This document shows, piece after piece, positions 1-64,000 of a DNA stretch of 64,000 nt. The first letter of the stretch is position 1. Every line of letters starts with the position of its first letter. The translations under genes and the position numbers were made by a program. The notes beneath the pieces were generated by a model. That model worked only from the letters and a program-made list of their open reading frames with translations, ran no database searches and had not been told where the DNA came from. The DNA lies in the NCBI GenBank assembly GCA_041736875.1, contig JBGSSV010000180.1, forward strand, positions 44,851-108,850, given 5' to 3'. Source of the stretch: Chthoniobacterales bacterium (GTDB lineage: Bacteria > Verrucomicrobiota > Verrucomicrobiia > Chthoniobacterales > JACTMZ01).

Positions 1-2
1 TG

Positions 3-149
3 GTGCCTTGCTCCCAGGCCTCCTCCGCGCAACCCAAGCTTGCTGTCCTGTCTATCGTCTTTCTTTTGAAAACCCTCGTGATCGGCTGCGCTAGATTCGT
101 GGGCTCGCAAGTTTCCGAGTTCCTGCCTTATCCCGCTGGCGTCCAATGA
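3..149 (+). CDS. 3' end of an upstream gene (partial), hydrophobic C-terminus
   Basis: Frame 3 is open from the window edge (..KLAVLSIVFLLKTLVIGCARF..). It stops at TGA 147-149, overlapping the ATG at 146 of the next gene (ATGA). No family was recognised. Confidence 0.3.
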   Translation: MPCSQASSAQPKLAVLSIVFLLKTLVIGCARFVGSQVSEFLPYPAGVQ

Positions 150-964
150 ATGCCGATTTTCATGTGTGCTTGCGCAGAGCTTTCCGAGGCTGCCCCGCAG
201 GACTTCGTGCCTTTCTGGAGCGCAGCATGCGGGGGCGGGTGGTCAAGCGGCGCTTGGGAGCGGAAGTCGGTGGCCGCGAGGTGTTCATCACGCCCGAAGC
301 CAGCCTCTATTGGGCATGGCCTTGGGCCTCGGCAGAGGCGGATCCCGAATTACTGGCCATCTGCCGGGAGTTCGTGCGCCCGGGAGATGCCGTGTGGGAT
401 TTGGGCGGCAACGTGGGCTTCTTCGCCTTCCTCGCGGCCGCCCATGCCGGCCCGAAAGGATTCGTGCTGTCGGTGGAGCCCGATCCTTTCCTCACCAGCC
501 TGATGATCCGCAGTGAACAGCATCGTCCCCCGGACGCCGCTCCTTGCACCGTCATCGCCGCCGCGGTCGGATCGGAAGCTGGATTTGCCTCACTTGAGAT
601 CCCCGAGCGCTCGCGGGCGGCCAACGCCCTCGCCGGTCGCAGCGAGTGCACCCAGCGGGGCGGGCTCCGGCAAGCCTTCGACGTGCCGGTCGTGACGCTC
701 GACCAATTGGGCACGAGCTACCGTCCGCCCAGCTTGATCAAGATGGACATCGAAGGCTCCGAACCTGAGGCCCTCTCGGGTGGCCGGGACTTGCTGCAGA
801 AATTCCATCCGGTCATCTATCTTGAAGTGCAAAAGCACCAAGCCGCACAGATCCGGGACTTGCTGCGAGCCTTCGGATATCGCCTCTACGATCCTGCCGT
901 GCCGCCCGCCGACCGTCGCGAGTTGTCCGCCTTGACCTACAACGTGCTTGCCCTTGCTGGTTGA
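146..964 (+). CDS. FkbM-family SAM-dependent methyltransferase
   Basis: SAM-binding motif VWDLGGNVGFFAF and the FkbM hallmark IKMDIEGSEPEAL. Confidence 0.85.
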   Translation: MNADFHVCLRRAFRGCPAGLRAFLERSMRGRVVKRRLGAEVGGREVFITPEASLYWAWPWASAEADPELLAICREFVRPGDAVWDLGGNVGFFAFLAAAHAGPKGFVLSVEPDPFLTSLMIRSEQHRPPDAAPCTVIAAAVGSEAGFASLEIPERSRAANALAGRSECTQRGGLRQAFDVPVVTLDQLGTSYRPPSLIKMDIEGSEPEALSGGRDLLQKFHPVIYLEVQKHQAAQIRDLLRAFGYRLYDPAVPPADRRELSALTYNVLALAG

Positions 965-1102
965 TCATTGCTTTCTTGCAGACTTTGCTGCTTGGCCCAG
1001 TGCCTTAGGCAGGCTCCGGAATCAGGCCAGCCGCGCTCAAGTGGGACCTGTATCAAAGTGGCACCGCTTGACGGAATGCTGTATTGCCGTATCGATATAA
1101 AT

Positions 1103-1375
1103 ATGAAGACCACCATCGATATCCCTGAACCGCTTTACAAGAGAGCCAAGTTCCGCTGCATCGAAAAAGGTCAGACCCTGCGTGATATGGTCATTGCCTC
1201 TCTTCAGAAAGAACTGGCCGAACAGTGCTCGCCGCCGGCTCAGCCCTATTGGTCCAGCCGAAACCTGAGGCCGGCCTATGCCGAAGCTCTCGCCCGCGGG
1301 GACTTTTCCGGAGGCGCCGACTCCACCTTGATTGTCTCCGAAGACCGTGATTCGCGTGAAGGCGCTCTACTTTGA
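1103..1375 (+). CDS. vapB: Type II antitoxin, VapB-like (ribbon-helix-helix type)
   Basis: The internal ATG at 1103 gives MKTTIDIPEPLYKRAKFRCIEKGQTLRDMVIASLQKEL, a typical small antitoxin N-terminus. The 3' end overlaps the PIN gene. Confidence 0.7.
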   Translation: MKTTIDIPEPLYKRAKFRCIEKGQTLRDMVIASLQKELAEQCSPPAQPYWSSRNLRPAYAEALARGDFSGGADSTLIVSEDRDSREGALL

Positions 1376-1802
1376 CACCAGCTATCTCTTCCGGTTGTAT
1401 TGCGCGGAACCCGGTCATGAGAAAGTCAAAGCCCTCCTCCCGGGCATAGACAGAATTTTTTCCGTCCAGCTCGCCCGGGCCGAGTTTGCCCCTATCGTTT
1501 TGCGCAAGAGGCGTGAGAAGTCCGCAACTGACAGTGCTCTGACCGAGTTGCACGAACAGTTTCTCGACGAGGTGCGTGATGGCCACATCCAGTTAATTGT
1601 CCCGGAGGATTGCGAGTTTGAGGTCATCGAAGCCGTGCTTCGAAGTGCTTCCCCAGACACATTTTTACGGGCTGCAGACGCCTTGCACTTGGCCGCGGCC
1701 GCCTGGCATGGATTCAAGGAAGTCTATTCCAATGATCGCCATTTTCTCGCGGCAGCACCACTCTTCGGGCTGCGTGGTATCGACGTTGCTTCCGCTGGAT
1801 AG
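1332..1802 (+). CDS. vapC: PIN-domain toxin (VapC-like ribonuclease)
   Basis: ALYFDTSYLFRLY supplies the N-terminal acidic residue; ADALHLAAA and SNDRHF supply the C-terminal acidic residues. The start is uncertain (TTG 1332, GTG 1347 or GTG 1356). It overlaps the antitoxin stop at 1373-1375. Confidence 0.75.
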   Translation: MSPKTVIRVKALYFDTSYLFRLYCAEPGHEKVKALLPGIDRIFSVQLARAEFAPIVLRKRREKSATDSALTELHEQFLDEVRDGHIQLIVPEDCEFEVIEAVLRSASPDTFLRAADALHLAAAAWHGFKEVYSNDRHFLAAAPLFGLRGIDVASAG

Positions 1803-1863
1803 GTATTCTTCCTGCTACCTTGGCTGATCGTCATTTGAGGGTCACCCTTCCTCTCGCTGCCCC

Positions 1864-2724
1864 ATGCTTCAAGTTCCCGCCGACTACGAGATCCTCATCA
1901 AGCCGACGAAGGGCTGGTTGAAGCTGAACCTCGCCGATGTCTGGCGCTACCGGGACTTGCTGTTCCTGCTGGTCCATCGCGATTTTGTCTCCAAATACAA
2001 GCAGACGGTGCTCGGGCCGCTGTGGTTCATCATCCAGCCGTTGCTCCTAACAGTCGTCTTCACCATCATCTTCGGCAAAGTGGCACAGATCCCGACGGAC
2101 GGCTTGCCGCCGATGCTCTTCTACTTGGCCGGCCTGCTCGGATGGAATTACTTTGCGCAGACCTTCACTGGGACGTCAGGCACGCTCACGGCCAATGCCG
2201 GCATCTTCGGCAAGGTGTATTTTCCGCGCCTCGTCGTCCCGCTTTCGACAGTCATTTCCGGCTTCATCGCCTTTGGCATCCAATTGGCCACGTTCCTTTG
2301 CTTCTGGGCCTATTTCAAATGGTTCACAGCCGCTGGACCGACCATCCAGATGACGCCTGCGATCTTGTGGTTCCCGCTGCTGATGATCCAGATCGCCGCG
2401 TTGAGCTTGGGGGTGGGTTTGTGGCTGACTTCGCTCACGGCCAAATACCGCGACTTCGCCTTCCTCACCGGGTTTCTCGTGCAGATCTGGATGTATGCCA
2501 CACCGGTGATTTACCCGCTCTCCCGCATCCCTGAGGACTGGCGCTGGGTTGCCGTGCTGAACCCCATGACGATGCCCGTCGAATCCATCAAATACATGTT
2601 CCTCGGCCAAGGCATCGTCAGCCCCGCCTACTTCGCCATTTCCATCGCCATGACGCTCGTGCTCCTGCTGAGCGGAATTGTCCTGTTCAACAAGGTGGAG
2701 AAGACCTTTGTGGATACTGTGTAG
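1864..2724 (+). CDS. wzm: ABC-2 type polysaccharide export permease (Wzm/TagG-like)
   Basis: YRDLLFLLVHRDFVSKYKQTVLGPLWFIIQPLL matches the Wzm N-terminal signature, and multiple hydrophobic segments follow. Confidence 0.85.
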   Translation: MLQVPADYEILIKPTKGWLKLNLADVWRYRDLLFLLVHRDFVSKYKQTVLGPLWFIIQPLLLTVVFTIIFGKVAQIPTDGLPPMLFYLAGLLGWNYFAQTFTGTSGTLTANAGIFGKVYFPRLVVPLSTVISGFIAFGIQLATFLCFWAYFKWFTAAGPTIQMTPAILWFPLLMIQIAALSLGVGLWLTSLTAKYRDFAFLTGFLVQIWMYATPVIYPLSRIPEDWRWVAVLNPMTMPVESIKYMFLGQGIVSPAYFAISIAMTLVLLLSGIVLFNKVEKTFVDTV

Positions 2725-2780
2725 CCAGCGGAGTTGGTTGTGGGGACGATCGTCTGAAGATGGAAGAAAAGAGATGGTAG

Positions 2781-3155
2781 GTGGGTATAGGATTTGAGGA
2801 TTTGGACACATGGAGAGAGGCGCGGGCGTTGACCAAAGATGTCTACGCTCTCACCCGGGTGGGTCCGATGCCCAGGGATCGTCGGCTTTGCTCGCAGATT
2901 CAAGCTTCTGCCGTATCTGTCATGTCGAACGTGGCTGAGGGCTTCGAGAGGACTGGTAATGCTGAAGAGTTGCACCTTTACCATATCGCCCGAGCGTCCT
3001 GCGGTGAGGTTCGCTCGCAGCTTTACGTTGTTGAGGACGTCTATCCAGAGTGTGCGCGGGAGGCTCTTGAACTCCGCGACCGTTTCGAGGCCGTCGGACG
3101 CCTTGTTTTTGGGCTAATGGAGAGCACGGGGCGAAGGAGTGCCGAAAAGCGCTGA
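2781..3155 (+). CDS. Four-helix-bundle protein (23S rRNA intervening-sequence protein / Avd-like family)
   Basis: FEDLDTWREARAL..., QIQASAVSVMSNVAEGFER and ARASCGEVRSQLYV match this family. GTG start. Confidence 0.8.
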   Translation: MGIGFEDLDTWREARALTKDVYALTRVGPMPRDRRLCSQIQASAVSVMSNVAEGFERTGNAEELHLYHIARASCGEVRSQLYVVEDVYPECAREALELRDRFEAVGRLVFGLMESTGRRSAEKR

Positions 3156-3232
3156 GGCTAACTTTGGGAATCCCTGTTATCCCTCCCAACTTCACACTCC
3201 AATATCCCATATGCGCTGCCTAGCAGTTCACC

Positions 3233-4546
3233 ATGACACCTATTGTTGAAGTCAAAGGACTCTCCAAGCGCTACAGGCTCGGCGTGTTCAACGCGCGGAC
3301 GCTGCGCGAAGAGGCGGAGGTGTTTCTTGCGCGATTCTCGCGCAAGAAGGGAGATGGAAGTTCGAAGATCGGATATGGGTCCCTATCTACCAACTCCAAA
3401 CTCTATTCTCCTTCGTCAACTCCCGCTGACGACTTCTGGGCGTTGCGCGACGTTTCCTTCGACGTCCACCCCGGCGAGGTCATCGGCATCATCGGACGCA
3501 ACGGGGCGGGGAAGAGCACGTTGTTGAAAATTTTGAGCCGCATCACGGAGCCGACGTCAGGCGAGGCGCGGATTCGCGGGCGGGTGGCGTCGCTGCTTGA
3601 GGTGGGGACGGGATTCCATCCGGAGTTGTCGGGCCGGGAAAACATCTTCCTCAACGGGGCGATCCTCGGCATGACCAAGGCCGAGATCCGGAGGAAATTC
3701 GACGAGATCGTGGCTTTTGCGGAGATCGAGAAGTTCATCGATACGCCGGTGAAGCGTTACAGCTCGGGCATGTATGTGCGTTTGGCCTTTTCCGTTGCTG
3801 CGCATTTGGAGCCAGAAATTCTTATCATAGACGAAGTTCTTGCTGTCGGGGATGCTGGCTTCCAGAAGAAATGTCTTGGGAAAATGAAAGAGGTAAGTGG
3901 AAAGGGGGGGCGCACGGTGTTGTTCGTTAGTCACAACATGACGGCAGTGCGCTCACTTTGTTCTCGAGCTATTCTGTTGCGATCCGGGCACCTGGTGGCA
4001 GACGACGCGATCGAGTCCGTTGTTCACACCTATGAGAACACCGAGCTCAAAGCATCGCTTCATCGCAAATGGGACGAACCTCCGAGGGAAGAACACTCGG
4101 GGGTGCGCGGTGGGATCTATTTGAAAGAGGCCAAGGTGTTGGCCGGCAGCAGGCAAGCAGAAGCCATCCGGGTGAACGACACGTTCGAATTGGCATTCTG
4201 TGTGAGCAGTAATCGTCGCGCTAACATTGCTCTCACTCCTCATTACCTAGGTCCCTCCGGGGAAACGCTCTTTGCGGCACCTTCGTCGGCAATAGCGCTC
4301 AAACCGGGTGACACTTGGTATATCTGCCGTATACCCGGTGATCTTCTCAATGACGGGATCTACTCGGTGCGCCTGCTTGTCGTGGAGGAAGGCCCTCAGG
4401 TGTTGCAGATCGTCAATGATGCGCTGGTCTTCGAGGTTCACGATCTTCAACGTGAAGGTGCTTGGCTTGGCAAGTGGCCTGGGGTGATTCGTCCGAAGTT
4501 CGACTGGCGATTTGAATCAGTGCTAAAGGAGCGAATCTTGGCATGA
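3233..4546 (+). CDS. wzt: Polysaccharide ABC exporter ATP-binding protein with C-terminal glycan-binding domain (Wzt)
   Basis: Walker A GRNGAGKST, signature YSSGMYVRLAF and Walker B ILIIDEVLAVGD. A C-terminal extension of about 170 aa resembles the Wzt_C beta-sandwich. Confidence 0.9.
   Translation: MTPIVEVKGLSKRYRLGVFNARTLREEAEVFLARFSRKKGDGSSKIGYGSLSTNSKLYSPSSTPADDFWALRDVSFDVHPGEVIGIIGRNGAGKSTLLKILSRITEPTSGEARIRGRVASLLEVGTGFHPELSGRENIFLNGAILGMTKAEIRRKFDEIVAFAEIEKFIDTPVKRYSSGMYVRLAFSVAAHLEPEILIIDEVLAVGDAGFQKKCLGKMKEVSGKGGRTVLFVSHNMTAVRSLCSRAILLRSGHLVADDAIESVVHTYENTELKASLHRKWDEPPREEHSGVRGGIYLKEAKVLAGSRQAEAIRVNDTFELAFCVSSNRRANIALTPHYLGPSGETLFAAPSSAIALKPGDTWYICRIPGDLLNDGIYSVRLLVVEEGPQVLQIVNDALVFEVHDLQREGAWLGKWPGVIRPKFDWRFESVLKERILA
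3350..3426 (+). repeat. Degenerate heptamer tandem tract inside wzt (in frame)
   Basis: Read in one 7-nt register: ggagatg gaagttc gaagatc ggatatg ... aactcca aactcta ttctcct tcgtcaa ctcccgc. Confidence 0.6.
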
Positions 4547-5661
4547 AGACATTTGTTGAAGCCTACGTGCAAGTGCTCGTTGATGCGATCGGGGCGGACT
4601 TCGCCGACAATTACGATGGTGATCGTTTCGGTCCGGAGAAGAGGAGCCCGTATGGCCCCAAAACAATCCTGAGAAGTTGTTGCGCGATGTTCGGGCTCAC
4701 TTCTGTCGGTGCAGCGCGGCAGACAGTGAATTCCGGACTTCGGTTTGTCGAGCCGCACCGCGCCGACTTGGAGTGGCTTTACGGCAACTTGGCTGACGAG
4801 GAGTCCAAGCGGTGGCTGGTCAGCCTCATGGCATTTCGAGCCCTGCGGCACCGGAAGATTCGATTGCCAACCAACACGCTTGCATACTGGGAGGGCGTGC
4901 GGAAGGCCAAAGCTCTGGCGAGGAGTGAAGAATCCATCGATCTCGGGTTTCTCGGCTTCAGAGCCCGTAAACTGAATCTGTCGCCCGTCGGGTATCCGAT
5001 CGAGTTGTTTTTTGTTCCATTCGCTGTGCATATCCAGTTTGTTATGCAACCCTACCGCTGCGTCAGTGGGTCAACATTGATCGAAGCACAGGAGGGGGAT
5101 GTTGTTCTGGATTGCGGCGGTTGCTATGGGGACACGGCTTTGTATTTCGCGCACAAAGTCGGCCCGCAGGGCAAAGTTCTCAGCTTCGAATTCGTGCCAG
5201 CCAACCTCGATATCTGGCGCCAGAACGTCGCCCTCAATCCCAGGCTAGAGCCGGTCATACGATTGGTTGAGGCTGCGGTTAGCGACCGGTCGGGCGATGA
5301 ACTCTTCCTCGAGGGCAGTGGCCCGGGAACAAGGGTCGTGCAAGAGCCCACCAACAGCGGTGCACCAACTGTCCGGACAGCGGCGATCGACGAAGTTGTC
5401 GCACGGGAGGGTCTGTCGCGGGTAGATTTCATCAAGATGGACATCGAGGGCTCTGAGTTGTCCGCCTTGCGAGGGGCTGAACAGGCCTTGAGGCGTTTTC
5501 GCCCCAAGCTCGCCATCAGCGTTTACCACCAACTTGAGGACTTCTGGGCTGTTCCCCAATACCTTGAGGGTCTTGGTCTGGACTACCGTTTTTATCTCCG
5601 CCATTTCACCATCCACGCCGAGGAGACAGTTCTTTTCGCTGTGCCTCCGCCGGTCCGGTAG
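4543..5661 (+). CDS. FkbM-family methyltransferase with N-terminal extension of about 170 aa
   Basis: VLDCGGCYGDTALYFA and IKMDIEGSELSAL. ATGA overlap with the wzt stop. Confidence 0.85.
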   Translation: MKTFVEAYVQVLVDAIGADFADNYDGDRFGPEKRSPYGPKTILRSCCAMFGLTSVGAARQTVNSGLRFVEPHRADLEWLYGNLADEESKRWLVSLMAFRALRHRKIRLPTNTLAYWEGVRKAKALARSEESIDLGFLGFRARKLNLSPVGYPIELFFVPFAVHIQFVMQPYRCVSGSTLIEAQEGDVVLDCGGCYGDTALYFAHKVGPQGKVLSFEFVPANLDIWRQNVALNPRLEPVIRLVEAAVSDRSGDELFLEGSGPGTRVVQEPTNSGAPTVRTAAIDEVVAREGLSRVDFIKMDIEGSELSALRGAEQALRRFRPKLAISVYHQLEDFWAVPQYLEGLGLDYRFYLRHFTIHAEETVLFAVPPPVR

Positions 5662-5684
5662 AGCCTGAAAGTCCGCTTGAGTCT

Positions 5685-6383
5685 ATGCGCGTCGCCATCA
5701 TGCAGCCGTATTTTCTTCCCTACATCGGCTACTGGCAGCTCATCCATGCCGTCGACACCTTTGTGGTCTACGACAACATCAAATACACAAAAAAAGGGTG
5801 GATCAACCGGAACAGATTCTTGCTCAACGGCCGGGCGGAGATCTTTACATTGCCGCTCAGGAAGGACTCGGACTCAGTGGAGATTCGCCAGAGGCGCTTG
5901 GCCGAAACCTTCGACCGCACCGAGCTCATCAACCGCTTCGGCGCCGCTTACCGCAAGGCTCCAGTCTTCGGGACTTTTATGCCTTGGTTGGATAAAATCA
6001 TCCAGTTTCCATCTGACAATCTCTTCGAGTATCTCTTGCATTCGATTAGGCAGATTTGCGCCTATTTGGAGATCAGGACTCCGGTCATGGTGGCTTCGAG
6101 CGTGGACTGCGATCATTCGCTCAAAGCGGCCGAGCGGGTGAAGGCGATCGCCCAATCGCTTGGGGCTGACACTTACATCAACCCGATCGGCGGAACGGAG
6201 CTCTATTCCCGGGAGAATTTTGCCCAGCAGGGGCTCTCGCTCCGTTTTCTGCAGGCGCGCCCGTTTGAGTATGCGCAGGCCAGCCCGAACTTTGTGGCCT
6301 CGCTCTCGATCGTTGATGTGGCGATGTTCAATCACGCCAGTGCGGTTAAGCAGATCTTACGCCAAGGATATGACATCGCCTAA
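5685..6383 (+). CDS. WbqC-family protein
   Basis: The N-terminus MRVAIMQPYFLPYIGYWQLI is the characteristic WbqC-like start. Confidence 0.8.
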   Translation: MRVAIMQPYFLPYIGYWQLIHAVDTFVVYDNIKYTKKGWINRNRFLLNGRAEIFTLPLRKDSDSVEIRQRRLAETFDRTELINRFGAAYRKAPVFGTFMPWLDKIIQFPSDNLFEYLLHSIRQICAYLEIRTPVMVASSVDCDHSLKAAERVKAIAQSLGADTYINPIGGTELYSRENFAQQGLSLRFLQARPFEYAQASPNFVASLSIVDVAMFNHASAVKQILRQGYDIA

Positions 6384-7113
6384 ACATTCTGCGGCCGACT
6401 CCCTTGACCAACACGTTGGTGCCTACGAGGGCGACAACATCTATGACTTCGATAACGAGATCCTGCTGAATTGGTATCCGCAACGGGTCATTGGCCTCAC
6501 GGGCACCGAGAAGACTCTGCTCGAACTCGGCTTGGGGCATGGGTTCTCCACGCAAAGGTTTTCGAAAGCATTCTCCCGTCATGTGGTGGTCGAAGGCTCC
6601 CCGGCAGTGATTCGGCATTTCAAGGCACAGAATCCCCATTGCCCCGCTCACATCGAGGCGGCACTTTTCGAAAACTTCACCACCGACGAGATCTTCGACG
6701 TGATCGTCATGGGTTTTGTCCTTGAACATGTCGAGGACCCGGTCGCCATCCTTCGGCGATTCCGTCGTTTTCTCGCGCCGGGCGGGCGGGTATTTGTTGC
6801 CGTGCCAAACGCGGAGGTGCTGAACCGCAGGCTGGGTCATGCCATGGGTATCCTTGATGACATCACCAAGCCCTCGGAGAATGATCTTCTACTGGGGCAC
6901 CGGCGTTACTACACCTCCTCCACGCTCCGCGATGATCTGGCGCGAGCTGGTTTCCAAGTAGCCCGTCTCGAAGGGATCTATCTTAAGCCGTTGAGCACGC
7001 CGCAGATCATCTCCTTGCGCCTTGACCGGAGTGCCATCGATGCGCTTTGCGCCGTTGGCGTGAATTACCCCGAACTCAGCTGCGGTCTGCTCGCGGAGGC
7101 GAGTCCGCTGTGA
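6370..7113 (+). CDS. Class I SAM-dependent methyltransferase (247 codons)
   Basis: LLELGLGHGFST and FVLEHVEDPVAILRRFRRFLAPGGRVFVAVPN. The internal ATG at 6370 overlaps the end of the WbqC gene by 14 nt. The upstream part of track ORF 6160.. lies inside the WbqC gene. Confidence 0.8.
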   Translation: MTSPKHSAADSLDQHVGAYEGDNIYDFDNEILLNWYPQRVIGLTGTEKTLLELGLGHGFSTQRFSKAFSRHVVVEGSPAVIRHFKAQNPHCPAHIEAALFENFTTDEIFDVIVMGFVLEHVEDPVAILRRFRRFLAPGGRVFVAVPNAEVLNRRLGHAMGILDDITKPSENDLLLGHRRYYTSSTLRDDLARAGFQVARLEGIYLKPLSTPQIISLRLDRSAIDALCAVGVNYPELSCGLLAEASPL

Positions 7114-7955
7114 AGATACTGCTCGTTGGCGCTCGATCTGCGGTCGCTCAGGTCCTGGCGCCTTCCCTTGGGGCTCTGGGCGACGTTGTCACCGCGGGGC
7201 CTGAGGGCTGTGAAGTCCCTCTCGACCTTGAGGGGCCGCTGCAAAAGTTTCGTTTGCCTCAGGGCACGGACATCGTGGTCAATACGGCGGCTTCTTTTGG
7301 CACTGGGGGATTTGCGTCTCTTGCCGACGGGATTGCGGTCAACGTCCTTGGATCTCTCAAGTTGTGCGAGGCGTCCCTCGCCGCCGGGGTGAAGCACTTT
7401 GTGCAGATCTCCAGCATTAACGCCACTTTGCGTGCGGATTCACCCTACTACGATGCGTATGCCCTGACCAAGCGGCAGGGTGATGAGGCGATCGAACTGC
7501 GCTGTCGAGGCGCCAGCATGGTTTTGACCATTCTCCGGCCCTCACAACTCTATGGCCACCCAATGTTCCGGAGACGCCAGCTGTTTGTTTACAGCGCCAT
7601 GGACAAGGCCATGCGTGGTGAGGATGTGCTCATCCACGGAAGGCGGGCGCCTTTGCGCAATTACCTGCACGCGAGGGATCTCAGTAGATTCGTCTCGGCT
7701 GTGATCGAGAAGCGCGTGGCTGGCTGCTATCAGTGCACGCACCCGAGCGATGCCAGTTTTGAAGATGTTGCGCGTGCCGCCATTGAGGCGGCGAAATCAA
7801 AAAGCCGCGTGCAGTTGGATGTGAGCAAAAGCAATATCGCCGACAACGTGTTCCCTTTCGATCCCGCACTCTACAAGGCCCTTGGAATGTCTCCTCTGAC
7901 TTCGCTGCATGATGGGGTGGCCGAGTCGGTGCAAAGCATGATGTTGCCCCAATGA
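7110..7955 (+). CDS. NAD(P)-dependent epimerase/dehydratase-like (SDR) protein
   Basis: N-terminal VKILLVGARSAVAQVL Rossmann-like start and a YxxxK-like YALTK. GTGA overlap with the previous stop. Confidence 0.65.
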   Translation: MKILLVGARSAVAQVLAPSLGALGDVVTAGPEGCEVPLDLEGPLQKFRLPQGTDIVVNTAASFGTGGFASLADGIAVNVLGSLKLCEASLAAGVKHFVQISSINATLRADSPYYDAYALTKRQGDEAIELRCRGASMVLTILRPSQLYGHPMFRRRQLFVYSAMDKAMRGEDVLIHGRRAPLRNYLHARDLSRFVSAVIEKRVAGCYQCTHPSDASFEDVARAAIEAAKSKSRVQLDVSKSNIADNVFPFDPALYKALGMSPLTSLHDGVAESVQSMMLPQ

Positions 7956-8911
7956 CAACCGTCTTGATTTCCGGGGCGAGCGGGGTCGTGGGCTACGGCA
8001 TCCTTCGCTCTCTGAAAAAGGCGGGCCACGACCTGCGGCTTCTCGGCACAACAACGCACGCGCACTCCGTCGCGCCGGCCTTTTGCGATGTGTTTGAGCG
8101 GGCCACGGCCACCGAGAACGCGAATTACTTTCCGTGGCTCTTGGAGACCATCGGCCGACACAAGGTGGACGTCGCCATTCCGGGCATCGAGATGGACATG
8201 CAATCATGGTCAGATCACCGGCCGCTGCTGCAGGGCGTGGTCAAATGCGTGCTTAACAGTCGGGATCTCATCGCGTTGTGCCGTGACAAGTGGTTGTTCT
8301 ACCTGGATCTGTTGCAGCGCTCTGATCCTTGTGCCATCCCAACCTACAACAGTGGTAAATTTGACGAACTCGTGGCCGCGTGCGGGCTGCCCTTTCTGCT
8401 GAAGCCGAGGCGAGGATTCGGCTCGAAGGGCATTGTCAAAGTCGAGAACGAGACGGTTTTTCTGACGATGGAGGCTCGTTTCGGGCCCGAGCTTATCGCA
8501 CAGCCGATCGTCGGATCGGATCAGACCGAATACTCGATTTCTTGCTTCGGTGATGGCGAGGGCGGCCTACTGAATATGTTCTCTCTGCGTCGAAGATTGG
8601 GCCCCGGCGGGTTTACCGAATGGGCTGAGGTGGTAGACAGCGAGCCTTTCGCCGCGACTGTGTCCCGTCTGTGTTCATTCTATCACCCCCTGGGGCCGAC
8701 CAACTTTCAATTTCGCGACGACTTCGGCGAACTCAAGCTTCTCGAGATCAATCCAAGGATCTCTTCCGCAACCTCCATCCGGGCGGCCTTCGGATACAAT
8801 GAACCCCGCATGGCAGTGGACTTCTTCATGCAGGGGCTGCGGCCCCCGGCGCCGGAGACTGGTCGGGGCGTGGCCGTCCGCTACATGGAGGACTACATCA
8901 TTCCTGCATGA
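7952..8911 (+). CDS. ATP-grasp domain protein (carboxylate-amine ligase type)
   Basis: PFLLKPRRGFGSKGI and LKLLEINPRISS are typical ATP-grasp motifs. ATGA overlap upstream. Confidence 0.8.
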   Translation: MTTVLISGASGVVGYGILRSLKKAGHDLRLLGTTTHAHSVAPAFCDVFERATATENANYFPWLLETIGRHKVDVAIPGIEMDMQSWSDHRPLLQGVVKCVLNSRDLIALCRDKWLFYLDLLQRSDPCAIPTYNSGKFDELVAACGLPFLLKPRRGFGSKGIVKVENETVFLTMEARFGPELIAQPIVGSDQTEYSISCFGDGEGGLLNMFSLRRRLGPGGFTEWAEVVDSEPFAATVSRLCSFYHPLGPTNFQFRDDFGELKLLEINPRISSATSIRAAFGYNEPRMAVDFFMQGLRPPAPETGRGVAVRYMEDYIIPA

Positions 8912-9600
8912 AACTGGGGCTCATCTCCGACATCCACGGAAACTACGAGGCGCTCAAAGCCGTCCTTGGGGAACTGGATCGCCGTGGGGTTGATGAAATC
9001 CTCTGCTTGGGCGATGTCGTGGGCTACTACCCGCAGATCAATGAGTGCTGCGAGGAGCTGCGCGCCAGGAAGGTGTCGTCGCTCATGGGTAATCATGACT
9101 GGTATTTGTGCGGGGGCGGATTTTGTCCGCGTTCGCAGAGCGTCAACGACTGTCTGGCTTACCAACGTCAGCTCATCACTGCGGAGAATCTCAACTGGCT
9201 CGGGGGGCTGCGGACGCATGCGCGCGTGGGGGATCTGAAGCTGGTTCATGGTGGGTGGTGCGACCCCCTTGACGAGTATCTGACCGAACCGTCTGAGGAG
9301 TATTTTACCCGCGTCGTCGGGAGTATCTTTGCCTCGGGACACACGCACATGCAGGCTTTGCATCGCTGGAAGGGGAAGACTTACTGCAATCCTGGATCCG
9401 TCGGCCAACCGCGAGACGGCGACCCGCGGGCGGCCTTTGCCATCTTTGACGGGGAATTTCATCTCCTCCGCGTCGCTTACGAAATGGAACCCGTATTCGG
9501 CCTCATGGCTACCCTTGGTTTCAGCGACTACTACTACGGTTGTCTGAAGACCGGAGCACGCAATCTCTGCCGTCTGCCGGCTTCGACTCAAGCGCGATGA
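8908..9600 (+). CDS. Metallophosphoesterase (YfcE/MJ0936-like)
   Basis: Motifs DIHGN, GDVVGY, GNHD and GHTH in canonical order. Confidence 0.85.
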   Translation: MKLGLISDIHGNYEALKAVLGELDRRGVDEILCLGDVVGYYPQINECCEELRARKVSSLMGNHDWYLCGGGFCPRSQSVNDCLAYQRQLITAENLNWLGGLRTHARVGDLKLVHGGWCDPLDEYLTEPSEEYFTRVVGSIFASGHTHMQALHRWKGKTYCNPGSVGQPRDGDPRAAFAIFDGEFHLLRVAYEMEPVFGLMATLGFSDYYYGCLKTGARNLCRLPASTQAR

Positions 9601-10586
9601 AGAGATGGCCAACCTTCCGATGGCGCAAATTGGGGCACCTGTTCGGGCCGGCGAATCCTCTGGCTCCGCCCTGGATGCACTCCCATGCGCAAACTCCGGC
9701 CGTTCTCGCGTGCGGCGATTACGTGCGCATTTTTTTCTGCACCCGCCCGCCGCCTGAGGAGACAGGACTGTTCACGAGTCTGATCGGCTATGTGGACGTT
9801 GATTCCGCGGACATTTTCCGGGTTCTCCGGGTCAGCCAGGCACCCGTGCTCAGTTTGGGAGCGCGGGGCGCTTTCGACGAGTTTGGCACTAATCCGGTAT
9901 CCGTGATTTCCGTGGGGGACGAGGTGAGAGCCTATTATGCGGGCTGGTCGCGATGCGAGTCAGTGCCTTTCAATGCGGCGATCGGCTTGGCCGTCAGTCG
10001 GGACGGCGGTGACACATTCCAGCGCCTCGGACCGGGGCCTCTGCTCTCCTACACGCCGGACGAGCCTTTTGTTCTCGGGAGTCCCAAAATCCGACGATTC
10101 GGCGACGTTTGGTATTTACATTATGCTGCCGGCCGGCGCTGGCTCAAGTCGCCTGGACGCCCGGAACCCGTCTACCGGATTCGGTGCGCCACGTCCACTG
10201 ACGGTCTCACGTGGCATAAGGCGGGGTTGGACATCATCAAGCCTCAGTTGGGCGAGGACGAGTGCCAGGCGGGGGCCGACATCGTCGAGTTTGCGGGGCG
10301 CTGGCACATGTTTTTCTCCTATCGCTGGGCCTTGGACTTCAAAAACAAAGCCCGGGGCTACCGCATTGGTTACGCCGTCTCCGATGATCTGCTCAATTGG
10401 TCGCGCTGCGACGCTGCCGCGGGGATTGACGTTTCCGCCGAAGGTTGGGACTCCGAAATGGTCAGCTATGCGAACGTGTTCCACCACAATGGGACTCTTT
10501 ACATGCTCTACCAAGGCAACGAGGTGGGCCGGCACGGCTTTGGCCTGGCTGTGCTTGATCACTTCAGCGAGGAGTCGCGCGCATGA
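9597..10586 (+). CDS. Predicted beta-propeller protein (GH43/GH32/GH130-like fold), function unknown
   Basis: Repeated blade-like segments (VRAYYAGWS, LAVSRDGGDTF, CATSTDGLTW, YAVSDDLLNW). Start taken at the ATGA overlap at 9597. Confidence 0.55.
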   Translation: MKRWPTFRWRKLGHLFGPANPLAPPWMHSHAQTPAVLACGDYVRIFFCTRPPPEETGLFTSLIGYVDVDSADIFRVLRVSQAPVLSLGARGAFDEFGTNPVSVISVGDEVRAYYAGWSRCESVPFNAAIGLAVSRDGGDTFQRLGPGPLLSYTPDEPFVLGSPKIRRFGDVWYLHYAAGRRWLKSPGRPEPVYRIRCATSTDGLTWHKAGLDIIKPQLGEDECQAGADIVEFAGRWHMFFSYRWALDFKNKARGYRIGYAVSDDLLNWSRCDAAAGIDVSAEGWDSEMVSYANVFHHNGTLYMLYQGNEVGRHGFGLAVLDHFSEESRA

Positions 10587-11563
10587 TGCAGTGGCAGAAA
10601 GTCGGGAGAATCTTCAGCCCAGCGCAGCACACACTGCCTATGGGGTGCTTCGCCTTTGCCAAAAGCCCTCAGGCTGTGGTCTTCGACAGGTTCGTGCGGG
10701 TCTATTTCTCCTCCTGCCGTCGCGATGAATCCGGGAAGTATCTCAGCCATGTTTGCTACGCGGATTATACCCCGGACTTCGGGGCGATACTTGATGTCGC
10801 GCAACATCAGGTCCTGCCTCTCGGAGAACTGGGCGCTTTTGATGAGCACGGAATCTTCCCTGTCCACATCTACCGAGAGGGTAACGAGTTGCGAGCCTAC
10901 ACGACGGGATGGAGTCGCCGGGTGTCGGTCTCCGCTGAGTCCTCGATCGGCTTGGCCATAAGCCGTGACCAAGGCCGAACGTTTGAGAAGATTGGGCCAG
11001 GCCCGATTCTCAGCGCATCTCTGCACGAACCGTTCTTGGTGGCGGATGGTTTTGTTCTCAAGATCGCGGGCACCTACCACATGTGGTATATCTACGGGCA
11101 GCGATGGATCAACGGGGTCTTAGGCGGCCAAGCGGAGAGGGTTTACAAGATCAGCCACGCAACCTCTGACGATGGCGTAGTCTGGACGAGGACAGGTTGC
11201 CAGCCGATCCCGGACAGCCTTGGTCCTGACGAGTGTCAGGCTTTGCCTTCGGTTCTGGAGGTGGATGGTGTTTACCACATGGTCTTTTGCTACCGCGATG
11301 CCATCGGCTTCCGCACGGAGCCGGGCAAGGGCTATCGCTTGGGATATGCCTATTCCCGCGATCTTCTCAATTGGCAGCGGGACGACGGCGTGCTCGGCCT
11401 TGAGCCCTCCGGCAGCGGGTGGGACGGAGAAATGATGTGTTACCCGCACATCTTTCGAGCCGGCAACAGAATTGCGCTCCTCTACAACGGCAATGGTTTT
11501 GGCCTGGAGGGCTTTGGTTTGGCCTATTTGGAGTCAGAAATCAACGAGCACATGAACTCATGA
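10583..11563 (+). CDS. Paralog of the preceding beta-propeller protein
   Basis: Collinear similarity to 9597..10586 (LRAYTTGWS, LAISRDQGRTF, HATSDDGVVW, YAYSRDLLNW). ATGA overlap. Confidence 0.55.
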   Translation: MMQWQKVGRIFSPAQHTLPMGCFAFAKSPQAVVFDRFVRVYFSSCRRDESGKYLSHVCYADYTPDFGAILDVAQHQVLPLGELGAFDEHGIFPVHIYREGNELRAYTTGWSRRVSVSAESSIGLAISRDQGRTFEKIGPGPILSASLHEPFLVADGFVLKIAGTYHMWYIYGQRWINGVLGGQAERVYKISHATSDDGVVWTRTGCQPIPDSLGPDECQALPSVLEVDGVYHMVFCYRDAIGFRTEPGKGYRLGYAYSRDLLNWQRDDGVLGLEPSGSGWDGEMMCYPHIFRAGNRIALLYNGNGFGLEGFGLAYLESEINEHMNS

Positions 11564-12303
11564 AAAGGGACTACGATCAGGAAGCACAAGACAACGCCGA
11601 TAGGCAGTATGGTTACGATTTCGATTACGACGTCATGCACCGCTACATGGTCGACTCTTTTCGGCCGCTGCTGCGGCCTGGCTCGGCCCTCGAACTAGGA
11701 AGCTTCGAGGGGCGATTCACTGGGCGTCTGCTCGGGCTCTTCGATCATCTGACCTGCGTCGAAGCTTCCGGTGCAGCCGTCCACAAGGCACGCGCGCTGC
11801 ATGGCGAGCGTGCCAAGATTTTGGAGGGGCTCTTTGAGGAGGTTGTCCTGCCATCAAAGTTCGACAACATTTTCCTCACCCACGTTTTGGAGCATATGGA
11901 GGACGCGGTGGGCCTCTTGCGCCGCATCAACGATGAATGGCTCTCCGAGACCGGCCGCTTGTTTCTGGTCTGCCCCAATGCGAATGCGCCATCGCGGCAG
12001 ATTGCCGTGAAGATGGGCGTCATCTCGCACAACGCTGCCGTTACGGTTGGGGAGGCCCAACATGGGCATCACCGCACTTACTCGCTGGACACCTTGGAGC
12101 GAGACGCGGTGGCCGCCGGCCTGCGCGTCGTTCAGCGCTCGGGAATCTTCTTCAAAGCCTTGGCCAATTTCCAGTGGGACAAAATTCTGAACACCGACGT
12201 GATCTCCCAAGAATATCTTGATGGTTGTTACGCTCTGGGACAGGTGTATCCGGATTTGTGCGCCAGCATCTTCCTGCTCTGCGAGAAAGGCCGATCGGCC
12301 TAA
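11560..12303 (+). CDS. Class I SAM-dependent methyltransferase (247 codons), paralog of 6370..7113
   Basis: LELGSFEGRFT and THVLEHMEDAVGLLRRINDEWLSETGRLFLVCPN. Same length as 6370..7113 and collinear with it. ATGA overlap. Confidence 0.8.
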   Translation: MKRDYDQEAQDNADRQYGYDFDYDVMHRYMVDSFRPLLRPGSALELGSFEGRFTGRLLGLFDHLTCVEASGAAVHKARALHGERAKILEGLFEEVVLPSKFDNIFLTHVLEHMEDAVGLLRRINDEWLSETGRLFLVCPNANAPSRQIAVKMGVISHNAAVTVGEAQHGHHRTYSLDTLERDAVAAGLRVVQRSGIFFKALANFQWDKILNTDVISQEYLDGCYALGQVYPDLCASIFLLCEKGRSA

Positions 12304-12315
12304 GAGTCAGCTTTT

Positions 12316-13437
12316 GTGAACGAGGCAAAACTCTACGTTGGTCGTCCGAATTTGGGCAGCCGGGAAGCCTTCCTGGCCCGGGTCAATGGCATTCTGGACC
12401 GGCGCTGGCTCTCGAATGACGGCCCGGTACTCCAGGAATTCGAGCGGAAAATCGCCTCGCTTCTCGGGGTTAAACACGTGGTCGCACTCAACAACGCCAC
12501 GGCGGCCCTGGAAATCGCCAGCAAGGCGCTCGAACTCCAGGGCGAGGTTATCGTCCCAAGCTACACTTTTGTGGCCACGGCGCATGCGCTCCAGTGGCAG
12601 GGCATCACGCCGGTGTTCGGCGACATGGATCCTACCACCCACAACATCGACCCGACGAAAATTGAGGAGTTGATCACGCCTCGCACGACCGGAATCGTCG
12701 GGGTTCACGTCTGGGGAAGAGGCTGCGATACGGCGGCGATCGAGGCCGTCGCTGCGCGCCACAACCTCAAGGTCATGTATGATGCCTCGCATGGATTTGC
12801 CTGTTCGACTGGAGGCCGGATGCTCGGAAACTTCGGGGCCTGCGAAGTGTTCAGCTTCCACGCGACGAAGTTCATCAATTGCTTCGAAGGCGGCGCATTG
12901 GTCACCAATGACGATGCGCTGGCCGAAAAAGTCCGGCTCATGCGCAACTTCGGTTTCGTCGACTACGACAAGGTCATCTACCTCGGCATCAACGGCAAGA
13001 TGAACGAGGTCTGCGCGGCCATGGGCCTGACCAACCTCGAAGCGATGGATGAGATTGTCGCCACCAATCTCCGCAACTACGAAGCCTACAGGGAGGGGCT
13101 GGCCGGCCAGCCCGGTATTTCAATCATAGCCTACGACCGGGCCGAGCGGAACAACTACCAATATGTCGTGATCGAGGTGGACCCAGAACTGAGCCCGCGG
13201 AGTCGCGACGAAATTGTGGCGGCTCTTCACGCCGAGAATGTCATTGCGAGAAAGTATTTTTGGCCGGGCTGCCATCGGATGGAACCGTATCGCACAACCC
13301 AGCCGGACGCCGGGAAGAGGTTGACCGAAACCGAGCGGATTGCTGGCAGGGTGATCGTCCTGCCCACTGGGCAGAGTGTAGAGAGAGCGACCGTGGGGAG
13401 GGTTTGTCGCATCATCGAACGGGCGCTTCGCCGCTGA
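12316..13437 (+). CDS. DegT/DnrJ/EryC1/StrS-family PLP-dependent sugar aminotransferase
   Basis: YTFVATAHAL, DASHGF and FSFHATKFI (PLP lysine context). GTG start. Confidence 0.9.
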   Translation: MNEAKLYVGRPNLGSREAFLARVNGILDRRWLSNDGPVLQEFERKIASLLGVKHVVALNNATAALEIASKALELQGEVIVPSYTFVATAHALQWQGITPVFGDMDPTTHNIDPTKIEELITPRTTGIVGVHVWGRGCDTAAIEAVAARHNLKVMYDASHGFACSTGGRMLGNFGACEVFSFHATKFINCFEGGALVTNDDALAEKVRLMRNFGFVDYDKVIYLGINGKMNEVCAAMGLTNLEAMDEIVATNLRNYEAYREGLAGQPGISIIAYDRAERNNYQYVVIEVDPELSPRSRDEIVAALHAENVIARKYFWPGCHRMEPYRTTQPDAGKRLTETERIAGRVIVLPTGQSVERATVGRVCRIIERALRR

Positions 13438-13468
13438 GAGTTACCATGGGCGACGAAGGCGAATAGGT

Positions 13469-14533
13469 ATGGAGACGTCATCAATGCTGGTGAAGCCGGT
13501 GCCAATCACTGAGCAGGCCTGGCCAGAGGGGACTGTGCCAACGGTGAGCGTATTCAACTGGACCTACAACCATGCGATGTTTATCCGGGCAAGTATTGAC
13601 AGCATTCTCATGCAGGAAACGACCTTTCCGGTGGAAATTATCATACACGATGACGCATCGACCGACGGCACGACGGAGATCATACGGCAATACGAGGCAA
13701 TTTATCCACATCTGTTCCGCAACATACTCCAAGAAGAAAACCAATTGTCTCAGGGTAGGAGTGTGATGAAGCCGCTATACGCTGCTCCCCTAGGCGAGTT
13801 CATCGCTCTAACGCACGGCGATGACTACTGGACAAGCGAGTCCAAGTTGCAAAAGCAGGTGGAAATGCTCATGTGCAATCCTCAAGCTTCATTGGCGTAT
13901 CACCCAATCGTGTCTGAGCGGAATGGACAGAAGGAAGTCGATGTGTCGTCGGATGGCTTTCGAGTCAAATCTGTGGCAGACGTCCTGCAAATACGGGGTA
14001 TCCACACCAGTGCGATGGTGTTTCGGCGCTGCTCTTTGCCTGGTGCCAGCGCTTGGATGCATGGTTTGCCGGTTGGTGATATACCACTCCAGTTGCACTT
14101 GGCGGATTCTGGCGAAATACTCTTCATGCCAGAGGAAAGCAGCGTCTACCGAAAACACCCAGGCGGCTGGACTGCAGGCGCTCGATTGGAGACTCCGCGC
14201 GTCGTAGATTCACTTCGCCAAGTGCTTTTAGGTTTCAATCGATACACAAGACAGAGGTATAGAGCCTTAATCTTTCGAAGGTTGCTCGAACTGCACATCG
14301 GCGCGGTTGCCGCTGCGGAGCAGGAAAGCGACAGGAAAGCTGTGTCGCGGCATCGGTGGTTGGCCATGACCACATGGTCGAAGCTTCCGGAGGTGTCAGG
14401 ATTGATCAACTGCGTCGCCGGTAATGTTTTTGGTCCGATTGTGCGCAAGGCATACTTTCGGCTTTGCACTGTAAAAAATTCCCTACTCAACAGGGGCAGG
14501 TTGTCTTCCAAAAATCAGACCCGAGGCGACTGA
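13469..14533 (+). CDS. Glycosyltransferase family 2
   Basis: VSVFNWTYNHAMFIRASIDSILMQETTFPVEIIIHDDASTDGT. Visibly more A/T-rich than its neighbours. Confidence 0.8.
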   Translation: METSSMLVKPVPITEQAWPEGTVPTVSVFNWTYNHAMFIRASIDSILMQETTFPVEIIIHDDASTDGTTEIIRQYEAIYPHLFRNILQEENQLSQGRSVMKPLYAAPLGEFIALTHGDDYWTSESKLQKQVEMLMCNPQASLAYHPIVSERNGQKEVDVSSDGFRVKSVADVLQIRGIHTSAMVFRRCSLPGASAWMHGLPVGDIPLQLHLADSGEILFMPEESSVYRKHPGGWTAGARLETPRVVDSLRQVLLGFNRYTRQRYRALIFRRLLELHIGAVAAAEQESDRKAVSRHRWLAMTTWSKLPEVSGLINCVAGNVFGPIVRKAYFRLCTVKNSLLNRGRLSSKNQTRGD

Positions 14534-14695
14534 TCACGGCTAGCGTCTCTATGATCATTCCCGCCTTATGGGAGGTCTGGCAAGCCAGACGGGGCGGTTG
14601 CGGCTGGCGAGTAAAGCGCGAGAAAGTGAGAATGTGGGAAGGCTTTGGATGCAAAGCCGATGCCGACGACTAAAGGCTGATCGCTGTCGACTTTT

Positions 14696-15592
14696 ATGAT
14701 TATCTCCCACCTAATGGGCGGCCTGGGCAACCAAATGTTCGAGTATGCGGCGGGTTTGTCGCTCGCGCGGCGGCGGCGCACCGTGCTGAAGCTGGATGTG
14801 TCATTTTACTGTGAGCATGATATCGACGACCGCCATTACTCGCTCGACTGCCTGAACGTGCCGGCGCAATATGCTACGGACGAGGAACTCTGGCGTCTGC
14901 GGGGAACGGTGGGGAGGAAGCAGGCGCTCATGCGGCGGACTCTTCTGGCACTCGGCCAGCGGCGACTCGCTGGGATGCTCGAGGTCAGGGGGCAGTCGCA
15001 TTACCAGAAGCAGTGGGCTTACTATCCGGAGTTCCATGAATTGCCGGACAACACGTGGCTGCACGGTAACTACCAGTCGGAGAAGTTCTTTGCACCGGTA
15101 GCGGACATCTTGCGCCACCAGTTCACCTTTCGCTACCCCCCTACGCCGGAAGTGGAAGCCATGGCGGCACGGATCAAGTCAGGTTCATCCGTGGCGGTGC
15201 ATTTCCGTCGCGGGGACTATCTCGGGCAATACAGCGGGATCGGGGCCTTGTCGCATAAGTATTACGACGAAGCGATCCGCCTGCTGCACGCAAAACTCCC
15301 GTCGGGGACGGTGTATTATTTGTTTTCCGACGAGATTGAGGCGGTAGAGCGTGAATACAAACCGCCTGTGCCGCACGTGTTCGTGAAGTGCTTCGACCAC
15401 GCGAACTACTACGACAAGATCCGCCTGATGGCGGCCTGTGACCACAACATCATCGCGAACAGCACCTTCAGTTGGTGGGCGGCATGGATGAATCCCTCGG
15501 CCGAAAGGATGGTCATTGCGCCCAAACAGTGGTTTGCAAATGGAGAACATCCGGACAAGCACATGTGCCCGGAGATATGGATCAGGGTCTGA
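14696..15592 (+). CDS. Alpha-1,2-fucosyltransferase-like glycosyltransferase (GT11)
   Basis: GGLGNQMFEYAAG, VAVHFRRGDY and STFSWWAAWM are GT11 motifs. Confidence 0.85.
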   Translation: MIISHLMGGLGNQMFEYAAGLSLARRRRTVLKLDVSFYCEHDIDDRHYSLDCLNVPAQYATDEELWRLRGTVGRKQALMRRTLLALGQRRLAGMLEVRGQSHYQKQWAYYPEFHELPDNTWLHGNYQSEKFFAPVADILRHQFTFRYPPTPEVEAMAARIKSGSSVAVHFRRGDYLGQYSGIGALSHKYYDEAIRLLHAKLPSGTVYYLFSDEIEAVEREYKPPVPHVFVKCFDHANYYDKIRLMAACDHNIIANSTFSWWAAWMNPSAERMVIAPKQWFANGEHPDKHMCPEIWIRV

Positions 15593-15685
15593 GAGTAGGA
15601 AAGTGAGAGGGTTATAAGGTGCGAGGGTTGGGGGGAGCTGCATTGAGGTGGTGAGGCTGAAGGCCTGCCGCCCGAAAAGCGACAA

Positions 15686-16813
15686 ATGAGAGTTTCGGTC
15701 ATTCCAACAATCACGGACTACCCGTGGGGTGCTCCGGGGCATTGTATGGGTGCGTTGGTGGAGGAGTTGCTTGCGGCGGGGCATGCGGTGCAGTGGTTTG
15801 TGGCGCCCGTCGATGTCGGGCATCCCGAGGTGGCGCGGTTGGCGAGGGCAGGAGCAAAGGTGGCGCAGCTTCCGCATCCGGATCGGACTTATGTCCGGCT
15901 TGCCGGTGTGCGCCGAAAGCTCAGCCGACTTCTCCAAAGAGAGTGCGGGTTGGCTGACCTCGTCGGTGCGTTTCGGCCGGACCATGTCTTTTTGAACCAA
16001 GGAGGCACTTGGTGCGGGACGATGGATCAATTTTACAGGGTTCTGGAGACAAGAAGCGGCCGGTTCAGCTTGATTTGTCATCTGAATCACGTCGCGGCAC
16101 CGATGGGCGGTGAAGTCCTTGCGCGGGCGCGATGGCTGGCGGGAAATGCTACAAGGATGTTCTTCAATTCGCGATGGACGCACCGGTTGGCCGAGACGCA
16201 GATCGCCCAACGCGTTGGCGTGGCGGATTACTTTCAGTATCCGGTTCGCTTTGAGTTTACGTGGCCGCTGCCCTGGCCGGAGGGCGCCGTGCCGCGGCTG
16301 GCGATGGTGAACCGGTTCGACGTCTTCCATAAAGGCATCGATCTTGCCGTCGAGGCAGTGGCGCGGTTGAGAGATGGGGGCCAACGCCTGCAGCTCACGA
16401 TTGTGGGGCGTGGGGCGGACGAAGCATACATGAAAGATCTTGTAAAATTTCACAGGCTCAAGGAGGAGGTTATCGTTTTACCCTACACAGAGGATCTTCA
16501 AGAACTGTGGGCCACGCAGGAAATGCTCCTGCTGCCGTCGCGCTTCGAGGGCTTGGCGGTGGCCATGATCGAAGCGATGGGTTTCGGAAGACCCGCGCTT
16601 CGAACTCCTTATGGCGGCTGCGAGGAGTGGATCGAGGACGGGATGAATGGCTATGTCTGCGCGGCGGCGGAGTTGGATTTGCTGGTCGGGACGCTGAAGC
16701 GGGCCTTGTCGGAGCGGGACCGGTGGCAGGAGATGGGGCTGGCGGCCCACCGGAAAATTCAAGAGAGGCTGGACCGGTTTCCGGCGAAGGTGTTTTTGAA
16801 AAGTTTGGAGTGA
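15686..16813 (+). CDS. Glycosyltransferase family 4 (GT-B)
   Basis: LLLPSRFEGLAVAMIEAMGFGRPALRTPYGG (E-x7-E region). Confidence 0.8.
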   Translation: MRVSVIPTITDYPWGAPGHCMGALVEELLAAGHAVQWFVAPVDVGHPEVARLARAGAKVAQLPHPDRTYVRLAGVRRKLSRLLQRECGLADLVGAFRPDHVFLNQGGTWCGTMDQFYRVLETRSGRFSLICHLNHVAAPMGGEVLARARWLAGNATRMFFNSRWTHRLAETQIAQRVGVADYFQYPVRFEFTWPLPWPEGAVPRLAMVNRFDVFHKGIDLAVEAVARLRDGGQRLQLTIVGRGADEAYMKDLVKFHRLKEEVIVLPYTEDLQELWATQEMLLLPSRFEGLAVAMIEAMGFGRPALRTPYGGCEEWIEDGMNGYVCAAAELDLLVGTLKRALSERDRWQEMGLAAHRKIQERLDRFPAKVFLKSLE

Positions 16814-16950
16814 GGAGAGGGAAGGTGGGAAGGGTGGGATGAAAATGCTGCAATGCTGAAAAGCTGAAAACTGGGAAGTTGTCGGAAAGGGCCGCGATTC
16901 AGCCGTCGGAAGTCGTTTTCGGAACTTTTCTCTGGTTTTTCGCCTTTTTG
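16814..16950 (+). repeat. Intergenic purine-rich block plus octamer-type tandem tract
   Basis: ggagagggaaggtgggaagggtggg, then gatgaaaa tgctgcaa tgctgaaaa gctgaaaa ctgggaag, then gtcggaag tcgttttc. Confidence 0.55.
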
Positions 16951-16961
16951 AGCCAATAGGT

Positions 16962-17543
16962 GTGACTGCGATGGCCAAGTTGACGAATCAAATCTATAAG
17001 GCTGTTCTGGCTTGGCGACGATCTTGGGCTAGGGCGCAGGGCGTGGAATTGGGACGAGACGTGGGATTGGCACGGGGGGTGGATTTCAATGTCGGCAGCG
17101 GGTTCAAGAATTGCCTCAAAAATGCGAAGGCGCGGGGGCGCATACGCTTGGGCGAACGGGTGTGGGTTGAGAGGGGTGCTGTGCTTTGGGCGTTCGATGG
17201 CGCGATCACGACGGCGGACAATGTGTATCTTGGCCCCTATGTGACTGTCTATGGCCATGGCGGTGTCGAGATTGGCGAGCATACTCTCGTTTCGATGAAG
17301 GCGACGATTCTCTCCTCGAGCCATGCGATTCCACAGATTGGCAAGCTGATCCGGGAAACGCCGGACGAGTTGCTCCCCACAAAGATCGGCCGGGATGTGT
17401 GGATCGGTGCGAACGCGGTGATCCTTGGCGGAGTGACGATCGGAGATGGAGCGGTGGTTGCTGCCGGAGCAGTCGTTAACCGAGATGTGGAAGCGGGCGC
17501 CATCGTCGGCGGGGTGCCGGCGCGTTTGCTCCGCAAGCGTTGA
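16962..17543 (+). CDS. Hexapeptide-repeat sugar O-acetyltransferase
   Basis: IGRDVWIGANAVILGGVTIGDGAVVAAGAVVNRDVEAGAIVGGVPA. The start may be ATG 16971. Confidence 0.8.
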   Translation: MTAMAKLTNQIYKAVLAWRRSWARAQGVELGRDVGLARGVDFNVGSGFKNCLKNAKARGRIRLGERVWVERGAVLWAFDGAITTADNVYLGPYVTVYGHGGVEIGEHTLVSMKATILSSSHAIPQIGKLIRETPDELLPTKIGRDVWIGANAVILGGVTIGDGAVVAAGAVVNRDVEAGAIVGGVPARLLRKR

Positions 17544-17690
17544 AGTTGGCTGAAGTCTGTAGGCTGTCTTCAGCGAAACCACCGACAGAGCCGAAAGCCA
17601 ACATCCAGCAAGTAGCCAAGTGGCTGATTCCTTTTGAGCTGGCCGCTGTCTGCTGCCAACCGAAGACTGCCAACTGACGACTCAATCTTC

Positions 17691-18224
17691 ATGCAATTCC
17701 AACCGACCAAGCTCAGCGGGGTAATGCTGATCAAAACGCGCGTATTTCGCGATGAGCGGGGATTTTTTCTCGAGTCGTGGAACAAGCGGGCGTTCGACGA
17801 CGCGGCGGGGTGCACAGTGGAGTTTGTGCAAGACAATCACTCTAGATCGACGCGAGGCGTCTTGCGAGGACTGCATTACCAAGCCGAACCCATGGCGCAG
17901 GCTAAGCTGATCACCGTGATGCGTGGGACAATTTTCGACGTGGCGGTGGACATACGGCCCAAGTCGCCGACCTATGGGCAGTGGGTGGGCGAGGTGCTGA
18001 CCGACGAGTCGCGGGAAATGCTGTGGATCCCGGAGGGTTTTGCCCACGGATTCTATGTGCTCTCGGACTTCGCTGATGTGGTCTATAAGACAACGAACTA
18101 CTACTCGCCGGAGCACGAGCGGTGTATCCGGTGGGATGATGACACACTGGCGATCGACTGGCGCCTGGAGGGGAGTCCTCGAGTCTCGGCCAAAGATAAA
18201 CGTGGAGATTTCTTTAGGTTATGA
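17691..18224 (+). CDS. rfbC: dTDP-4-dehydrorhamnose 3,5-epimerase
   Basis: MQFQPTKLSGVMLIKTRVFRDERGFFLESW, RGLHYQ and IPEGFAHGF. Start at the internal ATG 17691. Confidence 0.9.
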   Translation: MQFQPTKLSGVMLIKTRVFRDERGFFLESWNKRAFDDAAGCTVEFVQDNHSRSTRGVLRGLHYQAEPMAQAKLITVMRGTIFDVAVDIRPKSPTYGQWVGEVLTDESREMLWIPEGFAHGFYVLSDFADVVYKTTNYYSPEHERCIRWDDDTLAIDWRLEGSPRVSAKDKRGDFFRL

Positions 18225-19180
18225 GCGTCCATGACATTGTGCGGAAAATTAGGTCGTTGTCGTTATTGGCAACTAAAGGCGATTGGTTGGAACTTCGCAA
18301 AAGCTGGTTGCGAAACACTGCGCTCCGCCGTCTGAAGAAACACGGAGCGAGTCCGTTTGTGCATCGGGACCCAGGTTACCCTGTAGTTTGCCATCCCGAT
18401 TGGCACGACTCGAAGCATCAGTTTCTTTACAATAGCGGCGATCACTGGGAGATGACGTTGTTCCGCAAATGGCTGAGACCCGGTGATGGGGTTCTCGATG
18501 TCGGGGCGAGTTTGGGGCTCTACGCCCTTGGATTTGCCGATTGCGTGGGTGGCTCGGGGGAGGTGATTTCCGTAGACGCAGATGGGTTTGCTGTGGAGAA
18601 ACTGGCCCGCTCCATTGAGCTAACCTCTGTGCGGCAGGTCCGTCCGCAGCATGCAGCGGTCACACGCCAATCAGGGACGGTCACGTTTTTCATGCGCAAG
18701 GATCGTCGGGACACTGCCGAGCAGTCTCTGGTGCCAAGCGACGACACGAAAGAGTTTTGTGAGGCTGTGGAAGTCTCTGCTGTGACTCTCGCTGAGCTAT
18801 TTGCCGAGTTGAACCGCCCCGATAATCTGGCCGTGGTCAAGGTGGATACAGAGGGTGCCGAGGTTGATGTTTTGCACGGCGCCCCGCCCCGACTGCTCAC
18901 CGCGGATGGGCCGCTCTGGCAGGTGGAAATTCACCCCGGCGCGCTGTTGCGATTCGGGGCGACTCCCAAGGATGTATGCCGATTTTTCCCAGCCGCCGAG
19001 TTTAACCTGTGGCTGTTGGCTAAGCATCCAATAGACTTGCGATCACATTCACTTCCATCGCTGCGCCGTCTGGCTGATGGGGAACTTTTCGCGGAATCGC
19101 TGTATTACAACCTCATAGCGGTTCCCAAAGCCCCCAAATGGGCCGACCGTCGCCAGAGTATTGCAGGCCAACTGGCCTGA
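18221..19180 (+). CDS. FkbM-family methyltransferase
   Basis: VLDVGASLGLYALGFA and VKVDTEGAEVDVL. ATGA overlap with rfbC. Confidence 0.8.
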   Translation: MSVHDIVRKIRSLSLLATKGDWLELRKSWLRNTALRRLKKHGASPFVHRDPGYPVVCHPDWHDSKHQFLYNSGDHWEMTLFRKWLRPGDGVLDVGASLGLYALGFADCVGGSGEVISVDADGFAVEKLARSIELTSVRQVRPQHAAVTRQSGTVTFFMRKDRRDTAEQSLVPSDDTKEFCEAVEVSAVTLAELFAELNRPDNLAVVKVDTEGAEVDVLHGAPPRLLTADGPLWQVEIHPGALLRFGATPKDVCRFFPAAEFNLWLLAKHPIDLRSHSLPSLRRLADGELFAESLYYNLIAVPKAPKWADRRQSIAGQLA

Positions 19181-19193
19181 ACCAGACGCGGAA

Positions 19194-20018
19194 ATGTTGG
19201 ATGTCTTTGTCTATGTCGCCACGGGCGAAGTGTATGCTGCCGAGGCCTGCCGGTCGGCGGATTCCCTGCGCTCGGCTCATCCCACGGCCAAGATCGTTTT
19301 GCTGACCGACAGCCCGCCAGCAGGAAGCGGAGCGTTCAACGAGGTTCTTCGTCCGCAGGGACCGATCGAGCACACTCCGATCGACAAACTGCTCGCATAT
19401 GAAGTGGCGGATGATCGGGTGGTGTTTCTGGACACGGACACGCATGTGACGGATGATCTGAGCCCGATGTTCGAGGTGCTTGAGAGGTTTGATATCGCGG
19501 TTCTTCAGGATGTGAACCGCGGGTGGAACTACCAGTTGCCGAGGGTGCCGCTGACCTTTTCCGAGTTCAACACGGGCGTCATTGCTTTTCGGAGGAATGC
19601 AAGAGTCGAGCGGTTTTTCCAGGACTGGAGAGAAGAATACAACAGACTGCGCAAAGATCCGGGTTTTGTGTCCGATCAGCCCTCCTTTCGCAGCACGCTT
19701 TACAAGTCGGATTTGCGCGTGGCACCACTGCCTTCGGAGTTTCATTTTCTGGCAAACTATCCGAATGCGGCGCTGTGGAAAGCGCGGTTGCTCCACGGCC
19801 GTGGGGACTATGTGGAGATGGAGAGGCTGGCCAATGAGACGCTTGGGTTGCGGGCGTATGTTCCGGAGTTGGGCGTCATCACGAAGTTCCAAGGGCGGAA
19901 GAAGCTGGTGGGTGAGGTCTTCCGGTTCGTGCGCCGTGCCCTGCGGCTCACGATTGCCGGATCGAAACATCCGCAGGCGAAGCACCCGACAGGATGGAAC
20001 AGGAATGAGCCGGGGTGA
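19194..20018 (+). CDS. Putative GT-A-fold nucleotide-sugar transferase (GT8-like), unclassified
   Basis: FLDTDTHV (DxD) and FNTGVIAFRR. The family assignment is tentative. Confidence 0.45.
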   Translation: MLDVFVYVATGEVYAAEACRSADSLRSAHPTAKIVLLTDSPPAGSGAFNEVLRPQGPIEHTPIDKLLAYEVADDRVVFLDTDTHVTDDLSPMFEVLERFDIAVLQDVNRGWNYQLPRVPLTFSEFNTGVIAFRRNARVERFFQDWREEYNRLRKDPGFVSDQPSFRSTLYKSDLRVAPLPSEFHFLANYPNAALWKARLLHGRGDYVEMERLANETLGLRAYVPELGVITKFQGRKKLVGEVFRFVRRALRLTIAGSKHPQAKHPTGWNRNEPG

Positions 20019-20242
20019 GGGAGGGGCCGGGGAGGTGGGAACGTGGGAAGCAGCCGAAGGCTGCGGACAACGGATAACGAGACCATAGACCGGGGAGTGG
20101 GAGGGCAGTGAGAAAGTGGGAAGGTATGAAAGGGAGCGGAGGGGCATGAGGCGAGAGGCAAGGGGGGAGGGGCGAAGAGAAACGGGGGCACGGTGTGAGA
20201 CGCGCGAAATGACGGGGAAATGGAAATCGTGATCACTGGAGT
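20019..20242 (+). repeat. Intergenic G/A-rich degenerate short-period repeat block
   Basis: ggaggtg ggaacgt gggaagc ... gacaacg gataacg agaccat agaccgg ... gtgagaa agtggga aggtatg aaaggga. No convincing ORF. Confidence 0.55.
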
Positions 20243-20944
20243 ATGTTGATATCGAAAGAGTTTTTGGATTCGTCGGGGACGATCCTTGATGTGGGGGGGT
20301 GGTTCATACCAGAGAACCGGGCTACGCATGTGGTGGATTTGATGCCTTGGGAAACGCGGCGTGCAAGATTGTCGCTTGAAAAGTTGCCTGGGGAGAGGTT
20401 CTCGAAGGACACATGGTTTCAGGCGAATTTCCTGTCGCCCGACTTTCGTCTGCCTTTTGCCGATAAGAGCTTCGACCTCGTGGTTTGTGGCCAGACGGTG
20501 GAGGATCTGACGGATCCGGAGCCCCTGTTGAGGGAGATGCAGCGAGTCGGGGGCTCGGGAGTCATTGAATGCCCTTCCCGCTTGGCCGAGCAGACAGTCG
20601 GGATTCGCGACCGTGAATGTATCCAGCCCGGGCATCCGCACCATCACTGGATCCTCGATGCAACAGCGGACAGCCTTGAGCTTTTCCACAAGCTGGACAG
20701 CCGCCTTGATGAAGGCCGTTGCAGTGTGCCGTTGCTCTTTTACGAGAGGTTTTCCGCCGGCCAGCGCGATCAACTCAAGACGATGCACTTTGAATGGCAC
20801 GGGAGTTTCAACTTCCGGATCGTGCGAGGCAATGAATGCGCAAGCGCGGCAAGTCGCTTTGTGGAATCATTGCAGATTCCTGCCGGGGTTCGACTCAAGG
20901 ATACAGTCCTACGGTGGGCCCGGCGCATGAGGTCAGCGTCGTAG
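20243..20944 (+). CDS. Class I SAM-dependent methyltransferase
   Basis: ILDVGGW and FADKSFDLVVCGQTVEDLTDPEPLLREMQRVG. Confidence 0.7.
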   Translation: MLISKEFLDSSGTILDVGGWFIPENRATHVVDLMPWETRRARLSLEKLPGERFSKDTWFQANFLSPDFRLPFADKSFDLVVCGQTVEDLTDPEPLLREMQRVGGSGVIECPSRLAEQTVGIRDRECIQPGHPHHHWILDATADSLELFHKLDSRLDEGRCSVPLLFYERFSAGQRDQLKTMHFEWHGSFNFRIVRGNECASAASRFVESLQIPAGVRLKDTVLRWARRMRSAS

Positions 20945-21116
20945 GGGCGTCGCGGGGAGGACTTTGGTTGGTGGCAACGGATCGCCGAGGTATCGCGTCC
21001 TTATAGCAGCATTCCGCTTTAAGGCGCCGTCCGGAAGTAACATCAAACAATCTGCTGGCCAATTTGCTGACCTTCTTCGCTGAAAGGCGGTTTTCAGCGG
21101 CTTTGGTTCCAATGCT

Positions 21117-22181
21117 ATGCGCGATGTAACTCTGCAACTAAATCTATGTGCCGGGGATGCCGACTATGCGGGGAAATCAGTTCCGGCATTGGTGGGGGCG
21201 GTCAAGCCGGCGGTCGATGAGGTGCTGATTGTGCTCGACTGCTGCATGCCGCAACCCTCACCGGTGTTTCGAGCTAGAGATCGCTTCAGCGCGGTGGATT
21301 TCGGCGAACGATTGGCGCGGGTGCAGGAACTTTGCGGAAACTGGAAAGCGCAGGGCTTGGTCGATCGTGTCGAGTTGCTCGAACCCGGCAGCGAGCGGAT
21401 CCGCTCGCTCAACCGAAAATACACCGGGCACGACACGCCTTGGACTCATGATCACCTTGGCCACGCCTTCACAGCGTATTTTGCCGCGTGGGAGTGGCCA
21501 TCCACGCGCTATGTGCTTCATTGCGATGCGGACATTTTCCTTCACGACCGCACGCACAATGCCTGGATCGCGGCTGCCGTGAGGTTTCTTGAGGAACATG
21601 TGGATGTCGTCGCGGTTTGTCCCCGCATCGCCCCGCCCATCAAGGAGTCAGGGCAGATGATCCATGTGGGTGCCAGGGATAGCGGTTGGCTGCCGACATG
21701 GTCGCTGGACAAAGCCGAGGGCGGATGGTCGAGCAATTGGCTGAGCACGCGGATGCACTTTATCGATCGTCAGCGCTTGGGGCCCCTGCTTCCCCTGCAG
21801 CCGACCTGCGGACGAACTAGCTATGCGGCGGCGCGGCGAATCAATGAGTTGCTGGCACCGCTCTTCGACCGGCGTAATTGGTTGGCCAAGCAAAGCCCGG
21901 ATCGCATTCCGGAACTCATGCATCGGATCTGCCGGAAGATTGCGGCGCACGTGATCCCGCCGTATCCGCTTCCGCCGGAGGTGCTCGTCTTTGAGCACTG
22001 TGCGGCCGAAGCCAAACGGTTCTTTTACTTCGACCGCGACGACGTGTGGTATGTGCATCCGGAAACGAAGCCGGCGGCTTTTCTCGACGTGCTGGATAAT
22101 TTGCTGGTCCGCGTGCCTTGCGGAGACTTTCCCGAAGCCCAGCGAGGACTGACAGGGATTCAATTTGAGAGTTGGCGATGA
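21117..22181 (+). CDS. Hypothetical protein, possibly a GT-A-like transferase
   Basis: Long ORF in the locus orientation. A DxD-like HCDADIF is the only motif seen, and no family was recognised. Confidence 0.4.
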   Translation: MRDVTLQLNLCAGDADYAGKSVPALVGAVKPAVDEVLIVLDCCMPQPSPVFRARDRFSAVDFGERLARVQELCGNWKAQGLVDRVELLEPGSERIRSLNRKYTGHDTPWTHDHLGHAFTAYFAAWEWPSTRYVLHCDADIFLHDRTHNAWIAAAVRFLEEHVDVVAVCPRIAPPIKESGQMIHVGARDSGWLPTWSLDKAEGGWSSNWLSTRMHFIDRQRLGPLLPLQPTCGRTSYAAARRINELLAPLFDRRNWLAKQSPDRIPELMHRICRKIAAHVIPPYPLPPEVLVFEHCAAEAKRFFYFDRDDVWYVHPETKPAAFLDVLDNLLVRVPCGDFPEAQRGLTGIQFESWR

Positions 22182-22284
22182 GTGCGGAGGCAGGAGCAGA
22201 GAAGGGCGAGCCACGGACTAACACGGATAACTGCTTGGATAAATGTTCGTGCGCACACGCACGAAGAAACATAAGCGGCAAAAC

Positions 22285-23604
22285 ATGACTGACGAATCGG
22301 CACAGCTGACCTTGAGCGTTGTCATTTCGACGCACAATCCGCGGATGGATTACCTCGCGCGGGTTCTTGACGCCTTGCGGCAGCAGACGTTGGCCAAAGA
22401 CGTCTGGGAGCTTGTCATTATTGACAATGGCTCCCGCGAGGCTTTGGCAGTAGCCAGTAGTCAGTCGTCAGGAGGCAGTGAAGGCAATGGTGGACGCAAA
22501 GAGGCGCAAGAGGGCGGAGGACAGAAGTCGGAGGTCGGAAGTCGGAGGACCAGCGGAGTTGGGGACGGAGGGCCGGGGACAAGTGAAAGCGAACTGGAGG
22601 CTGACCGGCTGGAATATGTTTCGAATTCTAAGGGCCAAGGGGACTTAAAACTTACAAACTTAAAACCTAAAACTACCGAGCTTAAGCTCGGTTGGCATCC
22701 TCATGCGCGCGTGGTGCGGGAGGAAAGTCTTGGCCTCACGTTTGCGCGGTTGCGGGGGTTTGCCGAGGCGCGGGGAGAACTGATCGTGATGGTGGATGAT
22801 GACAATGTGCTCGCGCCGGATTATCTCGCAACGGCCGCGCGCATCGCAGAGGAGCAACCGCCACTCGGAGCGTTCGGGGGAAAATGTTTGCCGGAATTCG
22901 AGGTTGAGCCGCCGGATTGGATCGAAGATGTGAGGAAGGCGTTGGGGCTTCGCGATCGCGGCGAACGCGAGGAGTTTTTCCCGGAAGCTGTGGTCGCCGA
23001 GGGTTGGCAGTCTTCAGTTGGCAGTTTTCAGAGTCGAGAAAACGGACGATTGACTGCTGACCACGGCCGACCGGCTACCGCCAACCGTCAACTTCGCGCG
23101 GCGCGCGACTTTCCTGACTGTGCGCCGATCGGGGCGGGGATGGTGTTACGAACCGCCGCCGCGGCTGCTTATGCGGAGTGCATCAAGCAGCGGACAGCGG
23201 GACCACAGGACAACGGGACAATTACAGACCGAAAGGGCGACAGTTTGGCTTCAGGGGGGGATAATGACATTTGCCTGACGGTGATCGAGGAGGGTTGGCA
23301 GGTCGGGTATTTTCCTCAGCTCCAGCTTACTCACCTGATCCCAGAGGGAAGGCTGACTGCCGCTTACCACAAGCGCGCGGCTTGCGAATCCATGCAGAGC
23401 TTTGTTTTGATGCTGGATCAGCACGGTGTCTGGCCGTGGCCGACGATCCAGAGGTGGACGCTCCCGCTGCGAATCGCGCGTGAATATTTCCGGCACAAGG
23501 CGTGGCGCGGTGATTTGGAGTCCATCCGTTGGTGGGGAAGCGTGGGTCAATGCCTCGGACGATCGAAGTTGCGGGGCAGTCGCCACTCAAGTGACCAGCC
23601 ATGA
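22285..23604 (+). CDS. Glycosyltransferase family 2 carrying large low-complexity insertions
   Basis: LSVVISTHNPRMDYLARVLDALRQQT..ELVIIDNGS, then an insert of about 80 aa, then GLTFARLRGFAEARGELIVMVDDDNV. Confidence 0.7.
   Translation: MTDESAQLTLSVVISTHNPRMDYLARVLDALRQQTLAKDVWELVIIDNGSREALAVASSQSSGGSEGNGGRKEAQEGGGQKSEVGSRRTSGVGDGGPGTSESELEADRLEYVSNSKGQGDLKLTNLKPKTTELKLGWHPHARVVREESLGLTFARLRGFAEARGELIVMVDDDNVLAPDYLATAARIAEEQPPLGAFGGKCLPEFEVEPPDWIEDVRKALGLRDRGEREEFFPEAVVAEGWQSSVGSFQSRENGRLTADHGRPATANRQLRAARDFPDCAPIGAGMVLRTAAAAAYAECIKQRTAGPQDNGTITDRKGDSLASGGDNDICLTVIEEGWQVGYFPQLQLTHLIPEGRLTAAYHKRAACESMQSFVLMLDQHGVWPWPTIQRWTLPLRIAREYFRHKAWRGDLESIRWWGSVGQCLGRSKLRGSRHSSDQP
22447..22690 (+). repeat. 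Composite array of degenerate heptamer/octamer tandem repeats, in frame inside a GT2 gene
   Basis: gcagtag ccagtag tcagtcg tcaggag gcagtga ... gaagtcg gaggtcg gaagtcg gaggacc ... cttaaaa cttacaaa cttaaaac ctaaaac. Confidence 0.7.
23002..23092 (+). repeat. Degenerate heptamer tract, in frame in the same GT2 gene
   Basis: ggttggc agtcttc agttggc agttttc agagtcg ... tgactgc tgaccac ggccgac cggctac cgccaac cgtcaac. Confidence 0.65.
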
Positions 23605-24614
23605 GCATCGCCAGTGAACTGAAGCATCGCTTTTACCGTCTTCCGATGCGGGGGGTGCGCAAGTTGCGGGGTTGGGGAGTGCGGGGGTACTTGCTGGAAA
23701 GCAAATGGCGGGGGGAGATGGAGGCCGCTGCCTACTCGTTAGGCAGCGGAGTTGGCAGTGTTCAGTCTTCAGTATTCAGCAACGAACCGCGAGCCTACGG
23801 TCACTCGCCACTCGCCACTGTCCACACGTCACCTGAGACCGGCTGGAAGCCGGTCGAGATCCACATGTTGGTGGGGAGGGGCTTTTGGTTCATGGCGGCG
23901 TTTGCGGTGGCGAGTTTGAGGCGACAACTCAGCCGCCCGGTGCACGCTTGGTTTTACGATGACGGCTCGCTGGAGGAAAAGCAGGCGCAGGCGTTGGTTC
24001 GCATCGCAGATCGCGCGGATATCGTCAGCGCTGCGGAGCAAGAGGCGCAAGTAGAGCGGTGGCTGCCTGAGGCGAAGTTCCCGCACATCCGTCGCCGTTT
24101 GCTCGACTATCCGAATTTGAAGAAGCTCACGAGCCCGCATCTCGGATCGAGAGGCGCGAAGCTTGTGCTCGATGCCGATGTCCTGTTCTTCGCCGAGCCG
24201 AGGGAATTGACACGCTGGTTGGAGGATTCCTCAACAATCCTCTGCGCCACGGATTGCGCGGAGAGCTACGGATATTCGCGGGCGCTGCTGGAGGAAGTCG
24301 CCGGTGCGCGAATGCCCCGCGACATCAACGTCGGCGTCACGGGTCTGGTGTCGGAGGAGATCGACTGGAATCTCCTCGAGTCCTGGTGTCATGGGCTGAT
24401 TACCAGAGCCGGCATGACCTACTATCTCGAGCAGGCCTTGGTGGCCATGCTTTGCGCGCGCCGACCCTTCACCCAGTTGCCACTGGATGCCTACATCACG
24501 GGGCCGAGTTGCCGACAAGTCGCCGAGGGCTGCGGAGTGATGCAGCACTACGTCGAGCACTCCAAAAAGTCTTATCTCGAAAGGGCGTGGCGACCTTTTG
24601 CCCTCCGGGCCTGA
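23601..24614 (+). CDS. Putative GT-A-fold transferase, unclassified
   Basis: WFYDDGS, LVLDADVLFF and INVGVTG. ATGA overlap upstream. Family tentative. Confidence 0.45.
   Translation: MSIASELKHRFYRLPMRGVRKLRGWGVRGYLLESKWRGEMEAAAYSLGSGVGSVQSSVFSNEPRAYGHSPLATVHTSPETGWKPVEIHMLVGRGFWFMAAFAVASLRRQLSRPVHAWFYDDGSLEEKQAQALVRIADRADIVSAAEQEAQVERWLPEAKFPHIRRRLLDYPNLKKLTSPHLGSRGAKLVLDADVLFFAEPRELTRWLEDSSTILCATDCAESYGYSRALLEEVAGARMPRDINVGVTGLVSEEIDWNLLESWCHGLITRAGMTYYLEQALVAMLCARRPFTQLPLDAYITGPSCRQVAEGCGVMQHYVEHSKKSYLERAWRPFALRA
23743..23833 (+). repeat. Degenerate heptamer tract, in frame in the next gene, sharing the AGTTGGC/AGTnTTC units
   Basis: gcagcgg agttggc agtgttc agtcttc agtattc agcaacg ... ggtcact cgccact cgccact gtccaca cgtcacc. 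Confidence 0.65.
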
Positions 24615-24618
24615 AGCG

Positions 24619-25569
24619 ATGGCGATCCCGGATGTGTCCATCTTGATTCCTTGCCGCGATGCCGTCGCGACATTGGGCGAGACGCTGGAAAGCGCTTTGG
24701 ATCAAAAGGGAATCGAGAAAGAGATCATTCTCGTTGATGACGGATCAATTGACGGGAGTCTTGAGGTGGCAAGAGCCTACGAGGCTCGAGGTGTGAGGAT
24801 GATCGAAGGCCCTCGGATCAACGCAGGCGCAGCTCGAAACCGGGCCCTGCGGGAAAGCCGTGGGTGCTACGTGCAGTTTCTCGATGCGGACGATCTCCTT
24901 GGTCCGGATAAGATCCGTCGGCAGGTCGCCGCGCTGCAAGAATGTCCGGGCTTTGTGGCCTCTGCGCGATGGGCGCGCTTCCGCAAGGGCATGGCGGATG
25001 CTGTCTTTGCCGACGACCTCCAGTTGCACGACTGGACGCCGTCCGGATGGTTGCTGTCGCATTGCTCGGGGGAAATGATGCATCCCGGTGCTTGGTTGGT
25101 GCCTCGTCAGGTCGCGGAGAGTGCTGGACCTTGGAACGAGTCGCTCACGCTCAACGACGATGGAGAGTATTTCGCCCGCGTGGTCGCTGCCTCGAGCGGG
25201 ATCAAGTGCGTTCCGGAGGCGGTGAGCTACTACCGAACAAGTCGTTCACCGACACTGAGCAAGAGACGTAGCGAAACGGCGTTTGCCTCGCTGTGGTTCT
25301 CGGTGCTTAAAACGGGAGAGATCATGCTTTCGCTCGAAGACTCGCCGTCCACCCGGCAAGCCGTGGCCGACATGACCCAGCGTTTCATTTTCGAGGTGTA
25401 TCCGTCCGCCGCAAAGGAGCGTGCGGCAGCAACTGAAACGGTCTCGAGCCTCGGTGGTAGCGCGGAGCAACCGCCATTCGGTCCCGCCAGCCGTCTGCTG
25501 GCAAAGTTGACCGGTTGGAAGCTTGCGTTGTTGCTTACACGGTTCCGGCGGCGGAGATCGTTTCGCTGA
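24619..25569 (+). CDS. Glycosyltransferase family 2
   Basis: VSILIPCRDAVATLGETLESALDQ..IILVDDGSIDGS and QFLDADD. Confidence 0.85.
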   Translation: MAIPDVSILIPCRDAVATLGETLESALDQKGIEKEIILVDDGSIDGSLEVARAYEARGVRMIEGPRINAGAARNRALRESRGCYVQFLDADDLLGPDKIRRQVAALQECPGFVASARWARFRKGMADAVFADDLQLHDWTPSGWLLSHCSGEMMHPGAWLVPRQVAESAGPWNESLTLNDDGEYFARVVAASSGIKCVPEAVSYYRTSRSPTLSKRRSETAFASLWFSVLKTGEIMLSLEDSPSTRQAVADMTQRFIFEVYPSAAKERAAATETVSSLGGSAEQPPFGPASRLLAKLTGWKLALLLTRFRRRRSFR

Positions 25570-25572
25570 TTC

Positions 25573-26538
25573 ATGAGTGCTTATCACGGTATTTTGCTGA
25601 CGCGTGACGACGAGGACATCCTCGACCAGTGCATCGCGCACGCGCTGACCTGGTGCGACCACCTCTACATCTACGAGACGGGAAGTTTCGACCGGACCTG
25701 GGACATCGTGCAGGACTGGGTGAGCAAGGATCCTAGGGTGCAAGCCTTCCGCTTCGAGGGTGGTCAGGCCCTGATGGAGAGCGGGCTCCGCGGCTATGTG
25801 TTCGAGCATTTTCGCGGCAACATGAAGGAAGGTGACTGGATCGTGCAGGTGGATTCGGATGAGTTCTACCATGTTTCGCCGAAGGAGTTTGTCCTTGCAA
25901 ACGTGCAGCCTCACGAGACGGGTGTGGCAAATCTTACGTATGAGTTCCGTCTCCTCGAGTCCGAAGCTGCGGCGTGGGATCGCGGCGGGGAAACATTGAT
26001 TGACCGGCAAAGACCAATCAAGAAACGGCGACGGCACTACAACATTCTCGCCCATACCGAACCTCGAATGTTTCGCTACCGGCACCGGATGCAGTGGCCG
26101 CCTCATGTGGCCTACCCGTATAATGCAGGATTTTTTGCGCGAGCCCGGATTCCCGTGCGGCACTATCCCCAGCGGGACCCTGCTCAATTGAAAAGGCGAT
26201 GGGCACTGCGCAGTATTCTCGCATCTCGCGCAGACTCCTCGTGGAAACATTGGCAACACAAGGATTGGCGTGAACTCCTCGCAGAGGATGGGCGGGCTGA
26301 TCTGCTCTATTGGAGGGAGGGGGAGGCGCTGCAGCCCAACCCGCATCCGGTGAGATCGACCCCTTGGCCGAAGCGTCTTGCGCAGATATTCATCCACCGT
26401 GGGGCGGTGAGGTTGCTCGACTATTGGCGTCCGAAATTCCCTGTGGACTTCCTCCCGCAACGGCTGCCGGATGCTGTGGCACAGCACATTGCTGAAGCCT
26501 ACGCGCGCATCGACAGCGAGGAAAGACAAAGGAGCTGA
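25573..26538 (+). CDS. Glycosyltransferase family 2-like (Glyco_tranf_2_4-type)
   Basis: GILLTRDDEDILDQCIAH..LYIYETGSFD and VQVDSDEFY. Confidence 0.6.
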   Translation: MSAYHGILLTRDDEDILDQCIAHALTWCDHLYIYETGSFDRTWDIVQDWVSKDPRVQAFRFEGGQALMESGLRGYVFEHFRGNMKEGDWIVQVDSDEFYHVSPKEFVLANVQPHETGVANLTYEFRLLESEAAAWDRGGETLIDRQRPIKKRRRHYNILAHTEPRMFRYRHRMQWPPHVAYPYNAGFFARARIPVRHYPQRDPAQLKRRWALRSILASRADSSWKHWQHKDWRELLAEDGRADLLYWREGEALQPNPHPVRSTPWPKRLAQIFIHRGAVRLLDYWRPKFPVDFLPQRLPDAVAQHIAEAYARIDSEERQRS

Positions 26539-27476
26539 TGACAGCCATTCCGGGAGGCGCAACGAGCCCAAGCAATGCAGGGACAGCGCAGCTTCCCACA
26601 TGCACCGCCATCATCCCAACCCTCGGCGACCGGCCTTCTTTGCAAGCGGTGGTCGGATGCCTGCAGCGGCAGACGGTTGCACCTGAGTCAATCATGGTGT
26701 CCGTAGGCACGGACACGCCTCGACCAGTCTGGTTTCCGCCCGAGAACAGAAGATACCTCTGGTTGAGGCCGCCTCAGCGAGGAACCGCCGCCCAGCGGAA
26801 TTTCGCGGCGTTGATGGCCGAGGCGGACATTCTGGCGTTTTTGGATGATGATGTTTCTTTCGCGGACGATCTTTTCGAGATAGTGCTGAGCGTTTTTTCC
26901 GGAGACACAGATCAGCGCATTGGCGCAGTCTCTCCGCGGATGGTCAACAGTGGACACCCCAAGCCGTCGGCACTGCTTCGCACCTATTACCGATGGCAGG
27001 CTGGCTACGATGATGCGACCTACGGTGCGAGGCTTTTCGGATATGGGCTGAACGCCTTCCCATGCTATGAGGTGCAGAAGGAAGCAATGATCTCTGCAGA
27101 TTGGCTGAATTCGCCCTGCTTGTTTGTAAGACGTGGGAACTTTGAAGCCGTCCGGTTTCCCGATTTCCATGGTTACAGCTTTGGCGAAGACGCTTATCTG
27201 ACCGCCATGATGAGAAAAGGCGGCAAGCAGCTCTTTTTCCTGCGTGATGTGCAGTTCGAGCACCATGCTGGTGAGGGCGAATACAAAGCCGACCACTTTC
27301 ATCTCGCCCAGACGAAAATATGCAACCAGGGGCATATTGCGCGCGAGGTGCTAGGCTTGCGCGGCTGGCGGTATTGGAGCCGCAAGGTGGCCCACCAGTG
27401 TTTTGTGACCTTGTCTTTGGTGCGGGATCGAAAGCAGGGGTGGGTGCGTCAGATGGCAGGGGTGTGGAGCGCTTAG
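26538..27476 (+). CDS. Glycosyltransferase family 2
   Basis: CTAIIPTLGDRPSLQAVVGCLQRQT and LAFLDDDVSF. TGATG junction with the previous gene. Confidence 0.75.
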   Translation: MTAIPGGATSPSNAGTAQLPTCTAIIPTLGDRPSLQAVVGCLQRQTVAPESIMVSVGTDTPRPVWFPPENRRYLWLRPPQRGTAAQRNFAALMAEADILAFLDDDVSFADDLFEIVLSVFSGDTDQRIGAVSPRMVNSGHPKPSALLRTYYRWQAGYDDATYGARLFGYGLNAFPCYEVQKEAMISADWLNSPCLFVRRGNFEAVRFPDFHGYSFGEDAYLTAMMRKGGKQLFFLRDVQFEHHAGEGEYKADHFHLAQTKICNQGHIAREVLGLRGWRYWSRKVAHQCFVTLSLVRDRKQGWVRQMAGVWSA

Positions 27477-27551
27477 GGGTCGAAGCGCGTTTCGACAGGT
27501 GCTAATTTGAAAAAGTCGGCATCCAATTGCCCAAGTCTGGTTGATCTCGAA

Positions 27552-28490
27552 ATGACAAAAGTTCAAAATCGCGAAGTAACTAATCCGCTCCGCGTCCGTA
27601 TCGGGATTACGACAAGGAACCGGCCGGAGTATTTGCAGAAGTGTTTGGCTTCGTGTTTGGCGCAGACGTATGAGCCGGTGGAGATCGTGGTGTGGGACAA
27701 CTCGGATGATCCGCAAGCGCTGGAGCTAAATGCGCGTTTGGCGAGCGAGTTTCCCCAAGTGGGATGGGGTCGACCTGAAGCCGAAACTACCCTGATCCAG
27801 TCACGGGTGAAGATGATGGCGGAGTCCGGGTTCGATCTGTTTTGCAGCATCGATGACGATGGGTGGTTCATGGGGACAGACGAGCTCGAGATCGTGGTCA
27901 GGGAGTTTGAATGCGATCCGGAGTGTGCGGGGGTTGCCTTCGATATCCTGTCGCCGGACCGCCCTTCGGCTGTGGCCCGTCACCCGCCGCGCTCTGCGAT
28001 GCACTTTGTTGGTTGCGGGCACATGCTCCGGCGAAGTATGGCTGAGGCTGTTGGTTTCTACTTCGATTTTCCAGGACCGTATGGTTCGGAGGAGAAGGAT
28101 TTATGCATCCGCTTTCTGGACAAGGACTGGTCGGTCAAGTTTCTTCCGGGCGTCCATGTGTGGCACGACAAGACGTCGGCTGGGCGTGATTGGGCGGCCC
28201 AGCATCGCTCAGGCACGCTTAATGACCTCGTCTTCGGTCTTCTGCGGTGCCCGTTGCCGGACTTGCTCTACTATTTGCCTGGCAAGGCGCTGAACCTCGC
28301 GCTCTGGGGGCTCAAGGGAACGAGGGAGGAGCGCTGGGCGGGGCTGCTCGGATTGGCGGATTTTTGCCGGCTTGCGCCCGGCCTTTGGAAGCAACGCCAA
28401 CCTGTGAGCCAGGCTGCGTTCAGGAAGTTTTTCAGGGGAGCGGACAGTTCGCGGCAAAGGCCTCGAGGTTGGAAGGGAGAACCCCATTAA
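27552..28490 (+). CDS. Glycosyltransferase family 2
   Basis: RIGITTRNRPEYLQKCLASCLAQTYEPVEIVVWDNSDD and CSIDDDGWF. An alternative TTG start lies at 27507. Confidence 0.75.
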   Translation: MTKVQNREVTNPLRVRIGITTRNRPEYLQKCLASCLAQTYEPVEIVVWDNSDDPQALELNARLASEFPQVGWGRPEAETTLIQSRVKMMAESGFDLFCSIDDDGWFMGTDELEIVVREFECDPECAGVAFDILSPDRPSAVARHPPRSAMHFVGCGHMLRRSMAEAVGFYFDFPGPYGSEEKDLCIRFLDKDWSVKFLPGVHVWHDKTSAGRDWAAQHRSGTLNDLVFGLLRCPLPDLLYYLPGKALNLALWGLKGTREERWAGLLGLADFCRLAPGLWKQRQPVSQAAFRKFFRGADSSRQRPRGWKGEPH

Positions 28491-28493
28491 ATT

Positions 28494-29147
28494 ATGAAAC
28501 GTCTGACCAAAAGACTCCTGTTCGGGGAGGGCCGGAGGCCGTGTCGGATTCGGTTGGGTTTGTTTCGTGGTTTGCGGCTTTCCGTTGATCCCTCTTGTGA
28601 GACGAGTCTTCTGCTTGGACTCTACGAAGCGGAGACGACAAGCGCGCTGCGTAAAATGGGAGAGCGGGCTCGTGCGGTTATCGATGTGGGGGCCGGATAC
28701 GGGGAATTGACCGCGTGGGCGCTGAAGCAGAGGTCTGTAGAGCGTGTCTGTGCCTTCGATCCCAAAGCGGAGAGGTGGTCCGTGTTTCGCGAGAACATGG
28801 AACTGAACGGATTTGCCCAGGACGCGAGACTTTCTGCGGAGTGTGACTTCTTCCCGGGGCCGAGCTCGGCGTGGGTCTCCAGTCTTCCCGAGCCCGTGCT
28901 GGTGAAGATCGACGTTGATGGGGGGGAGATGAAGCTTCTTCAGGATTTGCGCGGAGTGCTTCAGCGGAAAAAGTTCGATCTTTTGATCGAGACGCATTCT
29001 GAAGAGCTGGATCTTGGTTGTCGCACGTTGCTCGAAGAGTGCGGGTATCAAGTGCGGATCATTCCGCAGGCTTGGTGGCGGCGATGGATTCCCGAGCGCC
29101 GGCCGGTTGGTTTCAATCGCTGGCTTTGTGCGGATCATCTCCGATGA
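28494..29147 (+). CDS. FkbM-family methyltransferase
   Basis: VIDVGAGYGELTAWAL and VKIDVDGGEMKLL. Confidence 0.8.
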   Translation: MKRLTKRLLFGEGRRPCRIRLGLFRGLRLSVDPSCETSLLLGLYEAETTSALRKMGERARAVIDVGAGYGELTAWALKQRSVERVCAFDPKAERWSVFRENMELNGFAQDARLSAECDFFPGPSSAWVSSLPEPVLVKIDVDGGEMKLLQDLRGVLQRKKFDLLIETHSEELDLGCRTLLEECGYQVRIIPQAWWRRWIPERRPVGFNRWLCADHLR

Positions 29148-29202
29148 CTCGAAGTAGGTTGTCTGGCATCCCGATGGACAGGCCCGTTACCGCGTTCTGA
29201 CC

Positions 29203-30477
29203 ATGAATTCTCCGCCAGTGGGCCGAGTTGTTAGGGCGGGGTTGCGCGTGCTGTTGGTTCACCCCGGCACACAGCACGCGCCGCGCCTTGCTCGTCAGTT
29301 AGAAGGGCGTGGAGTCCTTTTCAGATTTTGGACTGGGGTCGCCTCGCCGAAGAGAGTAGGCGATTTGGGACACTCACATTTTGATCCATTCAACAAAGAA
29401 AAGCCGTGGCGGGTTGTTGATATTCCGGAAGATAAGCTACGGACGATTCCATGGGTGGAGATATTGGCGTTGGTGTTAGCGCGGTTTCCGGTGAACAGGG
29501 AGCGGCTTTGGCATTGGCGAAACGGACTCTTTCAAAGACTGGTTCCACAAAGCGAGATTGAGGCGGCTGATGTGGTGATCGGATTCGATACCGCGGCTTG
29601 GAGCGTGGGCCGAAGGGCGAAGCGGGCCGGCAAGAAGTTCGTGCTCGACCAGAGCGTGGCTCATCCGCTTTCCCGTGCTGGTGCAGTGCGCACAACCGGA
29701 GGTGACAAAGATTTGTGGCCTGAGGCTTTTCTGCCCCGTCTGGGAATCGTGCGGGAAGCCGAAATGGAGGAACACCGAATGGCAGATCTTGTTGTGGTGG
29801 CAAGTTCCTTCACAAAGCAAACGCTCGTCGAGAACGGCGTGGCTGAAGGCAAAGTCCGTGTTTTGCCCTACGGGGTTGGAGAGGAGTGGCTTGCTGCTGG
29901 TAGAGGGCGCTTCGCGGCGCCGGCCCCAGGAAATAGGCCTTTCCGGTTTCTTTACGCAGGCTATCTCACCAAGCGGAAGGGGCTGACAACCCTGCTTGAG
30001 GCTTGGGAAGAGATGGGCCTTGCCGATGCCGAACTGCACTTGATTGGCGGTGGTGAGTTGGACCGGGCTTGTCCATCCAATGTCGTGCTGCTCGGGCAGA
30101 CCCCGCGGGAGAAACTGCTCCGGGAAATGTCGGAAACGGACGCCTTCGTGTTTCCCAGCCTGTTCGAGGGCTTCGGCTTGGTCATTCTGGAAGCCATGGC
30201 CACAGGGCTCCCGGTCATCACCACGCCACACACAGCCGGACCCGACTTGATTGAGCCCGGCAAGGAGGGGCTCATTGTCCCGGCGGCCGATGTGCGCGCC
30301 CTCGGCCACGCGATGATGACTCTGCGCGGTGACCCGGAACGTGCGCGCGAGATGGGGCGAGCGGCCCATGCCACAGCGCTGTGCTATACATGGGACCGCT
30401 ACGGCGAAGGCTATGTCGGTTTGCTGGGCGAGCTTTATGCAGAGGGTGGTCCAACGGAGGCGCCGCGGCACTGTTGA
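29203..30477 (+). CDS. Glycosyltransferase family 4
   Basis: FVFPSLFEGFGLVILEAMATGLPVITTPHTAGPDLI. Confidence 0.85.
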   Translation: MNSPPVGRVVRAGLRVLLVHPGTQHAPRLARQLEGRGVLFRFWTGVASPKRVGDLGHSHFDPFNKEKPWRVVDIPEDKLRTIPWVEILALVLARFPVNRERLWHWRNGLFQRLVPQSEIEAADVVIGFDTAAWSVGRRAKRAGKKFVLDQSVAHPLSRAGAVRTTGGDKDLWPEAFLPRLGIVREAEMEEHRMADLVVVASSFTKQTLVENGVAEGKVRVLPYGVGEEWLAAGRGRFAAPAPGNRPFRFLYAGYLTKRKGLTTLLEAWEEMGLADAELHLIGGGELDRACPSNVVLLGQTPREKLLREMSETDAFVFPSLFEGFGLVILEAMATGLPVITTPHTAGPDLIEPGKEGLIVPAADVRALGHAMMTLRGDPERAREMGRAAHATALCYTWDRYGEGYVGLLGELYAEGGPTEAPRHC

Positions 30478-30490
30478 TCTAGCCCAAGAA

Positions 30491-31840
30491 TTGCTCCCCG
30501 TGCTTGTTGTCCTGACCTCCCATCCGATCCAGTATCAGGCTCCCCTTTGGCGGGCGCTTGCCGGGGAATTTGGCCAAGGCCGCGGGCGGAAGGAAGCTCA
30601 GGATAGAAGACGAGAGCGCAGATTCGAGGTTTGGTTTTTGACGGATCAGGGGGTGCGGCGGACGGAGGATAAGGACTTCGGGAAGGCATTTGCCTGGGAT
30701 GTGGATTTGCTCTCGGGGTATCCGCACCGGTTCTTGGCACTGAGAGGGCCGTGGAATTTGCGGACATTCAACGGTCTTCCCCTAGCGCAGCCGGTCGGGC
30801 AATCACTGAGGGAGGCCGGCGCGACGGCGCTGTGGGTGGAAGGCTGGAGGTTCAAGCCGTTCTGGGAGGCGGTGTCTGAAGCGAAAAAGATGGGGATTCC
30901 TATTTTTCTGCGTGGCGAGACTACTGACAAGATCACGGAGAGGGGTGGGTTGTTCGGGCTTGTTCGCAGATTCGCGCTGCACCGGTTGTTTGCGAAGGTG
31001 GACCACTTCCTCGCCATCGGACAGGCGAGCAAGCGGTTCTACCTGAAACACGGGGTGCCCTGGCGGAAGTTGATTGATGCGCCTTATGGGGTGGATAACG
31101 AATTTTTCCGGACTGAGGTTGGGAAACTTTGTGGCAGTTGGCAAGGGGCTCGGGGCGAAATGGGCGCGCATTTTGACAATTTGACCGAGGGGCAGAGGGC
31201 GATTCGGGAGAAGTGGAATATTCCGTTGGATGCGAAGGTGGTGATGTTTTGCGGGAAGTTTGTCCGTAAGAAGAGGCCGATGGATGTCGTGCTCGCTGCG
31301 CGAGCACATTTTGAGAGGGGTAAAGTGGGCGATGCGACAGGCGAAGAGCGGCTGCCGGAGAAGTGGCACCTGCTGTTCGTTGGGAGCGGTGAACTAGGTA
31401 GCGAACTGCGGGCGGTTTGTGACGTGCGGTTCGATGCCGAAGCTCAAAATCACAAAATCCCCAGAACTCAAAATCTTGGTGCCCCTCCGGCTTCCTTTGC
31501 GGGTTTTTTGAACCAGTCGGAGATCGCCAAAGCCTATGCGGCCGCGGACGTGATGGTGTTGCCGAGCGAGGCATGGGAGACGTGGGGCTTGGTTGTCAAT
31601 GAGGCGACCGCGGCTGGCGTGCCTACCGTTGTCAGCGAACAGTGCGGCTGCGCGGAGGACTTCGCCGCAAAGAACCCGTTCACCCGTGTTTTCCCCACGG
31701 GGAATGTTCGGGCGCTCGCGGCGGCCTGCAACGAACTGCTCTCCTTGGCCGTCGAGCGCAGAGAGGTCTCCCTTGCGGCGGACACCTTCGACCCGCAGAT
31801 CACCGCGAAGTCGGTGCGCGCGGTGCTGATGCGTGCGTGA
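30491..31840 (+). CDS. Glycosyltransferase family 4 with short low-complexity insertions
   Basis: LVVLTSHPIQYQAPLWRAL and VLPSEAWETWGLVVNEATAAGVPTVVS. The start is uncertain (TTG 30491 or GTG 30500). ATG 30329 would overlap the previous gene by 149 nt. Confidence 0.75.
   Translation: MLPVLVVLTSHPIQYQAPLWRALAGEFGQGRGRKEAQDRRRERRFEVWFLTDQGVRRTEDKDFGKAFAWDVDLLSGYPHRFLALRGPWNLRTFNGLPLAQPVGQSLREAGATALWVEGWRFKPFWEAVSEAKKMGIPIFLRGETTDKITERGGLFGLVRRFALHRLFAKVDHFLAIGQASKRFYLKHGVPWRKLIDAPYGVDNEFFRTEVGKLCGSWQGARGEMGAHFDNLTEGQRAIREKWNIPLDAKVVMFCGKFVRKKRPMDVVLAARAHFERGKVGDATGEERLPEKWHLLFVGSGELGSELRAVCDVRFDAEAQNHKIPRTQNLGAPPASFAGFLNQSEIAKAYAAADVMVLPSEAWETWGLVVNEATAAGVPTVVSEQCGCAEDFAAKNPFTRVFPTGNVRALAAACNELLSLAVERREVSLAADTFDPQITAKSVRAVLMRA
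31443..31477 (+). repeat. Octamer-type tandem tract, in frame inside a GT4 gene
   Basis: ctcaaaat cacaaaat ccccagaa ctcaaaat ctt. Confidence 0.5.
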
Positions 31841-31913
31841 CGGGCGCTGACCTTGTGCGGGGGAGATTTTACGTTAGTTTCAAACTCGTGATGGACATGG
31901 TCGCTTTCAAAGC

Positions 31914-33656
31914 ATGGAGCTAATCACACTTGAGCGTAGCCAGACGACGAAACTGTTCTGGCTGCTTATTGGCGTCCTCGTTGCGACCTCGATTCTCACG
32001 GCCAAGCAAAGCGACCCGAGCATAACGGCGGCCGGTATCCTGCTCGCACTGGTGGGCCTCCTGCCATTCTATCTCTGGTTGCTGGGCTGGTCGCATGGCT
32101 TGCCCATCTGGCCGGTCTTCGCCTTGGCCACCGGCGTGGGTTACGCGCTGCCCATGATCCAGGCGCCGGAAAATCTCGATGACTATTCCGCGGTGGAGAT
32201 CATCGTCGGGGCGATGACCACCATCGGCTTCATCCTCCTCACCACAACCATCTGGCTATCTATGACGTCGCGTCCGCCCCACGCGCCGGCCCGGGTCTTG
32301 ATGATCGAACAACGCAGCGCCCTACAGTATCTTTTCGGGTTCGTCATTTTGGGCATCTTTTTCGGAGTCGTTCAATACACGGGTTGGATCTCATTTCCCG
32401 GGAACATCATGCCAGTGGTGCGGGGCATCACGATGTCGCTCAATACGATGGGGCTGTTCGTCCTGGCCTTCTACCACGGCCGCGGATTGCTGTCGCATGG
32501 TGCGGCCGCCCTGTTGACGATCTTGGCCATCATGACAATCGGGCTTGGCCTGACTTCGCTCATGCTGGCGCAGGCCATCGTGCCTGCCGCCATGGTGGTG
32601 TTCGGCTACATGCTCGGCAGCAACAAGCTGCCCTGGAGGGTTCTCGCTCTGATCTTTATTGTTGCCGCTCTTCTCCACCCCGGAAAATACCAGATGCGCG
32701 AGAAGTATTGGAGCGGGGAGGGGGGAGCACAGCTAACTCTCTTCTCTCTGCCGGAGTTTTATTCCGAATGGGTGGGCTACGGTCTGACCGAGGTCGGGGG
32801 CTTGGCCGGATTCGTCACGGGGCCGAAGGTGGAGGAAGATGCTCCGACCAGCCTGTTCGAGCGTTCGGGTAACCTGCACATGCTCCTGCTCGTGCAGAAA
32901 AAAAGCCCTGAGAGTGTGCCTTTTTTAGGCGGCGCCACCTACGCACCAATTCCTCGGTTGCTCATCCCCCGGTTCATCGACGATCAGAAGGGCATCAGCC
33001 ATGCGGGTAACGTCATGCTCACCGTGAACTACGGACTGCAGACCTTGGAGCAAACCCAGAACACCTCGATCGGCTGGGGACTGCTCCCGGAAGCCTATGC
33101 GAACTTCGGCTACCTCGGGGTGGCCGCCCTGGCGGTCGTCTTGGCAGTGTTCTATTCCTGGATGACGAGACTGACAGTCGGCGTGCCCATGACCTCGCTG
33201 CGGTTTGTCATCGGCTTGTTGATCATGGCTGCCGCGACGCGGGCGGACACCATGGGGGTCTTTATCACGACACAGTTCCAAGGAGTCATGGGGGTCGGCC
33301 TCGCCGCCCTCTTGCTGATGCGCCGCCATGCCAACCCTTTTGCCATGGCGGCGGAGGGTAGGGAGGAGCCCCGAACGGCAAAGCCTCGCGGCCGACGGCC
33401 CTATGCCGAGGGGGTGACGCTTTTCGAGCAATTCGCCCCGGCCGGTGCTCCGCTTGGCAAGGCCAGTGGGGCGGCCGAGGCCGTTGTGCCGCCTCCGGCG
33501 GGGACGGCAGACTTGGCCGCAAGTCACACCTTCGCACCTAAAGCCCTTCCCCGCTGGGCCACCCACCGGCAGCGCGTCGGTCGTGGCATGAAAAAAACGC
33601 GTCTTGTGCCGCCGACCACAGGGGTGGCGCATGACCGCACCGCGGGGAAACCTTAG
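31914..33656 (+). CDS. Polytopic membrane protein, O-antigen polymerase/ligase-like
   Basis: At least 10 hydrophobic segments, a large loop (residues ~270-370) and a non-hydrophobic tail of about 100 aa. The assignment rests on topology and context only. Confidence 0.45.
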   Translation: MELITLERSQTTKLFWLLIGVLVATSILTAKQSDPSITAAGILLALVGLLPFYLWLLGWSHGLPIWPVFALATGVGYALPMIQAPENLDDYSAVEIIVGAMTTIGFILLTTTIWLSMTSRPPHAPARVLMIEQRSALQYLFGFVILGIFFGVVQYTGWISFPGNIMPVVRGITMSLNTMGLFVLAFYHGRGLLSHGAAALLTILAIMTIGLGLTSLMLAQAIVPAAMVVFGYMLGSNKLPWRVLALIFIVAALLHPGKYQMREKYWSGEGGAQLTLFSLPEFYSEWVGYGLTEVGGLAGFVTGPKVEEDAPTSLFERSGNLHMLLLVQKKSPESVPFLGGATYAPIPRLLIPRFIDDQKGISHAGNVMLTVNYGLQTLEQTQNTSIGWGLLPEAYANFGYLGVAALAVVLAVFYSWMTRLTVGVPMTSLRFVIGLLIMAAATRADTMGVFITTQFQGVMGVGLAALLLMRRHANPFAMAAEGREEPRTAKPRGRRPYAEGVTLFEQFAPAGAPLGKASGAAEAVVPPPAGTADLAASHTFAPKALPRWATHRQRVGRGMKKTRLVPPTTGVAHDRTAGKP

Positions 33657-33696
33657 TCGCCCGGCCCCCCGGGCCCCAAGGTCTGCACGTTCCTCC

Positions 33697-34698
33697 ATGA
33701 GGATCATTCAACATGAGAGGTTCCGCACGGCGGCGCACTTCAGTATCGAGCGCCTCTTCGCCCAGATCCGGTGCCACTTTCCCGCGGGCTATGATGTCGA
33801 CAGCATGCCCTGTCCTTGCCCCAGCCGGGGCATTATTCCACGACTCCGCAACGTGGTTGTGGCACGCCGGAGACGAGCCGACGTTCATCACATCGTTGGT
33901 GATGTGCATTATCTGGCTTTCGGGTTGCCGTCGCGAAAGACGGTGCTGACGATCCACGACTGCGCGGCATTGAGCCGCCTGACGGGTTGGCGGCGTGCGG
34001 TGCTCAAGTTCCTCTGGTTTCGCGGTCCGGTGCAACGTGCCGCGGTCACCACGACGATCTCCCGCGCGACGAAAGCGGAATTACAGCAATGGCTCGGCTC
34101 CCTCGCGGACCGCATCGAAGTGGTGCCGGACTGCGTGCCCGACGAGTTTGTCTTCTGTCCGCAACCCTTCAACGAGGTGTCGCCGGTCTGCCTGCAAGTC
34201 GGAACAAAGTGGAACAAGAATCTGGAGCGGGTGGGCCACGCACTGCGCAACACTTCTTGCCGCCTGGAAATCGTGGGGACGCTGAGCGATACACAGATGC
34301 GCGCTCTGGCGGATGCGGGAGTCGACCATCGCGAGCTTGGGACTTTGACTGATGAAGCCCTGCTGGAGGCTTACCGGCGCTGTGACTTTGTCATGTTTGC
34401 CTCGCTCTATGAAGGGTTTGGGCTGCCGATTCTTGAGGCCCAAGCGACCGGGCGTCCGGTCATCACCTCCAATCGAAGCTCCCTGCCCGAAGCTGCGGGC
34501 GACGGGGCCTTGCTGGTTGATCCGCTGTCAGTCGATTCAATTGCCGATGCGGTCCGCGAGTTGCTTCGACGTCCTGATTTGCGGGGTGACCTGATCGAAC
34601 GCGGACGCCAGAACGTCGCTCGCTTCACGGCCGAGTCGGTCGCCCGCCAATACGCCTCGATTTACGACCGGGTGGCTGGCGCTGCCTCGTCGAGCTAA
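33697..34698 (+). CDS. Glycosyltransferase family 4
   Basis: FVMFASLYEGFGLPILEAQATGRPVITSNRSSLPE. Start at the internal ATG 33697. Confidence 0.8.
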   Translation: MRIIQHERFRTAAHFSIERLFAQIRCHFPAGYDVDSMPCPCPSRGIIPRLRNVVVARRRRADVHHIVGDVHYLAFGLPSRKTVLTIHDCAALSRLTGWRRAVLKFLWFRGPVQRAAVTTTISRATKAELQQWLGSLADRIEVVPDCVPDEFVFCPQPFNEVSPVCLQVGTKWNKNLERVGHALRNTSCRLEIVGTLSDTQMRALADAGVDHRELGTLTDEALLEAYRRCDFVMFASLYEGFGLPILEAQATGRPVITSNRSSLPEAAGDGALLVDPLSVDSIADAVRELLRRPDLRGDLIERGRQNVARFTAESVARQYASIYDRVAGAASSS

Positions 34699-34707
34699 AG
34701 ACTCGCG

Positions 34708-35856
34708 ATGCGCATCCTTCATGTTGTCTCGTCGGTCCAGACATCCGTCGGGGGGCCGGCGTTGTCAGTCACGCGCCTGGCCTCCGAGCAGGCTAAACTT
34801 GGCCACGAAGTCACGCTCGCGAGTCTCCACTACACCCACCTGGGGCACCCGGTGGCAGCTGGCGGAGTTCGAACCGTCTCCTTGGCTGGTGGTCCCCTGG
34901 CGGTTCATGGCCGCGGTTGGAGTCCCGAGTTTCGCCGCTTGCTCGCCGCGGAGGCGCGATGCGCCGACTTGGTTCACAACCACGGCTTGTGGATGTGGCC
35001 GAATGCCTACGCACGCGAAGCCGCCGTGGCGGCCGGACGCCCGCTGGTCATTTCTCCGCGCGGAATGCTGGAGAGATGGTCGCTCAACCGCAGCCGAATC
35101 CGCAAAGCGGTCGCCTGGCAGTTGTTTGAGAAGAAAAATCTGCGTTCGGCGGCGCTGTTTCATGCCACGGCGGAATCCGAAGCAGAGAATCTGCGCGGTG
35201 TTGGCTGCGGGCAGGCCGTCGTCGTGGCCCCAAACGGCGTCGACCTGCCAGACCTCTCGCAACGGCCGGCGCGGACCGTTCTCGAGTCCGCCTTCCCGCT
35301 CCTCCGCGGGAGAAAGTGGATTTCGTTTCTTTCCCGCTTGCACCCCAAGAAAGGGCTTGGCCCCCTTCTGGAATCATGGAGCCGACTGGCCGGCACAACG
35401 GATGCGCTGCTCGTCGTTGCCGGTTCGGACCTTACGGGCTACCGCGGCGAGGTTGAGCGAATGATCCAGGATCTAAATCTTGCCGACAGGACGCTCCTCA
35501 CGGGGGATCTGCGCGGCACGCAGAAGGACTGCCTGCTGGCCAATGCGGAATTCTTCTGTCTGCCCAGCTTTTCCGAAAACTTCGGGATCGCCATCGCGGA
35601 GGCCATGTCGTGGGCTCGGCCGGTCATCACGAGCACCGCCACGCCCTGGGGTGAAGTGGACGAAGCAGGGGCCGGCTGGGTGGTCGCTCCCGAAAGCGGT
35701 GCCATCGAAGCCGCCTTGCGGGACGCGTTGGGGAAAACGCAGGCTGACCTTGAAAAGATGGGGGCGGCCGGCCGCGCCATCGTGGCCACGCGGTATGAGT
35801 GGGCTCCGGCCGTGAGCAAAGTGACCCAAGCCTATGCCGGCCTGTTTCATCCTTGA
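34708..35856 (+). CDS. Glycosyltransferase family 4
   Basis: MRILHVVSS..GGPA and FFCLPSFSENFGIAIAEAMSWARPVITS. Confidence 0.85.
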   Translation: MRILHVVSSVQTSVGGPALSVTRLASEQAKLGHEVTLASLHYTHLGHPVAAGGVRTVSLAGGPLAVHGRGWSPEFRRLLAAEARCADLVHNHGLWMWPNAYAREAAVAAGRPLVISPRGMLERWSLNRSRIRKAVAWQLFEKKNLRSAALFHATAESEAENLRGVGCGQAVVVAPNGVDLPDLSQRPARTVLESAFPLLRGRKWISFLSRLHPKKGLGPLLESWSRLAGTTDALLVVAGSDLTGYRGEVERMIQDLNLADRTLLTGDLRGTQKDCLLANAEFFCLPSFSENFGIAIAEAMSWARPVITSTATPWGEVDEAGAGWVVAPESGAIEAALRDALGKTQADLEKMGAAGRAIVATRYEWAPAVSKVTQAYAGLFHP

Positions 35857-35886
35857 GACAACAAATCACGAAAGACGCAAAGGACG

Positions 35887-37041
35887 ATGAAGATAACCGT
35901 TGCCACGGGGCCAACCTTCCCGGTGCCCGCGGTCCGGGGCGGAGCGGTGCAGCGGCTCTGGGAGGGGTTGGCGGAGGAGTTTTCCCGGCGAGGGCATGAG
36001 GTCACGGTCTTCGCCCGGTCTTACCCGGGGCAGCCAGCGGTTGAAGAAATGCGGGGAGTGCGCTTTGTTCGATGGGGAGGATACGAGCAGAGCACCTCGA
36101 TCCGGCGCGATTTGGTCAGGTGCTTATGGTATGCGCTGCGCGCCCTCAGACACCTGCCGAGCGCGGATATTGTGGTTACGAACGATTTCTGGATGCCTGC
36201 TTTGATTCCGCGCTGGCGAAGATCAGCCGGCCGAGTGGTGGTCAATGCCAACCGTTTTCCTAAGGGGCAGTATCGGCTCTACGGCCATTCCTCGGCCTTC
36301 GCTGCCGCATCGAGAATCGTGGCCGAGGCCATCGCAGCGGAAGTGCCTGGCGCAGTGGGGAAGATCTCGGTTGTCCCCAATTGTGTCGATACGGCCTTCC
36401 TCGGGGAGTTGGCTGGTGTCAGGTCGCAGCAGAGCGCTGAGAGACCGCTGCGCATTCTTTTTGTCGGACGGCTTCACCCGGAGAAGGGACTGACCCTGCT
36501 GGCGCGGAGTCTGCGGGAGTTGGCCGGTAATCTGATTGATCGCATCGCATGGGAGTGTGTGGTGGTGGGGCCGGTTTCGGAAGGGCAAGGAGGTGGGGGT
36601 CAAGCCTACGAGGAGGAGGTGAAAATGCTGGCGCGAGGACTCCCGGTTCGCTTTGAGGATCCTGTCTACGATGCGGCGAAACTTGTGCCGATTTACGATG
36701 GCGCAGATATTTTCGTCTATCCCTCGCTGGCCGAGCGGGGGGAGTCGTTCGGTCTTGCTCCCCTTGAAGCCATGGCGCGCGGCGTCGTGCCGATTGTCTC
36801 CGATCTCGCCGTCTTCCGCGACTATCTCGAGCCTGGCTTCAACGGGGTTGTTTTCGATCATCGATCCCCCCGGGCCGATCAGGTGCTTGCCCTAGCCTTG
36901 GCTGACCTGCTCCACCACCCGGAGAAGAGGCAAACGATGGGCCGGGCAGCCAGAACCACAGCGGAAAAGTTTTCCACGCAGGCGGTGGCGGATAAGTATC
37001 TGGAGTTGTTTCACCGGCTGGGTGCCAGCCAGACATCATGA
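35887..37041 (+). CDS. Glycosyltransferase family 4
   Basis: IFVYPSLAERGESFGLAPLEAMARGVVPIVSD. Confidence 0.85.
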   Translation: MKITVATGPTFPVPAVRGGAVQRLWEGLAEEFSRRGHEVTVFARSYPGQPAVEEMRGVRFVRWGGYEQSTSIRRDLVRCLWYALRALRHLPSADIVVTNDFWMPALIPRWRRSAGRVVVNANRFPKGQYRLYGHSSAFAAASRIVAEAIAAEVPGAVGKISVVPNCVDTAFLGELAGVRSQQSAERPLRILFVGRLHPEKGLTLLARSLRELAGNLIDRIAWECVVVGPVSEGQGGGGQAYEEEVKMLARGLPVRFEDPVYDAAKLVPIYDGADIFVYPSLAERGESFGLAPLEAMARGVVPIVSDLAVFRDYLEPGFNGVVFDHRSPRADQVLALALADLLHHPEKRQTMGRAARTTAEKFSTQAVADKYLELFHRLGASQTS

Positions 37042-37568
37042 ATATCGAGCAGAACCGGTCAGACACGAAGTGGACCGCGGGAGAGTTGGCTGGGCGGGCG
37101 CTCTGGGCGCTTTGTCGCCCACTTTTCCGGTGGAGTCCGCGTCTCTGCTGGGGGTGGAGGCGGTTTTTGCTGCGGCTCTTCGGGGCTCGTGTGGCCGACC
37201 ATGTCCACATCCATCCCTCGGCGGTTATTTTTATTCCGTGGAATCTCGAGATTGGGGCGTGGTCATCGGTCGGCTTCGAGGCGCTGCTCTACAACCTCGG
37301 ACCGATGACTATCGGCGAGAAAGTCACCATCTCGCAGCGCGCCCACCTTTGCGGAGGTTCGCACGAGTTCCGCGATGAGTTGATGCCCCTCCTCAAGGAG
37401 CCGGTGCTCGTGGGTGACGAGGCTTGGGTCTGCGCCGATGCCTTTGTCGGTCCGGGTGTCAGCGTGGGGCGTCGCGCCGTCGTCGGCGCTCGTGCCGTGG
37501 TCACGAAAGATGTGGCTCCCGATTCTATCGTGGCGGGCAACCCGGCTCGCGTGATCGGCCAGCGCTGA
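37038..37568 (+). CDS. Hexapeptide-repeat acetyltransferase (WcaF-like)
   Basis: VGDEAWVCADAFVGPGVSVGRRAVVGARAVVTKDVAPDSIVAGNPA. ATGA overlap. Confidence 0.85.
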   Translation: MNIEQNRSDTKWTAGELAGRALWALCRPLFRWSPRLCWGWRRFLLRLFGARVADHVHIHPSAVIFIPWNLEIGAWSSVGFEALLYNLGPMTIGEKVTISQRAHLCGGSHEFRDELMPLLKEPVLVGDEAWVCADAFVGPGVSVGRRAVVGARAVVTKDVAPDSIVAGNPARVIGQR

Positions 37569-37570
37569 AG

Positions 37571-38398
37571 ATGTTCTCGATCCTCATTCTGACCAAAGAC
37601 GAGGAGGTCAACATCCGGGCCTGCCTCGATTCCGTGGCGTGGTGTGAAGATGTCGTGGTCCTTGATTCCGGGAGCACGGACCGGACGCGGGAGATCGCGG
37701 CTGCTGCCGGGGCGCGCGTCCTCACGCGGGACTTCGATGACTTCGGGGCGCAACGCAACCATGCCCTCGAGCACGCCGCGTTTCGTCATCCGTGGGTCTT
37801 CCATCTGGATGCCGACGAGCGATTCAATGCCGAACTCCGCTCCGAGTGCGAAGCGGTCATACTTGCGGATAAGCACAGTGCTTACTTCGTGGCCAACCGC
37901 CTGATCTTTCTCGGCCGCTGGATCAAGCACAGCTCGCAGTTTCCCTATCCGCAGGTGCGGCTGGTCAAAATCGGCGAGGCGCGGTTTGCCCGCTCGGGGC
38001 ACGGGCAGAGGGAGGACGGCCCTCAGCGTGGGACCGGATATCTCAAGGCAACTTACGACCACCTGAACTTCAGCAAGGGCGTGGCTGACTGGGTGGAACG
38101 GCACAACCGTTACTCGACCGATGAAGCCAACGAGGCCGCGGCCCTGGTCGAGGGGCCGGTTCCACTGGGCGACGTCGTCAGCGCGGATTCGCTGGCACGC
38201 AAACGTGCCCTCAAGCGGCTCCACGCCCGCCTTCCTGCGCGGTGGTTGTGGAAATTCATCTATCTGTATTTCGTCCGCGGCGGATTTCTCGATGGCTATC
38301 CGGGATTCGCCTACTGCGTCCTGAACGGATTCTACGATTTCCTCATCAGCGTGAAGATCACGGAGCGTCAGTCGCGCTTCCTTGCCGGCGGTCGCTAA
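37571..38398 (+). CDS. Glycosyltransferase family 2
   Basis: MFSILILTKDEEVNIRACLDSVAWCEDVVVLDSGSTDRT and HLDADERF. Confidence 0.85.
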   Translation: MFSILILTKDEEVNIRACLDSVAWCEDVVVLDSGSTDRTREIAAAAGARVLTRDFDDFGAQRNHALEHAAFRHPWVFHLDADERFNAELRSECEAVILADKHSAYFVANRLIFLGRWIKHSSQFPYPQVRLVKIGEARFARSGHGQREDGPQRGTGYLKATYDHLNFSKGVADWVERHNRYSTDEANEAAALVEGPVPLGDVVSADSLARKRALKRLHARLPARWLWKFIYLYFVRGGFLDGYPGFAYCVLNGFYDFLISVKITERQSRFLAGGR

Positions 38399-39599
38399 GG
38401 CGCAGGAGGAAACAGTGCGGCAACCCACCTACGTTTTTACCAACCGGGTTTATCCGCCAGTGGCGGGCGCAACCGGGCAACTCTTGCGCGATTTAGCCGA
38501 GGGACTGGTCCACAGCGGGGCCCGGGTCATTGTGGTTACAAGCCGAGGCCCGCGGGACCTTGAGCTCCCGGTTCGTGAGACCGTGGCGGGGGTGCAATTG
38601 ATCCGAGTTGGTTCCGCTCCGTTCACCCGAACGTCCCATGCGCGCCGGGCGTTGAGTTACGCCGGTCTCTACCCGCAGTTCGCCTGGCAGGTGCGGCGGC
38701 TCGGCGCGGTCGACGCCGTCGTTTCCATGACCGATCCGCCCCTGCAGGTGGCAGCGGTGTCTTGGGCCACGCCGCACAGCGCGAAAAGAATCCATTGGGC
38801 CCAGGATCTTTATCCAGAACTGGCCGAACAATTGGGCGTGCTGTCCGTCGCCGGATGGACCGCGAAGTTCCTGCGCCGGCTGTCCAGCAACGCATTGAAA
38901 CGGCAGGACGTGGTTGTTTGCGTCGGTCGCTGCATGCAGTCACGGCTGCTGAGTCGAGGGTTGGACTCCGCGCGTTTGCGGGTCATTCCGAATTGGAGTC
39001 CGGTCGAACAGGCCTCGCCTGCGGCCGTGAAGGCGATGCGCCAGAGCCTCGGCTGGGCCAACGAATTTGTCGTGCTCTATTCCGGTAACATGGGGCTCGC
39101 TCACGATTTCGACACCCTGATCGAGGCGGCGCGTCGATTGCGACCTGGCGGTGTTCGGGTGGTTTTCGCCGGCGAGGGGCCGCGCACGGGCCAGGTTCGC
39201 GCCGCCGTGGCATCTCTTCCGCATGTTTCCCTTCTGCCCTCGCGGCCGCCCGAAGATCTGGCCGCCTTCCTTGGTGCGGCCGATGCCCATCTGGTCAGCA
39301 TCGGCGCTGATCTGGCCGGGCTCGTGGTCCCAAGCAAAATTTACGGAATCCTGGCCGCCGGACGCCCCATCCTCCATGTCGGGGCGCCGGAATCTGAAAC
39401 CGCCCAGCTGCTCGAAGAAACCGGAGCCGGCTGGTCATTTCGTTCGGGCGACGCCGAGGGCTTGGCTCAAGCTGTGGAATCCTTGATGGCCGATCCCGCG
39501 CGCCGTGAGCAGGCCCGTTCTCTTGCGCTCAAAGCCGCCGAGGAATTCACTTTTGCCAAGGCCCTTTGCCGGTGGCGCGAAGTATTGCCAGTGCACTAA
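38382..39599 (+). CDS. Glycosyltransferase family 4 (WcaI/WbuB-like)
   Basis: VFTNRVYPPVAGATGQLLRDLAEGLVHSGARVIVVTS and PSKIYGILAAGRPILHVG. The start may be GTG 38415. Confidence 0.8.
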   Translation: MPAVAKAQEETVRQPTYVFTNRVYPPVAGATGQLLRDLAEGLVHSGARVIVVTSRGPRDLELPVRETVAGVQLIRVGSAPFTRTSHARRALSYAGLYPQFAWQVRRLGAVDAVVSMTDPPLQVAAVSWATPHSAKRIHWAQDLYPELAEQLGVLSVAGWTAKFLRRLSSNALKRQDVVVCVGRCMQSRLLSRGLDSARLRVIPNWSPVEQASPAAVKAMRQSLGWANEFVVLYSGNMGLAHDFDTLIEAARRLRPGGVRVVFAGEGPRTGQVRAAVASLPHVSLLPSRPPEDLAAFLGAADAHLVSIGADLAGLVVPSKIYGILAAGRPILHVGAPESETAQLLEETGAGWSFRSGDAEGLAQAVESLMADPARREQARSLALKAAEEFTFAKALCRWREVLPVH

Positions 39600-39869
39600 A
39601 TGAGAATTCTCGTCAGCGGGTGGTGCGAATTTTTCGGCTCGGCTCTTGCGCTCGGTTTGCGCACGGCCGGTCACGAGGTCGGGCGGTTCGACAATTTCTG
39701 CGGAGCGCGGCTGGAGCACAATTTTTGCAGCACGCTGAACATGCCGGACTCGTCCAAGTGCGAGGATGTCTGGGGATGGCGGCCGCGTCGTTCGGCGCAC
39801 GAGATTTGCGCAGAGATTTCCGGCCACGCCCGTGAACATCCGGAGCGGTTGAAAAGCAGCGCGGTCTGA
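39600..39869 (+). pseudogene. In-frame relic of an NAD-dependent epimerase/dehydratase gene (N- and C-terminal ends only)
   Basis: MRILVSGWCEFFGSALALGLRTAGHEV resembles MxILVTGGxGFIGSxL with a spoiled glycine motif. The tail WGWRPRRSAHEI resembles the usual LGWxPxxSxxEG end. The catalytic core of about 230 aa is missing. Confidence 0.55.
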
Positions 39870-41471
39870 ATGAAAACGATCGAGCCAAAAGCTCGCAGTG
39901 GTTGGTGGCAGGAGCCTCTTTGGCTGCTGGTCGCTGGCTATTGGCTCTGGCTCATTTGGGCGTGCGCGGGCGAGTGGACCGGCTCGGAGGATTACAACTA
40001 CGGATGGTTTGTCCCACCGCTCGCGCTTTACTTTCTGTGGAAGCGTTTCGAATTGGAAGGGCCGGGTGGGTTCGGCTCTCCGCCGGCAACGGGTGCCGGG
40101 TGGGGCGCGTGGGTTGTCATTGTTCTTTCCTTTCTGGCCATCTTGCCGATCGAGGTAGTGCGCCAAACCCCCATACACTGGCGCCCGACCCTCTGGGCGA
40201 TTGGGCTGCTCGCCGCGGGGCTCACGCTCGCAGTCGCCTGGGTGACCGGTGGATTCCAGCGCCTGCGGATTTTCTTCTTCCCGGCCATTTTCATGCTGGT
40301 GGCGATTCCCTGGCCGACGTTTGTCGAAAATTCTTTGTCCTTCCCGCTCATGCAGGTGGTGACGGGATGGTCGGTTGGCTTGCTTCACTTGCTGGGCTAT
40401 CCCGCCACGGCGGCGGGCACGACCATCACACTGCCGAATTGCACCGTCGGGGTGGAGCAGGCTTGCAGCGGACTGCGCTCGCTGCAGACCGCACTGATGG
40501 TGGGGCTGGCCGCGGGTGAGCTCACACGTTTGAGCGCTTGGGCGCGTGCGGTCTTGCTGGTCGTGGCCTTTGTCATGGCCATCGCCGGCAATCAGGTGCG
40601 TGTGCTCATTCTCGCGCTTTCCGGCATCAGCGGCGGCAACGCCGCGGTCGAGCAGATCCATGACACGGCGGGCTATGTGGTTCTGGGTATTCTGCTCGCT
40701 GGCGTGGGCCTTGCCGCGGTCGGCCTTACCCTCGCTTCAGGCGAGCCGCCGCGCGACCGGTGGAGATTCGTCGGAGTGGGAGAATCTCCTTCGACGCGGC
40801 TGCCGCAGACGAACCGTTTGGGCTGGGGCCTTCTCGGGCTGGCTTGTTTCGCCATGTTGAGTGCGCACGGATGGTATTGGTTTCGGGGCGCCCTTGCGGC
40901 CAAGCCGGTCAAGCCGATGCTGGCCCCGATCGAGGCCGGTGGTTTTGTCGTTGATGACCAAGTGCCGGCTTCAATCCTCGGCGTGCTCAATCCTGATGAA
41001 TATCACTACATCAGGGAGTCGGTGGGCGGTGTGCCTTCGCGCGTGATCGGCTACCATTTCTACTGGAACCCGCGGCAGGGCAACGCGAACCAGCTCTACC
41101 ATCGGCCCGACCGTTGTATGCCGGGCGCGGGCTGGCGCATCGACGGCCCCGTGAGCCGCGAAACTGTCCGGGTGGCCGGGCGGGACCTGGCCTTCAACAT
41201 CTTCCCCTTCAGTGGCGCCCACGGACCGGCTTTGATGTTGTGGGGCTCGTATCTCAATGGCGAACCGGTCGAGATCGAGTTCAACGCGGATGTCTATCTC
41301 AACACGGCCAACCTCTGGCAATTCATCCGCACCGGCACCCGCCTCTACAGCTACGAGGTGGCGGCGTTCATCATGCCTTACCGCGAAGGCGAGCGACCGT
41401 CGCCCGGCGAGGTTGAGGCTTATGCCAACCGGGTTTTTTCCGCGACGGCTGCGGCAGGGGGCGGCGGATGA
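39870..41471 (+). CDS. Exosortase (EpsH/Xrt family) fused to a C-terminal EpsI-family domain
   Basis: Polytopic N-terminal half with VEQACSGLRSL (catalytic Cys), GNQVRV (Arg) and HDTAGY (His). The C-terminal half has YHRPDRCMPGAGWRI, typical of EpsI. Confidence 0.85.
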   Translation: MKTIEPKARSGWWQEPLWLLVAGYWLWLIWACAGEWTGSEDYNYGWFVPPLALYFLWKRFELEGPGGFGSPPATGAGWGAWVVIVLSFLAILPIEVVRQTPIHWRPTLWAIGLLAAGLTLAVAWVTGGFQRLRIFFFPAIFMLVAIPWPTFVENSLSFPLMQVVTGWSVGLLHLLGYPATAAGTTITLPNCTVGVEQACSGLRSLQTALMVGLAAGELTRLSAWARAVLLVVAFVMAIAGNQVRVLILALSGISGGNAAVEQIHDTAGYVVLGILLAGVGLAAVGLTLASGEPPRDRWRFVGVGESPSTRLPQTNRLGWGLLGLACFAMLSAHGWYWFRGALAAKPVKPMLAPIEAGGFVVDDQVPASILGVLNPDEYHYIRESVGGVPSRVIGYHFYWNPRQGNANQLYHRPDRCMPGAGWRIDGPVSRETVRVAGRDLAFNIFPFSGAHGPALMLWGSYLNGEPVEIEFNADVYLNTANLWQFIRTGTRLYSYEVAAFIMPYREGERPSPGEVEAYANRVFSATAAAGGGG

Positions 41472-42091
41472 GCCAGGCCGTGAAGCTGCGTGTGGCTCGG
41501 CTTGATGAGGCGGACGCATGGTGCCATCTGTTGAGCGGGGCCGAGGCGCGGCGTGCGGAGGAACTTAAAAACGAGGCGGTGCGGAGGCGCTTCATCCTTT
41601 CCCGGAGTCTGCGTCGAGATCTCCTTTCCGCCTGCACGGGCCTCCTTCCATCGGTGCTTCATTTCATCGAAGACGGGGAGGGCAAACCGCGTTTGGTCGA
41701 TCCGCATGGATGGGACTTCAATGTCTCCCACGCCGGCGATTATGTCGTGGTGGTGGCAGGGCAGGACGCCGTCGGGATCGATCTGGAAATGATCCGCGAG
41801 GTGCGGGAGATGACGGCTATCGTGGAGCGCTATTTCCATCCGGACGAAGCGGCCGCGTGGAGGACCCTGGAAGAGGCCTGCCGCGAGGAAGCCTTCTTCG
41901 TCCTCTGGTCCGCGCGCGAAGCGGCGATGAAATGCGCCGGGCTCGGCCTGGCCAAGGCCATGGAAATCACGAGGGTTGATCCGGCTATCATCAGCGGCCG
42001 CACAGCAGGGGCGACGGTGGGGCCACGGACTGTGGGGCTGCAACGCCTCGAAGCTCCGACGGGATACGTGATGGTGTTGGCGGCCGGTTAG
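41468..42091 (+). CDS. 4'-phosphopantetheinyl transferase, Sfp type
   Basis: FNVSHAGDYVVVV, AVGIDLE and FFVLWSAREAAMKCAG (W/F-x-x-KE-A-x-x-K). ATGA overlap with the exosortase stop. Confidence 0.8.
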   Translation: MSQAVKLRVARLDEADAWCHLLSGAEARRAEELKNEAVRRRFILSRSLRRDLLSACTGLLPSVLHFIEDGEGKPRLVDPHGWDFNVSHAGDYVVVVAGQDAVGIDLEMIREVREMTAIVERYFHPDEAAAWRTLEEACREEAFFVLWSAREAAMKCAGLGLAKAMEITRVDPAIISGRTAGATVGPRTVGLQRLEAPTGYVMVLAAG

Positions 42092-42214
42092 CTTCGCGGC
42101 CGCAAATTCCAACTGGCGGAGGTGCGATAATATGCTCGCACGACCGAAAACGGAGCTTTGGCCTGTTTCCGGTCGTGACGCGAGCGGAATTGATCGAGGG
42201 TTGGTCGGATCGAA

Positions 42215-43156
42215 ATGTGGACTATAGTTGCGCCCATGCGTGAATTTTTGGCCGAGTTCAAAGCCGAAGCCCAGCGGGCGTTGGTCGACAGGGGCCGCGA
42301 GTTGGAGCTGGCACTTTGCTGCTTTGTTGCCGGGGGCAACCTGCTCATCGAGGACACACCGGGCGTGGGCAAGACCACGCTGGTCAAGGCGGTCGCGCGG
42401 ATCCTCGGACTCGATTTCAAGCGGGTCCAATTCACCAACGATCTGCTGCCGGCCGACATCCTCGGTGGCCAGGTCTTCGATGCCGGAACGCGGACCCTTA
42501 TTTTCCACCGGGGACCGATCTTCGCGCAACTCGTGCTGGGCGATGAACTCAACCGCGCGTCGCCCCGCACGCAGAGCGCGGTGCTCCAGGCCATGGATGA
42601 GCACGAGGTGACAATCGAAGGCCAGACCTATCCGCTCCCCGAGCCCTTCCTTTTCGTCGGCACGCAGAATCCCCGGGATCATGCCGGGACGGCATCGTTA
42701 CCCGAGTCGCAGGTGGACCGCTTTCTCATGCGGATCGAAATGGGCATCCCGGGGCGGGCCACCCAGCAGAAGCTGCTCGGGCGTGATGCGGGGGGCAGGT
42801 TCGATTTTTCCTCGCTGCGCGTGCTCGCTGCGCCCGCCCAGCTCGCGGCCTGGCAGGCCGAGTGCGGCAAGGTGCATGTGGCTGCGGCGGTGGAGGAATA
42901 CATGCTGGATTTGTTCGAGGCGGCACACAGTCGGGGCTGGATGCTTTCGCCCCGTGCCGGGCTCGGCTTGCAGCGGGCGGCGCGCGCGCTGGCCTTTCTC
43001 CGCGGCCGGGAGCATGTGTTGCCCGATGATGTGCAGGAGGTTTTCCTCCCCGTCGTGGCCCACCGGCTGGCCCAGTTCTCCGGCGGAGCCGACGCTAGCG
43101 ACACCGAGGTGGTTATGGGACAGCAGCTCCTCGAGGCGACCGCCGTGCGGCGATGA
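42215..43156 (+). CDS. MoxR-family AAA+ ATPase
   Basis: EDTPGVGKTTLVKAVARILGLDFKRVQFTNDLLPADILG and LGDELNRASPRTQSAVLQAMDE. The start may be ATG 42236. Confidence 0.9.
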   Translation: MWTIVAPMREFLAEFKAEAQRALVDRGRELELALCCFVAGGNLLIEDTPGVGKTTLVKAVARILGLDFKRVQFTNDLLPADILGGQVFDAGTRTLIFHRGPIFAQLVLGDELNRASPRTQSAVLQAMDEHEVTIEGQTYPLPEPFLFVGTQNPRDHAGTASLPESQVDRFLMRIEMGIPGRATQQKLLGRDAGGRFDFSSLRVLAAPAQLAAWQAECGKVHVAAAVEEYMLDLFEAAHSRGWMLSPRAGLGLQRAARALAFLRGREHVLPDDVQEVFLPVVAHRLAQFSGGADASDTEVVMGQQLLEATAVRR

Positions 43157-44043
43157 AATCGCGGGATCGGATCTACCTCATTCCCACCGTGCCGGGGTTC
43201 GTCTTCGCGCTGGTCGTTTTTCTCATCTTCGCGGCGGGGTATTTTCTCGAGGGCTTCGGCGGTGCTCCACAGATTCTGGTCATCTCGCTCCTCGTCGCGG
43301 GGATTCTGACGATGATAGAAACCAACGACAATCTGCGGGGCGTGGCTGTCACGTCCTGTCGCGCGCAGCCGGTTCCGGCCGGGCAGGATGTCGTTCTTCA
43401 AGTGGCGCTGACCAATGTCTCGAATCGCGAACGGCTCGGTCTCAAGGTCCGTATCCGCAACGGCTGGGCGTGGAGAGTTGTTGGTTCCCTTGAGGTGCTG
43501 CGGGCGGGGGAGACAGTTGGCCTCCTGGTTCGCCTCCCGACCGCGCGGCGCGGCGCCTATGATGTTCCGACGCTCCTCGTCACCAGTTCGCTGCCCGCGG
43601 GCATATGCTTTGCTTGGAAAAGTTTTCCTGCGGCCGGGCGTTACCACGTCTATCCACGCGGCCGATCATGGAGAAAGAATCCTCCCGGCGACGGCGGCAT
43701 GGACGGCCGTGGAAACGGTGGTCAGGAGGACGTGAGCGGCCATCGTGCCTATGCGCCCGGCGACCCGCTCAATCGCATGGACTGGCGGGTTTTCGCCCGA
43801 CGCGGCGGCTTGGTGGTCAAAACGTCCGACGGCGGGGGCGGGGGAGGGCGATTGGCGTTCGGTTGGGATGACACGCATTTCCTCTCCAGCGCGGAGGACC
43901 GGCTGGAGCAGTTGAGCTATTGGGTGTCCGACTGTAGGCGGAAACACCGGGCCTTCGCCCTGAGTCTCGGGGGCGTGACTTTCACCGAGCGCAACCTCAT
44001 CGGTTGCCGCACGGCTTTGGCTTTGTTCCCCGGTCGGCCATGA
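43153..44043 (+). CDS. DUF58 domain protein (degenerate vWA-like partner of MoxR)
   Basis: HRAYAPGDPLNRMDWRVFARRGGLVVKT. N-terminal TM hairpin. ATGA overlap. Confidence 0.8.
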   Translation: MKSRDRIYLIPTVPGFVFALVVFLIFAAGYFLEGFGGAPQILVISLLVAGILTMIETNDNLRGVAVTSCRAQPVPAGQDVVLQVALTNVSNRERLGLKVRIRNGWAWRVVGSLEVLRAGETVGLLVRLPTARRGAYDVPTLLVTSSLPAGICFAWKSFPAAGRYHVYPRGRSWRKNPPGDGGMDGRGNGGQEDVSGHRAYAPGDPLNRMDWRVFARRGGLVVKTSDGGGGGGRLAFGWDDTHFLSSAEDRLEQLSYWVSDCRRKHRAFALSLGGVTFTERNLIGCRTALALFPGRP

Positions 44044-45842
44044 GAGAGCCTGCAGCTCAGCGACTCGCGGGATTTCTCTTCGGCGGGTGGTTGCTGCTTC
44101 ACACAGCTGGCTTTCCGGTTCTCTGGAGCGTGCTGTCCGCCGGCGTTCTTTGCGCGGGTTTTGTCCTACGATGGCTGCAGGTTCGGACGTTTCGCCCGAT
44201 CACCTGGCTGCTCGTGGGCTTCACCGGGGTGATGCCCTTTCTCGACCGCGGTCCGCTGCTTCCCACCATGGGGGCAGCGGCCTTGTGGCTGGCCTGTGTC
44301 CTGCTGCTGTCGCCCCTGACTCCCCGCCGCGGCCTGTGGCTGCTCCTCGCGTGCTTGGTCATGCTCGCGTCGCTCGCCTTGGATCCGGAGGCGGAGTTTT
44401 CCGCTCTGGCTATCATCATTGATGTGGCTTTCGTTCTTCTCCTCGCCCAGCAGGTTCATGCGCCCGCCGGGGCAGGGCGGGGGATCCGCGAAATTCTGCT
44501 GCGCTCCGTCCTGCTCGCTGTGCCGATTGCATCGCTTGTCACGGGTGTCTTCTGGGTGTTTCCCACGCTCTCGCAGCAGACGGATGAGGCCCTGAGCGGC
44601 TTTTCCGGGAGTCTCAATCCCGGTGATGTCTCGGTCATGCGTCTGAGCCGCCGCCCTGCTTTCGTCGCCACTTTTTCGCTGTCCAGCCCGGTTCCATCCG
44701 CCGCGAATCTTTATTGGCGGGGGGCGGTCTTGGTCGACAACGGTGGCCTCAATTGGGCGCAGGGTGGACGTCCGGCGCCCGGCACGAAGAACGCGGTGCC
44801 CGAGGATCTTCAAGTCTGGCGCTACTCCCTCGCTTCACAAAACGGTGCGCCCGTCGTGCCGCTCGACGTGCCTCTCACCGAGATCTCGTCAGATGTTTGG
44901 CTCCCCGACGTCGTTTCCTCGGCCCAGCCCGCGGACGACCCGCCTGATCCGGTGCTAGCCGCCGGCCGGCTGGACGTTCCGGCTGCCGTGCGTTCCGATC
45001 CGCGCCTGTCGGCCCTGGTCGCCGAGTTGATTTCGCCGGACCGTTCGGTGCCGGAAAATCTGCAGGCCCTCGGGGATTTCCTCCGCCGTGGAGATTTTGT
45101 CTATTCTCTGCGGCCCGGACGGCTGCCTTCCGCGGACGTGGCCGGGTTTCTGCTCGATCGTCGCAAGGGGTTTTGTGAGCACTACGCGGCGGCGTGCGCG
45201 AACATCCTCCGCCTCGCAGGCATCCCGACGCGCATCATCACCGGCTACCGGGGTGGTCGGTGGAACCCGTGGCTTGGGACGATCACGGTGCAGGAGGCGG
45301 ACGGCCATGCTTGGGTGGAGGCATGGGATGCCGCATCGGCTCACTGGCTCCGCTTCGATCCCACGGAGTTCGTCGCGCCGGAGTTGACGCGCCAGATTGA
45401 AGGTCTGCGGGATGACCAAAACTGGGCGTGGCATCAGCGGGTCTCGGTCTTCGTTGCGAGCCTCCTGCCGTCCGCGCAAATCCGCCTCGAGCGCCTGGCC
45501 TCGGCCAAGCTCCTGCCAATTCTGGGCGGTCTGGCTTTGCTTCTTGCCGGTGGCTGGCTGTGGCTCTGCCGACGGGGACGGGATCCGGTGGACGCCGTGT
45601 TGGACCGCCTGGAGAAATACGCGAAACGAGCCAACACTCCGCGTCTCCCCGGGGAGACGCCGCTCGCGTGGATGGCCCGCCTCCAGGCGGGGGCGGGGGC
45701 AGCCGGCGACGGTCTGCGCGAGATCGCCTCCCTCTATGAGCAATGCGTTTATGCCCGGTCCGGGCCAGACGCGGCAGGGCAAATGCTCTCGCTTACCGCG
45801 CGGTGGACGTCCGGCCCGGCTCAGCGGTCGGGAGGGGCGTGA
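44040..45842 (+). CDS. Membrane transglutaminase-like protein (DUF3488 + transglutaminase core, TgpA-like architecture)
   Basis: N-terminal multi-TM region, then GFCEHYAAACANILRLAGIPTRIITGY (Cys) and DGHAWVEAWD (His/Asp). ATGA overlap. Confidence 0.85.
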   Translation: MREPAAQRLAGFLFGGWLLLHTAGFPVLWSVLSAGVLCAGFVLRWLQVRTFRPITWLLVGFTGVMPFLDRGPLLPTMGAAALWLACVLLLSPLTPRRGLWLLLACLVMLASLALDPEAEFSALAIIIDVAFVLLLAQQVHAPAGAGRGIREILLRSVLLAVPIASLVTGVFWVFPTLSQQTDEALSGFSGSLNPGDVSVMRLSRRPAFVATFSLSSPVPSAANLYWRGAVLVDNGGLNWAQGGRPAPGTKNAVPEDLQVWRYSLASQNGAPVVPLDVPLTEISSDVWLPDVVSSAQPADDPPDPVLAAGRLDVPAAVRSDPRLSALVAELISPDRSVPENLQALGDFLRRGDFVYSLRPGRLPSADVAGFLLDRRKGFCEHYAAACANILRLAGIPTRIITGYRGGRWNPWLGTITVQEADGHAWVEAWDAASAHWLRFDPTEFVAPELTRQIEGLRDDQNWAWHQRVSVFVASLLPSAQIRLERLASAKLLPILGGLALLLAGGWLWLCRRGRDPVDAVLDRLEKYAKRANTPRLPGETPLAWMARLQAGAGAAGDGLREIASLYEQCVYARSGPDAAGQMLSLTARWTSGPAQRSGGA

Positions 45843-47211
45843 ACGTCGCCTGCGGGGTGATTCTGGTCACCGATGCCACCGTTGGATGGGATTTGATCAG
45901 ATTGGCGAATTTGTGCGCGGAAGGCTTGAGTTCGCGGGTCTTGGTCTTCGGATTCATGTGCGACAGACCGAAGGTTGCCTCGAATCCGTAGTGCCATTCG
46001 TAGTTGTCGGCCAGCGACCAAGCGAAGTAGCCCTGCACGTCGTAGCCGTCACGGATGGCGCGACCGACTGCGGCGATGTGGTTGCGCATATACCATTCTC
46101 GCTTGGCGTCGTCGCGCGTGGCTATCCCGTTCTCGGTGATCATCATCGGCTTGCCGTAGCGCGTGGCCACCCGCTTGATTTCCTTGTAGAGCCCTTCGGG
46201 GTCGATGCGCCAACCCATCATGGTGAACTTCTTGCCCCGCATTGACGGACCAGCCAGGAGGGAAATCGGGCCCGGGGCCTGCGAGTAGTAGTAATTGATC
46301 CCGAGGATGTCACAGACGTCATAGATGCGGTCGAGGTGATCGGTGTTGCCGTGGATCATCGTGTTGTAGATGAGGCCGCCCGGATCGAGAGGGGCACGCT
46401 CCCACCACGGCAGAGCCTCGACGCTGACAATCTCTGCGCCGGGGTTCAGTTTTTTCACGATGCCGGCTGCGTCGCGGAACATACCGGTGCTGGCATCGAT
46501 GGCCTTCCAATAATGCCCGAAAGCCATGGTCATGGCCGGCGGCCACTGCGCCACGATGTAGGCCGTGGTGATCTGGCCGTTCGGCTCGTTCTGCGGGGCG
46601 TAAAATTTCACGTCAGACCCCATCGCGCGCACCATTTTGTTCACGTAAGCCTTCCAGCGCTCGCGCACGAGCGGATGGAGCCAATTCGAGTTTCCCGGGG
46701 TTTCCTTGTCGTAGAGCCAGTCCGGAAAGGTGAAGTGCCACAGGCAGACGACGGGCTCAATCCCGAGGGCCTTCAGTTCACGGGCCATGCGCACGTAGCC
46801 GCGAATGGCTTCCTCGTTGTATTCGCCGGGCTTCGGTTCGACCCGCGCCCACTCAATGCTGAAGCGGTAGTGGGTTGGTCGGATTTTCTTCAGCGCCTCC
46901 AAATCCCTCTCGAAGCGCGTCCACGAGTAGAGTGCGTTCCCGCGGGGCGGAGCCTTTTTCTGCGCCACGAGCACGTCCCAATCGGTCGAGAAAAAGTCCG
47001 GCTGACTCGGCACGACGGCCGGGTCCTCGTATTGGTAGCTCGCGGTCGCGATACCCCAGACGAACTTCCTCGGCGGATCGGCCGGAGGGATAGCCGCGAC
47101 CTTCGGGGCGGGGTCGAAGCGCCCGAGGGGATTGATCGGGTTGACGCAGCCGATGAGAAGGAGGCTTGTTGCCACGGCGGCGAGCGGCAGGGAGATGCGG
47201 GTTGGGCTCAT
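45793..47211 (-). CDS. Glycoside hydrolase family 1 beta-glucosidase, lipoprotein
   Basis: YAPQNEPNG (acid/base) and MITENGIATRDD (nucleophile). The N-terminus MSPTRISLPLAAVATSLLLIGC has a lipobox. The upstream part of track ORF ..47529 was rejected. Confidence 0.9.
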   Translation of the reverse strand: MSPTRISLPLAAVATSLLLIGCVNPINPLGRFDPAPKVAAIPPADPPRKFVWGIATASYQYEDPAVVPSQPDFFSTDWDVLVAQKKAPPRGNALYSWTRFERDLEALKKIRPTHYRFSIEWARVEPKPGEYNEEAIRGYVRMARELKALGIEPVVCLWHFTFPDWLYDKETPGNSNWLHPLVRERWKAYVNKMVRAMGSDVKFYAPQNEPNGQITTAYIVAQWPPAMTMAFGHYWKAIDASTGMFRDAAGIVKKLNPGAEIVSVEALPWWERAPLDPGGLIYNTMIHGNTDHLDRIYDVCDILGINYYYSQAPGPISLLAGPSMRGKKFTMMGWRIDPEGLYKEIKRVATRYGKPMMITENGIATRDDAKREWYMRNHIAAVGRAIRDGYDVQGYFAWSLADNYEWHYGFEATFGLSHMNPKTKTRELKPSAHKFANLIKSHPTVASVTRITPQATFTPLPTAEPGRTSTAR

Positions 47212-47224
47212 GAAATCAGAGGGT

Positions 47225-48106
47225 TCAACTGTCCTTCGGTTTCGTGACCGCGAGCAGGGGTGCAACGTAGTCACGGATGAAAGCCATTTTGACGTTGTCA
47301 AAGTGGCGACCGTAGTTGCCATCCCTTTCCTCCCGCTTCCGCCATTTGACCTTAACGATCTTCTCGGCGTAAAGCGCACGCGTGCGGGCGCTGGCGTTGG
47401 CCGGCAGGACAAACCCGTTGATACCCGCCCCGGGGTCGTGGAACTTGCGGTCCGTCGTGCCCGAGAGGGGCATGAGATCGCCGACCATGCGGTCGCGATG
47501 CGAAGTGAAGACGTAGAGTTTGCCGTCAACGTGCTGGAGTGCCTTGGTCAGGTCGTAGTTCTCGCTCAGCGAACATCCGAGCAGCACAACGTTCCTGACC
47601 CTCACTCCCGGTGGGAGGTCTTCGAGGGCAAAGACCGCTTCGGCCGTGCCGGCGGAGAAGCCGAGCAGGTTGATAGGAGCCGCGGAGAAGGCACGCTGGC
47701 GTTTGGTAATCTCGGCCGCAAGCACCTTCGCTTTCTTGCGCTTGTATTCAAGGCTCGCGACTTGATCGAGGAACAAGCCATCGCCGGTCTCCCAGGTAAA
47801 CAATTCGCCGGCCCCCGTGTAGCCGGCCTCGATCAGGCCTTGCCGCACTCCGCCGGCCCAGTTGTTGCGCGCCGTCCCACCGCCGGCGCCGTCGACATAG
47901 TAGAGGTAGCCGTTCTGCATGCGGGCCTCACGGCCGGGCAGGGGCTGGGGGAGGCCAGCGTGGTTTACGCATCCGGCGAGAGCCAGTCCGAGGGCGAGAC
48001 AAAGAAGGCGCAGGCGAAAAGCGGGAAGCGGAGTCGTTGGATCGGTTGACACGGGTGGCGCTAAGGTGAGTGAAACCCTGCCAAAAGACCCAATCGAACG
48101 GAACAT
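47225..48106 (-). CDS. Alpha/beta-hydrolase-like lipoprotein, function unknown
   Basis: Lipobox LALGLALAGC and a nucleophile-elbow-like LLGFSAGTA. Confidence 0.5.
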   Translation of the reverse strand: MFRSIGSFGRVSLTLAPPVSTDPTTPLPAFRLRLLCLALGLALAGCVNHAGLPQPLPGREARMQNGYLYYVDGAGGGTARNNWAGGVRQGLIEAGYTGAGELFTWETGDGLFLDQVASLEYKRKKAKVLAAEITKRQRAFSAAPINLLGFSAGTAEAVFALEDLPPGVRVRNVVLLGCSLSENYDLTKALQHVDGKLYVFTSHRDRMVGDLMPLSGTTDRKFHDPGAGINGFVLPANASARTRALYAEKIVKVKWRKREERDGNYGRHFDNVKMAFIRDYVAPLLAVTKPKDS

Positions 48107-48173
48107 ATTTTCCGCGGCAAAGGGCGTCAAAATGTGCTGGCCGCCGCTCACCTAGCTTCGATACAAGCCTGCC

Positions 48174-50687
48174 ATGGTGACTCGCAAACTTTCCCGCTCT
48201 CTCCCACTCCTCGCCGGCGTATTGCTGCATTCTCATGCCGTGCCCGCCGGTCCGGTCCTGACTACCGGGACACCCGGCGCCCCCGACGCCACCACCACCA
48301 TCCCCGGCAACCAGCTCCCCGCACCGCAGCCGCCCTTCGGTGGAGTGATCAAGGACGCCGCCCTGCAATCCACCCCTTGGTGGGCCCCGCGCATCGTCCC
48401 GCCGAAGGAGGCGCCGAACATCCTCCTCATCCTCACCGACGACTCCGGTTTCGGCGTGCCCAGCACCTTCGGCGGCGTCATCCCCATGCCCACGATGGAC
48501 CGCGTGGCCAAGGCCGGGCTGCGCTACAACAACATCAACTCCAGCTCGCTCTGCTCGCCCTCGCGCGCCGCGCTCATCACCGGACGCAACCACCATTCCG
48601 TCGGCTTCGGCGTCATCTCCGAGCAATCCACCGGCTTCCCGGGCTACAACAGCATCATCCCCGAGGACAAAGCCACCATCGGTCGCATCCTCCTCGACAA
48701 CGGTTACGCGACTTCGTGGTTCGGTAAGGACCACAATACCCCGGCCTTTGCTGCTAGCCAGTTCGGCCCGTTCGACCAATGGCCCACCGGCATGGGCTTC
48801 GAGTATTTCTACGGCTTCGTCGGCGGCGACGCGAACCAGTGGCAGCCGAACCTCTTCCGCAACACGACCCAGATCTATCCGTTCCTCGGCAAGCCCGGCT
48901 GGAACCTCGTCACCGGCATGGCCGACGACGCCATCGACTACCTCAACCGCATCAACCAGACGATGCCGAGCAAGCCGTTCTTCGTGAAATACGCACCCGG
49001 CGCCACCCACGCCCCGCACCACCCGACGAAGGAATGGGTGGACAAAATCCACGCCATGCACCTCTTCGACGACGGCTACGAAAAGCTCCGCGAGCGCATC
49101 TTCGAGAACCAGAAAAAGCTTGGCGTCATCCCGCCCGACACCCAGCTCGCTCCGTGGCCGAATGACATCCTCAAGCCGTGGGATGAACTCACACCCGAGG
49201 AGCAAAAACTCTTCATCCGCCAGGTGGAGGTCTTCGCCGCCTACGCGGCCTACAGCGACCACGAAATCGGCCGCGTCATCCAGGCCATCGAGGACATGGG
49301 CAAACTCGACAACACCCTCATCATCTACATCAACGGCGACAACGGCACGAGCGCCGAGGGCGGTCCGCTCGGCACGCCGAACGAAGTCGCGTTCTTCAAC
49401 GGCGTGCAGGTCCCCGTGGACGTGCAGATGAAATGGTATGACGTCTGGGGCACCGAGCAGACCTACAACCACATGTCCGCCGGCTGGTCCTGGGCCTTCG
49501 ACACGCCGTTCGAATGGTTCAAGCAGAACGGCTCGAAGCTCGGGGGCGTCCGCCAGAACATGGCCGTCATGTGGCCCGCCCGCATCAAGGACACTGGCGG
49601 ACTGCGCCAGCAGTTCATGCATTTCATCGACGTCGTCCCGACCCTCCTCGACGTCGCGGGCATCCCCGCGCCTGAGGCGGTGGACGGCATCAAGCAGGCC
49701 CCGATGGAAGGCACCAGCTTCGCCTACACCTTCGACGCCGCCAACGCCAACACTCCCTCGAAGCACACCACGCAGTATTTCGAAATGATGGGCCAATACG
49801 CGCTCTACCACGAAGGCTGGTTCCTCAGCACACAGGTCAACCGAGCCCCCTGGGAAGCCTTCGGCGCGGCAAACCCCGACCCGCTCAACAACCAGGTCCT
49901 CGAACTCTACGACCTCAACAAGGACTTCAGCCAAACGCAGAACCTCGCCGGCAAGTTCCCCGACAAGGTCAAGGAGATGAAAGCCCTCTTCATCGAGGAG
50001 GCGAAGAAACACGAAGTGTTCCCCATGGACGCCTCCGTCGCCGCCCGCATCGTCGCCCCGCGTCCGAACATCACCGCCGGACGCACCGAGTTCGTTTACC
50101 AGCACCCGATGGTGGGCCTTCCGCAAGGCGACTCGCCCTTCCTGCTCAACGCCTCCTACACCATCGCCGCCGACATCTCCGTGCCCGAGGGCGGCGCCGA
50201 GGGCATGATCCTCACCTCCGGCGGACGCTTCGCCGGCTACGGCTTCTACCTCCTCAAGGGCAAGCCTGTCTTCCTCTGGAACCTCGTGGACCTCGAGCGC
50301 ATCAAATGGGAAGGCCCCGACGCGCTCCCGCCCGGCAAGCACACCCTCGAGTTCGACTTCCAATACGAAGGCCTCGGCATCGGCACGCTCGCCTTCAACA
50401 ACATGAGCGGACTCGGCCGCCCCGGCACCGGCACCCTCAAGGTCGACGGCAAAGCGGTTCAGACCATCAAGATGCCCAAGACCCTGCCCATGATCCTGCA
50501 ATGGGACGAGGCGTTCGACATCGGTTCCGACACGCTCACCGGAGTCAACGACGCCGACTACCAGCCGCCCTTCCCGCTCACCGCCAAGCTCGACAAGCTG
50601 ACGATCAAAGTGAATCGCCCGCAACTCTCACCGGCGGACATAAAGACGCTTGAGGAAGGCATGAAGAAGGGCGCCGACGCGAAGTAA
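48174..50687 (+). CDS. Arylsulfatase (formylglycine-dependent sulfatase family)
   Basis: ILLILTDDSGFG and LCSPSRAALITGRNHH (C-x-P-x-R). Signal peptide present. Confidence 0.9.
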   Translation: MVTRKLSRSLPLLAGVLLHSHAVPAGPVLTTGTPGAPDATTTIPGNQLPAPQPPFGGVIKDAALQSTPWWAPRIVPPKEAPNILLILTDDSGFGVPSTFGGVIPMPTMDRVAKAGLRYNNINSSSLCSPSRAALITGRNHHSVGFGVISEQSTGFPGYNSIIPEDKATIGRILLDNGYATSWFGKDHNTPAFAASQFGPFDQWPTGMGFEYFYGFVGGDANQWQPNLFRNTTQIYPFLGKPGWNLVTGMADDAIDYLNRINQTMPSKPFFVKYAPGATHAPHHPTKEWVDKIHAMHLFDDGYEKLRERIFENQKKLGVIPPDTQLAPWPNDILKPWDELTPEEQKLFIRQVEVFAAYAAYSDHEIGRVIQAIEDMGKLDNTLIIYINGDNGTSAEGGPLGTPNEVAFFNGVQVPVDVQMKWYDVWGTEQTYNHMSAGWSWAFDTPFEWFKQNGSKLGGVRQNMAVMWPARIKDTGGLRQQFMHFIDVVPTLLDVAGIPAPEAVDGIKQAPMEGTSFAYTFDAANANTPSKHTTQYFEMMGQYALYHEGWFLSTQVNRAPWEAFGAANPDPLNNQVLELYDLNKDFSQTQNLAGKFPDKVKEMKALFIEEAKKHEVFPMDASVAARIVAPRPNITAGRTEFVYQHPMVGLPQGDSPFLLNASYTIAADISVPEGGAEGMILTSGGRFAGYGFYLLKGKPVFLWNLVDLERIKWEGPDALPPGKHTLEFDFQYEGLGIGTLAFNNMSGLGRPGTGTLKVDGKAVQTIKMPKTLPMILQWDEAFDIGSDTLTGVNDADYQPPFPLTAKLDKLTIKVNRPQLSPADIKTLEEGMKKGADAK

Positions 50688-50711
50688 GTTGGCCCGGCAA
50701 CACCACCAACC

Positions 50712-50969
50712 ATGACTAAGCACACCATGACGTGCGCGGCACTCGTCGCGCTTTTCAGCAGCCCGTTTGGCCTTCGCGCGCAAGATCGCTACACCATCCC
50801 AGCTGACCCGAACCTGGAGTATTCCACCGCCATCGCCCCCGGCGTGGCCGTGCCCGACAAGATCGAGACTTCCATCGGCACGCTCAAACTCAATTACGGC
50901 TACCCAACTCACGAGACGGTCGAGAAAATCTACGACAACCTCGACCGCTCCCGCGCCCTGCAGGCCTAG
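50712..50969 (+). pseudogene. Truncated N-terminal fragment of a DUF1254/DUF1214-type protein
   Basis: A signal peptide followed by TLKLNYGYPTHETVEKIYDNLDRSRALQA matches the usual N-terminus of this family. It stops at codon 86 and no continuation is visible downstream. Confidence 0.5.
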
Positions 50970-51176
50970 CCGCGTCCGGCTTCTTCGAACCCCTGACCCC
51001 CGGTTCGCTCATCACCCCCGGCTTCGGCGGGCGCATCTACTTCCCAACGGGCAAGGAATTCATCATCATGCAAGTCATGCCGGCCAAGGAGGCGAAAAAG
51101 TAGCCCTCCCTGCGCTCGTGAAACGAGCGGGCCGAACATCTTCCCTCATCGACTCAACCACGTTCCCACAGAAACC

Positions 51177-52655
51177 ATGCATCCACACTCCCGATTCCTG
51201 TTTTCCGCTGCAGCCGCCGCAGTATTGACGGCCGGCATTTTCACCGGCTGCGACAAGAAAACCGACCCGATCACCCAGAATCAAAAAGCTGAAAAGAAAG
51301 CGGAGATCGCCGCTCCGGCCCTCGAGGAAGTGAAAGCGATCGCCGAGGAGGGTTTCATCTACGGCCTGCCGCTCGTGATGAACTACGCGATCATGAACGA
51401 GTTCTGCGTGGACAAGGACTCCGGGCAATACAAGGGGCCATTCAACAGCATCAGCAACGAAGCCCGCGTGTTCACCTACAAGGACACCGCCATCGTCACC
51501 CCGAATAGCGACACGCCCTACTCGATGCTCTGGCTCGACCTCCGCGCCGAGCCCATGGTGATAAGCGTTCCGGCTGTCCCGAACGAACGTTACTACTCCG
51601 TCCAGTTCACTGATGGAAACACCTACAACTACGGCTACATCGGCAGCCGCGCCACGGGAACGGAAGCGGGCGATTACTTGGTGGTCGGCCCGCACTGGAA
51701 AGGTGAAAAGCCGGCTGGGATCAAGCAAGTCTTCCAATCCACGACGCCCTTCGCGTTGACCATCTTCCGCACCCAGCTCTTCAACCCCGAGGACATGCCC
51801 AACGTGGTCGAGGTGCAGTCCGGCTACAAGGTCCAGCCGCTCTCCGCCTTGCTCAACCAACCCGCGCCGCCCGCTGCGCCTGTGATCAATTTCGTCCCCG
51901 CGGGCACCAAGGGTATCAAGGACAGCTTCTTCGAATACCTCGATGCGGCGCTGGAGTTCGTGCCCGAGACGCCGGACACCAAGGACATCCGTGCGAAAAT
52001 CGCCCGCATCGGCGTCGGCCCCGGAAAAACCGTCGCCCTCAATAACCTCTCGCTCGAACACAAGGCCGCCATCCGCCTCGGCATGAAGCAGGGCGAGGAA
52101 AGGGTGACCAGGTATCTCGACAGTGGCATGAAGGACATCAACGGCTGGAAGGTCGGTTCGCTCTTCGGTGACGCCGCGTTCTACAACGGGAACTGGATCA
52201 AGCGCGCCGCCGCCGCGCAGGGCGGCATCTTCGGCAATGACGGCGTGGAAGCCATGTATCCGCTCACACGCGTCACCGCCTCCGGCGAGACCATCGATGC
52301 GAGCAAGCACAACTACACGCTCACTTTCCCCGCCGGACAGCTCCCGCCCGTTAACGCGTTCTGGTCCGTCACCATGTATGATGGCAAGACGCAGTTCCTC
52401 ATCGAGAACCCGATCAACCGCTACCTCATCAACTCGCCGATGCTGCCGGGCATGAAGACCGACCCCGACGGCTCGTTGACCCTCTACATCCAGAAGGACA
52501 GCCCCGGCCCCGACAAGGAAGCCAACTGGCTCCCCGCGCCGGACGGCCCGGTCTACCTTGTCATGCGCCTCTACTGGCCAAAGACCGAGGCCCCGTCGAT
52601 CCTCCCTCCCGGCGAGGGCTCGTGGAAGCCGCCGGGAGTTGTGCAGGCAAATTGA
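51177..52655 (+). CDS. DUF1254 + DUF1214 domain protein, lipoprotein-like
   Basis: FIYGLPLVMNY (DUF1254) and NAFWSVTMYD (DUF1214). N-terminal ..LTAGIFTGC. Confidence 0.8.
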   Translation: MHPHSRFLFSAAAAAVLTAGIFTGCDKKTDPITQNQKAEKKAEIAAPALEEVKAIAEEGFIYGLPLVMNYAIMNEFCVDKDSGQYKGPFNSISNEARVFTYKDTAIVTPNSDTPYSMLWLDLRAEPMVISVPAVPNERYYSVQFTDGNTYNYGYIGSRATGTEAGDYLVVGPHWKGEKPAGIKQVFQSTTPFALTIFRTQLFNPEDMPNVVEVQSGYKVQPLSALLNQPAPPAAPVINFVPAGTKGIKDSFFEYLDAALEFVPETPDTKDIRAKIARIGVGPGKTVALNNLSLEHKAAIRLGMKQGEERVTRYLDSGMKDINGWKVGSLFGDAAFYNGNWIKRAAAAQGGIFGNDGVEAMYPLTRVTASGETIDASKHNYTLTFPAGQLPPVNAFWSVTMYDGKTQFLIENPINRYLINSPMLPGMKTDPDGSLTLYIQKDSPGPDKEANWLPAPDGPVYLVMRLYWPKTEAPSILPPGEGSWKPPGVVQAN

Positions 52656-52884
52656 TCAAGCGAAGCGCTTGGCCTGAGACAAACACACCAGGGGTGGACG
52701 GTTCACGGAATTCCGCGTTACATCGCCGAGGTTTCTCAGGAGTCCACATGCGTGATGGAGGGCCGTCCTCCACCATCCTTCGCTGGGCAGATGGCCCATG
52801 CGAGGATGTTGCTCTCGTGGAAAAAGGGGCCTCCCGCCGACCACCCGCGTCCCCAAATCGCCCGGTTCGAAATGTAGGGTAGGC

Positions 52885-53700
52885 TCAGCGCTCGGCCGTG
52901 GCCTTGCGGTATTGCATGTAGCCGGTGCGGGCCGACATGTAGGGATCCACCGCTTCCTTGGTCATCGCGTCGTAGGTGTCCATGCGGTCAGGGAGGGAAT
53001 TGACGGTGTCTGGCGTGGTGACGGCCATGGTCCAGAAGGCGCCGCCGAAGGCGAAGCCGAGCCAACTGAGCGGGTTCAAGGCGCTGTCGCCGACCACGCC
53101 GACGGTATCGCGGACGCTGTTCGGCCCGATAATGGGGAGGACGATGTAGGGACCGTGGGGAATGCCCCACTTGGCAAAAGTTTGTCCCGTATCGGCCGGA
53201 GGCAGTTCGGCCAGGGCGGGGAATTTGTCCGACGGGGTCATCAGGCCGCCGACTCCAAGCACGGTGTTGACCGCGAATTTTTCCGCCTCGCGGCCGGCGC
53301 CGGGCAGGTCGCCTTGGAGGGCGTTGTTGACGAAGCGGACCGGGAATTTGACGTTGAGGTAGGCGTTGCGGATGCCGGTGCGCACGATCTTGGGCACGAT
53401 GAACTCGTAGCTTTTGGCCACGGGGCGGACCACCCCTTTGTAGAGGTAGTGGTTGAAGCCGAAGAGACCGCGGTTGACCGGCTCGATCGGGTCGTAGACC
53501 TCCAGCACGGCGTATTCGTCGAGGTCGTCATCCGCGGCGGCCGCCGTTCCGGACGACGAGCGGACGGTTCCCTTGCCATCGGTGACGGCGGCGGGTTCGC
53601 TTTTCTTCGGCGCGGAGGCACAGGCGGAGAGAAAAAGCAAGCCGACGAGAGCCACGAGGGATGCGACGGAACGCAGGAACTGAAGGACGTTGGAGGTCAT
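52885..53700 (-). CDS. mlaA: MlaA/VacJ-family outer-membrane lipoprotein
   Basis: Lipobox LFLSAC, DPIEPVNRGLFGFN and GPYIVLPIIGPNSVRDTVG. Start at the internal ATG 53700. Confidence 0.85.
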   Translation of the reverse strand: MTSNVLQFLRSVASLVALVGLLFLSACASAPKKSEPAAVTDGKGTVRSSSGTAAAADDDLDEYAVLEVYDPIEPVNRGLFGFNHYLYKGVVRPVAKSYEFIVPKIVRTGIRNAYLNVKFPVRFVNNALQGDLPGAGREAEKFAVNTVLGVGGLMTPSDKFPALAELPPADTGQTFAKWGIPHGPYIVLPIIGPNSVRDTVGVVGDSALNPLSWLGFAFGGAFWTMAVTTPDTVNSLPDRMDTYDAMTKEAVDPYMSARTGYMQYRKATAER

Positions 53701-54278
53701 TGCGGCTTGGCGGCGGTTTCGGTGAGGGTTGCAACCACGGCCTCGGCTCCGCCTTTCTTGAAGACAGCGTCGAATTGCGAACGGTAGTTGGCGATAAGGC
53801 TGACGCCCTCTATGATGATGTCCGAGACGCGCCAGTTGTCCGCCTGCTCCAGGCGGTAGGTCACGTTGTAGTTGCTTCCCTTGTAGGCGAGCAGGGTGGG
53901 GATTTCGACCCGGCCGGGTGCCGGTTCGACCGCGGACTTGAACTTGATCTCGGGGAGTTCGTTGGGGGTGAGTTTGCCGCTGTAGCCGCGGATGATCAGG
54001 ACGGTGAAAAGGTCGGTGGCCTTGGCCTGCTGGGCGGGGGTGAACTGCCGCCATCCGGGACCCACGGCCCGGCGGGTCATCGTCTCGAAGTTGATGTGCT
54101 TCTCGAGAACGGGGCGGAGTTTGACCGCCATGGATTTGTTGTCCTTCGAGGACTTGGCCGTGGCGAGGGTTTCGTTGACCGCGTCCTGCAGGCGCTTCTC
54201 CGCCTCGGCGGTGGAGGCGAGGGCGGCGCCGGAGAGCAGGAGGCTGATGGCCGGGACGATGAAATGATGAAGTCTCAT
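53697..54278 (-). CDS. mlaC: MlaC/Ttg2D-like periplasmic phospholipid-binding protein
   Basis: Signal peptide, size and position between mlaD and mlaA. ATGA overlaps at both ends. Confidence 0.7.
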   Translation of the reverse strand: MRLHHFIVPAISLLLSGAALASTAEAEKRLQDAVNETLATAKSSKDNKSMAVKLRPVLEKHINFETMTRRAVGPGWRQFTPAQQAKATDLFTVLIIRGYSGKLTPNELPEIKFKSAVEPAPGRVEIPTLLAYKGSNYNVTYRLEQADNWRVSDIIIEGVSLIANYRSQFDAVFKKGGAEAVVATLTETAAKPQ

Positions 54279-54763
54279 GGTGCGGTTTCGGTGGAAGAAT
54301 CGGATGGAGTGTCTTCGTTGACTTTGCCGAACGCCATCTTTCCTATCAACGATTCAAGGTCAACGGCGGATTCCGTCATGGTGATCCGCGACCCGGCGTC
54401 CAGGCTGGCTTCGTCCGCCCCCGGGGCGAGGGCGACGTATTTGTCCCCGATGAGGCCGGTCGTCTTGATCGAGGCCATGGTGTCGGTCGGTAATTTCACG
54501 GCGTTGACGATGCGCATCGTGGCGATCGCGCTGTAGTCGGCAGGGTCCATGCGGATGCCCTCGACCCGGCCAACCTGCACGCCGGCCAGTTGGACGGTGC
54601 TGCCGGAACTGAGGCCGCCGGCGTTGGCGAAGCGGGCTTCGATGAGGTAGGAGTCCCCGCCGATGAATTCGCCGGAGCCGAGTTTGATCGTGAGGTAGGC
54701 CACGGCGGCCAGTCCGAGGAGGACAAAGATGCCGGCCAGGAGTTCCAGTTTGCTCTTTTTCAT
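54275..54763 (-). CDS. mlaD: MlaD (MCE-domain) protein
   Basis: N-terminal TM anchor, then ARFANAGGLSSGSTVQLAGVQVGRVEGI, typical of an MCE domain. Confidence 0.85.
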   Translation of the reverse strand: MKKSKLELLAGIFVLLGLAAVAYLTIKLGSGEFIGGDSYLIEARFANAGGLSSGSTVQLAGVQVGRVEGIRMDPADYSAIATMRIVNAVKLPTDTMASIKTTGLIGDKYVALAPGADEASLDAGSRITMTESAVDLESLIGKMAFGKVNEDTPSDSSTETAP

Positions 54764-55587
54764 GAGGCTTGGGGTGGACTGTGCCCGCTTTGGCGGATGA
54801 CGGCGAGCGAACTTCGCAGGGCGTCGGTGCTATCACGGAAGGCTCCGACGACGGGATGGGTCGAGATCGCGAATTCGTCCGGGGTGCCGGTGAAGCAGAT
54901 CCGCCCCTGGTTAAGGAGGGCGACGCGATCGCTGGCCACCAGCGCCTCGACCACATCGTGGGTCACGACGAGTGCGGTGAAGCTGAACTGGCGCTGGTAT
55001 TTGGCGATCATGGAGAAGACGGTGTTGCGCCGCAGGGGGTCCAATCCGGCGGTTGGCTCGTCGAAGAAGACCAATTCCGGCCGCGTGACAATGGCGCGGG
55101 CGAGGGCGAGGCGCTTCTGCATACCGCCGGAGAGCGTGCCGGGGTAGTGATTCGCGTGATGGTCGAGTTCGAGTTGCTCCAAGGCCTCCATGCTGCGTCG
55201 GCGAATTTCGGCATCCGCGAGGTTGGTTGTTTGCTCGAGGGGCAGGGCGACATTTTGCAGAGCGGTGAGGGAATCAAAGAGGGCATTGCCCTGAAAGAGG
55301 AAACTGCAGCGGCGGCGGAAGGCGGAGCGGGCTTCTCGCTCGAGGAAATCAAGCGGTCGCCCGTCAAACCAGAGCCGTCCGGAGTCCGGTTGCTCGACGT
55401 CAGCCAGGCACTTGAGCAGCACCGATTTGCCCGCCCCGCTTGGGCCGAGCACGGTTGAGACGCTGCCACGGGCGACTTCAAGACTAATGCCCTTGAGCAC
55501 CTCGTGGGCACCGAAACTCTTGTGCAGATCCTCGACTTGGAGAAGCAGGTCCGCCTCCCGCGGAGGTTTGTTTTGCTCGGCACGCAC
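54760..55587 (-). CDS. mlaF: MlaF ABC transporter ATP-binding protein
   Basis: GPSGAGKS, LSGGMQKRLALARA and VFFDEPTAGLDP. GTG start at 55587. The remainder of track ORF ..56502 is an out-of-frame read through mlaE. Confidence 0.9.
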   Translation of the reverse strand: MRAEQNKPPREADLLLQVEDLHKSFGAHEVLKGISLEVARGSVSTVLGPSGAGKSVLLKCLADVEQPDSGRLWFDGRPLDFLEREARSAFRRRCSFLFQGNALFDSLTALQNVALPLEQTTNLADAEIRRRSMEALEQLELDHHANHYPGTLSGGMQKRLALARAIVTRPELVFFDEPTAGLDPLRRNTVFSMIAKYQRQFSFTALVVTHDVVEALVASDRVALLNQGRICFTGTPDEFAISTHPVVGAFRDSTDALRSSLAVIRQSGHSPPQAS

Positions 55588-55592
55588 AGTCG

Positions 55593-56369
55593 TCAGACGA
55601 GGAAGGAGGTGATGACGTAGTCCGCCGCCAGCACGAGGATGCTGGCGTGGACCACGGCGCGCGTGGTCGAGGCGCTGACCGCGCGGGCCCCGGTGGCCCC
55701 GCTGCAGCGGTGGGCGTTGAACCCGTGGTAGGCGCAGATGGAAATGGTGAGAAGCCCGAAGGTGGCGGCCTTGACGAAGCATTCGCGAAGGTCCTTGAAC
55801 TCGACCGCGCGCTCCACCGCGGCCCAGTAAACACCGGAGTCCACGCCGAGGAGCAGCGAGCCGGAAAGGGCGCCGCCCCACAGCCCGACGACGACAAAGA
55901 GGGCGGTCTGGAGGGGAAAAACGACGACGGCGGAGAGGAGCCGCGGGGTCACGATGTAGCCAAGGCTGTTCACGCCCATGGTGTCGAGGGCGACAATTTG
56001 CTCCGAGTTTCGCTGGATGCCGATCTCCGCCGCGAGGGCTGATCCCGCTTGGCCGACCAGCATGAGGGCGGCCAAGACCGGGGCCATTTCCCGCACGAGG
56101 CTGAGCGAGACGAGGGCGCCGAGCAGTCCCTCGGAACCGAAGCGATTGAGCACGTAGTAGCCTTGGAGGCCGAGAACCAGGCCGGTGAAGATGGCGACAA
56201 TGAGGATGACCGGCAGACAGAGCATGCCCTGCTCGTAAACCGCGCGGGCCACGCGGCCGGGCAGGCGGCGAGTCTGGAAAGTGGCCACGAAGGACGCCCC
56301 GGCGAAGAGCGCAAACTCCCCGAATCCTGCAATAATCGACAAAGCCTGCCTTCCGAGCCATCGCACCAT
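55593..56369 (-). CDS. mlaE: MlaE ABC transporter permease
   Basis: MVRWLGRQALSIIAGFGEF.. with five or more hydrophobic segments. An alternative GTG start lies at 56414. Confidence 0.9.
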   Translation of the reverse strand: MVRWLGRQALSIIAGFGEFALFAGASFVATFQTRRLPGRVARAVYEQGMLCLPVILIVAIFTGLVLGLQGYYVLNRFGSEGLLGALVSLSLVREMAPVLAALMLVGQAGSALAAEIGIQRNSEQIVALDTMGVNSLGYIVTPRLLSAVVVFPLQTALFVVVGLWGGALSGSLLLGVDSGVYWAAVERAVEFKDLRECFVKAATFGLLTISICAYHGFNAHRCSGATGARAVSASTTRAVVHASILVLAADYVITSFLV

Positions 56370-56480
56370 GGCCAACAACGTAGACAGAGCGGGGGCCTTT
56401 GGGCAAACCCTCACGAGCCGCAGGCTTGATGCCGCAGATTCTGCTTGCGCGACGGCCGGGAAGGGTGACTGTCACCGCCG

Positions 56481-57035
56481 ATGCGCCCTTGGACCAAAGC
56501 ACTCGCCGTCGTGGTGGTCGTCTGGATCGTTGCAGGCGGGGTCATCATGTGGTCCCGAGCCGCCCGGCCGACCGCCGAGTCGGTCTCGGGCTATTTGGAG
56601 AAAAACCCGCTGGCCGGCCTGAGCGTGGAGCAGCGGTCCGAGGTCCTGACCCGCGCGGCGGATCAGCTCAACCGGCTCAACTTCGAGGAACGGCAGAAAC
56701 TGCGCGCCCTGCGCCGCGACCGGGAGTTTTTCGAGCAACTCACGCCGACCGAGCGACGTGAATTTCTCGAGCGCACGTTGCCCGAGGGGTTCCGTCAACT
56801 CATGCTGGCGCTAAATAAAATGGGGCCCGAGGCGCGGAAAAAGATCGTCAATCGCGTGCTGGAGGATCTGGAACGCGACAGCCCGGAGGTTGCGGGGCGG
56901 ATTGGCGAGGCCGACGCCCAAAAGGTCATCGCCGAAGGCCTGGAGTCGTTCTACGAAGATGCCAGCGCGGACGTGAAGCTGGACTTTGCCCCGGTCATCG
57001 AGCGGCTGCAGCGAGCCACGCAAAACCTAAGGTGA
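56481..57035 (+). CDS. Membrane-anchored helical protein, function unknown
   Basis: One N-terminal TM (ALAVVVVVWIVAGGVIMW) followed by a charged helical domain. It is the first gene of a coupled four-gene operon. Confidence 0.5.
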   Translation: MRPWTKALAVVVVVWIVAGGVIMWSRAARPTAESVSGYLEKNPLAGLSVEQRSEVLTRAADQLNRLNFEERQKLRALRRDREFFEQLTPTERREFLERTLPEGFRQLMLALNKMGPEARKKIVNRVLEDLERDSPEVAGRIGEADAQKVIAEGLESFYEDASADVKLDFAPVIERLQRATQNLR

Positions 57036-57565
57036 ACACGCGAACGGCGGGATTCACGGTTTTGGAGCTTCTGCTGGTCTGCGGGATCGTGGCCGTTCTC
57101 GCGGCCTTCATCGTCCCGGCGGTGCAAGCCGGTCGGGGCCGCGCCGACTCGGCCAAATGCCTCGGCCATCTGCGATCTCTCGGGGTCTCGTTGTCCGGGT
57201 ATCTGGCCGATCACCAGATGAATTTTCCGCCCATGGCGGCGGGTCGGCGCGACCGGAGCGAGCAGATTCCTGTCCTCGATACGGAGTTGCTCCCATACGT
57301 TTCCGACCCGCGCGTTTTTCTTTGCCCCGCCGACAAGGAGATCGGGGCACGGAGCGGGACGAGCTACTATTACAACCTCGCTCTCGCCGGACAGCCCGCC
57401 GCTTCGCTGAGCTTTCTCATGGTGGCCGATTCACCCACGCGGATTCCGGTGCTGGTCGACAAGGAAGGCTGGCACCGGCACAGCCCCAGCCCGGTGAATT
57501 ATCTCTACGCCGACGGCAGCGCCGGACCCGAGTTGCGTCTGTTCGCCCAGCCTGAATCGGAATGA
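57032..57565 (+). CDS. Prepilin-type N-terminal cleavage/methylation domain protein with H-X9-DG-like C-terminus (pseudopilin-like)
   Basis: GFTVLELLLVCGIVAVLAAF and the C-terminal HRHSPSPVNYLYADGS. GTGA overlap. Confidence 0.8.
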   Translation: MNTRTAGFTVLELLLVCGIVAVLAAFIVPAVQAGRGRADSAKCLGHLRSLGVSLSGYLADHQMNFPPMAAGRRDRSEQIPVLDTELLPYVSDPRVFLCPADKEIGARSGTSYYYNLALAGQPAASLSFLMVADSPTRIPVLVDKEGWHRHSPSPVNYLYADGSAGPELRLFAQPESE

Positions 57566-58443
57566 CGCCCATGGTCCAACTGCAGTCGCTGACGAAGAGT
57601 TTCGGTCGCCAGCCGGCCATCACGGATGTGTCGCTCGAGGTGCAGGAAGGCGAAATCTTCGGCCTCCTCGGCCACAACGGTGCCGGCAAGAGCACGACTT
57701 TCGGCATCATGCTCGGTCTGGTCGCACCTGACCGGGGTGAAGCCTTGATCGACGGGCACTCGGTGCAAAACGACCGCGCCCGCGCCCTCGCCGGGGTCGG
57801 CGCGATCTTCGAGACGCCGTCGTTTTACGACTATCTCTCCGGTTGGGAGAACCTCCGCTTCTTCGTTTCGCTCAGCGGCCGTCGCGTGGCACGGGCGGAG
57901 TTGGAGGAGGCGGTGGAACTGACCGGCCTGACCGATCGCATCGGCGACCGAGTGCGAAACTACAGCCACGGCATGCGGCAGCGGCTTGGGCTGGCCCAGG
58001 CGCTCGTGCCGCGTCCGCGATTCATCCTCCTCGACGAACCAACAGACGGACTCGATCCGCTCGGCATTCTCGAAATGCGGGCGACCATCCGCCGCCTGCG
58101 GGACGCGTTCGGCATCACCTTCATGCTTTCCTCGCACCTGCTCGGGGAAGTCGAGCAACTCTGCGACCGCGTGGCCATTCTGCACGCGGGCCGAATGGTC
58201 TTCTGCGGGCCGTGGATGGAGCCGCCCAGCCGGTGGCGGTTTTCTCTCTCGCCCCTGGAGTCCGCCCGTCCGCTGCTTTTGGCGCGGGGACTGACGGAAC
58301 AGGACACCTTGTGGGACGCGCCGGGGGACTTTGATCCGTCGGCCCTGGTCGCGGACCTCGTTGCGGCGGGCATCCGGGTCAGCGCGGTGGAGCCGGTTCG
58401 CCGGACGTTGGAGGACTTTTATCTGGAAACGGTGCGCCGATGA
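57562..58443 (+). CDS. ABC transporter ATP-binding protein (ABC-2 subfamily)
   Basis: GLLGHNGAGKST, YSHGMRQRLGLAQAL and ILLDEPTDGLDP. ATGA overlap. Confidence 0.9.
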   Translation: MTPMVQLQSLTKSFGRQPAITDVSLEVQEGEIFGLLGHNGAGKSTTFGIMLGLVAPDRGEALIDGHSVQNDRARALAGVGAIFETPSFYDYLSGWENLRFFVSLSGRRVARAELEEAVELTGLTDRIGDRVRNYSHGMRQRLGLAQALVPRPRFILLDEPTDGLDPLGILEMRATIRRLRDAFGITFMLSSHLLGEVEQLCDRVAILHAGRMVFCGPWMEPPSRWRFSLSPLESARPLLLARGLTEQDTLWDAPGDFDPSALVADLVAAGIRVSAVEPVRRTLEDFYLETVRR

Positions 58444-59285
58444 GCATGTTCCTGACCCAGCTCGGCGGCGAACTCCGCAAACTCTTCGCCCGCAAGCGCA
58501 CCTACATCGGCTTCGCCGCCTTTCTCGGCGTGGAGTTGGTCGTGCTGGTCTTGCTGCGGCTGCCCAAGGTGCAGCGGAGTTTGGAGCGCATCCTTGAGGG
58601 TGCGGGCTACGCGGCATCCGACTATCTCTCCGGCCTGACCCTCGGCCTCATGATCACGCTCTCGACGGTCTTCCTGCTCGGGGCGCTTTATCTCGCCCTC
58701 GTCGCCGGGGATGTGGTCAGCAAGGAAGTGGAGGACGGAACCATGCGCATGATGCTTTGCCGGCCCGCCGGAAGGGTGCGGATCCTCGCGCTGAAACTCC
58801 TGGCCTGCATCGTCTACACCGTGGTGCTGACCGTTTTCATCGCGGGCACGGCTCTGGCCGCCGGATGGCTGCACGGGGGAGGGGGCGGATTGTTCGTCTT
58901 TGCGCCGAGCGAGGGAATCTTCGCGGTTTACGAGGCGGACGCCGGTCTGACCCGGTTCCTTCTCGCCGTGCCCTTCCTTGCCGTCAGCCTCTGCACCATC
59001 ACGTGCATCGGATTCTTCTTCTCCTGCCTCAACATGAAGCCCTCAGCCGCGACCATTGTGACGCTGTCGGTTCTCTTCGTGGACACCATCCTGAAAAACA
59101 TTCCCTTCTTCTCCGGCATCCGGGGCTGGTTCCTCACGGCCAAAATGGGCGTCTGGGCGAGTGTGTTTGAATACCGTATTCCTTGGGAGGTCATGGTTGA
59201 AGACTACGCCTGGCTGGCGGCGATCAATGGGACCCTGCTCGTGCTCGCGGTCCTCGTCTTCACTTCGCGCGACTTCAAGAGCTGA
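58440..59285 (+). CDS. ABC-2 family transporter permease
   Basis: Six hydrophobic segments. ATGA overlap with the ATPase gene. Confidence 0.75.
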   Translation: MSMFLTQLGGELRKLFARKRTYIGFAAFLGVELVVLVLLRLPKVQRSLERILEGAGYAASDYLSGLTLGLMITLSTVFLLGALYLALVAGDVVSKEVEDGTMRMMLCRPAGRVRILALKLLACIVYTVVLTVFIAGTALAAGWLHGGGGGLFVFAPSEGIFAVYEADAGLTRFLLAVPFLAVSLCTITCIGFFFSCLNMKPSAATIVTLSVLFVDTILKNIPFFSGIRGWFLTAKMGVWASVFEYRIPWEVMVEDYAWLAAINGTLLVLAVLVFTSRDFKS

Positions 59286-59376
59286 CGTCCGATGAGCTTT
59301 TGCGGTGGTGGCACTTGGACGCTTCGGCTATGGTTAAAGGATGATCTTTCACGAAGTTCGGGTCGGCTTGTGCGCG

Positions 59377-60279
59377 ATGGTGGCAAGGGCAGCCAAGTGG
59401 GGTCTGTTGATGGTCTTGATCCTTGGTGGAGTCGCGCAGGCTGACGAGACCAACGAGGCGGGCAGCGCCGCGATCGCCAAGGTTGGCGAAGCGTTCGCCA
59501 AGGCTTTCGATGCCGGCGATGCGCAGGGTGCGGCCGCGGCGTGGACGCCGGACGGGGAATACACCGACCTTGATGGTGTGACCTTTCGCGGGCGGGTGGA
59601 AATTCAGAGCCTTTTCGAGCGCGTTTTCGCCGTGGCCCCCGGGCGGACCATTTCCATCGTGAGCGAGTCGCTGACTTTTCCCTCGCCCGGGGTCGCGCTG
59701 GAGAGTGGCTTCACCACCGTGGCAGGCAAGGGCGGAGAGTCGCCGAGCCGGGCGCGCTTTGCCAATGTCTTCGTCGAACGTGAAGGCAAGTGGCTGATGG
59801 CCAGCGTGCGTGAGTCGTCGCTGGTGGCGGCCGACCGCTCGCAGGAACTGAGCCCGCTGGCCCCGCTGCTTGGCGTTTGGACGGCCGACTTGGGCGACGG
59901 TCAGGAGATTCGCGTCGAAGCAGCGCCGAATGCGAACGGCAACTTTGTCGTTTTGGAGCGCACCATTTCCCAGAATGGCCAGATGGTTGGCGGTGGCACT
60001 GAGTGGATCGCTTGGGATCCGGCGGCCAAGGCCATCAGGTCGTGGAACTTCGAATCCGATGGCGGCTTTTCCGAGAGCGATTGGAAGGCTCAGGGCGAGA
60101 CCCTGACGGTCACGACCCGCGCCACTCTACGCAATGGCTCCAAGGTCGAGGAGGTGCAGAAGCTTTCCGGTGGCGAGGATGGTTTGCTCGTGGTGGAAGG
60201 CGTGAGCCTGGCCCTCGACGGCGCAAACCACACACCAGCCAAACCTCTCAAATTCAAACGTCCGGCACCCAAATCATGA
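59377..60279 (+). CDS. Secreted SnoaL-like/DUF4440 (SgcJ/EcaC-type) domain protein with a second C-terminal domain
   Basis: Signal peptide MVARAAKWGLLMVLILGGVAQA, then AFAKAFDAGDAQGAAAAWTPDGEYTD..FRGRVEIQSLFERVF. ATG 59341 is an alternative start. Confidence 0.6.
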   Translation: MVARAAKWGLLMVLILGGVAQADETNEAGSAAIAKVGEAFAKAFDAGDAQGAAAAWTPDGEYTDLDGVTFRGRVEIQSLFERVFAVAPGRTISIVSESLTFPSPGVALESGFTTVAGKGGESPSRARFANVFVEREGKWLMASVRESSLVAADRSQELSPLAPLLGVWTADLGDGQEIRVEAAPNANGNFVVLERTISQNGQMVGGGTEWIAWDPAAKAIRSWNFESDGGFSESDWKAQGETLTVTTRATLRNGSKVEEVQKLSGGEDGLLVVEGVSLALDGANHTPAKPLKFKRPAPKS

Positions 60280-60794
60280 AATACAAATCTCTTCTCCTCC
60301 TCGCTTCAATAGCCCTGAGCTTGCCGACCAGTGCTCTCGCCTACGGCGGTTGCCACAGCGGATCCTTTCACGCCAGCGACGGCCATTTCAGCAGTTCGGG
60401 CTCCACCTCGTGGACGTCCCGCTCCGGCCAGACTTACAACGCCAGCCACAATGCCTCCGGAACTTACGGCGGCGGGTCCTGGTCCGGACATGGCTCGGGC
60501 AGTTGGTCTGGCTCCGACGGACAAGGCGGCAGCTGGAATCGCTCGGGCGGGGGGAGTGACGGCTACCGTTATGGTAGCGGCAGCTACCACGGTTCGGATG
60601 TCTCTGGGGGCGGTTACCACTACGGGGGGGTAAGTTACGGCGGTGCGTATGGGGGAGGTTATCGGGCCGGCTATGTGGCGTCCCCGGTCCCGCCTCCAGC
60701 TTATGTCCCCGGCCCAGCCTACGTCGCGCCATCGCCTGCTGTGTATGTCGGGCGTCCGGCTTTCCGTCGCATGGGCTACGTCCGCCGCTATTAG
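60276..60794 (+). CDS. Secreted Gly/Ser/Tyr-rich low-complexity protein
   Basis: Signal peptide MKYKSLLLLASIALSLPTSALA, GSW(S/N) repeats, GGYHYGG/YGGAYGGGY, and a Pro/Ala/Tyr/Val-rich tail. ATGA overlap with the upstream gene. Confidence 0.55.
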   Translation: MKYKSLLLLASIALSLPTSALAYGGCHSGSFHASDGHFSSSGSTSWTSRSGQTYNASHNASGTYGGGSWSGHGSGSWSGSDGQGGSWNRSGGGSDGYRYGSGSYHGSDVSGGGYHYGGVSYGGAYGGGYRAGYVASPVPPPAYVPGPAYVAPSPAVYVGRPAFRRMGYVRRY

Positions 60795-60822
60795 TTTTTC
60801 AGCCCGCGGGCTGGCGGAGTTC

Positions 60823-61119
60823 ATGATGCCCGGAAAGTTGGTTGCATGCCTCCTGGCTTGTGTCGTTCTCGCGTGCGCGGCGGCTCGTGAGGCGCAGGCC
60901 AGGGATGAAGAGTGGTTCAAGGTCGTTGGGCCTCGCGCTTGGTTGATCAACTACGATCCGACTTCGCTGAGCAGCCGCCTCGACAGCGAAACCAGCTACG
61001 AGCAGGACCGGGGAGGCGATCACACGGTCGAGATGAAGAACCAGGTTCGACTGGCCGGCACTCCCCTGGATGGACCATGGATGGAACTGCGCCCGATCAC
61101 CGTCTGGAGGCTGGCGTGA
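60823..61119 (+). CDS. Small secreted hypothetical protein
   Basis: Signal-like MMPGKLVACLLACVVLACAAA. No family was recognised. Coding status rests on context only. Confidence 0.35.
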   Translation: MMPGKLVACLLACVVLACAAAREAQARDEEWFKVVGPRAWLINYDPTSLSSRLDSETSYEQDRGGDHTVEMKNQVRLAGTPLDGPWMELRPITVWRLA

Positions 61120-61400
61120 TTTACCTGCTTTGGGCGCGGCGGCAGTTTGCGATTTTTCCCACTGTCGAAGTTCCTCTCTGGGTCCAACAGCTCGAATGGA
61201 AAACCCTCTTGCGGCTGGTCTGGTCGTTCTGAGTTTGCAGCCTGCACTCCGTGCAGCAATCGTGACAACCATGTTTGCCCGTCTTGATTCCCTCCACACG
61301 GCGAAATTCATGAGCTCGAAGTAGAGCGGAGCCAGTCAGGCTGTTGTTTGGTGTCGGTGATTCGACTCGCCCGGGCCGCACGATTCTGTCATCTTTCGAC

Positions 61401-62957
61401 ATGTTCAGTGCATGTTCTTCAAGAGGGCTGAGCCGAATGCTTGGGGCTGCCCGGCTGGTGGTGGCAGCGGCCATGTGTGTGGTCCCGAGCGCGAGGTTGA
61501 CGGCGGCAAACCCGTCCACCACCTCATCGCTCAGCCTCGATGAGCCGGTCAACTGTTCGCTCCTTGATCCGGTCGAGCGGTTTGCGCAGAACACCATTCA
61601 TCATCCGGTGGCGCCGTTTGAATTGGTTCCCGGCCAAGATCCAAACGGCTGGACCTTTGTCATCGAACCCTATTTGTGGGCCATGTCGCTTTCGGGCCTC
61701 ACCGGGGTGGGAGGTTTGCCACCCATCACGGCCAAGGCCCCGGTGGCCAAGGTCTTGCAAAACCTCCAGTGGGGCCTGATGGCCCGGGGCGAGGTGCGCA
61801 AGGGGCGATGGGGTCTGTTGGCCGATGGCTTTTACGCCAAGCTGGAGGGAGGCAAGGACTTGGGGGGGGTGATTTATCAGTCCGGAGACATGGAGATTGC
61901 TCAAGGGCTCGCCTCACTGGCCCTTGCCTACCGCCTGATCGATGACCGCCGCTTCTTCGTCGATGTCTACGGTGGGGCGCGCTACAACTACATCGGTTTG
62001 GAGGTGGACCTGCTGCCGTCTCAGGCCAGGATCGCATCAGTCGGTCAGGACGTTGCTGGCAGCGTAGCAGCTCGAATCGTTTCGCAGGCCGAGAGCTTGG
62101 CTGGCTCATTTCGCGGCCAAGCTGCCAGCGCCTTGGCCAAAGCCGTCAATGCCTCCATCGCCTCGGAGGTGCTAGGCGGAGGTGGCCAAACCCGGCCGTC
62201 GCTGGAGAATCTTGCCCTGCTCGAAGAAGTCGCCGGATCGAGAGAGCCGACCCGCAGCCCGGGCCGCAATGGGAGGGGACGGGACGGCCTTGGGACCAGA
62301 GGCATCGATCTTGGCATCGGCGACCGATCTCGTCCGGAACCGGGGCGGCAGCCAGGGCGGCGGAACACCGATGATGCCTCGCGCGGGGTAGGGTTGGTCG
62401 GCTCGGGAAGCCGTCCTGCCGGCCCGTTGCAGGGCGATCGGGGAGTGAATCTCGGCGGAAACAGGCTCGTCGAGCAGGCCCTCTCCGACCGTCGTTTAGC
62501 CGGCCTCCTGGCCTTGGCTCGTCCGGCCATTCGAGACTACGTCCAGGCTGCGGCTGCCTCGCGGCTGGCGGCGCTTGAGGGCACGCTGACCGCCGACCTC
62601 ACGGCCAGAGAAGCGGCCGCAAAAGCTCGGATGACGGCCAGCATTACCAAGGCGCTGCGGCAAGCTGCCCCCACCACGGGGTCGGGCAACGAGACCTGGA
62701 TCGACCCCATAGTCGGGTTGCGCACCCAGATCAACATCACCCGCTGGCTTTTTGTCGCTGCGCAGGGTGACGTGGGCGGGTTCGGCGTGGGTTCCGAGAT
62801 TGCTTGGAACACCCAGGCGACCGTCGGGGTGAATTTCTCGCGCAACGTTTTCGGCGAACTCGGCTACCGCTACATGTATGTGGATTACGACCAGAATGAT
62901 TTCCTCTACCAAATGAATTCCTACGGCCTCTTTGCCGGCCTGGGGTTCAAGTTTTGA
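61401..62957 (+). CDS. Putative outer-membrane beta-barrel protein with a large central low-complexity insertion
   Basis: Signal-like MLGAARLVVAAAMCVVPSA and alternating-pattern strands. The C-terminus ..YGLFAGLGFKF ends in Phe, as is typical for OMPs. The start is ATG 61401 or 61437. Confidence 0.55.
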   Translation: MFSACSSRGLSRMLGAARLVVAAAMCVVPSARLTAANPSTTSSLSLDEPVNCSLLDPVERFAQNTIHHPVAPFELVPGQDPNGWTFVIEPYLWAMSLSGLTGVGGLPPITAKAPVAKVLQNLQWGLMARGEVRKGRWGLLADGFYAKLEGGKDLGGVIYQSGDMEIAQGLASLALAYRLIDDRRFFVDVYGGARYNYIGLEVDLLPSQARIASVGQDVAGSVAARIVSQAESLAGSFRGQAASALAKAVNASIASEVLGGGGQTRPSLENLALLEEVAGSREPTRSPGRNGRGRDGLGTRGIDLGIGDRSRPEPGRQPGRRNTDDASRGVGLVGSGSRPAGPLQGDRGVNLGGNRLVEQALSDRRLAGLLALARPAIRDYVQAAAASRLAALEGTLTADLTAREAAAKARMTASITKALRQAAPTTGSGNETWIDPIVGLRTQINITRWLFVAAQGDVGGFGVGSEIAWNTQATVGVNFSRNVFGELGYRYMYVDYDQNDFLYQMNSYGLFAGLGFKF

Positions 62958-63010
62958 GCGGGCCCTTCATCATGGTTGGCCGCGCCGGGCTGACGGTGTA
63001 GCGTGCCGCG

Positions 63011-64000
63011 GTGGACGCCATCGCGCACATCCTGCAGGGTTCCTGCGGCATCCTCGTCTTCACGGGCATTGCCGTGCTTTTCAGCGAAAACCGCCGGGCC
63101 ATTCCCTGGCGCGTGGTCATCATCGGCCTGATCCTGCAGTTTGTTCTCGCCGCTTTGCTGATTCACGTGCCCCTGGCTCGCTTTGTGGTTGAGTCGGTCG
63201 GATTGCTTTTCATCAAGCTCTTGGCCTTCACGGGGGAGGGGACGCGGTTCCTTTTCGGCTCGCTCCTGGACGAGCAGTCCCACGGCGTCATCTTCGCCCT
63301 CGCCGTGCTGCCCTCGATCATCTTTTTCTCCGCCTTCAGCGCCGCCCTCTACTATCTCGGGATCCTGCAAAAAATCGTCTACGCGCTGGCCTGGCTCGTG
63401 TCGAAAACGATGCGCCTGTCGGGTCCGGAGACTCTCTCGGCTTCCGCCAACGTCTTCCTCGGGCAGACCGAGGCCCCGCTGCTCATCCGCCCATGGTTGG
63501 CAGGGATGACGCGGTCCGAGATTCTCTGTGTGATGATTGGCGGCATGGGCACGGTGGCTGGTGCGGTCATGGTGGCCTACGTCAGCCTCCTCGGTGGAGG
63601 TGATCCCGAGCAGCAACTCCTCGTGGCCACGCACTTGCTGACCAAGTCGGTCATCACAGTTCCAGCGGTGCTCCTCGTGGCCAAAATTCTCCTCCCGCAG
63701 ACCGAGCCGGTCGACACCTCGCTGCATCTGGCCCCAGCGAAAAACGGGGTGAATCTTCTCGATGCCATCTGCACGGGGACGACCGACGGGGTGAAGCTCG
63801 CGGTCAATGTCGGTGCCATGCTGCTGGTCTTCACCGCCTTGGTCGCGATGGTCAACTACGCCCTCCACCAGTGGATCGGCGAGTTCACTGGTCTGAACGG
63901 TCTGGTCGTGGCTTGGACCGGGGGAGTCTTCGACGGGTTCTCGCTGCAATTTCTGCTCGGCATGCTCTTCGCGCCGGTGGCTTGGCTCATGGGCATCAGC
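63011..64000 (+). CDS. nupC: NupC/CNT-family nucleoside transporter (partial, runs off the window)
   Basis: It is absent from the ORF track because no stop is reached. My own translation gives VDAIAHILQGSCGILVFTGIAVLFSENRRAIPWRVV.. and NVFLGQTEAPLLIRPW..MTRSE. GTG start follows the in-frame TAG at 62999. Confidence 0.8.
   Translation, partial: MDAIAHILQGSCGILVFTGIAVLFSENRRAIPWRVVIIGLILQFVLAALLIHVPLARFVVESVGLLFIKLLAFTGEGTRFLFGSLLDEQSHGVIFALAVLPSIIFFSAFSAALYYLGILQKIVYALAWLVSKTMRLSGPETLSASANVFLGQTEAPLLIRPWLAGMTRSEILCVMIGGMGTVAGAVMVAYVSLLGGGDPEQQLLVATHLLTKSVITVPAVLLVAKILLPQTEPVDTSLHLAPAKNGVNLLDAICTGTTDGVKLAVNVGAMLLVFTALVAMVNYALHQWIGEFTGLNGLVVAWTGGVFDGFSLQFLLGMLFAPVAWLMGIS

Follow-up and report, generated by a model that had tools for sequence, protein, structure and literature searches.

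A conserved but modular WbqC, twin-propeller and DegT gene cassette with a likely role in amino-sugar tailoring at a surface-polysaccharide locus

What might nine closely packed genes in a Chthoniobacterales genome build together? The genes lie on the plus strand of the window, by which we mean the whole 64,000-nucleotide stretch of DNA analysed here. In order they encode a WbqC-family protein (5685–6383), a methyltransferase (MT1, 6370–7113), an SDR (7110–7955), an ATP-grasp protein (7952–8911), a metallophosphoesterase (MPE, 8908–9600), two beta-propeller-like paralogues (BP1, 9597–10586, and BP2, 10583–11563), a second methyltransferase (MT2, 11560–12303) and a DegT-family aminotransferase (12316–13437). 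Gene calls made independently for four metagenome contigs agree with all nine ORFs. The junctions given in the first-pass annotation proved exact: WbqC and MT1 overlap by 14 nt (ATGACATCGCCTAA), and start-stop overlaps follow at 7110 (GTGA) and at 7952, 8908, 9597, 10583 and 11560 (ATGA). A correction applies to the ninth gene, DegT, which has a GTG start and no overlap, lying 12 nt after MT2. The nine domain calls of that annotation were also borne out by profile searches. Because the same-strand run extends both upstream and downstream, the window alone does not set the boundary of a nine-gene unit. We suggest, with about an even chance of being right, that these genes form a modular unit for tailoring nucleotide sugars within a surface-polysaccharide locus, acting by the steps proposed below.

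The cassette, which comes from a hot-spring metagenome, is part of an ABC-transporter (Wzm/Wzt) surface-polysaccharide locus. Upstream on the same strand are genes for a Wzm-type ABC-2 permease (1864–2724; PF01061, E = 3e-19), a Wzt-type ABC ATPase (3233–4546; PF00005, E = 1.6e-22, residues 71–202 of 437) and an FkbM-family methyltransferase (4543–5661; PF05050, E = 1e-23), the last overlapping the Wzt stop by 4 nt and ending 23 nt before WbqC. In several phyla the permease gene keeps its synteny with the cassette, and Wzm/Wzt genes precede the cassette in loci L010, L012, L020, L038, L039, L066 and L070. FkbM accompanies the cassette in loci of the ABC-transporter type, homologues with 38–66% identity filling the equivalent position in L010, L012, L038, L039 and L044. 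On the 3' side, 31 nt after DegT, a plus-strand GT2 glycosyltransferase (13469–14533; PF00535, E = 1.4e-15) is a candidate transferase for the cassette product; homologues with 31–53% identity occur at the equivalent position in L010–L013, L020, L038 and L044. The window also encodes RmlC, dTDP-4-dehydrorhamnose 3,5-epimerase (17634–18224, plus strand; PF00908, E = 1.4e-72), indicating that the locus taps the dTDP-4-keto-6-deoxyglucose pool.

In a one-genome-per-species set we confirmed at least 557 relatives of BP1 from about 12 phyla. The 80 loci closest to the window BP1 were examined and the 60 with enough flanking sequence were used for counts; since they were chosen by similarity to the window BP1, the variant frequencies are biased. 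BP1 and BP2 form an adjacent pair in 60/60 loci, accompanied by WbqC in 56, DegT in 55 and MT2 in 53, with MT1 in 26, SDR in 20, and ATP-grasp and phosphoesterase in 19 each. Gene order is strongly conserved, yet the cassette splits into modules, a DegT-WbqC-BP1-BP2-MT2 core and an optional MT1-SDR-ATPgrasp-MPE block. In sister loci this block alternates with a 155-aa GNAT (L035:11929–12396), and a third variant has a different, 433-aa ATP-grasp (L018:8675–9976); MT1 is found only where some ATP-grasp variant co-occurs. In variant B, WbqC abuts BP1 and GNAT lies past BP2, as in L035 (TviB-TviC-...-DegT-WbqC-BP1-BP2-GNAT-MT2-Wzx-GT2). Recurrence of the identical order in many phyla, which the first-pass annotation had named as a check, places the nine-gene block beyond chance. 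The nine-gene pathway that it proposed stands as a conserved block but not as an indivisible one, resolving into a core of five genes and an option of four.

Among relatives whose sugar is chemically defined, the closest is the O-antigen cluster of E. coli O121 and Shigella dysenteriae type 7 (in O121, galF-tviB-epimerase-rfbB-rfbA-DegT-WbqC-GNAT-wzx-GT2-acetyltransferase-wzy-asnB-GT4-GT4-gnd). O121 contains amide-linked N-acetylglycine (PMC7685785), and the sugar that carries it is 4-amino-4,6-dideoxyglucose (PMC3210612). By elimination, WbqC would be the sole candidate for glycine addition there; we found no assay of its role in O121 in the literature. Like the cassette, O121 has a DegT 4-aminotransferase and WbqC, then an amine-capping enzyme, inside a polysaccharide locus, and the L035 order mirrors it with the addition of BP1-BP2 and MT2. 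In contrast, O121 lacks propellers, MT1, MT2, SDR, ATP-grasp and phosphoesterase, whereas the window has no GNAT, a DesI-type DegT at the far end of the cassette, and neither rmlA nor rmlB in the parts scanned (0–45 kb and selected ORFs beyond). The O121 WbqC is 36–38% identical to cassette WbqCs, with 36% for that of the window; for DegT, the O121 protein shares 62% identity with its variant-B counterpart and 40% with that of the window. By blastn, DNA resembling the O121 WbqC gene was present in only 13 of 5426 E. coli genomes, all with the DegT-WbqC-GNAT triad and most labelled or known as O121 (one is labelled O103). Plesiomonas and Desulfotalea have RmlB-RmlA-DegT-WbqC-X-GNAT, and Pseudoalteromonas has DegT-WbqC-X followed by sulfotransferases, with no RmlB/RmlA and no GNAT.

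These comparisons support the original proposal of amino-sugar tailoring within a polysaccharide locus, and acylation of the amine, probably aminoacylation, fits both the O121 DegT-WbqC-GNAT arrangement with its N-acetylglycyl-viosamine and the use of GNAT and the ATP-grasp block as alternative slots. We class the cassette as a real and widespread variant of N-acyl amino-sugar tailoring, so far uncharacterised. Our literature search found no paper tying the full nine-gene set to a defined sugar. The description of the pathway as undescribed is in part weaker than first stated, because an association between the DegT-WbqC-acyl-capping subset and a chemically defined sugar already exists.

The most likely product of the cassette is a 4-amino-6-deoxy sugar bearing an amino-acid-type group as well as methyl groups, with all substrates and the order of reactions as we infer them here. 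Judging from homology, the DesI-like DegT (PF01041, E = 5.5e-107) would aminate dTDP-4-keto-6-deoxy-D-glucose, made by RmlA/RmlB encoded elsewhere, to the predicted product dTDP-4-amino-4,6-dideoxy-D-glucose (viosamine). It matches the DesI structure 2po3 at 1.8e-110 and the DesI model TIGR04427 with 476 bits, under the cut-off of 650. It shares only 36–41% identity with the VioA-like DegT found ahead of WbqC in other loci; the DesI model is the top scorer for both types, and DesI and VioA have the same product. WbqC (232 aa; PF08889, E = 4e-63, 213.7 bits) would then work on the viosamine 4-amine, most likely joining the amino-acid-type group. We propose this attachment because of the O121 elimination argument and a weak BshC-like fold. 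The AF2 model of WbqC (pLDDT 97.9) gave no strong match among solved structures, and its best was BshC (PDB 4wbd; E = 9.6e-3, probability 0.66, TM 0.39), to which sequence profiles gave no match. BshC, of 540 aa, is the cysteine-adding enzyme of bacillithiol synthesis, and for both proteins the free amine of an amino sugar is the expected site of action. A WbqC-GNAT fusion protein also exists.

The BshC match, weak as it is, would also suit a soluble small-molecule product, for example an amino-sugar conjugate resembling bacillithiol or mycothiol, instead of a part of a polysaccharide. GT4 and LmbE accompany WbqC in a tRNA-ProX operon (proSx-GT4-WbqC-lmbE-tRNA), recalling mycothiol and bacillithiol genes (PMC10404621), and one sub-module of the cassette occurs outside glycan loci in Methylobacterium (see below). 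We regard such a product as highly improbable, however: nearly all loci are surrounded by genes for glycosyltransferases, for Wzm/Wzt or Wzx, and for Wzy-like proteins, and the O121 product is found in the O antigen.

In the tailoring scheme that we prefer, GNAT would N-acetylate the newly added amine in the commoner variant. In the window, an ATP-grasp ligase in the GNAT slot would cap the amine with another carboxylate, aided by the NDP-sugar-type SDR, the metallophosphoesterase and MT1; we assign these four roles solely from family membership and from a distribution mutually exclusive with GNAT. The ATP-grasp protein, a putative carboxylate-amine ligase (PF15632, ATPgrasp_Ter, E = 6e-13), finds its best family and structure match in the PRK12767-type 'carbamoyl-phosphate-synthase-like' proteins of glycan loci (NF009402, E = 7e-52, at 176 bits below the cut-off of 218; PDB 2pn1, 2.9e-19, a structural-genomics entry without an assigned substrate), followed by CPS, RimK and L-amino-acid ligase. 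Its ATP-grasp Lys (Lys151) and its E-x-N motif (Glu265-x-Asn267) are invariant, a feature shared with that family. The SDR, of the short extended type and related to nucleotide-sugar epimerases/reductases (PF01370, E = 4e-17), matches NDP-sugar SDR structures (top 3m2p, 3e-19) and has invariant Ser101-Tyr117-Lys121 with a degenerate glycine motif (GARSAVA). The phosphoesterase is calcineurin-like and resembles YfcE/SapH (PF12850, Metallophos_2, E = 5e-22; 3rqz at 1.6e-31, 3qfm at 1e-12), and its metal-binding motifs DxH, GD, GNH, H and GHxH are all invariant. Active-site motifs are thus intact in all three enzymes. MT1 (PF13489, Methyltransf_23, E = 1e-19) and the core enzyme MT2 (PF13489, E = 1e-10) are class-I SAM methyltransferases and paralogues with 29% identity.

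BP1 and BP2, 41% identical to each other, resemble the five-bladed beta-propellers of the GH130/GH32/GH43 superfamily, which they share with GH130 beta-mannoside phosphorylases (Teth514_1789, PDB 7fip) and GH32 fructosidases. All scores from Pfam and NCBIfam fall far short of family cut-offs (GH32, GH43 and GH130 all sub-threshold), and a profile of BP1 matches 7fip with E = 8e-9 and, at about 1e-7, GH32 enzymes. Unlike those enzymes, the pair belongs to a biosynthetic operon; neither protein has a signal peptide, and BP1 is cytoplasmic. To call them GH-like was an overstatement, as the available alignment, which looks one blade shifted, shows no conservation of the GH130 substrate and catalytic residues, including the equivalents of Asn28 and Asp98 (PMC4264767), and both proteins appear to lack canonical GH catalytic residues. 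Twelve polar residues are invariant in both (R44, D94, E95, R119, E156, E222, Q224, H237, R243, R270, D272 and D285). We suggest that BP1 and BP2 probably act as a pair in a conserved non-hydrolytic step on a small-molecule intermediate, whose product MT2 (59–81% identity across loci) would methylate. The phosphoesterase and both propellers had been flagged as unexplained and stay so; with WbqC they make four such steps.

An amino sugar is not necessarily the substrate of the propellers, since BP1-BP2-MT2 stands alone beside rimP-nusA, with no DegT/WbqC within 10 kb, in three Methylobacterium genomes. Together with L028 (Achromobacter), where MT1-SDR-BP1-BP2 has no DegT/WbqC nearby, and the propeller-free DegT-WbqC clusters of E. 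coli O121, Plesiomonas, Desulfotalea and Pseudoalteromonas, this raises the rather unlikely alternative that the cassette consists of two or three independent modules that merely happen to be neighbours. DegT-WbqC and its capping enzyme would make an N-acyl amino sugar, while BP1-BP2-MT2, for example as a phosphorylase-type glycosyl-transferring pair with a methyltransferase, would build or cap a methylated branch on a different substrate. The closest solved propeller relatives are GH130 phosphorylases that use sugar-1-phosphate, which the phosphoesterase could make from an NDP-sugar. However, in 56/60 loci less than 6.5 kb separates WbqC from BP1, and in variant B the position of WbqC and GNAT on either side nests the propellers among amino-sugar genes. 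Identity across phyla (53–72% for BP1, 50–72% for BP1 and BP2 together) is unusually high for enzymes whose polymer acceptors vary. The two GH130 residues, not conserved in the available alignment, also count against this alternative.

At the end of the tailoring scheme, transfer of the finished sugar would fall to the adjoining GT2, and export of the polymer to Wzm/Wzt. In E. coli O8/O9a, methylated caps are established chain terminators, and the cassette might similarly form a chain-terminating cap at the non-reducing end, read by the Wzt C-terminal domain during ABC-transporter-dependent O-polysaccharide export. Wzm-Wzt-FkbM-cassette synteny in Verrucomicrobiota (the window and L012), Flavobacterium (L038, L039 and L044) and an unclassified MAG (L010) is consistent with such a role, as are the roughly 200 C-terminal residues of the window Wzt past its ATPase domain and a weak Wzt_C match in the L010 Wzt. 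Most variant-B loci (e.g. L035:13156–14670) and O121 have a Wzx flippase instead, so a cap role cannot be general, and we consider it doubtful. We note that a cap would refine the tailoring scheme rather than strictly compete with it.

Elsewhere DegT usually lies immediately 5' of WbqC; the layout of the window, with its DesI-like DegT at the far end, is different. This DegT, standing apart from WbqC, could instead serve a separate viosamine branch with the hexapeptide acyltransferase encoded at 16962–17543.

Nine open reading frames make up the cassette on the + strand, namely 5685-6383 (WbqC), 6370-7113 (the methyltransferase MT1), 7110-7955 (SDR), 7952-8911 (ATP-grasp), 8908-9600 (metallophosphoesterase), 9597-10586 and 10583-11563 (the beta-propeller-like paralogues BP1 and BP2), 11560-12303 (the methyltransferase MT2) and 12316-13437 (DegT). 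Independent gene calls on four contigs of the same study gave the same coordinates; the runs containing the window sequence are labelled hot springs metagenome. The 14-nt overlap, the GTGA and the five ATGA overlaps described in the first-pass annotation were all recovered, but the start-stop packing it had proposed for all nine ORFs does not extend to DegT, which starts with GTG after a 12-nt gap from MT2. Profile searches with Pfam and curated models bore out the domain identities of all nine proteins. WbqC is a full-length member of its family (PF08889, 213.7 bits where the cut-off is 21.3, aligned over positions 1-217 of the 218 in the model), MT1 and MT2 are both Methyltransf_23 proteins (mutual identity 29%), and the remaining matches are to an extended SDR, to ATPgrasp_Ter and PRK12767-like ATP-grasp proteins, to Metallophos_2 and to a DegT aminotransferase. 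BP1 and BP2 are 41% identical to each other and all their matches to GH32, GH43 and GH130 are sub-threshold.

Close homologues of BP1 number in the thousands, and a scan limited to a single genome of each species confirmed at least 557 BP1 relatives. The loci compared here are the best 80 of these, a sample biased to loci resembling the window's BP1. They span Verrucomicrobiota, Alpha-, Beta- and Gammaproteobacteria, Bacteroidota, Campylobacterota, Myxococcota, Geobacteraceae, Nitrospirota, Acidobacteriota, Chloroflexota, Chlamydiota, Elusimicrobiota and a CPR lineage. Among the matches listed, the cassette has its closest relatives in Verrucomicrobiota MAGs (loci L012, Chthoniobacterales; L013, Terrimicrobiaceae; and L014), whose BP1 is 66–72% identical to that of the window. 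All loci were searched by tblastn with the nine window proteins as queries, and architectures were tallied in the 60 whose flanks were long enough. BP1 and BP2 were present in all 60, and adjacent in every one; WbqC was found in 56, DegT in 55 and MT2 in 53, MT1 in 26, SDR in 20, and ATP-grasp and the phosphoesterase in 19 each.

Four main architectures emerge. In architecture A the order is DegT-WbqC-MT1-SDR-ATPgrasp-MPE-BP1-BP2-MT2 (MPE, metallophosphoesterase), with DegT shifted to the cassette end in the window and in loci L012, L013 and L040. Architecture B, the commonest in this biased sample, is DegT-WbqC-BP1-BP2-GNAT-MT2, with a GNAT of 155 aa. Architecture C carries another ATP-grasp of 433 aa (DegT-WbqC-MT1-ATPgrasp-BP1-BP2-MT2), and D consists of BP1-BP2-MT2 only, adjoining rimP-nusA in Methylobacterium. 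The cassette thus consists of five core genes and an accessory block of four, which alternates with GNAT. Conservation of gene order in related genomes, on which the original claim had been staked, clearly held across the 60 loci, while the idea of a fixed nine-gene pathway gives way to a modular one. In L012, the closest relative of all, some 1.7 kb with a pair of short ORFs (126 and 210 aa) lies between ATP-grasp and the phosphoesterase (7616-9312), and the tight gene coupling of the window is therefore not universal. A Methylobacter sp. locus (L048, 7915-9900) lacks MT2 and carries, between BP1-BP2 and a DesI-type DegT, two tandem WbqC paralogues with 40–41% identity to the window protein.

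The cassette is embedded in a locus of about 40 kb that encodes a Wzm permease (1864-2724, PF01061) and a Wzt ATPase (3233-4546, PF00005), with GT2, GT4 and GT11 glycosyltransferase genes downstream of them, five FkbM-family (Methyltransf_21) methyltransferases, a hexapeptide acyltransferase and a weak Wzy-like protein. Having Wzm and Wzt next to glycosyltransferases and further glycan genes, it is therefore an ABC-transporter-type surface-polysaccharide (O-polysaccharide) locus. The G+C content is 0.56–0.60 across the glycan genes including the cassette (window positions ~1-32000) against 0.62–0.65 in the DNA flanking the locus and 0.62–0.66 beyond ~32 kb, as would be expected if this stretch had been exchanged horizontally. 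RmlC (17634-18224) is the only Rml protein found in the scanned window parts and shows that the locus draws on the dTDP-4-keto-6-deoxyglucose pool. Pfam scans of the scanned window parts found no NTP_transferase or dTDP-glucose dehydratase, and rmlA and rmlB may be encoded elsewhere in the genome.

The best model for the window DegT is DesI (TIGR04427, 476 bits), and the DesI structure PDB 2po3 is matched at 1.8e-110. DesI and VioA catalyse the same reaction, converting dTDP-4-keto-6-deoxy-D-glucose to dTDP-4-amino-4,6-dideoxy-D-glucose, and the latter is the predicted product of the window enzyme. In most loci the DegT preceding WbqC is of another type, only 36–41% identical to the window's but also scoring best against the DesI model, and this canonical form shares 62% identity with its counterpart in the E. 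coli O121 O-antigen cluster. As DesI and VioA share this reaction, either DegT type appears able to supply the intermediate in place of the other.

Comparison with characterised O-antigen clusters identified the DegT-WbqC-GNAT triad of O121 as a chemically anchored relative of part of the gene set, though not of the whole. The cluster of O121:H19 strain 16-9255 reads galF-tviB-epimerase-rfbB-rfbA-DegT-WbqC-GNAT-wzx-GT2-acetyltransferase-wzy-asnB-GT4-GT4-gnd. Presumably TviB and TviC make GalNAcA, AsnB amidates it, the serine-acetyltransferase-like protein O-acetylates, and the three glycosyltransferases, Wzx and Wzy take the remaining steps; we assign these jobs from family names and the O121 structure. 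N-acyl viosamines are known from O antigens, N-acetylglycyl being a known N-acyl group on 4-amino-4,6-dideoxy-D-glucose (PMC3210612), and in E. coli amide-linked N-acetylglycine belongs to serogroup O121 (PMC7685785). Since all other genes of the cluster have evident jobs, WbqC is the sole candidate for glycine addition, and by this elimination, which draws on the same family names and structure, we infer that WbqC adds glycine and GNAT then acetylates it.

Several further observations fit WbqC as an amino-acid adder: the gene order of architecture B, the E. coli distribution, the loci of relatives and a natural fusion. The architecture B locus L035 (TviB-TviC-(VapC)-DegT-WbqC-BP1-BP2-GNAT-MT2-Wzx-GT2) has the O121 gene order with BP1-BP2 and MT2 inserted. 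DNA resembling the O121 WbqC gene occurs in only 13 of 5426 complete E. coli genomes, all 13 of which carry the DegT-WbqC-GNAT triad. Most of the 13 bear an O121 label or are strains known to be O121; one bears the label O103. In Plesiomonas shigelloides and Desulfotalea psychrophila, relatives of the O121 WbqC occupy loci with the order RmlB-RmlA-DegT-WbqC-X-GNAT, and in Pseudoalteromonas DegT-WbqC-X is followed by sulfotransferases, without RmlB/RmlA or GNAT. A 377-aa WbqC-GNAT fusion occurs among the WbqC-family representatives (P0245/P0340), as does a 731-aa fusion of a Wzx-type flippase with WbqC, possibly a gene-calling artefact. A proSx-GT4-WbqC-lmbE-tRNA(ProX)-murG operon is also on record (PMC10404621); it likewise joins an amino-acid-activating enzyme with an amine-exposing sugar deacetylase, which fits the glycine-adding reading.

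Protein X lies directly after WbqC (L096:7684-8661, L097:7695-8669, L098:7691-8650), is 319–325 aa long without a Pfam match, and is 34–53% identical among Plesiomonas, Desulfotalea and Pseudoalteromonas. That X might be a single propeller was rejected, as it matches neither the BP1 nor the BP2 HMM; judged by eye, its N-terminus looks like a degenerate DegT/PLP-fold protein. X is a second uncharacterised partner of WbqC.

The window cassette differs from O121 in several respects, although its DegT is predicted to make the same product, dTDP-4-amino-4,6-dideoxy-D-glucose. In most sister loci WbqC is immediately downstream of DegT and overlaps it, whereas in the window the two are 6 kb apart with DegT on the downstream side, and an FkbM gene precedes WbqC. 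GNAT follows WbqC in O121 and architecture B; the window cassette has none and carries the ATP-grasp block instead. The O121 locus also includes rmlA and rmlB (as rfbB-rfbA), which were not found in the scanned window parts.

Clustered at 50% identity, the WbqC family falls into more than 10,000 groups. No functional study of WbqC/PF08889 was found in the literature, where the protein is called uncharacterised if mentioned (PMC5532660), and neither a single sequence nor two profiles gave a credible PDB sequence match. An AlphaFold2 model from 136 diverse sequences (pLDDT 97.9, pTM 0.93) predicts an alpha/beta fold opening with a beta-alpha-beta unit; an earlier model from a shallow alignment (31 sequences, Neff 1.7) was discarded for its pLDDT of 50 and meaningless Foldseek matches. 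With the better model, Foldseek gave no match at E <= 0.001. The best, a weak one, was BshC (4wbd, E = 9.6e-3, probability 0.66, TM 0.39), followed by class I tyrosyl-tRNA synthetases, phosphopantetheine adenylyltransferase and E1 enzymes; by HMM, WbqC and BshC did not match at E <= 10. BshC is the enzyme to which cysteine addition at the glucosaminyl-malate amine is ascribed, and for that reason the predicted fold match would agree with the genomic evidence, as a lead rather than as family membership. The most conserved WbqC residues are N-terminal (QPxYxPYxGY ... D ... GWxNRN).

The propellers had been described as GH-like, and a glycoside hydrolase identity proved not to be demonstrable. 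The BP1 profile does match the GH130 beta-1,2-mannobiose phosphorylase 7fip (8e-9) and GH32 enzymes (~1e-7), yet all curated-model scores fall far under their cut-offs (for the GH130 model NF052550, 42.5 bits for BP1 and 34.3 for BP2 against 450), and PF04041 (GH130) matches neither window protein. The mannose-site and catalytic residues of the GH130 enzyme Teth514_1789 are Asn28, Asp98 and Asp287 (PMC4264767). In our HMM alignment, which may be shifted by one blade, Asn28 falls on a variable Y/N position, Asp98 on Ser162 or variable residues, and Asp287 outside the aligned region. A canonical GH130 phosphorylase is rejected on these scores and, provisionally given that possible shift, on these residues. 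GH32 matches in Pfam reach 16–21 bits, under the cut-off of 22.1. GH32 enzymes use an Asp (WMNDPNG), an Asp (RDP) and a Glu (EC); by eye there is a local resemblance, with SPK for RDPK and an invariant E222-C/A-Q for EC. A degradative role was likewise rejected, as inspection of the N-termini found no signal peptide in BP1 or BP2 and both genes are nested in a biosynthetic operon.

Twelve polar residues are invariant in both proteins (BP1 numbering: R44, D94, E95, R119, E156, E222, Q224, H237, R243, R270, D272 and D285), and each has extra invariant residues of its own, which suggests two related, intact pockets. Across phyla BP1 and BP2 keep 50–72% identity, which places them among the cassette's best conserved genes, and we take this as a sign that their substrate is small and invariant and not a variable polymer acceptor. 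No literature was found on the propeller pair, including searches for DUF377/GH130 proteins with O-antigen.

Conserved residues also argue for intact active sites in the accessory enzymes ATP-grasp and phosphoesterase and, less clearly, SDR. In ATP-grasp (PF15632, 49.2 bits against a cut-off of 29.1; best structure 2pn1, then CPS, RimK and L-amino-acid ligase), the ATP-binding K151 and the Mg-binding E265-I-N267 are invariant in 21 orthologues. The phosphoesterase (PF12850, 79 bits against 27; best structures 3rqz and 3qfm) has all five calcineurin-like metal motifs, invariant as D8-I-H10, G35-D36, G61-N62-H63-D64, H114 and G144-H145-T-H147. SDR, whose best structure matches by profile are nucleotide-sugar epimerases, dehydratases and reductases, keeps an invariant Ser-Tyr-Lys triad (S101, Y117, K121), with a degenerate GxxGxxG motif (GARSAVA in the window, GGTSSLA in the consensus). 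The accessory block and GNAT are mutually exclusive among the compared loci. In the simplest reading, ATP-grasp would cap the same amine as GNAT with a carboxylate other than acetate, and SDR, the phosphoesterase and MT1 might prepare or trim that carboxylate group or the sugar.

The cassette is thus real, and its cautious interpretation as amino-sugar decoration was largely right. Tailoring of dTDP-4-amino-4,6-dideoxyhexoses with N-acyl and methyl groups is a well-known kind of system, other examples being anthrose and the flagellin viosamine of Pseudomonas syringae; the novelty lies in the enzymes used. The first-pass annotation had put the pathway forward as a candidate undescribed one. No literature was found on the full gene set, including ATP-grasp plus metallophosphoesterase plus aminotransferase with O-antigen, but the DegT-WbqC-capping subset is associated with a defined sugar in O121. 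Where at least three steps were said to be unexplained, four remain: WbqC, BP1, BP2 and the phosphoesterase. We tentatively put forward, as a combined proposal that is rather unlikely to hold in full, that WbqC represents an unrecognised compact class of amino-acid-to-amino-sugar ligase, distantly BshC-like, and that BP1/BP2 are a new paired, non-hydrolytic, GH-derived family remodelling a nucleotide-sugar intermediate, jointly producing an undescribed N-acyl, methylated 4-amino-6-deoxy surface sugar in at least 12 phyla.

WbqC is annotated across countless O-antigen loci without an assigned reaction, and the propeller pair, present in hundreds of species, equally lacks one. The comparison narrows the cassette to a concrete question, whether WbqC attaches glycine or another amino acid to dTDP-viosamine, and so to a gap in bacterial glycobiology that is widespread, well delimited and now open to direct testing. 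E. coli O121 offers a tractable model: it is a major Shiga-toxin-producing serogroup, and its O-antigen determinant relies on the glycine step. Solving the WbqC step would explain amide-linked amino acids on bacterial surface sugars, provide new glyco-engineering enzymes and allow the polysaccharide loci of many environmental phyla to be annotated better.

The amino-sugar model leaves the lone BP1-BP2-MT2 module of Methylobacterium unaccounted for. In L005, L019, L021 and L063 (~10000-12750) it lies by the rimP-nusA-infB operon, outside any polysaccharide locus, and is followed by small proteins without Pfam matches. The 231-aa protein after the Methylobacterium module was considered as a divergent WbqC and rejected (hhalign probability 0.1).

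At the margins of the window locus, exosortase (EpsH) genes lie at both ends, one upstream of the window start (L001:1-380) and one at 39870-41471 with a DUF3485-like C-terminal part, the latter followed by a MoxR-DUF58-transglutaminase set (42215-45842). Between an FkbM methyltransferase gene and wzm lies a PIN-domain (VapC-like) toxin gene preceded by a small ORF (968-1802), wzm is separated from wzt by a gene for a '23S rRNA intervening-sequence protein' (2781-3155), and in L035 a VapC-like gene (7564-7938) is just upstream of DegT. Toxin-antitoxin-type genes seem to recur within these glycan loci.

Follow-up and report, generated by a model that had tools for sequence, protein, structure and literature searches.

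How does an enzyme with a conserved catalytic domain come to carry long stretches of short-period repetitive DNA within that domain, and what, if anything, do these stretches do there? The question is raised by a 64,000-nucleotide stretch of DNA (hereafter the window; all coordinates refer to its plus strand unless stated otherwise) from a hot-spring verrucomicrobial bacterium that is Chthoniobacterales-like. In it, a GT2-family glycosyltransferase gene (22285..23604; 439 residues, or 453 if translated from the upstream ATG at 22243) hosts three repeat-derived inserts, one of which had led a preliminary description to propose either that repeats, in spreading, had left a loop insertion that the enzyme tolerates, or that the insert is a decayed or active contingency switch for glycan structure.

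We examined the host enzyme. The protein matched PF00535 with an E-value of 1.8e-15 and 57.7 bits (cut-off 23.3), and this match was broken into two stretches by the first insert, which is read for 81 codons without a stop, in agreement with the proposal of a tract lying in frame inside a GT2 gene. The precomputed annotation marks the Pfam match as weak. The nearest NCBIfam model was HpsE, with a score under its cut-off. The AlphaFold2 model had a core pLDDT above 90 and a pTM of 0.77, and the best Foldseek matches of this model were the GT-A enzymes TarP, RmlT, TarS and SpsA. The DXD motif (V170-D171-D172-D173-N174) was invariant in the 27 homologues compared. The profile match places the protein in the GT2 family, and motif and model give it a predicted GT-A Rossmann-like fold. 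The closest named relatives were Verrucomicrobia and Chthoniobacterales MAGs, and distant homologues (Mucilaginibacter, Opitutaceae, cyanobacteria) aligned over only about 300 residues. Measured against the syntenic ortholog (locus L084; related loci are given as L numbers), the dN/dS of the core was 0.136. Because its catalytic core is under such strong purifying selection, the enzyme probably still works.

Insert 1 (22447..22690) comprises 81 in-frame codons (residues 55-135) between strands beta2 (IIDNGS) and beta3 (ARVVREE). Some 160 nt separate it from the start codon, and compared with the insert-free alleles it adds a net 75 residues; the empty site-1 alleles of L003 and L004 read VVDNSSREKLEGRVDIGWHP. 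Tandem Repeats Finder reported three arrays within it: array A (22448..22479; CAGTAGT, or CAGTNNN, x4.6; encoding AVASSQSSGGS), array B (22510..22548; GAGGTCG/GAAGTCG x5.6; encoding GGQKSEVGSRR) and array C (22643..22674; ACTTAAA x4.4, one unit being of 8 nt; encoding DLKLTNLKPKT). Over the whole insert the lag-7 match fraction was 0.43 and that of shuffled sequences 0.275 (z 5.5; none of 2000 shuffles was as high), with a z of 2.2 at lag 8 and of about 0 at lag 3. The insert thus has a strong 7-nt periodicity and lacks codon periodicity. The mosaic of heptamers and octamers proposed earlier is confirmed. It is clear in the three arrays, to which the repeat finder assigns no more than some 103 of the 244 nt; the centre (22549..22642), which L083 also has, is only weakly periodic (lag-7 z of about 1.6-1.67), and a repeat origin of this segment of about 93 nt is not demonstrable. 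Within insert 1, not one heptamer occurs as two perfect tandem copies, no run of at least seven consecutive lag-7 matches was found, and the longest perfect heptamer run in the whole window has 2.6 copies (23802-23819). A perfect 16-nt palindrome, CCGAGCTTAAGCTCGG, is found at the 3' junction (22676..22691, no strand assigned), its right arm being formed by the host codons L-G of LGWHP.

The gene frame alone is open over insert 1, the other five frames all containing stops. In that frame the insert encodes the hydrophilic, stop-free linker that had been anticipated (mean hydropathy -1.05), and its coding strand is 66% purine with Shine-Dalgarno-like GGAGG motifs. Two of the three consensus units, CAGTAGT and ACTTAAA, contain a stop trinucleotide, and the real units deviate exactly there: a perfect array A would give in-frame CAG TAG where the actual sequence is CAG TCG, and a perfect array C would give an in-frame TAA that is avoided by the extra base and by variant units. 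In the AlphaFold2 model, pLDDT fell below 50 at residues 67-127, making insert 1 a low-confidence loop between beta2 and beta3, and the inserts are predicted to be disordered.

Where the preliminary description saw one insert, the GT2 gene has three repeat-built loop inserts, with more tracts nearby. Insert 2 (22996..23095) consists of GTTGGCAGTCTTCA x2.1 at 23003-23031 followed by CTGACCA-type heptamers at 23051-23095, and encodes GWQSSVGSFQ...RLTADHGRPATANRQ. Its lag-7 z was 5.7, its pLDDT was below 50 at residues 239-257 of the AlphaFold2 model, and its fold was a weak hairpin (z -1.6). It differs from its counterpart in L084 by exactly 7 residues, that is 21 nt or three units. Insert 3 (23192..23221) is an octamer array, GGACAACA x3.8, encoding TAGPQDNGT, and L084 holds a related array, GGACCACG, at the same site. 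The next gene (ORF 23601-24614), whose product had no family match, contains a repeat-derived tract at 23739..23860 (lag-7 z 6.6) with CAGTATT x3.4 at 23756-23779 and CACTCGC x2.6 at 23802-23819. The dN/dS of this tract was 0.95 versus 0.12 in the remainder of the gene, and homologues of the neighbour protein have a hypervariable loop at this position, carrying the same peptide families as the GT2 inserts.

Arrays were also found in spacers and in other genes of the window. An intergenic array on the minus strand (17638..17682), just upstream of an rmlC-like gene, carries the 22-mer of insert 2 in opposite orientation: GTTGGCAGTCTTCGGTTGGCAG at 17653-17674 (minus strand) and 23003-23024 (plus strand) match with 1 mismatch, where 0 such matches are expected by chance. 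The spacer at 16819..16870 contains the 8-9 nt arrays GGGAAGGGT and AAATGCTG, and a purine-rich spacer (19990..20240) has lag-7 and lag-14 arrays at 20131-20186. A lag-7 tract at 3341..3381, within a Wzt/TagH-like ABC ATPase gene (3233-4546), encodes RKKGDGSSKIGYGS, and an in-frame octamer array (CTCAAAAT-like) occupies 31440..31476 of a GT4 glycosyltransferase gene (30329-31840). In total, the window had 8 lag-7 regions versus 0.5 expected from codon-block shuffles; its other 32 kb, outside the lower-GC polysaccharide cluster, held no arrays.

Comparison of 104 homologues revealed presence, absence and length polymorphism of the inserts, and no conserved segment of identical length. Site 1 measured 27-113 residues (34 lengths), site 2 31-101 residues (35 lengths) and site 3 38-113 residues (26 lengths), each site ranging from empty up to 70-86 added residues. 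Of 99 homologues, 27 had nothing inserted at site 1, and among the others the site varied extremely. Insert types were interleaved on a neighbour-joining tree of the core sequences. When site lengths were tested for multiples of 7 residues, the residue classes were uneven in a way confounded by shared ancestry, and no clean signal emerged. An intein, an intron and a bypass element were rejected as candidates for insert 1, which is of low complexity without the motifs of such elements, is open in the gene frame alone and varies continuously in length among homologues.

The relatives also share pieces of insert 1. The sole site-1 array of L087 matches about 36 nt of array A and the flank upstream of it, with 1 mismatch; L084 has only an ACTTAAA-like end; L083 has different 5' arrays; and L088, which looks mosaic itself, shares the insert-1 skeleton without 87 nt (29 codons) covering array B and part of the centre, with the frame kept. 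Array C is nearly identical in L083 and L088 and recurs on two other metagenome contigs with 1-2 mismatches and unrelated flanks. The array B family was likewise found on other contigs of the same metagenomes (3-5 mismatches, unrelated flanks), and the GAGGTCG family is present in L083 (site 1), L086 (sites 2 and 3) and L087 (site 2). Perfect arrays of about four units occur in the same gene of some relatives: (AGTTGGC)x4.3 in L004, (GGAGCAT)x3.7 in L083 and (AAAGCGG)x4.4 in L005. Unit families are common to the window, L003, L004, L083, L084, L086, L087 and L088, the gene pool of the cluster using the 7-8 nt families CAGTNNN/TTGGCAG, GAGGTCG/GGAGTCA, ACTTAAA, AGGCGAG, ACGGCAG and AAAGCGG. Per 10 kb, the close verrucomicrobial loci had a period-7 density of 3-10, and 77 other loci one of 0.35. 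The same unit families fill spacers, recur in one loop of the neighbour protein and three of the GT-A enzyme, and occur in two other genes of the cluster. With 7-nt tandem arrays dispersed over many loci, they belong to a heptanucleotide class like that of the long simple-sequence repeats (long SSRs) and STRRs.

Inserts and enzyme core differ in how they evolve. The dN/dS of the insert sites was 0.59 versus 0.136 for the GT2 core, and for the inserts overall 0.6-1.07 versus 0.13. The 192 nt of insert 1 shared with L083, a distant homologue, were 86.5% identical (dN 0.152, dS 0.142), while the dS of the gene flanking them was 1.35-1.76, with synonymous sites saturated; this low divergence next to saturated sites indicates lateral exchange of the insert. 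Similarly, the repeat tracts had a divergence p of 0.30-0.37 versus 0.53 at the 4-fold synonymous sites of the cores, which is not accounted for by a history that is neutral and vertical throughout. Across the assemblies compared the locus appeared stable: the GT2 protein was identical on about eight independent contigs (one from NCBI, six from Logan), in assemblies that hide rare variants; contig DNA was identical over the region in the four samples compared directly as assembled contigs; and the 90% cluster of the GT2 protein, based on gene calls from assemblies, had no length variant. An assembly artefact was ruled out, since related inserts occur in homologues and the independent assemblies from NCBI, Logan and JGI agree with one another.

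The reading that we favour, at a probability of roughly 0.7, is that insert 1 is a translated low-complexity loop insertion made from STRR-like heptanucleotide and some octanucleotide arrays, with little or no function of its own. The sequence patterns suggest that arrays could have been seeded and have grown by slipped-strand mispairing, that recombination or template switching at arrays may have shifted them between sites and homologues, and that point mutation would later have let them decay. What survives is filtered: frame-keeping versions alone remain, as in the 7-residue (three-unit) and 29-codon differences, stop codons are avoided both by the orientation and by the unit variants that survive, and the peptide read from them is hydrophilic with predicted disorder. 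The first of the two earlier proposals, a tolerated loop insertion from repeat spreading, is borne out by the empty alleles, the hypervariable site, the predicted disorder, the near-neutral evolution and the presence of the families in other loops and spacers. The inserts look like tolerated, fast-changing filler and not like a genetic on/off switch.

According to the second proposal, slippage of heptamers toggles the frame of the GT2 gene and so varies glycan structure, either now or until a recent decay. Units of 7-8 nt, which are not divisible by 3, do lie inside the ORF of a glycan-synthesis gene, about 160 nt past its start codon, and in NeuO the (AAGACTC)n tract slips and the gene is ON only if n is divisible by 3 (PMC13001214). 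That the change of one unit would shift the frame is sound arithmetic, with a relevance limited to the younger perfect arrays of about four units carried in the same gene by L004, L083 and L005. In this genome, however, the long uninterrupted perfect tract of a contingency locus is absent, insert 1 being without any perfect two-copy heptamer and the window reaching at most 2.6 copies. Because CAGTAGT and ACTTAAA contain stop trinucleotides, these two arrays can never have been long and perfect in this frame, and the arrays of this genome have decayed too far to work as a slippage switch. The contigs of four samples, the protein shared by the six Logan contigs and the NCBI contig, and the 90% cluster revealed no variant, in evidence that comes from assembled contigs and, for homologues, from gene calls that under-sample frameshifted alleles. 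Moreover, a dedicated switch does not predict similar tracts at three sites and in the neighbour gene, and no observation requires the decayed form. We consider a switch very improbable, and the claim of an active one in this genome is not supported, given the degeneracy of the arrays, the in-frame stops in perfect units and the identical contigs.

A discrete small mobile element resembling a Rickettsia palindromic element (RPE) or a MITE, inserted in frame and spread between genes, would account for the 192 nt shared with L083 at 86.5% identity amid saturated flanking sites, for the same insert-1 skeleton in L088, for a hairpin at one end of insert 1 and for short array segments on unrelated contigs; in-frame repeat insertions in enzymes do occur, as with RPEs (PMC10969869), and the position between beta2 and beta3, in a low-confidence loop, is a permissive one. 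Yet a conserved discrete element at many unrelated loci was not found: the window has no second copy of insert 1 or of its non-repeat core, and an exact search of JGI metagenomes with a 21-mer of the core returned one match, in an unrelated coding context and attributable to chance. The insert peptide, short and of low complexity as a protein query, gave no candidate sharing words. Insert 1 has no terminal inverted repeats, its palindrome is the local one of 16 nt, and its junctions with respect to empty alleles show no target-site duplication; a whole-insert palindrome or MITE was dismissed on the DNA fold (z +0.58) and on the lack of further copies. Since the tract is modular among L083, L084, L087 and L088, recombination among homologues fits better, and a mobile element is unlikely. 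Insert 1 could also be retained because it has its own function, as a flexible protein linker or as a nucleic-acid element, the candidates being an antisense terminator made up of the junction hairpin and the T-rich complement of ACTTAAA, and GGAGG-rich arrays, in a coding strand rich in purines, that bind protein or the ribosome. The junction hairpin, also kept in L083, L088 and L084 and hence in four homologues, has two pairs changed on both sides and is followed by a T-rich tract on the minus strand, where it scores terminator-like, and the repeat tracts are better conserved in nucleotides than synonymous sites. However, terminator-like sites are no more numerous than in shuffles, insert 1 folds no better than shuffles, an Rfam scan of 21500-24500 at E <= 1 matched no family, and site 1 is empty or highly variable among homologues; with a dN/dS near 1 the peptide does not look constrained, and lateral exchange can account for the excess nucleotide identity. 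A function of this kind thus seems improbable. Doubtful, too, is a sequence-specific dispersed repeat system belonging to the polysaccharide-cluster pool of Chthoniobacterales-like Verrucomicrobiota, perhaps related to STRRs, in which the arrays would be more than passive debris of slippage: a dedicated mechanism would copy them between spacers and coding loops, or they would have a nucleic-acid role such as antisense termination or protein or ribosome binding. If it existed, the enzyme loops would be its landing pads, and it would explain why tracts are conserved above synonymous sites, why irregular arrays are found again at unrelated loci with hardly a base changed and why the hairpin co-varies.

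Read as a loop insertion built from heptanucleotide arrays, the locus is a clean natural case of simple-sequence DNA with a non-triplet period becoming part of enzymes, in the form of disordered loops. Since each unit is read in three frames, selection leaves a visible signature of stop-avoiding variants, a stop-free orientation and three-unit indels. For annotation, such tracts split domain matches, inflate length variation and can mimic phase-variation switches. With the same families in both spacers and coding loops, the origin and spread of bacterial heptamer repeats become testable through comparative genomics.

Several known systems resemble the arrays in part. Low-complexity inserts such as those of Plasmodium falciparum, and 'cryptic simplicity' in general, are cases in which slippage-made sequence is tolerated as disordered loops in conserved enzymes and changes length fast. 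The Plasmodium-type inserts are eukaryotic and mostly made of trinucleotide or homopolymer codon repeats, whereas the 7-nt period here exposes each unit to translation in all three frames. NeuO, the phase-variable capsule O-acetyltransferase of E. coli K1, also has a heptanucleotide tandem repeat within the coding sequence of a glycan-modifying enzyme, translated as 7-residue periods with the frame kept if the number of units is divisible by 3 (PMC13001214). Its 3-53 perfect units are at the 5' end and slip measurably, in contrast to the degenerate units described here, which occupy three internal loops and show no length variants in the assemblies seen. RPEs, too, are repeated DNA, inserted in frame where the fold allows it in enzyme genes unrelated to each other (PMC10969869), but they are discrete, palindromic, about 150 bp long and encode a conserved peptide, whereas insert 1 is a non-palindromic mosaic of short-period arrays whose core has no further copies.

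Families of short heptamer arrays at many loci are a closer parallel. Heptamers are reported to be the most abundant class of long SSRs in many bacteria, for which slippage with a polymerase footprint of about 7 nt has been proposed (PMC4679880; PMC4692102), and they have been described as under-represented in coding regions (PMC4692102). Beggiatoaceae and cyanobacteria have TAACTGA repeats that are interspersed with other heptamers in spacers (PMC4679880). These repeats and the four-unit GGGACCG elements of Geobacter metallireducens differ from the present arrays in being described as uniform arrays of about four units with a proposed regulatory role; turnover of protein loops or hypervariability among homologues is not described there. 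With the long SSRs of Mrazek and co-workers (LSSRs) and the STRRs of cyanobacteria, the present arrays share tandem units of 7 nt, few families, many loci, an abundance in spacers and the lack of a known spreading mechanism. In the strict sense, STRRs are intergenic repeats of heterocystous cyanobacteria, built from specific units, CCCCAGT among others. The units found here differ and many arrays are intragenic; the host is a hot-spring verrucomicrobium, and its arrays form degenerate mosaics, of which a large part lies in translated loops. The findings thereby extend STRR-like heptamers to a verrucomicrobial lineage. One family occurs in both groups: a GGAGTCA array was found in L048, from the cyanobacterium Leptolyngbya, and the same family is present in the verrucomicrobial loci L084 and L088.

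The tract at 22447-22690 (insert 1) lies within a GT2 glycosyltransferase ORF on the + strand (22285-23604, alternative ATG at 22243; PF00535, E 1.8e-15), and cuts the Pfam GT2 match into two stretches. It comprises 81 codons and is stop-free in the gene frame, where it encodes a hydrophilic peptide (mean hydropathy -1.05); all five other frames contain stops. Tandem Repeats Finder detected three arrays: CAGTAGT x4.6 (array A, 22448-22479), GAGGTCG x5.6 (array B, 22510-22548) and ACTTAAA x4.4 (array C, 22643-22674). Identity at lag 7 was 0.43 compared to 0.275 in shuffles (z 5.5; reached by 0 of 2000 shuffles). Both the 7-nt periodicity and the in-frame tract are real. The lag-8 signal rose slightly (z 2.2) and the lag-3 signal usual in coding DNA was absent across insert 1 (z -0.06). 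The preliminary description of a heptamer/octamer mosaic needs correcting on two points: the central 93 nt (22549-22642) show only weak periodicity (z about 1.6), and no heptamer is perfectly doubled anywhere in insert 1. Over the whole window, eight lag-7 regions were observed versus 0.5 from codon-block shuffles.

The GT2 gene belongs to a long same-strand polysaccharide cluster of hot-spring metagenomic origin, which encodes Wzm/Wzt-type ABC export, RmlC, a DesI-like aminotransferase, many GT2/GT4 enzymes and methyltransferases, followed by an exosortase; the probable taxon is suggested by the closest relatives that bear a name, MAGs of Verrucomicrobia and Chthoniobacterales. AlphaFold2 predicted a GT-A glycosyltransferase fold (core pLDDT >90, pTM 0.77), the nearest solved folds being TarP, RmlT, TarS and SpsA. 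Across 27 homologues, no variation occurs in the DXD motif (VDDDN, 170-174) or at 54 further positions, and the enzyme has presumably retained its function. Insert 1 and two further inserts of the same gene all fall in loops modelled with low confidence (pLDDT <50 for residues 67-127 and 239-257, and 52-67 for residues about 301-320).

Comparison with homologues revealed both empty alleles and extensive length variation. Where the protein of the window has 75 extra residues, the insert-free alleles of two close verrucomicrobial loci (L003 and L004) read VVDNSSREKLEGRVDIGWHP. Among 104 homologues, site 1 ranged from 27 to 113 residues (34 distinct lengths, 27 empty alleles), site 2 from 31 to 101 (35 lengths, 18 empty) and site 3 from 38 to 113 (26 lengths, 23 empty). 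Distant homologues from Mucilaginibacter, Opitutaceae and cyanobacteria matched over only about 300 residues. In a neighbour-joining tree of the conserved core, which is qualitative as it carries no bootstrap, the insert types (empty, LKLTNLK, LPSH, KDQE and SSQSSG) were interleaved and not clade-specific. The protein of the next gene (23601-24614, without a family match) has one position that behaves in a similar way, about 6 to about 80 residues long in its homologues and empty in those of Haloferula and Verrucomicrobiales; it shares peptide families with the GT2 inserts (SEVGSQRSEVGG, IRLRDEETKRLE and GVGSVQSS).

Similar tracts were found elsewhere in the window. Insert 2 of the GT2 gene (about 22996-23095; lag-7 z 5.7) consists of GTTGGCAGTCTTCA x2.1 followed by CTGACCA-type heptamers, and insert 3 (23192-23221) of octamers. 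The next gene carries a tract at 23739-23860 (lag-7 z 6.6), in-frame tracts are present in a Wzt-like ATPase gene (3341-3381) and a GT4 gene (31440-31476), and three spacers are built of arrays (16819-16870, 17638-17682 and 19990-20240). Unit families are common to spacers and loops, and a 22-mer of insert 2, GTTGGCAGTCTTCAGTTGGCAG, has an inverted copy with one mismatch in a spacer (17653-17674; chance expectation 0). Seven independent loci bear arrays, and all are within window 1-32000, the half formed by the polysaccharide cluster (GC 0.57-0.59); 32001-64000 (GC 0.62-0.64) has none. The repeats may be a property of a laterally exchanged cluster and not of the genome at large.

The density of period-7 arrays was 3-10 per 10 kb across the close verrucomicrobial loci (L003, L004, L005, L083, L084) and 0.35 per 10 kb across 77 loci from other taxa, with a Spartobacteria MAG (L014) and Leptolyngbya (L048) as exceptions. 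Recurrent families were AGTTGGC/TTGGCAG, GAGGTCG, AAAACTT, ACGGCAG, AGGCGAG, CAGGAGT and AAAGCGG. The GAGGTCG family occupies site 1 in the window and in L083, site 2 in the homologue L087, and both sites 2 and 3 in the homologue L086; therefore, one vertically inherited insertion cannot explain the pattern. On other contigs of the same metagenomes, the irregular ACTTAAA array recurred gap-free with 1-2 mismatches and the GAGGTCG array with 3-5 mismatches, both between unrelated flanks. The Leptolyngbya locus (Leptolyngbya sp. BL-A-14; arrays at 1745-1779, 5157-5194 and 5233-5263) has the GGAGTCA/CAGGAGT family in common with verrucomicrobial loci (L084 9436-9470; site 1 of L088), and its ACTCAAA array resembles the ACTTAAA and CTCAAAAT arrays of the window.

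Insert 1 is composite. The homologue L087 has array A alone, about 36 nt (array plus upstream flank) matching the window with one mismatch; the syntenic ortholog L084 has only an ACTTAAA-like end; and in L088, a Chthoniobacterales MAG, the skeleton is complete except for 87 missing nt. L083 has 192 nt in common with the window from 22495 onward, preceded by 5' arrays that differ from those of the window and are younger, namely (ACGGCAG) and a perfect (GGAGCAT)x3.7. The high-identity tract (87%, L083 10244-10429 versus window 22495-22680) begins within the insert, at an array boundary. Over the 192 nt, 13.5% of sites differ (dN 0.152, dS 0.142; codon positions 12/7/7), compared to dS 1.35-1.76 (synonymous sites saturated) and dN 0.29-0.40 in the flanking gene. 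By this measure, the insert has about one tenth of the age of the gene divergence, which means that it was exchanged laterally. The GT2 gene of L088 (5001-6140) looks like a recombinant: its N-terminal ~165 codons are close to the window (nt identity per 30-nt block 0.57-0.97, the best blocks reaching 87-97%), and its C-terminal half has diverged far more. Recombination between homologues is thus the simplest vehicle for insert exchange. Arrays would grow by slippage and be spread by recombination or template switching.

We compared selection on inserts and cores using L084. The dN/dS ratio was 0.59 for the alignable codons of the GT2 insert sites and 0.95 for the tract of the neighbouring gene, versus 0.136 and 0.12 for the respective cores, showing that the insert peptide is barely constrained. 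Unlike the peptide, the reading frame is constrained: a 7-residue indel at site 2 relative to L084 (three units) and an 87-nt indel at site 1 relative to L088 both keep it. Three heptamers make 21 nt, so each unit offset gets read as a codon, and units holding a stop trinucleotide cannot be perfect within an ORF. When rebuilt as perfect consensus, arrays A and C acquired an in-frame TAG and TAA, respectively, and the real sequence departs exactly at those stops, by CAG TCG in array A and by an extra base and variant units in array C. For GTTGGCAGTCTTCA and CAGTATT, TGA would appear in the opposite orientation. Relative to L084, divergence of the repeat-derived coding tracts (23739-23860 and the GT2 insert sites) was p 0.30-0.37, lower than the p 0.53 of 4-fold sites in the cores, although the tracts have a dN/dS near 1. 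Lateral exchange may explain this excess conservation in part; intergenic spacers could not be aligned with L084 at all.

These findings bear on the two proposals initially made for the tract, a tolerated loop insertion left by repeat spreading or a contingency switch. An active phase-variation locus is not supported: the arrays lack the perfect tracts required for slippage, for two of the three consensus units a long perfect array was never possible in the gene frame, and, judged on assembled contigs, the main contig is identical across four samples and the same protein is encoded by six Logan contigs and one NCBI contig, with no length variant in the 90% cluster. Relatives do carry perfect arrays of about four units in the same GT2 loops, namely (AGTTGGC)x4.3 (L004 3493-3522), (GGAGCAT)x3.7 (L083 10212-10237) and (AAAGCGG)x4.4 (L005 3181-3211). 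Low-rate slippage could occur there, and these arrays are probably a young stage of the same process. A discrete mobile element inserted in frame is unlikely, since neither insert 1 nor its core has a second copy within the window, one core 21-mer gave only a chance match in JGI metagenomes, no overall palindrome (fold z +0.58) or target duplication was visible, and no Rfam family matched. Tolerated insertion by a repeat-spreading process is the reading the data support, and it extends to three sites, a second protein and spacers.

Among long SSRs, heptanucleotide repeats are reported to be the commonest class in many bacteria, mostly intergenic and with polymerase slippage as proposed origin (PMC4679880; PMC4692102), and four-unit heptamer elements were noted both inside genes and intergenically in Geobacter metallireducens (PMC2700814). 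The (AAGACTC)n of NeuO is the classic case of a phase-variable heptamer repeat that is translated as part of a glycan-modifying enzyme (PMC13001214), and for repeats inserted in frame into enzymes the classic example is the Rickettsia palindromic elements (PMC10969869). The window tracts behave like heptanucleotide SSRs and Rickettsia palindromic elements combined. They fall outside the classes of STRR in the strict sense, NeuO-type repeats and Rickettsia elements, since each of these has defining features that were looked for here and are lacking. A literature search returned no account of heptamer-array families colonising several enzyme loops across a verrucomicrobial lineage, an absence that does not prove novelty.

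The sole structured feature of insert 1 is a perfect 16-nt palindrome at its 3' junction (22676-22691), the right arm of which is formed by host L-G codons. The hairpin is absent from insert-free alleles and kept in L083 (10425-10440), L088 (5305-5320) and L084 (9814-9831), and in two of its pairs both bases have changed. Read on the - strand, the hairpin precedes the T-rich complement of array C and so resembles an intrinsic terminator; terminator-like sites were no more frequent than in shuffles. The hairpin may represent a hotspot of slippage or template switching, act as an antisense terminator, or have arisen by chance.

Purine-rich arrays in insert 1 (22510-22548) and in spacers upstream of genes (22182-22240; L084 9436-9470) hold repeated GGAGG/AGGAG, which is Shine-Dalgarno-like, and in the spacers these families directly precede start codons. 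A glycoside hydrolase family 1 ORF on the - strand (45793-47529, 578 aa) also has a Pfam GH1 match broken into two stretches; its length exceeds the 453-position profile by ~100 residues, so the ORF may hold another insertion.
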